From Cyanophora paradoxa CCMP329 (Eukaryota > Plantae > Glaucophyta), in assembly GCA_004431415.1 (NCBI GenBank), contig QPMI01000619.1, positions 1-64,000 on the forward strand: a stretch of DNA of 64,000 bases. Direction: 5' to 3'. A program made the position numbers and the translations under genes. Below, one piece after another: positions 1 through 64,000 of the stretch. The notes below the pieces were generated by a model. That model did no database searches. It was given only the letters and a program-made list of their open reading frames with translations, and had not been told where the DNA came from. How positions within the stretch are numbered: position 1 is the stretch's first letter; the number at the start of each line of letters is the position of its first letter.

Positions 1-2
1 CC

Positions 3-316
3 TCGGGATTTGCGCTCTCAATGCGTAAATCGAGTTTTGCGCCGACGGAATGCGAACAAAGAAGACCGTAGCCGAGCGCCAGGCACGAAAGAGCTGAGCG
101 ACTCGCTAGCCGCGGAGCGGCGCGAGGCGAGCACGGGATAAGCAGCAGGCTGCAGCGAGCGTCCCGCAAGGGACTAGCTGAGCTAGCCGTTGGGCCGAGC
201 CGGCGGCTTGAAGCCGCCGAGCTCCGGGGGGTACGCTGATTCGGGGTTCCCTTCACGCCCAGCTTCGCTCGCGGCCGCTCCAGGCCACGAAGCGACCAGC
301 GGCGAAGCGAAATCGC
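3..316 (+). repeat. Split direct repeat A1 (left terminus)
   Basis: Matches 10211-10526 apart from homopolymer-length differences. Confidence 0.95.
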
Positions 317-930
317 CACAGCCAGCACTTCTAGCACGCCAGCTCACCATGTCGGCACGACCGCCGACCATCCCAGCTCTTCCGGCCACGGGCCTCCCAG
401 GCGTCAACTGGAGCCCACTAGCCGAGGATTACCTGCGGCGCAACCGCGCAGCAGCAACCGTACAGCAGTTCTGCGTAGACGGCTGGCCCGAAGGCACCCT
501 CTCACCAGCAATCCTGCCGGAATCGTCGGCGGGTGGCGGTTCCCGCTTAGATTTGGTTCCTTACTGCCACGGCGGTACGTAGGTTCACGACCGGGCTCGC
601 CCGCCTCGCTAGCGTATAGCGAAGGCTATTCCGGGGGCCCATCGTCAATCCGCGGCCGCCGGCCTCTCTTTTCCGTTTAAGCGGCTACCGCACCTCGCCA
701 CCTGATTCCCGCGGTTGGCTGACCACCACCTGCGCGCATGTCGAGACCGCCTCGACGCGACGACCGGCCGCGCATCATCGGCGCCCCGGCGGCTTCCGCG
801 CAGGATCGCCTCGGCCCGCGTGCGCTCGCGCTGTAGGCCACCGCCGTCGATCGGGGCTGGTCTCACAACTCCCCGGCGGCCGGTGCCCGGGCCGCTCGCG
901 CGACCCGGGAGACGACGGAGTACGGTCCTC

Positions 931-2650
931 GCGTGCGCCTCGCGCTGCGGGACGGCCCGCGAGCGTGCGCGCTGTGGGCCCCGTACTCGGAGTTCGGAGG
1001 CCGCGCGCGACCCTCGCTGCGGCCCGCCCCGTCCCGACGGAGCCCGGCCGCGCCGGCGGCCGGCGAACTTCGACCAGGAGCACGGTTCTCGCGAGCACCT
1101 CGCTGCGAGACGGGCCCGCGGGCGCGTCGCGCTGTGGGCCCCCGTGCTAGGAGTTCCGGGGCCGCGTGCATTCCGCTGTGGCCCCGGGCCGCGACCGCGG
1201 CACCGGCCGCTCCCGCGGCCGGCTACTCCCAACCTGGCCTTCAACCCCGCGTGCGCCTCGCGCCGCGGGACGGCCCGCGGGCGCCTCGCGCTGCGGGCCC
1301 TCTACTCGGAGTTCAGAGGCCGGAGGCCGCGCGCGACCTTCGCTGCGGCCCGCCCCGTCCCCAACGGAGTCCGGCCGCGCCCGCGGCCGGCGAACTTCGA
1401 CTAGGAGCACGGGTCTCGCGAGCACTTCGCTGTGAGACTGCCCGCGAGCGCCCAGCGCTGTGGGTCCCGTGCACGGAGTTCCGGGGTCGCGTGCGTCCCG
1501 CTGTGACCCCGGGCTGCGACCGCGGCGCCGGCCGCCCCTGCGGCCGGCAACTCCCAACCCGGCCTTCACCCCGCGTGCGCCTCGCGCTGCGGGACGGCCC
1601 GCGGGCGCCTCGCGCTGCGGGCCCTCTTCTCGGAGTTCGGAGGCCGCGCGCGACCCTCGCTGCGGCCCACACCGTCCCCGACGGAGCCCGCCGCACCTGC
1701 GACCGGCGAACTTCGACCAGGAGCACGGGTCTCGCGAGCGCATCGCTGCGAGACCACCCGCGAGCGCCCGGCGCTGTGGGCCCAGTGCAAGGAGTTCCAG
1801 GGCCGCGCGCGTCTCGCTGTGGCCCCGGGCTGCGACCGCGGCGCCGGCCCTCCCCCTCGACCGGCAACTCCCCCCTGGCGTACAACCCCCGCGTGCGCCT
1901 CGCGCTGCGGGACGGCCCGCGGGCGCCTCGCGCTGCGGGCCCTCTACTCGGAGTTCGGAGGCCGCGCGCGACCCTCGCTGCGGCCCGCCCCGTCCCCGAC
2001 GGAGCCCGGCCGCGCCGGCGGCCGGCGAACTTCGACCAGGAGCACGAGTCTCGCGAGCGCCTCGCTGTGAGACCGCCCGCGAGCGCTCGGCGCTGTGGGC
2101 CCCGTGCAAGGAGTTCCGGGGGCCGCGTGCGTCTCGCTGTGACCCCGGGCTGCTGCGGCGGCACCGGCCCCTCCCTCGACCGGCAACTCCCCCCTGGCAT
2201 ACAACCCCCGCGTGCGCCTCGCGCTGCGGGACGGCCCGCGGGCGCCTCGCGCTGCGGCCCTCTACTCGGAGTTTGGAGCCGCGCGCGACCCTCGCTGCGG
2301 CCCGCCCCGTCCCCGACGGAGCCCGGCCGCGCCGGCGGCCGGCGAACTTCGACCAGGAGCACGGGTCTCGCGAGCGCCTCGCTGTGAGACCGCCCGCGAG
2401 CGCTCGGCGCTGTGGCCCCGTGCAAGGAGTTCCGGGGGCCGCGTGCGTCTCGCTGTGACCCCGGGCTGCTGCGGCGGCACCGGCCCCTCCCTCGGCCGGC
2501 AACTCCTACCCTGGACTTTCAACCCCGCGTGCGCCTCGCGCTGCGGGACGGCCCGCGGGCGCCTCGCGCGGCGGACCCTCTACTCGGAGTGCGGACGCCG
2601 CGCGCGGCCCTCGCTGCGGCCCGCCCCCGTCCCCGACGGAGTCCGGCCCC
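931..2650 (+). repeat. Internal tandem array, ~319-bp unit x ~5.4, itself a diverged dimer of ~159-bp halves
   Basis: GCGTGCGCCTCGCGC(T/C)GCGGGACGGCCCGCG recurs at 931, 1249, 1573, 1891, 2210 and 2527. Confidence 0.93.
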
Positions 2651-2699
2651 GCCAGCCAGCGCTGACGCCCCGCCCCGCGGCTGCGCCGCGGCAGCGCCG

Positions 2700-3880
2700 C
2701 CGCCACCGAACCCCACTAGACCCTCGCTCGGGCCTCCTCCCGCCACCTCGCTGCGTCGCTTACGACGATCCGCAGGCCAGAACCTGCTGGCGGCCGAGTT
2801 GCTCGACAAGTCCCCCCCTTTCACGAAGGCGGGGATGGGGGCCTGGGTCTACTGGCGCGACCTGCCGCGGCGCTCCCGCTTCCTCGCGTGCAGCAAGTTT
2901 CTCCGCCTCACCGGCTACTTCCCGCCGTTCCCCTTCGCGGGCTCTCAGACAGTCCCGCGCCTCGCGGTACGCCGCGCCGGGCACACCCTCGCAGGCGGCT
3001 CTCATTCCGCGCCAGTTCTCCGACGACCCCGAGTTCGACGCCTCGCACGCTTTTCTTGCCGTGCTCGTGCCGGTCTACGTGATCCGCGTCATCGGCCAGT
3101 CGCGCGGGTCGATCTGCGTCGCGATCCACTCCAAGGACGACTACTCGGGCCTCGAAGCCACCGGCGTCAACCTCGCCGACCTGGGCATCACCCAGGAGGA
3201 GTGGGGCACACTCCACTCCCGCCTCGGCGACGTCCCCACGGTCCTTCACGCCCTCCGGGCCTTCGGTCCCACCGGCGCGCGCCAGCTCGAGCTCTTCGAG
3301 TTCCACACGCTGGCCTACCCGCTCGGCGTTCCGCTCGTCTTCCCGGCCGCGAGTTTTGACGACGACGCGGCCTGGCGGTACGCCGGCGCGGCGCGTTTTT
3401 TCTTCCTCTTCTCCCGCCGGCTCACCACGGACACACAGCGTCACGCACGAACTCCTGCCGTGGGAATTCGCGGCCGGCCTCGCGGGCGCCGGCATGATCC
3501 ACGCCTGGCTTCACGACTCGGTACGGCCGCGGTCGCTCTCCCGCCGAACCGACCTCACGGCCTTGCAGGAGAAACAGAAGTTCTCCAAGACGTTTGGAAC
3601 CGGCCTGCAGCCCTGGTTCCGCGACTTCGTGCGGGCCTTCACCGGGCAAGAACAGGGCGCGGCCTCCGGCATCGCGGAGCTGCGCACCGCCCTGCGCAAC
3701 GACTACGCCGCCGCCCTTGGCCTGTGCCCCGGCCCGTCGCGGGCCGCACCGTCCCGCTCCTGGCCGGCAAGCCTTCAGCCGCTGGACCTGCCCGACAGCG
3801 AGGTCCGCCTGAACCGCCCTCGCCCGGCACCCCTCGCTACACCTCACTCCGGCGTAGATTCCATGGGACCAGCTCGTTGA
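2700..3880 (+). CDS. Accessory ORF of unknown function inside the YR element, broken by 2 frameshifts (start approximate)
   Basis: Globular-looking peptide blocks hand over between frames: NLLAAELLDKSPPFTKAGMGAWVYW... / ...FDASHAFLAVLVPVYVIRVIGQSRGSICVAIHSKDDYS... / ...HELLPWEFAAGLAGAGMIHAWLHD... Stop at 3880. Confidence 0.55.
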
Positions 3881-3999
3881 GCCTTGGGGTCTCGCGGAGA
3901 CGCACTTCCATCTCGGGGCGATCGAGGAGGCCTGGAACTCCCCGGGCAGGAAGGGCCGTAGCCTCTACGCTCGGCCCGCCCGCGGGTCAACTCGGCTGC

Positions 4000-6289
4000 G
4001 CAAACCAGCGGCCGACGTCATCGACGTCGACGCCGGCGCCGACGCTCCGGCTCCCGCCGAGCCGGACGCCCCCGCCTCGGGCTCCGCCCCCGGCGCCTCC
4101 AGCTCGTCCGCCCCGCCACCGGCGCCGGCGAAGCGCTCGCTTCCTCCGACGGGACGGAAGCGCGTACCGCCCCCGCTGAAGGCGGCGGACGCCGCGACCG
4201 GCGGCGAAGGCTCGGCCCCGCCTCCGGCGGAGAAGCCGAAGAAGAAGACGAAGGCGCCGGCGCAGCCGCGCCGCACGGCTCCGCCCAAGCCCGCCTCCTC
4301 CGCCGAGGAGGAGGCGCCTGAGGAGCCGGCCCCGCGCCCGGCCAAGCCGGCGAAGCGCAAGCGCCGCCCGGTCGTCCCGGAAGACGACTTCTCCGACGAC
4401 GACTGGGGCCCGCCCCAGCGGCGCCGCGCGGCCTCACCCCCGCCACCCGCTTCGGGCGACGAGGGCGAGGAGTCCGAAGACGACTCGGACCCCGACCCGG
4501 AGCCCAAGGTCGTGGCGGCCGCCCCGAAGCGGCGCTCCGCCACCAAGGAGATCGTGCGGCTCCACCGCCCCTCACGGGTTCGCCCCGTACCCCGCCTCGC
4601 CGCGCGCCTCTCACGCTGCGGCAGAGTCCGAGCGCCTGGCCGCCATCCAGCGCTCCCGCGAGGAGGCCCAGGCCGCCGCCGGCGCGAAACCGCTCGCGGC
4701 GGCCGCCCGCCATCTGCTGGCCGTCCTCCCGCCCCCGTCGGCAACACCCGCGGCGCAGCCCGCCCCGCACTATGCGCCCCACGCCGCCACCCGGCCCGGC
4801 CAGGCGCCGCCCCAGCCACCGGCCGGGCCCCCGTTCGTCCCACCGGCTGACCCCTGGGCCGCCACGCGCGCGGCGCTGCTGGCGGGCAACGGCCCGCCGG
4901 ACCTCGTCTGGCTCGCCCAGCACGCCGCGGCCGCCGCATCGCCCGCGACGGGAACGTGGGCCCCACAGGCCGGCTTCCAGCTTGCCGCACCGACCCCCGC
5001 AATCGCCGCGGGGACAGCCCCGCCCAGACCGGGCCCCCGGCCGGCGCCGCTGCAGCCGGGGACGCGCAGAACCAGCGCGACCACCGCGAGTCGCGCCGCG
5101 ATCGCGCCAAGGACCGGCCCGCCGGCAAGGACCGCCGCAAGTCCTCGCCGGCAACCAAGTCGGCCGGCAGCAAGCGCGCCCGCTCCGCCTCCCCGCCCCC
5201 GAGCCGGAAGTCCGCCGCGTCCGGCGACCCGTCCGACGCGGACGACTCCAGCTCCGCCTCGTCGGGCGCCAGCCTCCCCGAGTCAGATTCCGACTCCTCC
5301 TCCGAGGCCTCCGCCGTTCCCTCGCGGAAGGAGACGAAGCGGGCAAAGCCGTCGGCCGCGGAGCCGACTGGCCGCCTCCCGGCCGACCTCGTTCGCCCCG
5401 CCAACCTCGTCGGCCTCCAGCTGCCCGCCGCGGAGACTGGCCTGCACACCGCGGCCACCGAGCTCGCCGAGCGCCTCCGCCAGATCGAGCAGGGCTTCAC
5501 CAACTACCTCATGCCCGGCGGCAACAACATCGCGGGCAGCGCCGCCGGCGCGGTCGATCGCCAAGTCGCGCCCATGATCGCGAACTTCGGCCTCTTCTGC
5601 ATCCGGGAGACGCTCGAGTTCTGCTGGGCCCTCGTGACGCAAGGGCTCGCCCAGGCCAACGTGCAGAACGCCATCGGCCTCGTCGCGCGCATCGGCGAGA
5701 TCCGCGCCCGCATGCCGGGCGGCGCCTGTGGCCGCAACGGCGAGCTCCTCCGCGAGTGGGACGCCCTCACGCGGCCGCTGTACCACCGCCTGCGGGAGGC
5801 CGTCCGCGCTCTCTCGGTCCTCCGGGCCTACATGCGGCCCTCCGCGGACCTCACTCGCTCTCTCAACCAGGCGGGCCAGGCGGTCGCGGCCTGGCCCGAC
5901 TCGGCGAAGCTCCTGCGCAGCTCCTCCGGCCGCGGCACGTCGTCGTTCCTGCAGAACCCGCCCCTCGGCCCTCACGAGCTGCGCAAGTTTGACAAGCAGG
6001 CGACCGCCACCCTCGCGGTCGGCACGCCCGAGGCCATGACGGCCGCCTTCCTGGCCGCCGGAGGTTCCCTCCCGCCCGCTCTTCCGAGACCTTCCATCGA
6101 CGCCTCGCGCAAGCAGGCTCGGAGCGCCGCGAGCGCCGCGAGCGCGGCGGCCGGAAGCACGGCCGCGGCGCCAAGCAGCTCCGCGCGCGCGCCGCCGACG
6201 ACGAGGAGCCCAAGGACCGCGGGGACTCCGACGAGGACCGCCCCAAGAAGGGCAAGAAGCCCAAGGGCGGCAAGCGCGGCAAGGACTAG
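4000..6289 (+). CDS. Gag-like ORF of the YR element (frameshifted; start approximate)
   Basis: Lies upstream of RT. Basic/acidic low-complexity N-terminal part (KPKKKTK, EDDFSDDD), helical core LAERLRQIEQGFTNYL...LREWDALTRPLYHRLREA, basic tail KKGKKPKGGKRGKD* ending at 6289. Confidence 0.6.
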
Positions 6290-6375
6290 CCCGCCCGCCC
6301 CTCCGTCCGCGGCTCCCCCGTCGATCCCCGCGTCGCCCCCAGCCGCTCCCGGGCCTGCGAGCCCGTTCCCCCGTC

Positions 6376-8457
6376 GTGTACCCGCGTGTACAATGCCACC
6401 AGGCATTTCCACCCCCGATCCGTTCGAGCGCTTGCGCCGCCTGGTGGCGGCGCACGGGACCCGGGCCGTACGATTTCGCGGGCGCCGCGGCTCGTTTCCG
6501 AGCGGGGCAGCTCCAGGACCACGCGCACAACTGGCGCGCCTTCTTCCGCCGCGCCGGCACGCAGTTGCCGTCCTGGGTGGGCATCGTGATTAGCAAGGGG
6601 CTGCGCCTGCCGCTCCAGACCCTGAACGGCATGCCGGTCGCGTCCCCGCTGGACCTACCCCGGATCCGTCCCGAAGGGCCGCGCCACTCGTGCTACCGCA
6701 CGCCGGAGCACACCGCGTTCGTCGACCGCGAGGCCGCGAGCATGCTCGCCCTCGGCGTCACGCGCGTCGCGACCGAGGAGGACATCCGCCTGATCCGGCA
6801 CCGGGCCTCGCTCCTCGTGGTCGACAAGGCCGGCCCGGACAAATTCCGCCTCTGCCTCGACGCGACGCCGGTGAACCCGTTCATCCGGCTGCCGACCTTC
6901 CGGTACCAGACGCTCGACGAGGTTGCGTCGTACCTCACGCCCGGCTGCTGGCTCGTGAAGTTCGACCTCAAAAAGGGCTATTACCACATCGCCCTCGAGC
7001 CGAGCACGCAGCGCCTGCTCTCTTTCGAGTGGCGAGGCATCCTGTACGTCTACCAGGCGCTCTGCTTCGGCGTGAACATCGCGTGCTTCGCGTTCACGAA
7101 GTTCACGCGCGCGTTCGCGAAGTACTGGGCCGCCCTCGGGGTCAAGCTCTGCACGTACATCGACGACGGGCTGTTCATCTGCCCGTCCCGCGAAATCGCG
7201 GAGCTCGTGTCGATGCACCTGCGGGCGATCGCGCCCGACCTCGGCATCACGTTCTCCGAGAAATCGGACTTCACGCCGACCCAGCTCACGGAGTACCTGG
7301 GCATCGTGATCGACGTGCGCCCCGAGTCCGGCGTTTTCGCGGTCACCGCGAAAAAGGTCGCAAAAACCCTCGCGCGCGTCGACGAGGCGCTCGACCAGCC
7401 CTCCGTCTCGGCCCGCCGGCTCCAGAAGCTCGCCGGCTCCCTCATCGCCCTCCGCATGGCCTTCCCCGCGGTCCGCCTCATGACCCGGCCCCTGTTCGGC
7501 CTCATGTCGACCGCGGACGCGCTCGCCGACCCGTCCAACGAGTCGCTGGTCACGATCGAGGGCCCGCGCGCGAGTGCCTCGAGTGGCTGCGCGCCGCCCT
7601 CCGCCGCGGCTCGCCCCGGAGCACCCGATCTGGACGCCGCGGTCCTTCTACCGGCTGTTCACCGACGCCTCCGGCTACGGCTACGCCGCCTTCCTTGACA
7701 AGGCGGTGTCCTTCGACGCCGGCGCCACGCGCCAGCGCGAGGCGTGGTCCGTGTTCGGCACGTTCCCGGCGTCCCTGCGCGCCTCCGACGGCCCCATGAA
7801 GGCCGGCGACACGAGCAGCAACGAGCGCGAACTCCGCGCCATCGTCGCCGCGGCGGACGACCTGTTCCCCCTGCTCCCCGCGGGCGCGCACGTCCTCATC
7901 CGCTGCGACAACCGCTCGGCGGTCGCCGCCGTGGCGCGCGGGGGCGGCTCCGCCCGCCTCTTCGACCTGAGCGTCCGCCTCTGGCACCGCTGCGCGGCCC
8001 TCGGCGTGTCCATCACCGCCCGGCACCTGCCGGGCGAGGCCAACGTCTTCGCCGACCGCGGCTCGCGCGACGGCGCCCGCGCCCCGGCTCTGAACCGCTC
8101 CCTCCTCGAGCGGTGCCGACGCCTCCTCGGTCAGCGCGCGGCCGCCCACCACCACGTCGCCTTCGAGGACGACCTCTGGTTGGGCGACTTCCGCCCCGCG
8201 GAGCCGACCGTCCTGACGGTCGACTCTCGCCTCCGCCCGGCGCTGATCGCCTCGCTCCGCGATCGCCCGGCCTCGGCCCCCTCGGCCTCCTCCTCCCCGT
8301 CCAGCCCAGCACGACCTGGTCGGTCGCGCTGGGGGACCTTCGCGCCCGCGGCGCCTCCGTCGCCCCGCTCGCCGACCTTCCCCCCCATGTCTTCTTCTCC
8401 GGGAGCATAGGCCTGGGCTCGTCCCCGTGGCCGCTCGAGCTGACCTTCTGGTCGTAG
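6376..8457 (+). CDS. DIRS-type reverse transcriptase + RNase H + degenerate C-terminal extension (frameshifts near 7570-7625 and 8280)
   Basis: RT motifs FRLCLD, FDLKKGYYHI, LCFG, YIDD and YLG. RNase H LFTDASGYG, NERELRAI, IRCDN and HLPGEANVFADRGSR. Confidence 0.92.
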
Positions 8458-9424
8458 AGCCGAACGTGGCGGCGGAGGAGCTCGCCGACTGGCAGGGGGC
8501 CGCTTTCGCGCCCCGCACCACGGCGGGGCAGCGGCGTGCGGCGCGCCGGTACTTCGCGTTCACCGCCCGCCACGACCTGGCGCCGGCGGCCGAGCGCTCC
8601 GTCCTCCTCTTTCTGGCCGATGCGACCGCCAGCCACCGCCGCACGGCGGGGGCAGACCTCGCCCCGAGCACCATCGGCGGCCTGGCGGCCCACATCTGGC
8701 GCGAGCTCAAGCTGCGGGGCCTGGTGGACCCCGCCCAGCCGCGCTCGTTCATGTACCAGACGGCCTGGCGCGGCATGAAGCGCCGCCTGGGCCGACCCGT
8801 CCAGCAGCGCCGCGCGCTCCTGCCCGGCGACGTCCGGGCCTGGTTCGCCACCTCCTCCTTCGGCAACCGCGCCCCGGCGCAGCGACTCCGCGACGCCGCG
8901 CTGCTCGCCGTCGGCATCGCCGGGTTCCTGCGAGGCGCAGAGCTCGTCGCCCTTCGAATGGGCGACGTCACGTGCGAGACGGAACCGTCCCCTCGCATCG
9001 CCCTGCACGTCCGGCGCTCGAAGACCGACCAGGAGGCACGCGGCGCCGTCGTCTACCTGACGCCCGCCCGCCACAGTCCGTCCTGCCCCGTGCGACTGCT
9101 CGCGTCCCACCTGAGCGAGAACCGGGCCGACGCCCGGCCACGGCCCCACTATTCCCGCGTCTCTCCGACCCGTCGACCGCGGTCACCGCCGGCTTCCTAC
9201 GGCGCCTGGTGAAGGAGGTGGCCGGCGCGGTCGGCCACGACCCCGCGGACTTCTCCGGGCACAGCCTCCGCCGCGGCGGCGCCACGGCTGCGGCCCGCCG
9301 CGGCCTGCCGGCGACCTGGATCCGCCGTCACGGTCGTTGGGCCCTGTACTCCTCGGTTCCCCAGGGGTACATCGAGGATTACCTGTTCCTCCTCTCCTCC
9401 GACCTCGCCGACCTCGGCTTTTAG
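8427..9424 (+). CDS. Tyrosine recombinase of the YR retrotransposon (frameshift near 9140)
   Basis: RDAALLAVGIAGFLRGAELVAL, RRSKTDQ, CPV, FSGHSLRRGGAT, HGRW and catalytic Y in QGYIE. Stop at 9424. Confidence 0.93.
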
Positions 9425-9657
9425 CCCGGCGTTGTAGCGTGTAAAAATGCATTCACGGTTAGCCGTACTGGCAATCGAGAATGACACGCGAGGGCCCGCG
9501 CGGTGCGCGGGCGGGGAAGGATAGGGAGCGGGGGATGCGGAGCCGGAGGGGAAGGGGGGCTCATAAAGGGCCCCGCTCTTTTCCCCCCCGGCCGCTCCAG
9601 CGTTTTATGCTTGGTGCAATGTATGCTATTCTGGCTGGCTGTGACCTGACTCTTGTT

Positions 9658-10210
9658 TGGTAGGGGGTACTGCATTCGTGCTGCGTTCGCTACGCTCACC
9701 CCCGCGGCCTCCGGCGGCGGTACCCGGCTTCGGATCCCCGAACCCGGAAGAAACCGCGTACCCCTCCCCGGGGTACGCTGTTCGCCCCAACCGGCCCACA
9801 AGGCGCGGCCCGAGGCCGAACGCGTACCCGGAGAGGGTACGGCGTCAGAGCGGCCCCGATCAAGTGTACCCCGAGCGGGGTACCCGATCGGCCCCGCGAC
9901 GGCCCCGAGAGGAGTACCCCGAGCGGGGTACACCGTCTCGACCCGCAACGGCCCTCCCCGGGGTACAGGCGCCTAGCGCGCTTACCCCGGAGAGTTCTTG
10001 TTCCGGAACTCGCAAGGGCGAGGCCGGAATGGCATACGGCGATCCGCCCTGGTCGATCGCCAACGTATTATGATACGTGGTTCCCGGGAAAGCAGCCTTG
10101 AGCTGCCGTACCTCAGGGCCCAACCTGATGCGCTATCCCGTGCATCTAGCTAAGTAGTGCCAGGCGTAAGATAGCTAGGTCTTCTGCATTCGAATGAAGC
10201 GAGGCGTAAA
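9658..10210 (+). repeat. Split direct repeat B1
   Basis: Near-identical to 11176-11726 (homopolymer indels only). Confidence 0.95.
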
Positions 10211-10526
10211 TCGGGATTTGCGCTCTCAATGCGTAAATCGAGTTTTGCGCCGACGGAATGCGAACAAAGAAGACCGTAGCCGAGCGCCAGGCACGAAAGA
10301 GCTGAGCGACTCGCTAGCCGCGGAGCGGCGCGAGGCGAGCACGGGATAAGCAGCAGGCTGCAGCGAGCGTCCCGCAAGGGACTAGCTGAGCTAGCCGTTG
10401 GGCCGAGCCGGCGGGCTTGAAGCCGCCGAGCTCCGGGGGGTACGCTGATTCGGGGTTTCCCTTCACGCCCAGCTTCGCTCGCGGCCGCTCCAGGCCACGA
10501 AGCGACCAGCGGCGAAGCGAAATCGC
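10211..10526 (+). repeat. Split direct repeat A2
   Basis: Copy of 3-316 directly abutting B1. Confidence 0.95.
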
Positions 10527-11175
10527 TCCCGCCCACCTCCCGCGATTTTTCCTTCCGGGGCGCCGAACCTCGCCACCCAGCGAGCCCCGGCGCCTCGAAA
10601 AGTTCGCGCAAAAAAGGCAATGCATACGGCGACCAGCGCCAGCGTTCGCCGAGGGTATTATAATACGTGGTTCCTTGTCGTCTCCTGTGCACACGGTTCC
10701 GGATGTTACTCCCGCTCGGTGCCGGCCACCAGCGCGGACGTGGTCGTGCACAGCTGATCCGTGGTAATTTACAATAGTCCCGTCGAAGATTCGGGCACGA
10801 ACCGCGCAGACTCGGTGTACCGGTCGTCATTCGTTTTCCACGCGCGTCCGCTGGACCCACTTGTGCCGGGCCGGGGTCCAGCGCGCCCCCAAGAAACAGT
10901 CGCGCGGCTTCGTGGAGAATCTCGGGTTTCACCGCTGGGTTTTACCCTGTTTTTCCTCTGGACCCGCGGGTGCCGAGCCGGGGTCCAGCGCGCATGACCG
11001 TTACGCGGTTTTTCCCGCGGTAACTTGCTGGGTTTTCGAGTCTGCCGCCCCGGCGCGGGGGGAGACTTCGCGCATGTTTCGGAGTCCTGTTGGTTTTTGA
11101 TGAGCCTCGGTTGTCGTATGTCGTACGACCCCTTGGTCTCATGGTCGTCTGCGGACGACGGACACGCTATGCGCG

Positions 11176-11729
11176 TGGTAGGGGGTACTGCATTCGTGCT
11201 GCGTTCGCTACGCTCACCCCCGCGGCCTCCGGCGGCGGTACCCGGCTTCGGATCCCCGAACCCGGAAGAAACCGCGTACCCCTCCCGGGGTACGCTGTTC
11301 GCCCCAACCGGCCCCACAAGGCGCGGCCCGAGGCCGAACGCGTACCCGGAGAGGGGTACGGCGTCAGAGCGGCCCGATCAAGTGTACCCCGAGCGGGTAC
11401 CCGATCGGCCCGCGACGGCCCCGAGAGGAGTACCCCGAGCGGGGTACACCGTCTCGACCCGCAACGGCCCTCCCCGGGGTACAGGCGCCTAGCGCGCTTA
11501 CCCCGGAGAGTTCTTGTTCCGGAACTCGCAAGGGCGAGGCCGGAATGGCATACGGCGATCCGCCCTGGTCGATCGCCAACGTATTATGATACGTGGTTCC
11601 CGGGAAAGCAGCCTTGAGCTGCCGTACCTCAGGGCCCAACCTGATGCGCTATCCCGTGCATCTAGCTAAGTAGTGCCAGGCGTAAGATAGCTAGGTCTTC
11701 TGCATTCGAATGAAGCGAGGCGTAAATCG
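11176..11729 (+). repeat. Split direct repeat B2 (right terminus)
   Basis: Copy of B1, ending GAGGCGTAAATCG. Confidence 0.95.
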
Positions 11730-14700
11730 TCGTTGGGCTCCTGGCCATATGCATGGCCGCCGCGACGTCGACCGTTGCGGCTTCCAACTCGCTTCGTACA
11801 CGTGCGTTTCGAATTCATGCTGATCGTGATAAAGAACGCACGCGCGCTGGCACGCAGCGTACGTGCTCGCGATCGCATGTATATGTGCATGTAAAACACA
11901 TGCTTTACTGATATGCATATGCTGATCATGATCATGATCATAAACGATCTTTTGTACAACCATATGCACACTGATATCGATGTGCATCACATGCGCACTG
12001 CAGCTGCGGCAGCCGCAGGCGCCGGCCCCCGCGACGTCGACACGGATTCAAAGCAACATGTGCAGAGCGGAACCGATCGCGAGTCGCCGGCGAACGAGGT
12101 GGCGCACCTCTCGAAGCGTTCGGGGCACAGCAGCCCTGGGCCTGGCGCCGGCCATGAGGCGGCCCCGCGTCCTTCCGGCGTCCCCTCCTCAAAGGATGAC
12201 GGTTTGCGCTCGCAGCCCGTTCGCGCACCCCGCGCGCGCGTCCCATGCCATTTTTAATTTGAGGCATGCCCAGGAGAAGCGGCGGACCGCGCCCGGGCGA
12301 AGCGCGAGGCGGCGGCGGCCAGTCAGCTGCGGTCGGAGCAGGAGGGCCTCGTGAACTACATCGTGGGCCTCAAGGAGGGCGCGACGGAGGTGCACGCTGA
12401 GGCGGTCCGCGGGCACGCAGCGGCCGCCGCCCGGCGGCACCACGGAGCCGCCCACGGCGAGCGCGTCCGCTTCCACCGCCACTACTCCCACGCCCTCCGC
12501 GGCTTCGCCGCCCGGTGCGCTCAGCTTCTCGCCATCAATCTCGCGATAGCTACAGCTTGTACCCCTCTCCCGGCCGCGCACAATCGAGCTCCGGACTCCG
12601 GGATGCCTGCAGCTGGCTGCAACTGCCCTCCTGCTCTCCCAGCTCCGCTCCTGCCCCTCCCCCCCCCCCCCTTCCCGGCCCTAGGCCTCCCGCCCCCTCC
12701 CTTCCCGGCCCCCCCTCCCCTCCCCGTCCCCTCCCTGGCTTTCGCCTGCCCCCGAGGCCTAGGTCTTACGGCGCCCCTCCGCGCGCGCGCGCAGGCTGTC
12801 ACCGGAGGTGAAGGCCGACCTCGAGAGGCACGAGCACGTCAAGTACGTCCTCCCGGACGGCGTGCGTGCCCCGCTCGGACCTCGATTTGGATTGGGTATT
12901 TAATTCCTTAACCTTGACTTGGATTCGCGCACGCAGGTCGTCGTCCCGGCGGAGCAGCAGTATGCGATCGTGACGGAGACGCTCTTCCCCACGCTGGACT
13001 TCAGCGTCACGAAACTCTGGCGCGACACGGGTATGACGGGGACGGGCCCGGAGACAGTGCTCTCCAAGCCCCGGTACAACGGGACGGCCCCCTCGGCGTC
13101 GCTCGCCTGGCACCTGGACCGGCGCGTCCTGCGCACTTGAAGCCTTGATCGATATCTGCCGCTGGCGCTGACGCGTGGCGACCCTGCGCAGGCTGGACCA
13201 GGTTACGGGCGGCATGACTCTGGACGGGCGCTATGACCGCGGCACGGCGGCCGGCACGGGCGTGGACGTGTATGTCATCGACACGGGCGTGCGGGACGAT
13301 CACCCACAGCTGACGGGCCGCACGGTCCGTCGCTTTCGTTTGCTTCTAGATCTGCTTTAATTTTCTACTCTGATGAACTCTCATTCCTGCTCTTTTCAGG
13401 TCCGCCTGTACGATGTGGGTGAGTGTTCCGGCCTGAATATGAGCGTTTGCGACAGCCTCTGATCCTCTTGCAGACAGCGACATGTACGCCAGCTCGAGCC
13501 CCTACTGGGGCCTGGAATGCTCCCTTACATGGCATGGCACCGCCACTGCTTCTGTGCGGCCGTTCGATTCGTCGCCCATGGCCGCACCCGGCCCGCGTCT
13601 TACCGACGTCGATCCCATCGTGCAGATAGCCGCCGGGTCGACCCTCGGCGCGGCGCCGAACGCGAGCGTCTTTGGGCTGAAGGTTTTCGCGCGGAAGGAC
13701 CGCTCCAACCCGGCGTCCTCGTGCGCGGCTACGACGACGGACAGCCGCGTCATTGCCGGGATAGACGCGGCGATCGCCAACATACGGCAGCGCGGCCGCA
13801 AGTCGGTTGTTCTCATTGCCGTTGCATCGATATCCAATACCACCAACGCCGCAAATCCCGCGTACACCGACGCTTTCTCGCGCCTTCGGGCGACAGACAT
13901 TGACGCTCTTCCGGTGACGGTGTGCCGCCCGACTCACCCCATACAATCGCGAACTTCGAATTTAATTTGCCGATCGGTCTCGATCGCAGGCGGCGGGCAA
14001 CTCGTACGCCGACGCATGCAACGCGTCGCCCGGCAACTCGCCCGGCGCCCTCAACGTCGGCGCCAGCGACCAGGACGACTACCGTGCCGGCTTCTCCAAC
14101 TGGGGCAGGTCTGCCCCACGTGCATATGAATGTTGGAGTCAAAGCGGTCCGACGGTCTCGCTAGCGCTTGCGGCTGAATCGAAGCTTTTTGCAGTTGCGT
14201 GGACATCTTCGCGCCTGGCCAGTCCATCCGCGCCGCAGGCGCATTCGATGCTGATTATGTCATGATCTATAACAACAACAAATACGACAAGGACTACATG
14301 GCTTTCGGAACCCCTGATAATCAGAGGTTTACAAATTTAGTCACAGTCCACGGAACCTCTTACGCCGCTGCCCTCGTCGCCGGCACGGCCGCCCTGTACC
14401 GCGAGACACACCCCAACGCGACTGCGTCGGCGCGTCCGATTGCGATCCGCCAGCGCGGCAGCCCGCGACCGCCCGCTGACGTTTGGTGCCCAGGCTGTCG
14501 AGACGGCCATTCTCCAGGCGTCCCTCAGCCAGATCGACGGGGCAGGCCTCAAGGGCGCCCCGAACCGCCTGCTCAACACGCGGGCGCTCAACCTCCCAGG
14601 TGCCGCCTTCGCTTCCGAAGTTCTGCGTTTGTTCGCGAAATAGAAACCGACGTCGCTCGCCCCCAGGCGCCGCCAATGTGGCCGGGGCACCCTTGTACAA

Positions 14701-16222
14701 AGCCACACTCTTCAACGGGCCCACGGCGCTCTGCAGCGCGTCCGCCAAGTCGCTGGCGGGCCTCCCTAGGGACATGCACCGCTCGCGACTCTACGCGAAA
14801 TTAAAGGAATTCGATCCCCCCTACTCGGGCCCCATAGTCTTCGTCGAGGTCGACACCGCGCCCGCCTCCAGCAGCGGCGTCTTCTTCACGCGGATCCGCG
14901 TGGAGGAGCCTCGGTGCCGCGCGCGCGCTGCAAATTAATTCTCTTTTGTTGAAGCTCTGTTGCGGTCCGGTAGGCGCTCGTTGTCCAACATCGTCGAGCT
15001 GGTCAACGGCACAGACCCCAACCTTCAGGTCTACGTCTACGTCGGAAACCCCGCCCTCCCTTCGTACCAGCGGGCCGACACGTACACCATCGGCACGCCG
15101 CCGGGGAGCATCTATGCAACTCCGATCAACCGTGCGCGACATTGATCGAAAGCCTGAAAACGTGAAATTTCCCAGACTCGGGTTGTTCACTTCCCTCGGC
15201 CCCGCGTAGTGCCGTTCGATCTTAACGACGGCAAGGGACGGAGCTACATTCTTCCGGGGACATATTACGTCCTGATTCAGGTGGAATGTTTTATCATCTC
15301 CGATCCTCGAGCTCCATCAGCTCGTTTTAAGGTGTAATGTCGGGCAGGGCGCGTACTACGCTTCGGATGCGCTCGCCGCCAACTTCGTTTTAAGGGTCCG
15401 GCCGCCGCCACCCAGCCCTGATCCGCTTTCAATATTCAATTGCAAGGGTGGACTCGTAGGTCAACGACTCGGGATGCGGCTTGGACTGGCAGCAGGTACC
15501 CCTCCAACGCTTTCTATCTAGATCTAGATCTTCTAGGCTTGAGCTATTATCTAGGATGACATCAAATCGCATGCTACCGCGCTGCAGCTATATAGCTGTG
15601 TAGCGCTGATTATATGCACTGGCTCAAGCCCTCGCTGGAGCTGGATTGATCCACTTTCAATTTCTTCGCGCAGACGCCTACCCCCTCGCCGAGCCCCTCG
15701 ACAAGCCCGTACCTGAATCCGGCCCCGGCCCTGCCCTACGCGTACCGGGGCTGCTTTGCCTTCGACCCGTCCGCGGTCGCGCCGGTGATGCAGGCGGTCA
15801 GCCCGCCCAGCTACGGCTTCGACGCCTGCGCGGCGGAGGCGGCGCGCCTCGGCTTCCGCTTCTTCGGCGTCTCCTCGAGCTCGTGCCTCGTCGCCGGCAG
15901 CCTCGACGCCGCCTCCCGGCTCGGGCCCGTCGTCCAGGGCCCCGGCACCGGCTGCAGCTCCGCCTGCCCGTACGGATCCGCCCAGGGCGCGTTCTGCGGC
16001 GCCTACGGGTGCGCGAAATATTAAAAGGCCTAGGCGGTTGCCTTAGAGATTAAACTAGCGTTGCGTTCGAATTCGCGCAGGGCGGTTGCCGTGTACGACT
16101 GGCGGGTGGCGGAGGCGGCGGACCCCTGCAGCGACTGCAGCCGGGCGACCTCCGGATCCGTCCGCATGTGCCTCAAGAGCGCCCCGGCCGGAGCCCCGGG
16201 CAGCTCCTTTGCCCAGCTGTAA
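11730..16222 (+). CDS. Multi-exon subtilisin-like serine protease (I9 prodomain, S8 proteinase-K-like domain, beta-domain, C-terminal WSC); 5' end cut by the YR element
   Basis: I9-like NYIVGLKEG...HYSHALRGFAAR. WHLDRLDQ. Catalytic triad VYVIDTG (13280), WHGTATAS (13533) and HGTSYAAALVAG (14358). AAGNS, VDIFAPG. WSC-like YRGCF...C...GFRFFGV...C...CSSACP...CG (15740-16100). Confidence 0.88.
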
Positions 16223-16880
16223 CTTAGACAGGCAGCGTGCAGCTGCAGCGCCTTCGAATTTCAAAATATTAATTCTCCAGCGCGACGTCGACCCCCAGCC
16301 GCGATTACAGGATCCGGAGGGCTAGATTAACCTATATATAAATCGTTAAATCGTAAAAGTCAGAACTCCGGCTGGGCCGCTCCGAGCTATACCGGTATAC
16401 GACGAAACTACTATACGTAAGCTATACTATACTATGATATATACTAGTAGCTAGTCGCAACTTTGGCAAGTCTCATGATCCGATGATCAGTCAGAAATTC
16501 GACTCAGAATCATGATCATTAGTGTACGTATACTAGCACTCGTATACAATGTCGGACTACAGTCTACAGACCGTCCGGATCGGAGCCATGATTCCCGGAA
16601 TGCATGCCGCAGTGCGCGCATGCATGCCATGAATGATGAATCCCGATCATGCCAGGGGCATGCATATGATCATGAATTGGAATATCAGAGAGATTCGGTC
16701 GGAACCGAGAGTCACTGAGTTGGACTCCGACACTGTTGGAGTCGGAACCCGTGACCGAGAATTCGAGATCTAGATCCGATCGAGAATTCGAATCTAGATC
16801 TCCGATATGTCCGACGGTCTATACATCGAAATCGATCGCGATCGCGATATGCGCGATATCGAAGCGCGATGACGTGATCA

Positions 16881-16965
16881 TGACGTATCTTCTCTAAATC
16901 CGTCATCCGTGACGTATCTTCTCCAAATCCGTCATCCGTGACGTATCTTCTCCAAATCCGTCATG
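16881..16965. repeat. 29-bp tandem repeat x3 (TGACGTATCTTCTCCAAATCCGTCATCCG)
   Basis: Units start at 16881, 16910 and 16939. Confidence 0.9.
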
Positions 16966-17635
16966 CCTGGCATGCCATGGCACTGCGCAGTGCGCATGCG
17001 GCATGCTGAGAGTCTTACAGACTGATACAGTATGCATGCGCCGCGGCGCGCAGTGCCGCACTGCCGCAGTGCCGCAGTGCTGACAGCCTGACACTGCTGA
17101 GTCACTGCTGAGTCAGTGCTGACTCTGTGAGCCTGGCCTGGGCGGGACTCGCGAGTCGCGATCGGGAGGCCCATGCGCACTGCCGCACTGCGCATGCGCG
17201 GCACCGGGCACTGCGCATGCGGGCCTGATGATGCGGCGGCAGTGCGCCGGCGCACTGGCCGCAGTGGCATGCGCAGTGCCCGCGCACTGGGGGCCTGGGC
17301 CCTGGGGCCAGTACCGTAGTACCGTAGTACGTACCGTAGTACGTGCCGCCGGTACGGTGCCGGTCACGGCGCCGCGGCGGTGCGCGATCATCGGATCATC
17401 GACTCTCGGCGATTCGACTCGGCGAACTGCGGAATCGCAGCGAGCCTACCGTGGTACTAAGTTGCCTAGGCAGGGCCTAGGCCTAGGCCTAGGCCCTGCC
17501 TAGGACATCCGATTCCGCAAGCTGCAGTGCCAGCTGCAGTGTCACAGTGTGGTCCGACGGTCATCAGAATCTGCTGTTCATCGGCTACGTATACGTACAC
17601 TATAGCTACCTGTAGCTTGTCTTACATCCGGAACC

Positions 17636-17697
17636 ATGGGATGCGCCCAATCGATTCCCATGGCCAAGCTTCAGGCTCCTGCAACGAACAAGCTGCA
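17636..17697 (+). CDS. Probable first coding exon of the NACHT-TPR gene (MGCAQSIPMAKLQAPATNKL-), separated from the rest by the LTR element
   Basis: accATGG context and an MGCxxS acylation-type N-terminus. The frame is open up to the TSD and continues CTG CAG after the 3' TSD. Confidence 0.65.
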
Positions 17698-17953
17698 TGT
17701 CGCATGCCGCGATGCCCTCGGACTAGGTTAGCTGGTAGTCTATGGTTAGCCTCTAGCCTTAGTCTAGCGCTAGTAAGCTTCTAGCTTGTAGCGCTCTCTG
17801 TGTTGTGACTTAGCGCCGGGCGCGGCCCCATCTGAGGGGTACGCCGTCCCTGTACGGGTACACTTGTGAATAGACCACTTGTGCTTCCTGCTATCACCAC
17901 CGCCTGCGCTAGACCGCGCAGGGCGTACCGGGTGGGCTTCTTCCCATCCGACA
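17698..17953 (+). repeat. 5' LTR
   Basis: TG...CA ends with 5-bp inverted termini; copy at 35499-35754. Confidence 0.97.
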
Positions 17954-18389
17954 GGCGCCACGTGCCTACGGAGCACGAACCAGCGATCTTCAGCGACCGT
18001 CCTCAGCAACCAGCCCAACCCAGCACCCGCAGCTCAGCCGGCGCACGGGAGAACCTCGAAAGAGGTCGAGGAGCGTGCGGACGCTCCCCGCCCGTGCCCG
18101 CAAAGGCTGAGCGAGCAGGTTGACGAACTGGGGCGTGCTGCTCTCGCAAACTGAGCGCAAACACGATCCGGGGGCGTCCCGGTTTCGTGCGACGTGAGCT
18201 TGCTCACCTCGGCTGCCAGAGGCACCGAGCGAAACGACCGGAGTCGAAAAGGCTTGCGAAACGGGACCCTCGCGGTCGCCGCGTAGCTCGCCGCCCAGAG
18301 AGCAGAGCTCGCGAAACAGGACCCTGAGTGGTCGCTGCGTAGCTTGCCTGACTCCGCGGGTTCCACGGAGTTCGGACGACCTCAGCGAC

Positions 18390-21300
18390 TTGGCTTCGAG
18401 AAGCCTCGTCACGCGACCGCGGACCTCGAAGGCGCCGAGCGCGCACATTCCGATCGATAAGCTTGGCTTTACGCCGCAAGCTTTTCGTGAAAGAATGTCC
18501 TCCGGAACCGGGGCTTCCGCGGAGTATCACATTCGAATGGCGAACCTGGCACCCTTCACAGCAGAACCGAGCACGCTGAGCGGCATTCCGACGAATGCGC
18601 TCGAGATGCTGCGCCGGATTCCGCTGCTACAGCCAGGCGCCGACCGCCAGATGGCCGAGGACCATCTCGCTGCCTTCGAGGCTGCCGCCGCGCTTAGCCG
18701 GAACATCCTGAATCTGGCTGAAGACGCCGGCGACAGCCAGCAGCAGAACACGGGCCTCGCGCTCATCCAAACTTTAGATCCGGCGCACAGCGTGCGGAGC
18801 GAGATCGAACTCTTTCACGCCGGCCAACGCGCGCGTAAGAGCGAGCTCGTGAAGCTGCGGAGCGAAAGGGACGAAAAGGAACGCGAGGGCTTCGCCAGCG
18901 AGCATGAGCGTTTGCTTTTCGAGGGGCTCGGCGAGCAGATCGCGGAAATCGAAGAGGCCATCGCTGCGTCTAAGCGCGAGACCACCTTCGCCGCGATCCG
19001 CGCGCGCCTGGAGTCTGATTCCGGCGACCGGAACCCGGACGACCTCAAGGAGGTCCTGCGCCTTCCCTACCTAGGCGAGAACCCGGAGGCTTGCGTCCGC
19101 CGCACCTGCCGCCTGTGCATGCACCCGGACGCACGCCGGCCCCTGGAGACCTCGCTTACGGCGCTAGTCCGCCAGCTCAAAGACATGATCACACGCCGAA
19201 ACCGCGGCGAGTTCCGCGAGTTCGATGACGTGAAAGATCTGTCAGAGCGCGACCGGCGCCGCATGCTCAAGAACCTCGAGATTCTGACCGTGATTCAGGC
19301 CGAGCTTGCTCAGCGCGTGCGCGAGGGCACGCTGAAGGACGAGGTCGGCCTCGTCAACTACGTGCGCCAGCGCTGCCGTGAGCTCGGCGCCTGGGACACG
19401 GATATCTCGAACGTTCCGGGCTCCGCGTACGTCGTCAAGCGAAGCGCCCTGCCGAGCGCGGTTCCGGCCCGCGCCCCGAGCGTGGCCCAGTCCCTGCAGC
19501 GCGCCGTCGCAGCCGCCGCTCCGCCGGCCGTCCCCATCGTCCCGTCGGGCGCCCACGGGTCCAAGGACTCGAGCGCGCGCGCGATGCGGGCCCACACGCA
19601 CTGCGAATGCTGCACGCACGAGCACGACGAGGACTCCGCGCACGACGCGCAGACGGAAGAGCTAGTGATGTTCTGCCGGTACGCGTTCGCGGGCGATGAC
19701 GAGGAGGTCGACGTTGTGATCCGCGCGATCTTCCCGTCCCCCTCTGCGCCGCCGCCGCGCCCGGACGATCCGGTCTACCGCCAGAAGATCACTGAATTCC
19801 TGCGCGAGCGAGGTCTGCCGGCTCAGCCGCGCAACCCGTGCCACTGCGGCAAGCGCCACTGGAAATTCGAGTGTGACGTTAGCCCGACGCCGCTGCCTGA
19901 CTGGTCGGTGATGAGCCCCAACAAGCGCCGCGCCGGCAATTTCGGAAGCGAGGGCAAGCGCCGCCCCCCCACGGGCGGGCGCTCCAGCCCCGCCCCGCCG
20001 TCCGGCAACGGGCCGCCGGTCTGCTACGGGTGCGGAAAGCCGGGACACCGCCAAGCGAACTGCCCGGCGATCGATACCAAGATCTCGACCGAAGTCGGGG
20101 TCGCGGTCCGCCGCGCGTTTGCGGAGCACAAGGAGTCCCTCGCTTCGACAGCAGCGAACGAGAACGCGACCTACGCGATCGCCCGCGCCCTGCTCACAGT
20201 CGCCCCGGGGCTCCTCGGGACCTCGCCGGTGTCGTCCTCGGTCCCAGGCTCGAGCACCGCGGCCGGGTCGGGCCCTGCGCCGGCGGAACCGGGCAAAGAG
20301 CGCCGCGTGCTCCGCGTGAAAATTGATCGCACAACTCCCAACCTCGACCTCGTGAACGCTTTCATGCGCTTCCGCGAGTCCACGGCCGAGCACGCCGCGG
20401 GCCTGCAGAAGGACGGGAGCCTGAGCACCTGCGCCGACGCCGCGGCTGCATTCGCCATCGCGCTTGTGCAGACAATCGGATCCGCAAGGCCAGACCTCTT
20501 CGCCGAGGAGGCGCCCGTGCATGACATGCGGCCGCCCCTCCCGGAGTCGGGTCTAGCTGCGACGGAGAAGAGCGCGGCCGGCGTTGTTCCGGGCCCTGCC
20601 GCCGCCTTGAGCTCGTTTGCTGACATCATGAACGCCGCCGACATGGGCACCATCGCTCTCTCGTCTGCGGCCGCCCCGGACCCAACGGAGGTTGAGGGCG
20701 CTGACACAGAAGTGAAGGGTTCTGATGTAGCTGCCTCCACGAGCTCGGTCAGCGCGGACGCAGGCACCGCACCCGACGCGCCCGCGGTCGAGATCGCTGC
20801 GAAGGCCGCCGATCCCGCCGCTGGCGTCGGCCCGTGCCTGGAGTACTCTTCGGGCGCAGAGACCGTTGCGAGCCTCTCGGTCACTGACGACGGCGCCTCG
20901 GTAGTCGATGAGGACCCCGAGGCGGCGGCCAAGGAGTGCCTCCGTGCCAACCGCTCCCTCCTCGAGCGCGCTGGGCTCACGGTCGCGCACTTCGGCGCCC
21001 TCGCCCTTTCGGAGGAGCCGGGCCGCGAGAATGAGCTAGGCCCAGCCGTTCTCTGGGACGTGCAGGGGCACAAGCTGAAGGGCGCCGCTCCCGTCGAGTT
21101 CGAGCGAGCGGGCTTCGTTTACCCGAACCCCCGCCTGAGCCACTGCGTGACGCACTGCTTGGAAGGCTTGGTCGAGCTGCCTGAGGTGCAGTGGTACGCT
21201 ACGGCGTTCCGCTGCCCGGGGCGCACCCGCCAGACCTTCTCCTTCTTGCTTTCGGCGCTCACACAGCCGTTCGCGGACGCCAGTGTTTACACTGACTCCC

Positions 21301-24300
21301 TGACCCTGCCGACGGCTTTCTTGCACATGCTGGGCCACGACAGCACCACGCGTGACCTGCTGGCCCATGCCTGGCCGACGCGCTATCTGAGCACGATGCA
21401 CCTAGTGCGCCAGGTCGGCCTAGCCGCCCAGTTTGCTGCGAGGGGGAAGTCGTGGCCCACGAAGGGCCTGACCGCCTTTGGCAAGCCGGAGGTGGAGCCG
21501 GACCTGCAGCTGCGCCGGCTGAAACCGGGCGAGATCGCGATCGCGGGATGGCTCGAGCCCTTCCGCGGGCACAGCAGCATCGGCCTGCAGTCCCCGATCG
21601 CCCAGGCGCTCGCGCAGCACGAAATGCAGCTGGCAGGGACGGCGCGCTCGGTCAGGGGCCGGCTGGTGTCCGACGAGACCCGCCTGCGGCTGGCCTCCGC
21701 GGCCAGCGTCGCCGCCTACTACCTCCACCGCCTCGACTACGGAGCCCCCGGCTCCTCCCAGGCCGCCGAGGCCATCCTCCAGCGGTACTTCAGCTACGCG
21801 GCCCCGTTGATGGTCGACGAGTACGCCGACGCCTACGGGCTCGCTCTCGTCCTCCTGGAAAGCTGGGCGCGCTGGAAGACTGCAGGGAGCTTCGGGGGTC
21901 ACACGGGCCGCGTCGACCTGCACAAGGCAGTCGCTCTGCTCCCCTGCGAAACCTCGTTCGCTCCCACGGACTTCGAGTTCACGACGGCAGTGTATTTGCT
22001 CACGACTGCGTCTCTCGCCCTCGAGCTGCCGCTGCCGTCGGCGAAGGCGCTGTACTCGCCGAAGGACGCTGAGGCCTGGCTGGCCTACGCCGCCCGCGAG
22101 CGCCACGAGGCGTACCGCAAGGGGCGCGCCCCGGACTACAGCCGGCTTGACAGCGCGTGTACGGTAGAGCGGGTGCCGGTCGACGGGGGCCTTGCTGCCG
22201 ACCGCGTCCTGATGCTCCGCGACCTGCCGTTGTACACCGCCTGGCTCCACTCTCTGCCCGGCCACCGTGTCCCGGCCGGCTCGCCGCAGAGCCCGAATCC
22301 GAAGGCGCCGGCCCCTACGGGGTGGCACCTGGGCCTGGTCAGGCCAGTCACTAGGGGCACGCAGCTTCCGCTGCACTCCGAGAAGGGGTCTGGCCGCCAG
22401 CCTACTATCATTCCGGAAGAAGTCTCGATCCTGAGCCCGCTCGGACCCACCGAGCCTCTGGAAACCTTGACGAATCTTGCTCGCGCTAAGACGGTGGCGG
22501 GGAGCGCCGGCGGCGCCCGCCTCATCAAGTACATCGAGAGCGCCCCGCCCCACCCCTCGCGCGCCCACCTTATCCTCCTGTACCGCCGCCTCAAGCGGAA
22601 GGGTAGCGGCCTGAGCGACGAGGAAGTGGACCAGCTCATCGCGTTCACTGAGAAGTGGCGCGTGGACCCGGGCTGCCCCACAACGACTCCGATCGCCTCG
22701 AAGCCTGACCGCGAGTCGCGGACGCGCGCCCCCGACGATCAGACCACGGTGAAGGCGATCGGGGCTACGCTGCGGGCTGCAGCAGCGCTCGTGCCGCCCA
22801 CTGCAGCGCCGGAGCCCGACATCCTACCCGATGGCCGCCTCTCGCCTCCGCGGGCACCGCCCGCGTCGTCGCCGCCGCTGGGCTCGCCCACCGACGGAAA
22901 GCCGCGTCAGTCCGCAGCGGGCGGCGCAAAGGGACGCGGAGGCGGCAGGCGGGGCCAGGGTGAGTCCCGAAGCCGCAAGGAGGCTCCTCAGAAGGACAAA
23001 GAGGGGGATGTCCCCATGTCTGATCAGCGGGAAGGGGGCGGAAACGGAGGTGAGGGCCCTAGCGAGCCCCCACCGGCGCCCGAACCCGAGCCCGTCCCAG
23101 TGCTCGACGCCGACGACCCGGCCCAGAACGCCCTGTACGAGGCGCTGGGAGTCATCAACGGCATCCTCTCTGTGCCCAAGATCGCACCCTCGAACCAGGG
23201 CAAGCCTCTCGCCAACTGGCCGCAAGGCGCGCGTAAGACCCTGGCGGGCCGTTGGCAAATCTCGGTCTCTGACGTCAAGGGGACGCTGGAGACGCTGCGG
23301 GCCCCGCACCTGCGAGACTTCATAGTCTCCGAGAGCAACGCCCCGCTGCACGAGCGTGCCGACAACCCCATGCCAATCGTGACGCCACATGTGGGGCGGC
23401 CGGCGCGCCGTGCCCCCCGCGCGATCCGAGTCGCGCGGGAAAACGCAGCAGCCCTCGAGCTGCTGATGCACGGGCTAGGCTTGGTCTCTGAGATCACCCC
23501 CCTCCATGGGGCTCTGCCTGCGTCGCTGCACGATTGGACCGAAGAAGACATTGAATGGTACTTGACGACGCGCTGGCGCATCCCAAAGCCGCGAACCCCG
23601 GTGTGGGTCCATGAGGACCGCTTCAACCCGAATGCGGTCGCCATCCCGCCGAGCGTCACGCGCTACCTGCTGCAGATGCACGCGCACCTCCTCGCCGAGG
23701 AGCACAACGCCGACGTCCCGTCCGCGAGCCGCCTAGCGGAGGAATTGCCGCCGGGACTGAAGTGGGCGAGGAAGTACTTGCGTTTCGCCACGCGGCACGA
23801 CCTTGCCGACTCCTCGGGGGACGAGAGGCGGCCAGGGGACGCGCGATGGGTTGCGCAGCGCGATGCGATTCTCAAAGCGCTCCGACGCCCGAAAGCGTAC
23901 GAGATAGACGAGGCGCGGCTCGGCGGCGCTGACGCCGACGAACCCGAGCCCTGCTTAACACCTCTGTACGTCGACGTTGGCGAGGGAGAGGAGCCCCGTG
24001 AAGACGCGGGCGCCGAAGCCGAAGCCTCCCAGCAGCAGGCGGGCGGAGCCTTCGTGCCACACGCACGTTGGAAGCCTCGCCCCCTGTTCACGCTGGCGGA
24101 TAAGAGTTACCTGAATGACATCACCCTGCTTGAGCAGTACTTGTCGGACAAAGGCCCGTTCTTCCGCCCTCTCAGCTGCTTCGACAGCGCCATGATCGAC
24201 TGGGCCTCCGTGCCCGCGATTAGCTATCCCTTGCGGTGGCGCTCTGAGGCTGAGACGGATGAGGCGCCTGAAGACGCAGCCCGCAGTCTCGACACGCACC

Positions 24301-27300
24301 TGGGGGAGATGTCCTCCACACTCCTGAAACGCGTGGGAAGCGCGGCCCGGGGCATGACAAACTTCTTCTCGCTCGTTGGGCCGCCGATGCTCCCGCACGC
24401 CACCAGCAAGCTCTCCGAGATGCAGGGCCTTGCCTTTGGACACGTGATCTGTGGCGTCGACCCGGACGTGGCCCAGTACTTGGCGCTTGGCACGCGCTCA
24501 GCGCAGACAGCCGCGCCCTCGTACCTCGGCCCCTGGGACGTCACTCACGAGGGCACGGCGCACGCGGCCCTCACCTCGGCCCTGGCCCAGACGTCCCGAG
24601 TGCTGTACACGATCTTCTTTGCAGGCGACCCTGGCGACGGGCCAATCCCTTACCTGCAAGATGACGAGGCGCCGTCCCCGCACACGGCGGCCCTCAACAA
24701 CAATATCGCCGACGTGCAAGTCGAGAGCGCGGCGTCGCCGTTTGGCACCCGCTATGCGCGTGACACTGCGATCCTCGATCTGCACCGTCCGATCTACTCA
24801 AAGAAAACAGTCCGGAGTGGTGACAAAGGGGACCGCTTCGAGGTGCAGCGCACATACGCGCCTCGCCTCGTCGCGAGTACCGCCGTCCTGGGCAAAACGC
24901 ATGACGCCGAGGCGAAGGCCGCGGCAACGCGCCAGATGGGCAACGGGGCGCTGTGGCTGAGCTCGACTATGGAGAAGCTCGCCCGCGCACCGAAGCGTTG
25001 CAAGGCCCACCCGCCGTTGGTCAACGCCTTCGGCTACGAGCTGTCGCGCCCGGCGACCGCGACCACGGCTGCAATTACGTGGGCGCCCATTCCCGCGGAG
25101 GAAGATCTAGCGTGCACGATTGCCGGTTTTGTGACCGCATGGCAGCACCGCTTCTTCCAGGCGTACGCGCCGGGGAAGGCCCTGGGCAGCCAGCAGTGGT
25201 CCGAAGACTTCTCCGTCACACCGATGGCCATTGACACGGGCGACGGGTCCGAGCACGAGCGCATTGCGAACGTAGTCTCCCTTGAGGAGGACACCAATTC
25301 AATTTTGAACTCGTTCCGATGCGTCATCCCGGACGGACTCGTCCAGTTCCTGCACAATACATTCCTCGCGAAGCCGACCTCGAAGCCGGATCGCGGCACG
25401 GAAGCGAGCCATCCCCGCGATGCGCGACCGACGTACGCCGACGGCCGCCCGACGCTGGCTTGGAAGTTCGAACAGGGCAAAGTCGTGCCGGACTATGAAG
25501 GCCGGCTGGCAATCTGCTCTCGAATTCTCCTCGCGGTCCTTCAGGGCCACCAGCACTCGGGGATTCCGCTCCTGCCGCGCCGCAAGGACGGCCGCGCGCC
25601 GCTGAACGCCGCCGCGAGCGACGCACTGTGCGAGGCCCTCCAGTACCACATGCGGCAGGTGCACGACAGCACCGCTGATGAGGGCATCGTCGTCAAAACG
25701 CTCCGCGACTATCTGGATAAGATGCCGCAGGGGCTCGGGCTCCAGCGCCTCGAGCTTGCCTCCCCGCCTATGGCCGGCGAGGCTGAATACTGGCCCGCGG
25801 CCAAGGTCGGGGACGGTTGGAAGCCGGTGGTGCTGGACCGGAGCGAGGCCGCACGTGCAGTGGAAGAGCTGTTCCACAAGCCCGGGAACTTCCCCCGCGG
25901 CATCGTGTTCACTGACTCGGCCTTCGGTGCCCGCCAGAACCTGGAGCGAGTGCTGCGCACTCTCTACTCCGACCTCTCGTACGTGATCACACGCGACGGT
26001 AGGCCGGACTGGGAGAAGTTCGAGCCGAAGCTCCCGGACTGGGACGACAGTGCCCTGCTGCCGGCCTATATGTGGGACTCGGTGACGACCTCGAGGTCCG
26101 CCCCAGTGTTGAAGCTGCGAGGCCGAAAAGACACCTCGGAAGCCACCTTAGTCCGTACGCCGTACCAGCCGATCTACGACGCCGACGTCCGCAGCTCTTG
26201 GGCAGGCGTCTCCTTTGTCCCGCCGCCAGACATGGTGGACGACTCAGGGAAGACGCCGACCGAGGGTGCGGAAGCCTCCTCCTCGAGCGCGGCGCTCACC
26301 TCGAACGTCTCGGCGCCGCCCGCTCCCTCTCCCGGACAGCCGCCTCACGCGGTTCCCCGCGGCGGCCGCGTAGGCCGTGGCGGACGGGGTGGCAGTCACC
26401 CCCGGGGTCGTGGAGGCGCCGGTGACTGGCGAGGCGGCCGTGGAGGCGGTGGACGAGGGCGCGGTGGCCGTCACAGCGGCGCAGGTTCCGAGGCTGGCCG
26501 TCAGGGGCAGCCCGGCGAAGCCGCGCCGCCTGTGCAGCAGCAACAGCGCACTCGCTCACCGCCGCGCGAGAGCGCCTCGTCCATGGCCCCACCGCCGACT
26601 CGGCGGACCCCAGACCGGCCCAAGGTGTCGGACGACCGGCCGCCGAGCTCGTCCTCCTCTCGCCACTCGCCGCGCCCGAGCTCGAGTCAGAACTACCCGC
26701 CGCCGCCGCCCCGCGACCGGGACCGGGAGCCCTCTCGGGCCCCGTCCAAGCGCCGCTCGCGCTCCCCGGCCCGCGACTCCAGAGCCGCGTCCAAGTTCTC
26801 CAGGCGGAGCCGGAGCCGGTCCCGCGATCGCGGTGGCTACCGCGACGACCGCCGTAGCGCGTACCGGTCGCCGGACCGCCGCCGGAGCCGCAGTCGTGAC
26901 CGCCGGAGCCCGCGTGACCGTCGCAGGAGCCGGAGCCGCAGCCGCTCTCGCTCTCGTGGGCGGGATCGCCGCAGCCCACGCAAGAGCTCTCGGGATCGCC
27001 GCAGCCGCACGCGCTCGCGCTCGAGGTCTCGCGATCGCCGCCGCGACAGCCGTCGAAGCCCAAAGCAGGCGAAGAGGGCCCCTGCTCGCCCCCCGACCCC
27101 GCCCCGAGGAGCGGAAGAGGCCGGGTATGACGAGCATGCCGCCGACGCCGCGCGCCGTTACCAGAACCCGACTGCCCGTGAAGCGTACACCGCGCTGTGG
27201 GAGAAAACGTACGCAGAGGCGACCCACCAGCCGACCGCAGCCAAGCGCGCGCAGTTTACCACAGACACGCTGCGCGCCTCGCTGCTCCGCCAGCTGGACC

Positions 27301-29543
27301 AGGCCGTTTCGCGCTCCTCGTACGGGGGCCAGACCGCCGCCACCTATGCGATGCCGCCTGCGTGGGGCTGGACGGCGACGTCGGCCACGCCCGCACAGCA
27401 GGGCTTGCTGGGGTCCGCGCCGCCGAGTCACTCCGGGCAGTTGTCCCACGACGAGCGAGTCGAGCTCGAGCGCCTGCGCGCTGCCGAGAAGGGCAAGCAG
27501 CCCTTTCTGAGCGGGCCTGGGGGGCAGCGTGAGCAGGGCGTATCGTCGCCTGCCGCTGCGGAGGGTCGCGCCTCCTCCTCCCAGGCCAGTCAGCCTCCGC
27601 CGACTGCCAAGAAAACGTCGCGCCCCTCCGCGGCGTCCTCCTCCTTCAATCCGACGGCCGACATCGCGGGCATGGGCGTTCTCGCCTTCGCCCAAGAATG
27701 CGCCGCGTGCCGTGACTCGAGCTTGCGCGAGGCTGGAATCCAGAATCTACGGACCTGGATTCAGACAACCGACCGCCGCGTCGCCAACGCGCACGACTTG
27801 CACCGCAAGCTGAAGGGCGGCGACAAAACCCACCAAGACAGGTGGCCAGAAGCGCACAAAAAGTGCTGCCAGATGCTCGATCTCTTGAGCAAGGCCCTGA
27901 AGCAAGAACGCACCTTGGAGATCGCGCTCCCCGAGAGCACTATCGCCTCCCTGGTTGCGACACTGCCGACGGGTCCTCGTAACGAACTCGAGTCGCTCGG
28001 GCGCACCCTCGAAAATACTCGCGAGTTCCGCACCCAGCTCGAGCGTGAGCGGCAGCGCGAAAACCGCGAAGCCCAGGCTCGTGGTGAGCACGAAGTCCGT
28101 GCAAGGATGCTGCGCAAGGCAGAGGACACCGCGGGGCCCGCCCTTGCGGCGCGCGCCCACGGAGACCTGCCTCCGCACCTGCACCCCCCTTCGACTGCCC
28201 CCGCCCTGAGCACCGCCGCGGTGGAAGAATGCACCGCCCCGCCCTACATCAATGTCCAGCGGCCTGTCCTCCTCGTTGGGCGCCCGGTCGCCCATGCGGC
28301 CCCTGCACCGCGACCGGAAGCGTCGACGCCCGCACCTGCAGCTGCGAACGCGCCGGAGCACGAGCAACCTGCTTCGGCGGCGGCCCCGCGTGAGCAGGCG
28401 CCGGCCTGGGCACGCCGCCTCCTCCACCGGCTCGGTCCCCGCTCCACGGTCACAGTCTTTAACTGGCTCGCAAACCCGGCACTCCTGCTGACGGTCAAAC
28501 CGTCTGAGCTGTCGCCGGCACTCCGCGAGGCTCACCAGTCGATCATGGCCCGCTACGGGATCAAGCTGCGGAAGGAGGGCTACAAAGCTCCACCCCGCCT
28601 CGCCCGCGAGTGGTTCTCGGGGTCAACGCCCACGGCGGCCTTCGCCCCGCGGACCGCTCTGGAGGCCGAGGCTCTCATCTACCCTGAGGGCGTCAGCTCC
28701 GACGAGGAAGCGATGGTTCCAGTGGGCCACGCGCTCAGCGCGAAAAACCGCCCCACTGCAGCCTTTCCCCGTCCGGCTGAAGACACTCCGCTGGGGACGC
28801 GCGCTGGCTACGACCCGCCCGCTGACGAGCTGATCTACGCCAACCGGCACGGCCCGAGTCGGCGTAAACGCTCGCGCCCATCCCCCGCCGAGGAGCAGGC
28901 TGAACAGCAGCGGATTGCGCGCCGCGCCGCCGCCCGCAACTCACGCCCTGCCTCGCCGGCCTCGGAGCACGACAGCCCCGCCCTTGCCGGCCCTCCCACT
29001 CCGCCGGAACCCGAGTACTACGTCCGCAAGGCTCGCACCGGCTGGCCTCGCGACAAAACGCTCGAGTTCTTCCGGCCGAAGACCTTGCAAATCCCAGGCA
29101 GCATCGCAATGAGACTCCCGAACGGACGCTCTGGCGCCGAAAGGCCGGTCCGCATCGTTGTTGACACGGGCGCCCAAGGCACCGTCGTCCCTCAGGAGAT
29201 CCTTGACCTTCTGCCGCCCGAAGAAGTCAATTACGTCGAGGGCCACACCGTTGTACGTGGCTTCATGGACCGCGACAAAATCCGTTGCCGTCGCGCCGAC
29301 GTAGTTTTCATCCTCGGGACGCTCCGTTTCTGTCGCCGCGTCTTTGTCGTCCCTCGTGGCGTCATGGGCGCCGAGCCGGACATTCTCCTCGGTCTGGACG
29401 CGATCCAGGCCATCCACGGCCAGATCGACACGACCTTGTCGGGCTGGTGCCTTCGGGCACGCGATAGCCACTACCGCGAGGTCGTCGTCCCTTTTCGGCT
29501 CCGGACCAGCTTGGGATCCTGGTCCGGGTGCTCGGGCCTGTAA
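18390..29543 (+). CDS. Giant Gag-(unknown cargo)-protease polyprotein, 3717 aa (first in-frame ATGs at 18495 and 18537)
   Basis: Uninterrupted 11.1-kb ORF. Capsid-like N-terminus, Zn knuckles CHCGKRHWKFEC (19839) and CYGCGKPGHRQANC (20022), RGG and RS tracts (26360-27060), retropepsin IVVDTGAQ (29163)...DILLGLD. Confidence 0.93.
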   Translation: MASRSLVTRPRTSKAPSAHIPIDKLGFTPQAFRERMSSGTGASAEYHIRMANLAPFTAEPSTLSGIPTNALEMLRRIPLLQPGADRQMAEDHLAAFEAAAALSRNILNLAEDAGDSQQQNTGLALIQTLDPAHSVRSEIELFHAGQRARKSELVKLRSERDEKEREGFASEHERLLFEGLGEQIAEIEEAIAASKRETTFAAIRARLESDSGDRNPDDLKEVLRLPYLGENPEACVRRTCRLCMHPDARRPLETSLTALVRQLKDMITRRNRGEFREFDDVKDLSERDRRRMLKNLEILTVIQAELAQRVREGTLKDEVGLVNYVRQRCRELGAWDTDISNVPGSAYVVKRSALPSAVPARAPSVAQSLQRAVAAAAPPAVPIVPSGAHGSKDSSARAMRAHTHCECCTHEHDEDSAHDAQTEELVMFCRYAFAGDDEEVDVVIRAIFPSPSAPPPRPDDPVYRQKITEFLRERGLPAQPRNPCHCGKRHWKFECDVSPTPLPDWSVMSPNKRRAGNFGSEGKRRPPTGGRSSPAPPSGNGPPVCYGCGKPGHRQANCPAIDTKISTEVGVAVRRAFAEHKESLASTAANENATYAIARALLTVAPGLLGTSPVSSSVPGSSTAAGSGPAPAEPGKERRVLRVKIDRTTPNLDLVNAFMRFRESTAEHAAGLQKDGSLSTCADAAAAFAIALVQTIGSARPDLFAEEAPVHDMRPPLPESGLAATEKSAAGVVPGPAAALSSFADIMNAADMGTIALSSAAAPDPTEVEGADTEVKGSDVAASTSSVSADAGTAPDAPAVEIAAKAADPAAGVGPCLEYSSGAETVASLSVTDDGASVVDEDPEAAAKECLRANRSLLERAGLTVAHFGALALSEEPGRENELGPAVLWDVQGHKLKGAAPVEFERAGFVYPNPRLSHCVTHCLEGLVELPEVQWYATAFRCPGRTRQTFSFLLSALTQPFADASVYTDSLTLPTAFLHMLGHDSTTRDLLAHAWPTRYLSTMHLVRQVGLAAQFAARGKSWPTKGLTAFGKPEVEPDLQLRRLKPGEIAIAGWLEPFRGHSSIGLQSPIAQALAQHEMQLAGTARSVRGRLVSDETRLRLASAASVAAYYLHRLDYGAPGSSQAAEAILQRYFSYAAPLMVDEYADAYGLALVLLESWARWKTAGSFGGHTGRVDLHKAVALLPCETSFAPTDFEFTTAVYLLTTASLALELPLPSAKALYSPKDAEAWLAYAARERHEAYRKGRAPDYSRLDSACTVERVPVDGGLAADRVLMLRDLPLYTAWLHSLPGHRVPAGSPQSPNPKAPAPTGWHLGLVRPVTRGTQLPLHSEKGSGRQPTIIPEEVSILSPLGPTEPLETLTNLARAKTVAGSAGGARLIKYIESAPPHPSRAHLILLYRRLKRKGSGLSDEEVDQLIAFTEKWRVDPGCPTTTPIASKPDRESRTRAPDDQTTVKAIGATLRAAAALVPPTAAPEPDILPDGRLSPPRAPPASSPPLGSPTDGKPRQSAAGGAKGRGGGRRGQGESRSRKEAPQKDKEGDVPMSDQREGGGNGGEGPSEPPPAPEPEPVPVLDADDPAQNALYEALGVINGILSVPKIAPSNQGKPLANWPQGARKTLAGRWQISVSDVKGTLETLRAPHLRDFIVSESNAPLHERADNPMPIVTPHVGRPARRAPRAIRVARENAAALELLMHGLGLVSEITPLHGALPASLHDWTEEDIEWYLTTRWRIPKPRTPVWVHEDRFNPNAVAIPPSVTRYLLQMHAHLLAEEHNADVPSASRLAEELPPGLKWARKYLRFATRHDLADSSGDERRPGDARWVAQRDAILKALRRPKAYEIDEARLGGADADEPEPCLTPLYVDVGEGEEPREDAGAEAEASQQQAGGAFVPHARWKPRPLFTLADKSYLNDITLLEQYLSDKGPFFRPLSCFDSAMIDWASVPAISYPLRWRSEAETDEAPEDAARSLDTHLGEMSSTLLKRVGSAARGMTNFFSLVGPPMLPHATSKLSEMQGLAFGHVICGVDPDVAQYLALGTRSAQTAAPSYLGPWDVTHEGTAHAALTSALAQTSRVLYTIFFAGDPGDGPIPYLQDDEAPSPHTAALNNNIADVQVESAASPFGTRYARDTAILDLHRPIYSKKTVRSGDKGDRFEVQRTYAPRLVASTAVLGKTHDAEAKAAATRQMGNGALWLSSTMEKLARAPKRCKAHPPLVNAFGYELSRPATATTAAITWAPIPAEEDLACTIAGFVTAWQHRFFQAYAPGKALGSQQWSEDFSVTPMAIDTGDGSEHERIANVVSLEEDTNSILNSFRCVIPDGLVQFLHNTFLAKPTSKPDRGTEASHPRDARPTYADGRPTLAWKFEQGKVVPDYEGRLAICSRILLAVLQGHQHSGIPLLPRRKDGRAPLNAAASDALCEALQYHMRQVHDSTADEGIVVKTLRDYLDKMPQGLGLQRLELASPPMAGEAEYWPAAKVGDGWKPVVLDRSEAARAVEELFHKPGNFPRGIVFTDSAFGARQNLERVLRTLYSDLSYVITRDGRPDWEKFEPKLPDWDDSALLPAYMWDSVTTSRSAPVLKLRGRKDTSEATLVRTPYQPIYDADVRSSWAGVSFVPPPDMVDDSGKTPTEGAEASSSSAALTSNVSAPPAPSPGQPPHAVPRGGRVGRGGRGGSHPRGRGGAGDWRGGRGGGGRGRGGRHSGAGSEAGRQGQPGEAAPPVQQQQRTRSPPRESASSMAPPPTRRTPDRPKVSDDRPPSSSSSRHSPRPSSSQNYPPPPPRDRDREPSRAPSKRRSRSPARDSRAASKFSRRSRSRSRDRGGYRDDRRSAYRSPDRRRSRSRDRRSPRDRRRSRSRSRSRSRGRDRRSPRKSSRDRRSRTRSRSRSRDRRRDSRRSPKQAKRAPARPPTPPRGAEEAGYDEHAADAARRYQNPTAREAYTALWEKTYAEATHQPTAAKRAQFTTDTLRASLLRQLDQAVSRSSYGGQTAATYAMPPAWGWTATSATPAQQGLLGSAPPSHSGQLSHDERVELERLRAAEKGKQPFLSGPGGQREQGVSSPAAAEGRASSSQASQPPPTAKKTSRPSAASSSFNPTADIAGMGVLAFAQECAACRDSSLREAGIQNLRTWIQTTDRRVANAHDLHRKLKGGDKTHQDRWPEAHKKCCQMLDLLSKALKQERTLEIALPESTIASLVATLPTGPRNELESLGRTLENTREFRTQLERERQRENREAQARGEHEVRARMLRKAEDTAGPALAARAHGDLPPHLHPPSTAPALSTAAVEECTAPPYINVQRPVLLVGRPVAHAAPAPRPEASTPAPAAANAPEHEQPASAAAPREQAPAWARRLLHRLGPRSTVTVFNWLANPALLLTVKPSELSPALREAHQSIMARYGIKLRKEGYKAPPRLAREWFSGSTPTAAFAPRTALEAEALIYPEGVSSDEEAMVPVGHALSAKNRPTAAFPRPAEDTPLGTRAGYDPPADELIYANRHGPSRRKRSRPSPAEEQAEQQRIARRAAARNSRPASPASEHDSPALAGPPTPPEPEYYVRKARTGWPRDKTLEFFRPKTLQIPGSIAMRLPNGRSGAERPVRIVVDTGAQGTVVPQEILDLLPPEEVNYVEGHTVVRGFMDRDKIRCRRADVVFILGTLRFCRRVFVVPRGVMGAEPDILLGLDAIQAIHGQIDTTLSGWCLRARDSHYREVVVPFRLRTSLGSWSGCSGL
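29489..29527 (+). promoter_or_regulatory. Putative programmed -1 ribosomal frameshift signal
   Basis: In-frame C CCT TTT heptamer (29489-29495), 5-nt spacer, perfect 9-bp stem CCGGACCAG/CTGGTCCGG. The -1 frame is the open pol frame. Confidence 0.75.
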
Positions 29544-32500
29544 AGCTCCCCGTCGGAGAGGCCCTCGTCCCATGTACGCTCAATGGGCAGGGCCCGGCAA
29601 CGCGTGAGTTGCCGCACCTCTACGTCGAGCCGTCACCGGAGTCGCCTCAAGCGTTAGGCGTACTCTGCCCCTTCCAGCTGCACAATCACCCGGGAAACAA
29701 GATGTTTCACGTGCGGCTGTGTAATCCTGGTCGCCAGCCCGTCACCCTCCCGCTAGGTTCGGTAGTAGCAGTCGCTGAGGCTGTCGCACTGCCGCCTGGT
29801 GATTTTCTGTATGAATCTGAGCGGATCCCTGATAGCCCTAAAGAATTGACAGAGCTCTTAATTCGCCGCCTGCGAATCGTGCCCGCCAAGCGACGCACGG
29901 GGCTCCGCCACTTCAACAGAAAAGCACGCATGCTAGGCGCAGCTTACGAGCCCGCCAAAGATGTCGAGAAAATCATTGCCTCACTGCGAGCAGTGGTGAC
30001 AGCGGCTGAAGAGGCGCGCAAAGTGCAAACAGCTGCACCCGCCCCTGATCCACCCCACCCGTCCCGTCCCCCACTATACGATGCCAACGACATAGTCGTC
30101 GCCTTCGGCGAAATGCCGTTCGACGACGACGACCGGCCGTGGCGGGATACAGACGCGATGAGTCTGATTAGCTTCGATGACGCTACCGATCTCGACGATG
30201 CGTCTCAACGAAGCGAATCTCCTACCCCAGCCCCCATCTCGGGACCGACGGCTGCCGAGTTTGCCGACGCAATTGAGGCTGTGGAGGTGCCCGTGGGCGC
30301 GACGCTCCGCGGAACCTTCCCCAAGCTCACAGAAGCGGGGGAAGCCGCCATCCTGCATTCCGTCCGCTCCCTCAGCGTGGGCATGACAGTCCGCAAAGCT
30401 GCCCCGGACGCCCCGGCCCCGCCGTTGGCACCGGCCCAGCCGTCGCTCTCGGTTGTCACAGCCTCTCTCGCCGATCGCACGGCCACGCCTTCCGAACAGC
30501 CTGCAGAGCCGGCACCGGGGACGGTGCCTAATGCAGAGGAGGAGTGGCAGGAGCTGTTGAAGAAAATTCCTGAGCTCGGCTCTCACCCGTCTATCACGAC
30601 GGAACAGAAGGCCGAACTCCATGCGCTTCTTAGGCGCTACAAGGACGTCTTTGCAGACAAAGTCGAGGCAAAAGAGGGCACTAGCAACTTGCTCTATTAC
30701 GAGCACGTGATCCGGCTCACGAGCCGGCTCCCTGTGTTCACGCCTCCGCGGCGCATGAATCCACACGCTGAAGAGCATGCTCGCAAAGAAATTCAGAAGC
30801 TCCTCGAGCTGGGTCTGATCGAGCCCTCGCAAGCTGCGTACGGATCGCCAGTGGTGCTCGCTCCAAAGAAGGACGGCACCTGGCGCTTCTGCGTAGATTA
30901 CAGGCGGCTGAATCAGATCACTGAACGCGACGTGTTTCCGCTGCCCCGCATCGACGACCAGCTCGAGCGCCTGCGCGGCTCGATGGTCTTCTCAACAGCG
31001 GATGCCACGGCTGGCTTCTGGCAGCTTCCTCTACACCCCGGCTCGCGCGCGTACACTGCGTTCGTCGTACCCTGGGGTCATTTCCAGTGGCGCGTGACCC
31101 CGTTCGGTGTGACCAATGGCCCCGCGGCCTTCTCCCGCGCGATCACCGCGATCTTAGGCCCTCTCTTAACGACCTGTGTCGTGGCCTATATCGATGATAT
31201 CACGGTGTTCTCCCCGTCAATCGATCAGCACCTCTTGGACTTAAAGGCGCTTTTCGAGACGATCTCCAAGGCGAACTTGCGCCTGAAGCCGTCGAAGTGC
31301 CGCTTTTGCGTGCCAGAAATCGACCTTCTAGGCCACCGCATCTCCGCCGAAGGGATCCGGCAGGACCCGCGAAGACCAAGGTGATCTCGGACTGGCAGAC
31401 GCCTAAGAATGCGGACGAGCTCCGCTCGTTCTTGGGCCTCGCCGGTTACTACCGCCGCTTTGTAGAGAACTTCTCCAAGGTGGTGTACGCCATGCAGCGC
31501 CTTCTATTGAAGGACGCCGTCTGGAGTTGGCCCGAGGGCGGTGCCGCCGACCGCGCCTTTAAGGAGCTGAAAGAACTGCTGGGCCGCGATATTATATTGC
31601 GGTTCCCGGACTTCTCTAAGCCCTTCATACTCCAGACGGACGCCAGTACATACGCTATCGGCGCGATTCTGAGTCAGACGGACAAGGACGGCGTTGAGCG
31701 CCCCCTTGCCTTCATCAGCCGCACGTTGTTGCCGGCTGAAATGAACTACTCCGCCACGGAATTGGAATGCCTCGCAGTAGTTTGGGCCATCAAGTATTGG
31801 CGCCACTATCTGCTGGGCGGGCCCCAGTTCCTGGTCCGAACAGACCACCACGCCCTCCAGTGGCTGAAAAGCCTGGACCCGACAACAGGTCGGCTCGGCC
31901 GTTGGTCTAGATCTCTGCTCTTGCAGGCCTACGACTTCGAGATCGTCTACCGCCCGGGCAAGCAGAACGGCGGCCCTGACGCGTGCTCACGCCTTCCAAA
32001 GGACCACCCCGTCTGGCAGCCCGGCGGAGCCGATGGCTCTTCCTCGACGCCAGCGGCCTACGAGGGAGCCGAAGGCTTCGGCGTCCCCCAGCGCGCTGTG
32101 GGCGCCGAGCCCGAGGATCCTGACGTCCCCCTCGGCATCTTCCGCGTACAACTGGGCCCCACTGAGCGGGCTCTGCGGAAGCTTGCCGACTCCGCCGGCT
32201 TCCAAGGCGCGGCACCTGCAAACCTCGGCCGCTCGAGCCGGCGGCGAAGCCGCCCGCCCACCGACGGGCCGAGCCCGGCAGCCGCGCCCGAGGAGACGGC
32301 GGGCCGCTCCCCTTATGCAGAGGAGGAGTCGCGGCCCCCCGAGCCAGCTCCAGCCTCGGCCCGCACCCGCCGGGTGCCGCGCGAGCTTGCCAAGCTCGCC
32401 GCTTCCGCGGGCTACGCAGGAGCCAAGGCGTCTGCTGCCGCCAGCGACGACGAGTCGAGAAAGAGGACGAGAACCGCCCCGGAGCGCTTCGCGCCCCAGG

Positions 32501-34863
32501 CGCCAGGGTCTCCGTCCCCACCGCCTGCCAAGCGAGACCGCCGCCCGGCGGCCGGCTCCCGCGATCCCGACGCTAGCTCGGACTCCGATTCGCCCATGCC
32601 GGACGCCCTTGCCGACGGCGATGACGGAGTGCCCCCTTCGCTACTAGAGAACGCGCACGCCGAGGCGGCCGCCGCCGAGTCCGAGTCGGAAGGCTCGTCC
32701 GAGGCCGACCCGGACGTCGCGTGCGACGCCGATGGGTTTCCGCTAGCCTTGCTCGAGAAACTGCCGACGCGTGCCGGGACGGGCCCGCGCCGGTGGGATC
32801 GCAAGGGCTTCGCCGAGCCTCGCCCTGCTCACCCCTCTGGGATCCTTCCCCGTGGCCCGGCCATGAGACGCCAGCCGCGAGACGAGCACAACACGAGGCA
32901 TTGGCGTAGCCCGGCCGACCAGAGCGAGGTGCCGGAGCCGATCCACTTGGATTGGGAGCCGGAGCCCGTCGAGAGGGAGCCGCCCCCGGGACCGTCCCGT
33001 CGGCGTTCGCTGTCTCCCGAGACGGCGCGGAATCAGATGCGGGTGCAACCTACCGCGCCCGACGCCCCGAAGCCGCTGCATCGCCGCGGAGGCCGTTCAC
33101 GGCCGAGCCCTCAGGCTCCAGATTCCGAAGTGGTGTCCGCGGAGACGCTGGCCCCGCGGCGGTGGGTCGAGCTCGACCCCAGAGGTCGGGAAGTCCGCCC
33201 GCCATGCAAGCCGGTCTTTGTGGACACTGTCCTCGACGCCTGGGCCTGCGGGCCTTCGCCTGCAATTGATGGCGCACTCCCGGACTCGCTGCGACGCATG
33301 TTTCCGCTCGAGAGACGGGAACGCCTGCTCGCCGCACAGAAGGAAGACCCCCTCTGTAAGAAGCTTATGGGCTACTATGAGAAGGGTGAAAATCCGACTC
33401 GGTGCTCACGTGGCTTCAAACGAGGGGCAGACCCCTGCTCTTCCTCGTGCGCGCACTGCCTGCGGGCCAAGGAGCGGTTCGTGAGGCTGGCCGACGACTT
33501 CAGCCTCGCTGAAGACGGCGTCATCGAGCGCAACCCGCTAGTGCCTGCCGGCCGGTTCCTGCCCGTACTGCCTGACGCTTGGATCGACCGAGTTCTGTAC
33601 GCCTATCACGAGGGCTGGGCCCACCGCGGAGCCCACGTGATCGCGCGTCGTATTGCTCAGCGATTCTGGTGGCCTGGCATGTACGCTTCGATCGCGCGCT
33701 TCGTGCGGTCCTGCCCCCATTGTCAGTTTGCGAAGGCAGTGAAGCCCCGCCGTACCGCTATCCAAGTGATACAGCCCTCGGGCCGAGGCGACCTGTGGCA
33801 GGTGGATATTTTCCACTTGGATATGCATGAAGACGGACTGCGGTACATTATCGCGTACGTCGACGCGTATACCAAGTTCTGCTATATCTATCCGCTAGCC
33901 CGCGTCTCTGGCGAGGCTTTACTGGCCACCGCGATCGATTTCTACATGCATGAAGGCGTCCCTGCGCGCATCCTCACGGACCGCGGTTCCCAGCTGGTGG
34001 GGGGCCTGTGGAACGAGTTCTTCAAAGAGAAGGGCACGCGCTTCGTGCATGCTGCTGCCTACCACCACGCTACCAACGGTGGCGCCGAGCGCCTCGGTGG
34101 CGTTTACAAAACACTCGCCTACGCGATGTGCCGCGAGCACAAGAGGCCTCTCTCTGACTGGCCCATGTACAATGCGGACATCGTCCTGGCCCTGCGAACG
34201 ACCGTGCACTCCGCCACCGGCTTCTCGCCCATGGTCTTGCACCGTGGCGTGGATGTGCACCTTCCCTGCGAAGTGCGCTTCGGCGCGGGCGTTCGCTTCT
34301 CGAACCCCGACCACACGCATCCAGCCGACTACCTCCTCGCTATGACGAAGGCCGCGGCTAGCACCGATGCTGCCTCGCGCGAGTATCGCCGGTTCTATCG
34401 GAGCCGTATGGTAGCTCGCACAGGCAACCCGCCGCATCGCCGTCGCTTCCAGGTGGGCGACAAGGTCTTGTGCTGGATGGGTGACCATGATAAAGGCCTG
34501 TACAATTCGTGGGTCGGTCCCTACACGGTTACCGGCGTTAACCCTGGCGGTTACACCTACACGGTGAAAGGATCGGCTAAACCTTATTCGGCCTTGAGTG
34601 ACACCCGGGTCCGCCCTCTGCGCGAGACCGTGGCTCACATCGACTGCATGCTTCCTTTCCGGCCACGGCTCTCTGAGTCTCAAGCTCGCCCACGCTTGGG
34701 TCGGCCACGGAAGCCGGACGTGGATACGGTGGACCCCATCGACCCCTCTTCGGACTCTACGCAACCTGACCAAAACACAAATATTGTCCCTGATGTCGGC
34801 GCCGAGGGCCCCGTTGGGGCGGCCGAGGGCGACACCGATGTGATCTTGGTGGAAGAATTGTGA
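29495..34863 (+). CDS. Pol: RT - RNase H - low-complexity linker - integrase (1-nt frameshift near 31370)
   Basis: [46 protein letters not shown]. HHCC (H...H...CPHC), D-D-E (QVDIF, TDRGSQ, GAER), GDKVL...WVGPY. Confidence 0.95.
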
Positions 34864-35484
34864 GGGCAGATTTCTTTGCCAGCTTTGCCTCAACCTTGGC
34901 TCTCTCAAGGGACGTCGGCCGATCACACTTGTGCTGTCTTGTCGGGCAAAGTGTGGGTTGGTGGCGGTTTGCACCTTGAAGACTTTCGTTCCCTTTTCTG
35001 GAGTATGGGCCCCAGAGCTCAGAGGAGTGGTAGAGTGTGAGCTTTGCTTGCGCGCGTGCGGCCCAAGAAAGGCGTACGGCCGGCGGTCCACTCTATCGTG
35101 CCCTGCTCTTTCGTTGGGCCTGATGGGTGGCCCGGATACCTCCTCGTGTTTTCTTCCGAGGCGGTGAAACTTCCCATCCGTGCCCCTCTCCTGCGGTGCT
35201 CGCCGTACGGAGCGAGTTTTGGGCCAGTCACGGGTTTCAGCCACTATGCTTTTCTGCACTTTCGAGCTTTGCCAGGGGTTGCTTAGGTACATGCATACCT
35301 GGTATCGGATCCTACTACCTCTACCCTTATTATCTACCCCGACTTCGTCGACTTGGTGCTGCTGGTTGCTGATGATGACCTATCTACCTCGAGTGGAGCT
35401 CCTGCTCCGTCGCCGCCGCGATTTGGGAGACCCGCTGCGCGTGCAGACGAGCTTGGCGCGGTCCGATGCGCGGACGCATCGTAT

Positions 35485-35498
35485 GCAGAGTGAGGAGT
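35485..35498 (+). other. Probable polypurine tract
   Basis: GCAGAGTGAGGAGT immediately before the 3' LTR. Confidence 0.55.
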
Positions 35499-35754
35499 TG
35501 TCGCATGCCGCGATGCCCTCGGACTAGGTTAGCTGGTAGTCTATGGTTAGCCTCTAGCCTTAGTCTAGCGCTAGTAAGCTTCTAGCTTGTAGCGCTCTCT
35601 GTGTTGTGACTTAGCGCCGGGCGCGGCCCCATCTGAGGGGTACGCCGTCCCTGTACGGGTACACTTGTGAATAGACCACTTGTGCTTCCTGCTATCACCA
35701 CCGCCTGCGCTAGACCGCGCAGGGCGTACCGGGTGGGCTTCTTCCCATCCGACA
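35499..35754 (+). repeat. 3' LTR
   Basis: Identical to 17698-17953. Confidence 0.97.
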
Positions 35755-45079
<9,325 letters not shown>

Positions 45080-45869
45080 TATGTATCTACCATAGATTGA
45101 AATTGCAATTAGCTTTGCTTCCCGTATTCTCCCGTCACGAAAATCATTCTAGATCTGTAGATGTTATGATCTGTAGCTGATCTTTTGTTTACGCTAGAGC
45201 TTGCCCGAGGCCATTTTGAGCTCGCACCCAACCTCAAAGATAGAAATGCATGTGTAGGATCTGCAATGAAACTGATCCTCAAGAAATTGGCAACGACGAT
45301 GAAAACAAGGTAGCATCGCGCGCGTTGACTTAATGGGCGACTGCGGGTGGCACGCGCCGTCCCCAACTGCTAGGCCGCCGCTGAAGCAGTTTGCCAGGCC
45401 TATATATATGATAGCGAGGGGCGAGCCGGTGCACGTGCCGCCACAGCGCGTCGCAGTTCCTACTCCTCAAGATCCCGCCACCAGCACGTGAGTCACAGCC
45501 TCACGAGAGTGCAGCCTCCGTCAAAGAAGTCGACTCCGTCACAGCAAAAAATTGCTGTAGCCCGACCTTCCAAATTCAAAGATCTAGGAGCGATTGCAAT
45601 CTGAAAAATTAAAATAATCATCGCACACGGGCAATGGCTACAGCTTGCTGATCGTGAGCTGTAACTAACCTGCCGTGAGTAGTTTTCGAATAGCTGCGCA
45701 CGGGCAATAAAAAGAGACTTCTACTTAAATATTAAAAAGGGTTCACGTGCATGCGTTCATGTACGCGCTGGATAGTCGCATGCGTTCGCACCGTGCTGAA
45801 ATCGCTCTCTAACTCGAAGATCTAGATCTACAAGCTGTTCTATACTAACTACTTCGATTCGAATTCGGC

Positions 45870-48800
45870 CTACTTCTTGGGGGTGTGCCAGGAGGTGGGA
45901 AGGAGGTCGCGGATGGAGAGCTGGGCGGAGGCGAGGAGGCCCCCCGGGATCATGCGGAGCAGCTGGGCGGCCCGCGAGCTCTCCTCCCGCAGCCGCCGCA
46001 GCATCGGCCCGAACACCAGCGCGTACTGCCGCGCGATAAATAGAACCGTCAGGTCAGCTTGGAACGGCAGCCGGTAGAAAGACAGCGTCCGAGAATGCGG
46101 AGGGTTCTCGAGTCGCTAGAAATATTAATATTGGTTAAACGACTCGTTTCGGAGGGTTCTCTCACACAACGGTTAAAAACGGTGACTTCAGAGCCGTTAT
46201 AATAGAACGACGGCGTCCGAGAACTGGCGAGGGGCGTCGGCGAGGAGGGCGCACGATGAGGGCGATGGCGAGGGCGTCGGCGACGAGGACGGCGGCGAGG
46301 ACGGAGCGGAGCCACGCCACGCTCGACTGCGGTCGAGAAGCAAAGCACGGGCGCCCCGCGCCCCAGTCAAACCTCCTACAAGCAATGGCAACTCGCTCGA
46401 GCTCTAATCTAAAAATTACTTGCGACTCTTGCATGCGGTCGTCAACTTTTCTTAAGATAACAGAGGATGACGCACGTCGACGTGGGCGATGATCGTGTCG
46501 GTGACGCGGTCGAAGGCGCCCAGGAGCGACGGCAGCTCCGCGCGCACCTGCGGGGAGCGGGTGGCTTAATATTGAGATCGGCTTCCAGAATCAAATAAAT
46601 AGAAAGCGAGTGACAGCGGATATGTAATTCGAAGATAAGAAGAAGCGGGCTACGCGGCTATCCGAAATATAGATCGGCTTCCGTTCCATTAATATTCGGG
46701 GGCGCACGGTCAGGAGGAAAGGGTCCCCGAAGGAGGCGCCGTCCTCCCAGCCCTCGAGCCGCCCCCCGGCCTGATTCGAACCCGGGACGGCTCCGGCGCC
46801 GGGGGCGACGAGGGCGCCGGCGGCGTCCAGGAGGCCGTTGGCCTTCAGCACGCTCAGCGCCGCCTCCAAGTCTGCGCGCCGCGCACGTCGAATTAAATGA
46901 AGCGAAATCGCATGTGCTCGATATGGTTAGAATAAAACTCGAATCCTCGATTACTATAACAGCTGCTCAGCCTTAAGCCTTGACCCTAATCCTTGAAGAT
47001 AAGCAGCCTCAAGCCTGGGCCGGGGCGCACATGAGAAAGTCTTCACGCTGAGGCCCCTGGAAGCGGCGAGGTTGGAGCCCGAGGGGGCCGCGGCGCCGAC
47101 GACGCCGTAGAGCAGGTCTGCCAGTGAGAAATGCGAAGCTTTAGTACTGACAGGCACTGAAGAGCGCGCGTAGAGCGTTCATTTGAATATTTAATTTATT
47201 GAACTTCGAGCGCTGGTGCTGGCGCACCATCGAAGCCGGCCGCGCGCTGCGTGCTGCCGTCCGACCCGAACTTGAACTGGGCGACGAAAAGGTACGTACA
47301 GGTGATCATGAGGGGGACAGGAGCACCGAATTCGAACTCTCGATTTCTGAATTTCGAACCTGCTCGAAGAGGCCGCGGACGGTTCGGATGTCGGCGTAGA
47401 GGCGCTCGGCGAGGGCCGCCCTCCCCAGGCCCAGCGCGCCGTCTCCCACGTCTGCGAAAACGAGGGCGCGAAATCGGAGCTTCAGCGGTAGGCGTTCTGC
47501 GCGGAAGGGGGCGCCCAACGGATCTAGATCATGATCATCGATATCGGTGGTATATATATTTAGAGTGCAAGTGAATGGTATCGAATTTCGATCTTCTAGA
47601 TTTAGATGCAAGCCGGGGAAAGGGGGCGCGAAACTCGCGCGCGAGGAATAAATGAAGGGTGCGCACAGAGGTCGCGGGAGAGGGCGTGGAGGTCGGCGAG
47701 GGCGTGCGCGACGCGCCCGACGGCCGCGAGCTCGTCCACCGCGCCCCGCGTCTGCCCCGCCAGGAAGAAGCACACTGAGGGAGGAGGACGGACGGAACGG
47801 ACGACGCTCAGCAGAAGGAGGACAGGTGATTGATGCATATGCAAGCGAAATGATGACCCAAGAAAGTGGCGACGGCGATGAGGGAGATGGCGAAGAGGCA
47901 GGCCCACACGCGGAAGCGCACGGTCCGCACGACGGCGAGCGCCCGCCGCGAGACCGCCGAAAAGTTGGTCCAGCCCCTCGCATCCTCGCGATCGCCCGCT
48001 GCGAAAATTGAAAGCGTTAGAAGAATCGGCGGCGGTAGGTGCAGTGTTTACGCGAAATTCGGATACCGGCCGAGCCGTCCCCTGGGCCTGCAGCGCTACT
48101 AGCTGGCCCCGACGTCGGCTGCTGCGACCCGGCCGCAGTCGCACCGGCGCCGCCTGCGACGTTGGCGGTTGGGAGGGGCGCCACTCGAATGCTCGCCGCC
48201 CTCCTGAGGAGCCCCTGCACCGCCGAGCGAACGCTCGGGTTCGCCGCTGCCGGCGCGGGTGCCGGGTCCGCCTCAGCGTGGGGACCGCGGCTGGCCAGCA
48301 CAATCGCGTCCCCGGCTCCCGAACCGGATCCCCCTTCGTTCTCCTTCAGCTTGTAGGCGTCTCCAGGCCTGATTGGAATGTGAGGTTTGACTTCAAACGC
48401 CTACGCAAGCATCGCGTATTCAAACTCTCATGCCTCGAGGGCGGTCGGGGGGCGATGCGACCCTTAGAGCCGTCCGACGCTGATCCCGAGCCCGAGCCCG
48501 GGCCCGGGCCCGAAGTCTCCGCTTGCTCGCGGGACTCCCGCTCGATGATGCGGCGGAGCGCGGGGGGGAAGAGGTTCGATCGCGACGCGCTGGCAATGGG
48601 CGGGCGCCCCGCGGGGCCCGCCGCGGTCCCGTTCCCGGCCCCGGCCCCGGAGTTTGGACCGCCGCGTAGAACCATATAAGTCGACGTCTTGAAGCTAGCG
48701 CCGGATAGCCGCGGCCCTACAGATCCGCGCGGCTCCTCGCGATCAGAGCTGGTGGCCGCCACGGCCGTTGGTTGCGGATCCGGAGCCGAAGCGGGCGTTG

Positions 48801-51800
48801 CTGTCGCCGCGGCCGGTGCGTCCTGGACTTGCGGGGCCGGATGTGTCTCCTCCAGATCGACCATCGCCATCGCCAGTGTCGGGGGTTGCTTTAGCGCGAG
48901 AGTGGCCACCGAGTCGGGTTCCTGTGCACATGTACAAGAATAACGCGATTTTCACAGTTAATATATCGAAAAGCTTAGCAGATTATTTCTAGATCGAGAG
49001 CTTAGCAGACGCCGAGTTCGGGCACAAACCTTGCCGGGCGCAGAGTCGTCCGCGGCCACGTCCCTTCCCTTCGTCTCGAGCACGACGGGCAGGAGCCAGC
49101 GAGAGGTTCCGGTGGCCGACGCCTCCGTGGGTGACGTGAGCTCCGATCCGGCCAGGACAGTCGAAGTCCCCTTAGGTTCGGCTTGCGTGTCGCGGCGGAC
49201 ATCGATTATGGCGGACGCCGCGGGTGCTGCGGCGTCGACGTCGACGGCGGCAGGAAAGGCGTCGGCTTTCAATCCGCTCTCCAAGTCCCTTTGCACGCTG
49301 GGCGAGGTGATCAAGGCCATGGAGGGGATCAGCGCCACGGGCTGCATGCGCAGCTGCGCCTCTCCGTCCCCGGGTCCGGTTCCGGACCCCTTCCGCTCTG
49401 GGTCCCGATCGCGCGGGTCCGAGCTCAGGCTGGATCCGGATCCGTTCGGCGCGAAGTCGTCGTCGTCCATTAGGGAGACCGCGACGGGCCCGCTCAGGCG
49501 CGGCGCGTCTTCGCCCAGGGAGAAGACGTCGACGGTGAAGGGGTCCAGCCTGAAGGGCGCGACCGCGGTCACTGCAACCGGCTGCGGCTGCGGCTGTGCG
49601 CTGGAGCTGGAGCCGGCTGCGCCCGCGGCCGAGACCGCAGCCGGTGCGAAGTTCATCGGCCCGGGCTCGGGATCCGTCCCATCCGCGGCTTTGCCTTGTT
49701 GCGTCTCCTTCTCTTTCTCCTGCCGCTGGGCCATCGCAAAGCTCTTCATGCGGTCCAGCGTGAGCCTAAGGCCGGCGCCCGTCCCGTCGTCGCCGCTCGC
49801 GATCCCGCCGTCGCGGGCGCCTAAAGGCGCGTCGACGTCGCGCTTGGGCTGGTCCTGGCCGTGCCCGTGTGCCCCCGCGTCCAACGAGCCGCTGGGCGCG
49901 GGGATCAACCGAGCCTCTTCCACCTTGCGCTTGGCGATCGCCAGGCTGACAATGTTGGCGAATCCAAGGCCTGCGCCACGGCCAGCGCCCGCGGCTGACC
50001 GGTCCACAGAGCGCCTCCTGCCCACGCGCTCGCCGTCGCCGTCCTCTACGGAGCCGGCAACGGAGCGGGCCGCGGATCGCCTCCGGCCGCGGCCCGCCCG
50101 CGCCGCGTACGTATACGCGTCGTGCTCGCGGGAGGAGAGCCCCTCCATCTCGAACGAGCGCTGCGAGTCGAGTCCGCGATGCGTGCGGTCCCCGCGCTCC
50201 TCCTCCGTGTCCGAGGTGATTATCTTCACCTGCGATCGCGACATCTTATACGTGAGCTCAGGAGATTCGAGCGGGCTATGAAGCTTATAATTAAGCATGC
50301 GATGTTGCCAATGGTAAAACTATGAGCGCTGCGCACCGCCTCGTAGTGCTTGACGACGGACTTGATGAGAGTTTTCGGGATCTTGACCTGCCACGGCACG
50401 CGTTGGACTAGCTATAGGGCGGGATCGCCTCGCCTCGCGATCGTAAAAGCCGTACGCGTGAGCGGGTGAACGCACCACGACGTCCGCCAGGTTGATCTTG
50501 TCGCGGCTCACGTTGGTCAGGCCCACTGACTGTCGGGCAGAGCTCAACGACCATGCGGACGGGGAAACAATGAAGACTTAGACGGTCGCACCACGAAGAC
50601 GCCGGAGAAAATGGCGACGGCGACGTACGCGGCCGTCAGCGCCGCGTAGCGGACGTAGAGCGCGTTCAAGTCGAGCGCGAAGGCCTCCTCGTACACGCCG
50701 CCGAGTCTCTGCATGGCAGAGGCGAGCGAGCCCAGGCCGGCGTCGCAGACGTAGCGGAAGGCGGGGTCGACGGGGACGGCTTTGGCGGGCGCGGACGCGA
50801 CGGCGCCCACGCGGTCCACGAAGACGAGGACGCCGTCCCTGTGCGTGAGGGGCCGTTAGGATTCCACGCGAAATTAAAGACGCGTAGAGGGACCCGAATC
50901 GAAACACGGACAGGGTGGACATCGACGTCATTGCGACCGTGGCGCCATCCGACCGCGACGCGTTCGACGTCGACGTCGACGCCGCCGCCGCCGCTGCCGT
51001 CGAAGCCGGCAGCGGCGCAATGTATAGCGGCGCGTCAAAGCGGATGGAGGACCACGACGCCGCGGCCCTGTCGCCCGCATAGTAAAGCTCGCGAGACCGC
51101 ACGAGGATCGCCCGCGCCCGCTCCTGGGCCGCCGCAGACGCCGCGGCGAGTCCATCCACCGACGCCGCCCGCGCGGCCAGGGAGACGGAGCGGACAGAGT
51201 CGACGGTTCGGGCGATCGACGTGCGCTGCGCAAGCAGTCGACGTCGACCGGGATCCAGAAATGAAGCTCGAGCTCGAGAGATGTTTAAACACATGCGCAC
51301 GATGAAAGAGACGGACACGAAACGGTCCATGGCGCCATGCTGATCCTGCAGCCGGTCGATGCTCGTCTGCAAATGCAAAGCCGATCAAATAAACCATATG
51401 CATCGCGATCGACGGGTGCAGAATAATGTGCGAAATCCCAAGCGGACCGAGCAGAGGGCGACGAGGAGGATGAGGAGAAGCCAGCAGCCGACGACGATGC
51501 CGCGCTGGAGCATGCGCACGGCGCGCGCGCCTTTCATCGCCGCCGCCTCGAGCAGCGCTGCAGCGGGGTCGCTCCGGTCCCGCTGCTTCTTGAAGCTCTT
51601 GGAGAGGACCGAGCCCGTGTCGCGGTCGTCCTGCCCCGCGTCGTTGTCGTTGGTCGCCGAGCCACCCCCCGCCGAGCCGGCGCCCTGCGGCCCCGCCAGC
51701 GCCAGAGCCATCTACGCGTACGAGCCTCGCGTCGATAAAAAGGGGGCGCAGGTGCGCGCGGCTGCACGAATCCGGATACCGCCTCGGCGTCCTCGATCTC

Positions 51801-54800
51801 GTCGGCTCGGGCGTGGTAGATCGCCGCGTCGGCGTGCTGGTTGCAGACTGCGCGCGCGGTTCGACCATCGATTAATAAAATACGTTTCGCGCACGAAGCT
51901 TTCGGAAAAAAAAACCAACCTTCAGCCTTAAAATAGGCGTACGCACGGCTGCACGCGCAAAAGCGTTGCTCGATAAACACCGATGCGCGAAAGTGAAACG
52001 ATATCATTGAGAATTCGAAGGCGCACCAGAGCGCTGGGGAGCGCGGGAACTTCGAGATGAGGCGCTGGTAGGCGCCTTCCGTCCGCAGCTTCGACTTCTC
52101 GATCGTCGCGAGCCGCTGCTCGAGCCCGCTGATGGCGACGAGCGACGCGAGCCCGGCGCCGTTCGGTTCGTTCATGGCGCCGCGCCTCCCGCCGTTGCCG
52201 TTGCGCCTGGGCCCAGCCTGCAAGCGGCCGCCCAGGGCGCCCGGGCGCCGCTCGGTCCTCGCGCCCTCCCAGGTCAGCGAGTTGGAGAGCCGCTGCATGT
52301 TCCGCCAGAAGCTGCGAATCTCCTGCAGCGCCATGTTCTGGTGCTTCGTCGCGTCCTCCAGCGTCTGCTGGAACTGCGAATGCGCAAACACGCGCAGTTC
52401 GCAACCAGCTCAGCGTTTGAATCATTCGACTTTGCTGGCTCCGCGCACCTCGAGGAAGGCGACGACGCTGAGGCCGGCGTCCTCCCCCAGCGACTTGGAC
52501 TGGTCCATCTGCACGATGGCGCGGCGCTTGGCCTGCAGGAGGAACCCTACGTCCAGGCCGACCCGCGGCAGCCGCTCCGCCATCCTACGCGAGCGTTAGA
52601 AATGACATTAAAAATGAAATATGAGCCAACGTCAACGTTTATTTAAAGAGAGAAGCGGCGCCGGCCATTTCTGACCTGAGGCGGTGCGTGGCGAGCTGCT
52701 GCTCCTTCTTGAAGGTGGAGAGGAAAACGGCGTAGTGGAGCGCGACGTAGGCGCTCGTCTTGAAGCGCGCGAGGCCCGCCTCGAAGATCGCCTCCGCCGC
52801 CTCGATGCCCTCCTCCCGGATCGACGGGTCTGCAAATTCGAATCGAGCCGCGTCAACGTTCCATCTCGTTTCTAAACGTTCCTTAAGAGTTAAGATAATC
52901 GCGTCTTCGGTTCCCTTTATTATATTAATATTGAATCGCGCTGATGTTCATTTAGAGTCAAGAGCCGGTACGTAAGCGGCTCGCCTGTCAGTGCAACGCG
53001 CGCCCAGATCTCCACTTGCGCCTCCATAAGGAATCCCTTCGAGCGCGCGAAAATTCTGCGCGGAAACAAGTGCGTGAAATTCATTCTCGGAAGTGGCCAA
53101 AGCCAAGTGTGCACAGGGACGATTGATATTAAGGCTCATCGCGGCTCACCCGCCGCCGGAGTGTCGGTCGCGGCGCTGATCAGTGATGGAGTGTATGGGG
53201 TTCCTTCGCCTTTTGAAGCTGACCCCCGCGTTCGCGCTCTCTCCACCCTCGACGTCCCCGTCCTCGAAATGGTCGTCCGTCATCCCTTGGAAACCGTTCC
53301 GTATGCTCTTCACGATCCTGCGCGCGCACGCGCGTTTGAAAAGTGTCAAATTCGAAACCATGTAGGTGGGTGCGCGCGGGACGTGATGTATACGTAAGCG
53401 CACGCAAGACGGATGTGTCGCAGACGCATGTAGATTGCGAGCGCCGCGCACGAGCCGATGACGGGCTGCGAACAGGAAAGCGGCCGGAGGTTAGCTTTGC
53501 GCACCCACTGGCGGACCAAGCTCGAATATTAATGGTATTCGCGGAAACTCGCCATCAAACCGATGAATGAGACTGATATAATTATGCGATTGGCTTCGTC
53601 CGTGCCCGAAAGAACCAGGGATCCGATCGCGAACGTGCCGGCGGCCGCGAAGCAGCCCGCCCGGAGCATGTTCATCGGTCGATGGTAGTGTGGTTGCAGG
53701 ACCACACTGCACAAAGACGTCAACGTCGAAACGATTTCATTGAGCGGTAGCGCGTAATTGAAAAGCGCACAAGAGAGACGACATCAGGAAGCAGGCGGAG
53801 GAGACGAGGAGGAGGAAGAGGAAGGACTGCCTCTCGCGGAGGGGCGGCCCGACGAAGACGAGGACCGACTGCACGGCCACGTACGCGAGGTGTACCCGGC
53901 CGTGCGTCCGCGCCGTCACGTCTGCCGAGAGTGGCTGCACGCACGAGAAGTGACGTCGGATTCGGATTCGACCGGGATTGAAATATTTGATTCTAAACGC
54001 GGCGCTTAGCGTAGCATGAATCTTTCGCAATTCTTATTACCGACATATCGTGGAAGACAGCTGCGCGAAAACAGTGCGCGAGCATGGATCACAATCACGC
54101 AAGCTAAGAACCGCTCAACTCCAGTCTGATAATTCGCACCTGCCATCACCCCGGCGAACGGGAGGTACATGACTAACGCAGCGGACGAAGCCGCAAGCGC
54201 GGCGACCCTGCGCGACGCGATTGCGGTTACGAGACGTGCGTGCGCGTGCCGAAATTCGAAGGGCAGGTACTGCTGCGAGGAGGAGCAGAGGGAACTCGCG
54301 CCATCCCCGGCAGATTGCGATTGCAGTTGGCAGAAATAGGGTGTGGTGACGAGCCGGAGGACCGGAATCTGCACATTTTGAGTGAATTTCGCCAAGACAT
54401 CAACGCTGGAGACCATCAATTTCGCCAACGACGCACGTAAAACGCGGAGACCAGAAGGGGAACGAGGGCTCTGTTTTCGAGAAACGCAGATTATACATAA
54501 TTATGCATGGTCACTGAAAATTCAGATACAGTGCAATCTCGGTCATGATCATGATCAGCTCTCGCACCTCAGAATCCGAATCGGGAATATGCGGAACGAA
54601 TGCAGGTGATACATGTACGCGGCGTGGGCCTGATCGCACGCGAGGCATCACGGTCAGCGTTAACGTCACGACTCGGGAGTTATAATTACGTTCAGCGGCT
54701 AGATTATGTATGCATATGGCTATAGGACAGGCCACATAAATTGCAACGCAACCGAAGGCGCACCGTCAACGCGAATGTTAGGCCCAGGACGGCGATCACG

Positions 54801-55324
54801 GCCCAGTACAGAAAGACGAAGGCGAAATTCGCGCGCTGAAATTGGACGTAGAAGTCGAGACCCACTTGGAGCCTTGGGAGACGAGATTATAATTAGATTA
54901 GACCCGCGGCCGGGCACGGGGCCTAGGCCTTCCGCACCAGGAGACCGACGGTGAATGCCATTCTGGGGTCATCGCGAGGCCGACCAACTGGCACGCGTCG
55001 AGGACCACGGCTACCGTGGGCCAGACGACGGAGAACAGCACGTCATCTGAACGGCGCGTGCCGGGCGATAACGACGGCGACGGTCGTCAGAGCACTGGCA
55101 TTTGCGATCGGTTTAATTTAGAAACACGCACAGTTCTTTCCGGTTTTGTCAGTCAAGTAGAATAGAGCGCCGTTGATGAGCTGCCGAAGCTTCTCCAGTC
55201 TCCCCGAGCTCGAGAGGGCGCTGCCGCCAACGAGCCCGGCGATATTCAAGGCCGGCGGCCGCGCTTGCGCGTGCGCATCTCCGCCTCCGCTCATGGTTCT
55301 GTCCGCGAGACGCTCCATGTCCAC
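45870..55324 (-). CDS. Multi-exon TmcB/TmcC (tiny macrocysts)-like multi-pass membrane protein
   Basis: N-terminal TM exons (ARTHGRVHLAYV, LQPHYHRPMNMLRAG). Helical block FEAGLARF...YAVFL, IRSFWR, AYQRLISKFPRSP, RAYAYF, AVCN...RADEIED. C-terminus VFGPMLRRLREESSRAAQLLRMIP. Family assignment is from motif recall. Confidence 0.7.
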
Positions 55325-57010
55325 TCGAGCTCGGAGTAATATTCGCGCTCGGATTCGCGCGGCTTTGCAGTTGCAGCTCTAGACCTGGCACGTTGGCTAA
55401 TATAACTGTATATGAATAGCTATACCTCTCTAGATCTGGCCATGGGGCCCTCAATTGCGAGTCAAGCCTTCAGCTCAGCGCGCGGCTCAAACTACTAGTG
55501 CAGCTGCAGATGTAGATCGCGAAATGTTTAGAGCTGGCAGCTTCATCCATATGCACTGCCGTAGTTCGCTGCGCCGCAGCGTTCCAGCATGCGCAGCCCC
55601 GCCGGTGGAGGTTATAATTAGGGCTGCAGCTACAGAGGCGGCTGGCACATGTACAGCTTGAAAGCTCGAGGCCGCGTGCCGCGCGCGGAAAGCGCCGGGG
55701 TCCTTGGCGGCGGCTGCAGCGGCAGGCTGACAGTGCACGTGCCGAAACTACGCGCGCGCCGGCGCAGTGTCGCAATGTGTCGTATATGACAGCATAAATC
55801 TGGATCTTTCAGGCTGTGTCGATGCTACGCATGCACCGCGCGCGGCACCGCACTTGGCGATGGGCCAGCTGCAGCTTCTGATCCTGGCCCGGCCGCGGGG
55901 GGTCGGAGCGAGGCTCCGATGTTGACCCCTCCGAGCGGATGGCTGTTAACGTTGCGCGACGTCGACGATGGCTGTTGCTGCGCCTCCCTCGAATCTCGCC
56001 GCCGCGGCGTCCGACGGTCTTCTTCTGCTCGCCTAGCTAGCTATAGGCTCGCGGCCTAGGTGGTGACAGGCCCGGGCTACCAGTAGGTCTACCGGTAGAT
56101 CTGCTCCGGAGCTCCGGACCTCGGTCCGGCGCCGCTTGCGCGAGAGGCTGCAACTTGCGTCCAACTTGGCAAGTTGCCAAGTTGCTGCAAGTTGAGCGGC
56201 GCTAGGCTCCGCCGCTCCGCTAGCTAGAGTCCAGTCGGCTTTTGGGGTACAGGGAAGAGAAAATTTGGAGGAGCCAATCGATCGCGCACGTCGACGTTGC
56301 ATATGCATATATAAGTATTTCAGAAAAAACAGGTTCATCTCTTCCCCCGCAGATTCATCTCCTCCCCCCGGCGAACGATCCGATGATCCTTCCGGCTCTA
56401 GATGTTCGCCTATAGCTACCAGTAGTGGGCTGCAGTTGCTGAGCGGGCGGGCTCCGAGGCCCTGAGGCTCAGCGCCTGATCGGCGCATGCGCAGCGCTGG
56501 CGCTGGGCCGCTGCCAGGCTGGCCCGGCGCCCGGCCGCTGCAGCTGCCCGGGAGCCTGCAGCTGCCTGCAGCCTAGCTAGCATCAAGCGATCGCAATCGC
56601 GAGCAGCTTCGAATTCGGCTCCAGCCTGGCAGCAAGCGGATCTTCGAATTCTACGTCAACAGCCGCGGCGGCGCAACTCACACAGACCTACTATAGCTAG
56701 TGGCATAGTGCTTGTATATATCCTGACGGAGTTTCGCTGTTCAACTTCACTGGCCATGGCGGGCCAAGCTTAAGGGAGTCGGCCTTGCAATTGGGGGCGG
56801 CAAGAAGCAAGACTACTACTAGGCTAGAGATACGTATACTGCCTGTTCGAAAGCGCCATAGCGCTTGACACTACAGCGCTACACGTGGGCAATAATTGGT
56901 GGGACTATATATAGCTAGGCGGCGGCTAGCGCTAGGCCTCGAGCTTCGAATGGCGCTGCGGCGGTACCGGACCAGTGCACGTGCACGTGTCGACGTCGAT
57001 CCCGGTGATG

Positions 57011-60000
57011 TCAGCTGGCTCCATTTTCCGGGAGGGGGCGCCGAGCCTCGGAGGGGCTGCCGCCCCCGCCGGGCGACTGGGCGCAGGAGACGAGGAGGAG
57101 GGACTCGGAGTCGGGGTCGCGGGGCTCGAAGGCGAAGCCCGGCCCCGCCCCCGCCGCCACCGCCGCCGTCACCTGCGCCCGGCGTGGGCGGCGGGGCGGG
57201 GGCAGGGCGGGCGGGCCGGGGCGGGCGAGGGGGCAGAGCGCACGTGGACGCGGGCGGGGAGGCCCGTGCGTTCCATCTCGCCGGCGTCGTCCGCCGCGGG
57301 GCCGACCAGCTCCCACGTCCACCGCTTCGCCCCAACGACGGCCCCCGCCGCCCGCCCCAGCCCCACCCCAATCCGCGCCGCGATCTGCCCCCCGTCAGCT
57401 GCACCCGGCCGGCCATGGCCGGCAGGCGGGCGGGCCCTCGCACCGGCTCCTCCACGAGGCGGCCGCCGCCCTCTCCGAAGTCCGCCGCGCGCCCCCGCCC
57501 GTCCCCGCCGGGGCCGACGCGCAGCGAGCCGCCCGTGGGCGCGGAGCGGCGCGCGAGGACGCGGGTGCGCTCGTAGAGGGCCCGCATCTCGTCGGCGGCG
57601 CGCAGCAGGGCGCCCACCTCCCGCGGGCCCGCGGGGCCCTCCAGCCCCACCGCCCCCACCCACGAGTCTGCGCGCCGCCGCCGCCTCAGCAACGCGGGGG
57701 CCAGGGCGTGCGGCAAGGGGAGGGGCGGGGCGGACCGCCGGCGGTGCGGAGGGTCTGGACGCCGTGGCGCTCGGCGATCTCGTCGCAGGCGGCAAAGAGC
57801 GCGTCTGGCGGGGCGCACGTGAGACAAGCGGGGCGGGGCGGGGCGGGACGGGGCGGGGGGCACTGAGGGCGTCGACGAGGCGATGCGGGTCGGTGCGGGC
57901 GCTGAGCGCCGAGAAGCCGACGATGTCGCTCTGCAGCACCGCCACGCTCTCGAACTCCATCGTCTCGAGCTCGCTGCCGCCGGCCCCCATGGCCAGTGAG
58001 ACAAAGCGTTCGGCGACGGCGGCGGGGGCGGGGGCGGCGGGCGCACGCGGAGGCGAGGGGGTTGTCGGGGCCCGGGGCGAGGGGCCAGGGGGCGGGGAGG
58101 CGGCGGAGGACGGCGCGGGGGAGGCAGAGGTCAAGCAGCGCCCGCGTGTCCGCCTCCGCCTCCGCCGCCACCCGCGCCTCCCGCCCCGCCCGGCCCCGCA
58201 GCTCGAAGCCCCTGCGCGCCAGCTGTAAGCTAGCAAGAAAGAACAATAGAAGCCGTGGTAAAGAGCTTTCAAAGAGCCAGATCTAGATCTAGATCTAGAG
58301 CTTAGCAAGAGAGAGCAACAGAAGCCGCGTCGCGCCTGTAAGAAGCGCATTGCCAATAATAAGAAGCGCGCTTATACTTGGCATTCGATTCAAAGAGCTG
58401 GAGCGTAATGAGAAAGAACAATAGAATTGAAGTCGCGCCTGGGTCTGCCAGAAGGGGAGGAGCCCGACAGAGGCGGCAAAGACGAGGGCGAACGTCGCGT
58501 CGGCGTCCGCCATCTGGCCAATTAAATCAAAGTGAATCAGAAGGGAAGAGATAGAAAGATCAAAGGCAAAGAAGAGGTAGCTTGAGTTCGTTTCTATAAT
58601 TAGTTCGTTGTTATAATAAGTAGTTATAATTAGTTTACCGTTCGCGCCGCCGCTGAGAGGCCTAGGGCCGCCACCTCCAAGCCGACGAAGCCGAAGGCGT
58701 GGTCGAGGTACGAGAGGACGGGGCCGGCGGCAACCGCCGCCACCTGCGCGTGCACCGCCGCCGCCGCGACCCTGCGCGCACACGCAAAGGCTCGGCTCGG
58801 CTCACGTCGCGACCGGGTGAGTCTGTATTTGCTCGCTCGGAGCTCGCGCGCACCAGCGGAGGCGGCGGCGGAGGGGGCCGGGGGAGCGCGAGAGGAGGCG
58901 CGAGGCGGCGAATCCGGCGGCGAGGACGGCGACGGAGGCCCCGCGGAGGGCGTAGCGCCCGCGGAGCTCGGCCGAGGACCCCAGGTCGTTCGCCAGGTAC
59001 TTTAGGAACTGGATTACAGTCAAGCGAGTGTGATTCTGGGCTCCAAAAACATAGGCGAAGCAAAGGTTGCATTAAAGGAAGCCTGCAGCTGCATCTAGAT
59101 CTAGAGGGCGAATTCGAATTGGGAACCGCGCCATAGTTCAAGTACATAAACATGCTATAAATTAATACCATCTAAAGAAGGCGTACTAGTACTTATAATT
59201 GAATGGCAATGTATATCAATCCGCGCGCACGGGCATTAATATTAGGCCCTGAGGGCCGCGTTGAGGGCCGCGCAGCTGCAGAGCCTCGGAGGAGGAGCAG
59301 CCGGACGCCGCTCGTCCGGCTCCGCCGCGTCGCCGCGATGTACGCCGCCTCGTCCTTTAAATTTTGCTTGTCATCCTCGAATGAATTTCGCGGGATATCG
59401 ATATCGATCGATTTCGCACCTCGCGGTTTTCGAAGGCGAGTCGCCACCAGGGGCGGGCCCGGGACCGCGGGGACGGGCCACTGCCGTCGACGTCGCCATC
59501 CAATCCCTTCCCGCCGCCCCTCTCCAAATCTCTCGCGGAGGCGCCGCCATCTACTTGCAGCGCCTCGACCTGCACGCGAAAAATGCGTCGGGCGACGAAG
59601 GCGAAGTCGGATTGAATATTTTCGCGGCCAGATCTCGCTCACGCGAAGGAGGCGCGAAAATTTGCCCCGTAGCGAGTGGCGTCGAGGGGCTGGCGATCTT
59701 GAGCCCGCCGCGGGGCCGTCTGAGCCGGGATCTACGCCCGCGCCGCCTCCGCCCCACGGCTGTGCATGCCTGCTTGATCGCGATCGCGAACGGGACCGAG
59801 CTGACCGCGAGGAGCGGTGCGAGCGGGCCGATCGCGAGGCGGCGCCGGCCCCGGCCGTCCTGATCGAGCGGACGGAAAGTCGTCCGCGCCCGTCCCCTTC
59901 GACAGAGGACCGCACGACCGAGCTGCGCCCGCTCGTCAGACGTTTCCAAGCCGTCGGAGCGCGGAAAGGGCCGGGCGGCGCGCGCGCGCCTGCGGCGTGC

Positions 60001-60769
60001 AAGGTCCGCGAATTCCGAAGGGGCCCACTCGTCCGGACCCTCCAGATCTATAGCTAGATCCGGATCTGCGGCGGCGGACCGCGCAGAAGGCCTGGGACGG
60101 GTCGCGGCTGCCGCGGACTCGGGATCCCCGGGCTCGCGATCGAGATCGCGATCGCGATCGGGGCCGCGCGATCGCGAAGAGCGGCGGAGGGCGCCGGCGC
60201 CAGACGCGCCCCAGGATCCCGACCCCCGGCACGAGGGCTCGGCTCCGGATCCGCCCGCATCGAGCTCGGATCCGGCGGGGATCTCGGGCGCGATGCGGCG
60301 GCTGCTCCTCGGTCGCCGCGCGCCGCTCCGGTCGCCCTTGACGCTGGCGCCGGAGGCGAACGGCAGCTTCGAGAGGAGGGACGCGGAGGGGAGGTACGCC
60401 GGGCCGAGGCGCAGCGATCGCGACGCCGCGCCGCGCACGCTCACGCTCCCCGCGACGGACCCCTCCACGCTCTCGCGGGCGGCGAGATCGAGGCTCGCGG
60501 GGGGTACGAGGGCGCCGAAGCCCGTGGGGTACGGGGTGGGGTCGGAGGCTCGCCGGAGCGAGGAGGAGAGGTACGCCGGGCCGTTCCCGACTGGCGCCCG
60601 TTTCACGTGCGTGTGGTGCAGCCGCACTAGTACTCGCGCGTCACGCAGTCTGACCCCAAGAGGAGCGAGCGAAGCTAACGCCGGCGCAGCCGCGAGGACC
60701 TCGAGAGCACGTGCAACGCGTCGAACCAGGTGCGACCGCCGAGCGGCCTCCGCCTCTGAATATATGCAT
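57011..60769 (-). CDS. Membrane-anchored class III adenylate/guanylate cyclase-like protein, single degenerate catalytic domain (start uncertain)
   Basis: VAVLQSDIVGFSALS, LFAACDEIAERHGVQTLRTAG|DSWV, ARIGVGLG..AGAVVGAKRWTWELVG, EMERTGLPARVH. Hydrophobic exons at 58430-59000. Confidence 0.8.
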
Positions 60770-61713
60770 CTCCTACCGTCGGACTCTCCGAGTCTCCGAG
60801 GGACCGAGACTCGGACCGAGGCTCGAGGGCCATGGAGTACAGACTGTACAGTAGATGCTGTGGCCGGTAATTCACCAAAAACAATAGTAGATGTGCTCTT
60901 CGCGCTTATAGTAATGTCAGCAGTCTAATATGAATGATCATGAATCGAAGGCGGACCGGCTACGTATACTCGTGGTCGTACCCGTCGCCGGCTTGCCGTG
61001 CCTGCGTCTCCTTCTACTTCCCTCCGGCGGTTTGCCGGGCCGGACCCTCCGGCCTTTGTTCTTGATACCGGACCGCCGCCTTTGCCTTCGTCTTCTGCTT
61101 CGCTGGTCGTATCCCGCCGGCGCCGGCGTACTTCGTCTTATAGTTTAGTTCGGTCTAGTTCGGATTCTGATCGTAGTGTTGATGCTAGAGTTAGTTTCAA
61201 TACTAGCTATAGTTCTCGTGCTCGACCTGTTGTTCGCCGTCGTTTGCAATTCGACTGCCCGCCTCGACCCCGGCCGCTTTAGTGATTCCTTTGACTGTCC
61301 TTTTGCCTGCTCTTGATCCGCCTGCTCCGCCTCCTGTGTCCTCCTCGACCTCGTGCCGTAGCTCTGCCCTTTCGCGTCGTCCTGCTTCGCCTCCGCCTCC
61401 GCGTCGTCTTGTTGTTCCTCTTACTTGTCTGCTTCCTGTTATTTATCTTTCTCAAATTTGTCCTCCGCTTCTTAGTGATGTAATTCCTTCCGATATTGAT
61501 GGTATCTCTAGCTCTGGCTCTTCTTCGTGTCAGTCATCCTCTGTCCCTAGATCTGCTCGATTTCTCGTCTCTTCTCGATCTGTCTCGAGCTCTGTGTCTT
61601 TTCTTTTTTATTGTCAATTTTGGCTCTTTGTCTTATCTTTCTTCGTGCTCTTGTCTTAGTTATTTTGCTTTTTTGTCTTTATGCCCCCTGGGCAGCCCCC
61701 GCAGTGCTGGTGT

Positions 61714-61848
61714 CTAGAGACTGTGGCCGGTAATTCACCAAAAAAAAAATACGTATACCGTAATCCAGAATATTAAGGTCTGCACTTTATTACGTCGTCC
61801 CCAAATTATGTCTTTTTTTTTGGGTGAATTACCGGCCACAGCCTCTAG
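61714..61848. mobile_element. MITE-like inverted-repeat element; extra orphan copy of the left end at ~60857
   Basis: CTAGAGACTGTGGCCGGTAATTCACCAAAAAAAA ... TTTTTTTTGGGTGAATTACCGGCCACAGCCTCTAG. Confidence 0.6.
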
Positions 61849-62055
61849 TCGCCGAAAACTTGACATGACGACATAATTTGGGGACGACATAGTAGGGCGT
61901 GCTTAGTGCTTGCTATACCCCCCCCAATTTTACCGCCCCATACAAGCCTGAAAATTTCATGCTGACATAATTTGGGGACGTCATATTTCTCATAGAGAAG
62001 GGTCCGGATTTCAAACGACATAAATTTGACCGTCATATTTTCCTGGATTACGGTA
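61756..62055. mobile_element. Tc1/mariner-like MITE (TA-flanked)
   Basis: TA|CCGTAATCCAG ... CTGGATTACGG|TA, with internal GACATAATTTGGGGACG motifs in both orientations. Confidence 0.5.
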
Positions 62056-62943
62056 GAATGCTTTCAAGTGTGGACTTGGGAACTTGAATCGGAAGGTTCG
62101 GATCCCGGGATTCCCGGCGATTTCCCCGCCGTTTCGAATTCCCGGGGCTTTCCGGCCTCTGCCTCCTAGTACCTGTAAAAAATCGGAAAAAAGAACCCGG
62201 GACCGTTTGGAGCCGCTGCGCATTCCGGCGCCGGCCGGCGGTTCCATGCGCTGGCCGGCGGTTCCATGCGCTGGCCGGCGGTTCTATGTACCGCGGCTAG
62301 TAGCCGACTACTAGTACCGCCCCGCGGGGCGCGGCCCCCGCCTATATATATATCAGCGTATCACAAGCTCGTAGCTATACCGGTAGCTACCAGTACTAGA
62401 AGGCTAGTAGGAGCTGGAGCTGGCTTGCGCTCACTCATGATCAGGCTGGCAAGATCAAGACTGAGTCAGGAGTCAGGACTCAGGAGCCTCGAGCTCGGCC
62501 GCGGACTAGTACTCCGGGAGATCCGGGTCCGACGGTCCCGGGGCCCGGACGGTCCGCCTGGCTGGAGCCGCTGGACTCGCCGGCGAGTCGCCGCCGCTCG
62601 AGCAGAGTCGAGCTCAGCGGCTGGCTGGCCGCCGGGCTTTACTACCTAGGAGCACTGAGCCCAACTCAGGCTTGCCGACCCTACTAGGAGCACTGAGCCC
62701 AATAATCCACCCTCCTTCTGTTTACCGGCCCTCGCATCTTCGATCTCCGCCGGGCCGAGGCTCAGTCCAGAATCCAGATCGATCTGCCGCTGACTGCCGG
62801 TCGCGGCCCTGCGCAAGTTAGTAGCACAACTCCGCAGCACAACGACGCGAAGCCGCCGCCCGCGTGCCCGTACGTACACGTATAGGCCCCGAGGTGCACG
62901 CATCTTATGGCCGCGAGTAACGCGTGAGGTGTGCGCTTCTTCA

Positions 62944-63712
62944 GGTTTCGAACAACCCCTCAGGGCCTGCATCCATCGACATCATGGGAGGAAGTGCGTT
63001 TGCGTTTGATCGCACATTTTAACACATTCCGAAGTCCTAATCTGCACATTGTGTTAGACTCGTCCTGCTACGCTTCCTACGACTGCAAGGCATCAACCGC
63101 TCTGTGGCATCAGAGCAACATCGGTGAAGACGACGCGAAGGCCCAGTGCCTAGCCAGTGGAGGCAAGTCTGTCACTATTGAATACAGTACTACGGTACGT
63201 ACTTCGATTGCGTCAATCTCGATGCTGGCCCCGAAACGCAGGTACGGATGCGCGCGCGTGTAATGATGTATGATGTATGATCAAGAGTTTTTGATGAATA
63301 AATGCATATGCGTAGACGATGACGTCGACGGCGCCCAGTAACGCGGTCAATGTGGCGACGGGCGCGTTAGCGACGTCGAGCACCAAGTATGGCGACAGCG
63401 CGGGCCCCGACAAGGCCATCGGTGCGCACAATCATAACATTTCGCCCGCCCGATAATGGAGCGCGTCCCAAGACCAATCGTAACCCTGCAACCCTCGCGC
63501 GATTGCTCAGACGGCAACACTACGCCCACCTGGAGTGGCTCGATCTTCTCGACCCGTGACGACGACACGGCGTCGAAGCTAATGATCGACTTCCAGGCGA
63601 GTATTTGATCGTTAATATTGTACAAGCTTAGCGCGAGTGCTGATTTGCACACGTTGCAATTGTCCTCGATTCGCAGGTCGATGCGATAGTGTCAAGCATC
63701 GATGTTCACGGG
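62944..63712 (+). CDS. Partial multi-exon gene with a fucolectin/F5-8 type C (discoidin)-like domain; boundaries uncertain
   Basis: Exon peptides NVATGALATSSTKYGDSAGPDKAI|DGNTTPTWSGSIFSTRDDDTASKLMIDFQ resemble NVA.GK.A.QSS.Y....A..AIDGN...T....VDL. Confidence 0.5.
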
Positions 63713-64000
63713 GTGCGCATAATATGATCATGATGCTCGCACTGGTGGCGGCGCGCTCCGTTAAGCCCCTCTGAACGCACTACTGAAAATGACTAAGCCC
63801 CTCGTTCAGACCGGCTGACCCAGAATGTCAGCCTTTTCCTTAGAGGCTGATCTTTTTTGTGAGCTGAGCTGAGTTCTCGCCCAGTTCAGCCCGGTCTGAA
63901 CGCTCTCTTCAGCCTCGGTTCAGCACCGTCTGAACAGCAAGGGTCTTATGCCGCTCGCTCAGCCCAGCCCATAGCGCAGCTTTACGTAGATTGCTCTAGA

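Follow-up and report, generated by a model that had tools for sequence, protein, structure and literature searches.

A Ty3/gypsy retrotransposon of Cyanophora paradoxa with about 3,000 in-frame residues between nucleocapsid and protease

Features of the element and its neighbourhood

The window, meaning the whole stretch of 64,000 nucleotides that was analysed, comes from the glaucophyte alga Cyanophora paradoxa and contains a Ty3/gypsy retrotransposon with a total length of 18,057 bp. Its features are listed below by window coordinates, with the strand in brackets.

17693-17697 (+): 5' target-site duplication CTGCA
17698-17953 (+): 5' long terminal repeat (LTR), 256 bp, TG..CA, same sequence as the 3' LTR
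17954-17970 (+): putative primer-binding site abutting the LTR, assigned by position only
18495-29543 (+): ORF1, Gag-cargo-protease, 3,682 aa counted from the first ATG
18495-19427 (+): capsid-like region, named by position; conserved, constrained, without family match
19839-20063 (+): nucleocapsid with two zinc knuckles, the first atypical and the second canonical
20865-22697 (+): cargo block A, ~610 aa, with a C-terminal predicted four-helix bundle
23112-23987 (+): cargo block B, ~290 aa
24075-26237 (+): cargo block C, ~720 aa
26265-27047 (+): tract of RGG and RS dipeptides
27060-28697 (+): conserved smaller blocks D1 (27060-27377), D2 (27660-28067) and D3 (28395-28697)
29115-29510 (+): aspartic protease, DTGA at 29163, C-terminal end of ORF1
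29489-29532 (+): predicted signal for -1 frameshifting; slippery heptamer at 29489-29495, hairpin at 29497-29532
29496-31365 (+): Pol part 1 in the -1 frame, with a possible degenerate dUTPase-like stretch, a spacer and reverse transcriptase (RT)
31366-34863 (+): Pol part 2, past a one-base break, with RNase H, a long low-complexity spacer and integrase
35482-35498 (+): purine-rich tract upstream of the 3' LTR
35499-35754 (+): 3' LTR
35755-35759 (+): 3' target-site duplication CTGCA

The LTRs are identical at 256 of 256 positions (17698-17953 and 35499-35754), start with TG and end with CA, and the duplication CTGCA is found on both sides, as the first-pass annotation had described. The same annotation reported a stop-free ORF of 3717 aa; its openness is confirmed, the frame 18198-29543 comprising 3,781 codons without a stop, while its start is not, since position 18390 is a TTG and the first ATG, at 18495, gives 3,682 aa. 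The N-terminus set by this ATG is the same as in the homologous gene models P0004, P0005, P0009, P0024, P0052 and P0053. The remaining five frames carry 24-86 stops each, and no open run among 200 shuffles exceeds 541 codons, so that openness of ORF1 by chance is excluded.

The N-terminal part was called capsid-like; this holds for its position, conservation and constraint and not for a family assignment, as no match at a useful level was obtained in Pfam, PDB, NCBIfam or PHROG. The nucleocapsid has a first zinc knuckle of the type CxCx3Hx4C, starting at 19839, and a second, canonical CCHC knuckle, starting at 20022 and ending at 20063, and in relatives zf-CCHC scores above the Pfam cut-off. 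The large distance noticed earlier between the last knuckle and the protease is real and amounts to ~3,015 aa. The protease reaches a Pfam E-value of 0.017, below the cut-off, and aligns to that of a relative with an E-value of 6.6e-6.

Protease, RT, RNase H and integrase follow one another as in Ty3/gypsy elements and, among solved structures, the RT is best matched by Ty3 RT (E-value 7.7e-49, the next other entry being at 5.3e-33 and the following at 5e-19). Over 395 aa of the Pol frames the C. paradoxa gene model P0025 is 100% identical, and over 457 aa it is 99.8% identical. The stretch after the protease is, in our view, similar to a degenerate dUTPase, and searches with it gave no database match. 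The spacer between RNase H and integrase (32200-33300) is low-complexity, several hundred residues long and 38-58% identical among relatives. A GRPRK motif, which we take to be AT-hook-like, is located at 34700-34735, past the integrase core, where chromoviruses have their chromodomain; assignment to the chromoviruses was rejected, as no chromo hit was found at E-values up to 1 and the integrase is followed by a short low-complexity tail only.

The overlap of 76 nt between ORF1 and Pol contains one of the three in-phase slippery heptamers of ORF1, with the hairpin next to it. A gene model of the distant subfamily (subfamily C) has 15 consecutive third-frame residues in common across the overlap; compared with shuffled sequences, the hairpin region is not of greater stability (z -1.32; 22/200). 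The Pol reading is also interrupted by a one-base break at about 31365-31368 of the window sequence. Short-read contigs came from four runs (X1, X14, X18 and X19), two of them marked as possible DNA sources and two not. In X1 and X14 the contigs with an extra base at the break hold all the depth (335.7 + 915.1 of 1,250.8; 951.6 + 2,564.4 of 3,516), in X18 and X19 the single covering contig also has the extra base, and related gene models read through this position uninterrupted. The break is likely an assembly error, and the recent activity proposed for the element therefore stands, with the identical LTRs as its basis.

The window also includes a second RT-bearing element at 1-11708, with RVT_1 within 6040-7698 and split direct repeats (3-323 / 10211-10533 and 9658-10192 / 11176-11708); the layout resembles that of PAT/Ngaro-type tyrosine-recombinase elements, and no recombinase was hit in the frames scanned. 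A tandem array of ~146-nt units lies just 3' of the gypsy element (36857-37573), and a host gene at 41100-44900 has ~13 TPR-like repeats whose spacing of 190-220 nt suggests one short intron per repeat.

Conservation and identity of the cargo

The three globular-looking blocks noticed in the first reading are real, with limits slightly wider than those given there, and are separated by P/A/S linkers that look protease-sensitive. The RGG/RS tract, the blocks D1-D3 ahead of the protease, the -1 frameshift signal and the break in pol had been missed. The tract counts 43 RS/SR and 8 RGG in 270 aa in the window element and 32 and 4, respectively, in 340 aa in the relative P0052, and its composition is thus maintained between the two. 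For the end of block A a four-helix bundle is predicted with pLDDT of about 75-83. Internal repeats are absent from the cargo and no CpG depletion was seen.

All 30 bins of the element are covered in all four runs, and some contigs, for example 22118-25771 and 27498-29030, show zero differences. Among the contig pieces listed none spans the element, and the junctions 20692-21305, 25771-26157 and 29030-29605 have no bridging piece. Depth over the cargo is approximately that of the flank and contigs of related Pol reach many times this depth, where depth is not to be read as copy number. Three subfamilies can be distinguished, namely that of the window, one ~72% identical and one 45-52% identical, and in both of the others gene models carry the cargo blocks in the same order together with the RGG/RS tract. 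Of the window ORF1, residues 100-3244 are collinear with the single model P0052, 100-2420 with P0024 and 2625-3498 with P0019; moreover, the consecutive models P0013, P0014 and P0026 on one contig correspond to block B, block C and protease-RT. No gene model of a relative has D3 and protease in one frame. The insert is consequently present in diverged copies with its blocks in the same order, and the suspicion of a chimeric assembly is largely refuted by the short-read contigs and these independent copies. Some annotated C. paradoxa genes are fragments of this element.

Between the window element and P0052 identity is 41% in the capsid-like region (126/307), 52% in block A (294/563), 46% in B (122/266) and 51% in C (359/699). 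Pol linkers are 35-63% identical, so raw identity alone proves little, and the RT and RNase H (window 29115-31990) are 96-98% identical to the distant subfamily, which suggests that either the cargo (46-52%) evolves fast or Pol was exchanged recently. As the gene models of the relatives contain false introns, constraint was compared on aligned columns only. Retention of hydrophobic residues is 0.80 in the capsid-like region, 0.80 in A, 0.74 in B and 0.79 in C against 0.59-0.67 in neutral simulations, and the observed retention was reached in 0, 0, 1 and 0 of 300 simulations, respectively. D2 also passes (2/300); for the ORF1 linkers, the post-knuckle region and blocks D1 and D3 this test shows no departure from neutrality. 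The linker ahead of the RT passed as well (4/300), which marks the test as imperfect, and a substitution-score statistic was discounted since it fired on several linkers too. Alignment gaps per 100 aa are 1.5-2.2 in blocks A-C and 4-7 in most ORF1 linkers, and in the distant subfamily tryptophans are kept at 0.75-1.00 against a neutral 0.40-0.51. Of the coding differences listed in the short-read contigs 25/29 are silent, and only one falls within the cargo. At the level of sequence, these comparisons demonstrate a real, in-frame cargo that diverged copies share and in which blocks A, B, C and D2 are structurally constrained.

A profile of blocks B and C compared with 1.84 billion proteins gave 16 hits, all of which look like pieces of this element family; the source was traced for 11 of them, and all 11 are C. 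paradoxa models. No homologue outside C. paradoxa emerged from the protein searches, in which B and C were covered more deeply than A: the word-index searches, which scored the best 1,937 and 7,995 candidates, failed to return some known relatives, hence the shallower coverage of block A. Cargo pieces found nothing credible in Pfam, NCBIfam, PHROGs or PDB sequences, BIR, MATH, ankyrin, BCL2 and SUMO-like domains had no Pfam hit in the window ORF1 or in eight relatives covering it, and related loci were present neither in viral contigs (searched with B and C) nor in metagenome contigs (searched with A). The ESM Atlas returned unnamed clusters for block C at 0.92 with low recognition (1209) and nothing for block A. 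AlphaFold2 models built from 6-row alignments have a mean pLDDT of 42 for A and 30 for B and C, and with these poor models Foldseek found no match at E-values up to 0.001 in PDB (A only) and BFVD (A as well as B and C); the VIA search with the poor model of block A reached a best Z of 6.1, to generic helical bundles. The structural check proposed earlier has thus given, with poor models, no match to any well-described family, and blank fold searches of this quality are no evidence of new folds. The end of block A is, to our eye, TFIIS-N-like, B SAP/SAM-like, and C contains an HExxxH; we regard these as resemblances only, and none had a database match. The roles proposed for A-C are deduced from context, neither a function-bearing motif nor a family or fold having been found.

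A more distant C. paradoxa gypsy family, represented by P0058 (RT ~62%), has some 900 residues and no knuckle ahead of its protease, and the family profile (1,666 positions, a part of ORF1) did not match them. Residues 1-480 of P0039, like residues 1-900 of P0058, are possibly a different cargo.

Expression of the first frame and possible roles of the cargo

The reading preferred here, to which we assign a probability of roughly 0.55, is that the first frame encodes a polyprotein that would be cut by its own protease into capsid, nucleocapsid and accessory proteins at Gag-level abundance. Most ribosomes would terminate at 29543, behind the protease, with a minority slipping by -1 at 29489-29495 to produce a Gag-Pol of ~5,450 aa. 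The Gag stoichiometry suggested in the first-pass annotation gains support from the likely position of this shift: being 3' of the protease, it predicts that cargo and protease would both be made at Gag level. A Gag of 400 kDa would hardly fit a normal particle, which makes early cutting by the protease likely. The RGG/RS part would serve to bind the long element RNA and condense it, and blocks A-C would have an intracellular role, most likely in countering host silencing or in the handling of RNA. C. paradoxa methylates its repeats, as reported in PMC12344493. More tentatively, the Gag-protease of glaucophyte gypsy elements may be a modular cassette for expression, comparable to the polyprotein of an RNA virus, in which A, B and C would represent new counter-silencing families and cargo would be swapped on a shared Pol; this reading, which we consider possible rather than probable, derives from the difference between RT (96-98%) and Gag and cargo (41-52%) and from the 900 unrelated residues of P0058.

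The cargo could be selected and nevertheless not be released as abundant free proteins, either because it stays on Gag, within an oversized particle or a body of RNA and protein, or because a spliced short Gag is made, with the long form as a rare product. In some LTR elements Gag levels are governed by splicing, host genes are intron-rich, as seen in the TPR gene of the window, and cleavage sites in ORF1 were not identified, all of which speaks for this explanation; protease and Pol, however, are reachable only through or around the cargo, and the linkers between the blocks look protease-sensitive, so that we hold it to be a less probable though serious competitor. An unlikely view is that the cargo is filler whose frame is open only since protease and Pol lie downstream. 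Identity comparable to that of the Pol linkers and the lack of family or fold matches would agree with it, but filler accounts poorly for the scarcity of gaps in A-C, for a hydrophobic retention like that of the capsid-like region, for the preserved tryptophans and for 9 kb of dead weight kept in three subfamilies.

Capture of one or more host genes in frame, followed by divergence, is about as improbable as filler: LTR elements are known to take up host and viral ORFs (PMC6431247) and the RS/RGG tract has a composition like splicing-factor tails, yet all 16 hits of blocks B and C resemble element pieces and no stand-alone donor gene was seen. The planarian element Burro has Env homology between Gag and protease (PMC6431247), and an Env-like entry protein in the cargo would make the present element infectious. 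This is very unlikely, given that the maximum 19-residue hydropathy of ORF1 is 1.55, with no transmembrane-like stretch, and that cysteines are few (7 in A, 1 in B, 7 in C); the cargo has three N-glycosylation sequons, and no viral match was obtained, with poor models. Least credible of all is a chimera or mis-assembly as the origin of the long ORF, for which the unspanned element, its three unbridged junctions among the listed pieces and at least one likely base error, in RT, may be cited, and which is opposed by the complete coverage of bins in every run, the long zero-difference contigs and the independent copies with the same order, including the three consecutive models. The cleaved polyprotein with accessory proteins at Gag level is therefore retained as the working interpretation, and the element offers a test case for the expression of accessory proteins by LTR elements and for the maximum size of a Gag.

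Relation to known elements

In the RT phylogeny proposed as a check, the 13 C. paradoxa RTs among 27 rows form one clade (100/100); outgroups were the returns of one search at E-values up to 1e-60, without labelled reference clades, and the tree leaves out P0025, P0035 and P0037. Of the possibly undescribed giant lineage proposed initially, the separate RT clade is upheld among the sequences retrieved, and the unprecedented layout is not, in view of Burro/GYPSM1. No description of the family was found in the open literature searched. The C. paradoxa genome paper gives LTRs as 1.77%, and the word gypsy is absent from its main text (PMC6704402); the portions of text available from PMC12477816, PMC6338049 and PMC5009743 hold nothing like a giant-Gag cargo.

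The element resembles Ty3 in its LTRs, the 5-bp duplication, the order of protease, RT, RNase H and integrase and the RT match. Ty3 has a short Gag and its protease is in Pol, beyond a +1 shift; here, in contrast, the protease closes a first frame of 3,682 aa. Avian leukosis/sarcoma retroviruses make their protease at Gag level and have a -1 frameshift after it; they belong to an unrelated lineage, without large cargo and with env. Their frameshift is treated in PMC5009743. With Ogre/Tat the element shares its classification as a large gypsy element with extra coding sequence; Ogre owes its size to LTRs of 1.9-6.5 kb and one or two separate ORFs, the extra coding sequence being of unassigned function (PMC6431247). 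Membership in Ogre/Tat was rejected, as the LTRs measure 256 bp and the extra sequence is in frame inside Gag, not in separate ORFs.

The closest counterpart in layout is Burro/GYPSM1 of planarians, an element of >30 kb with thousands of copies and polyproteins of 4,873 and 5,140 aa, in which thousands of in-frame residues extend from the Gag knuckles to the protease (PMC6431247). Its ORF1 of 4,873 aa is described as Gag, many recognisable domains, Env homology and protease, with AIR1, Smc, MATH, BIR, ankyrin, BCL2, SUMO-like and Env as cargo (PMC6431247). Both have a knuckled Gag, thousands of in-frame residues and a protease, and the Gag-Pol predicted here is of ~5,450 aa. The C. paradoxa element differs in its size (18 kb), in a cargo without recognisable domains and in a likely -1 frameshift after the protease, the enzymes of Burro being described within ORF1 (PMC6431247). 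The giant-Gag layout is thus already known, while the cargo and the family are apparently undescribed. The element is a second metavirus, apparently independent and in a lineage distant from planarians, in which ~3,000 residues separate nucleocapsid and protease. Its cargo provides ~1,600 residues of orphan sequence, constrained and globular-looking, in an alga that can be cultured; unlike the cargo of Burro, this one matches nothing searched.
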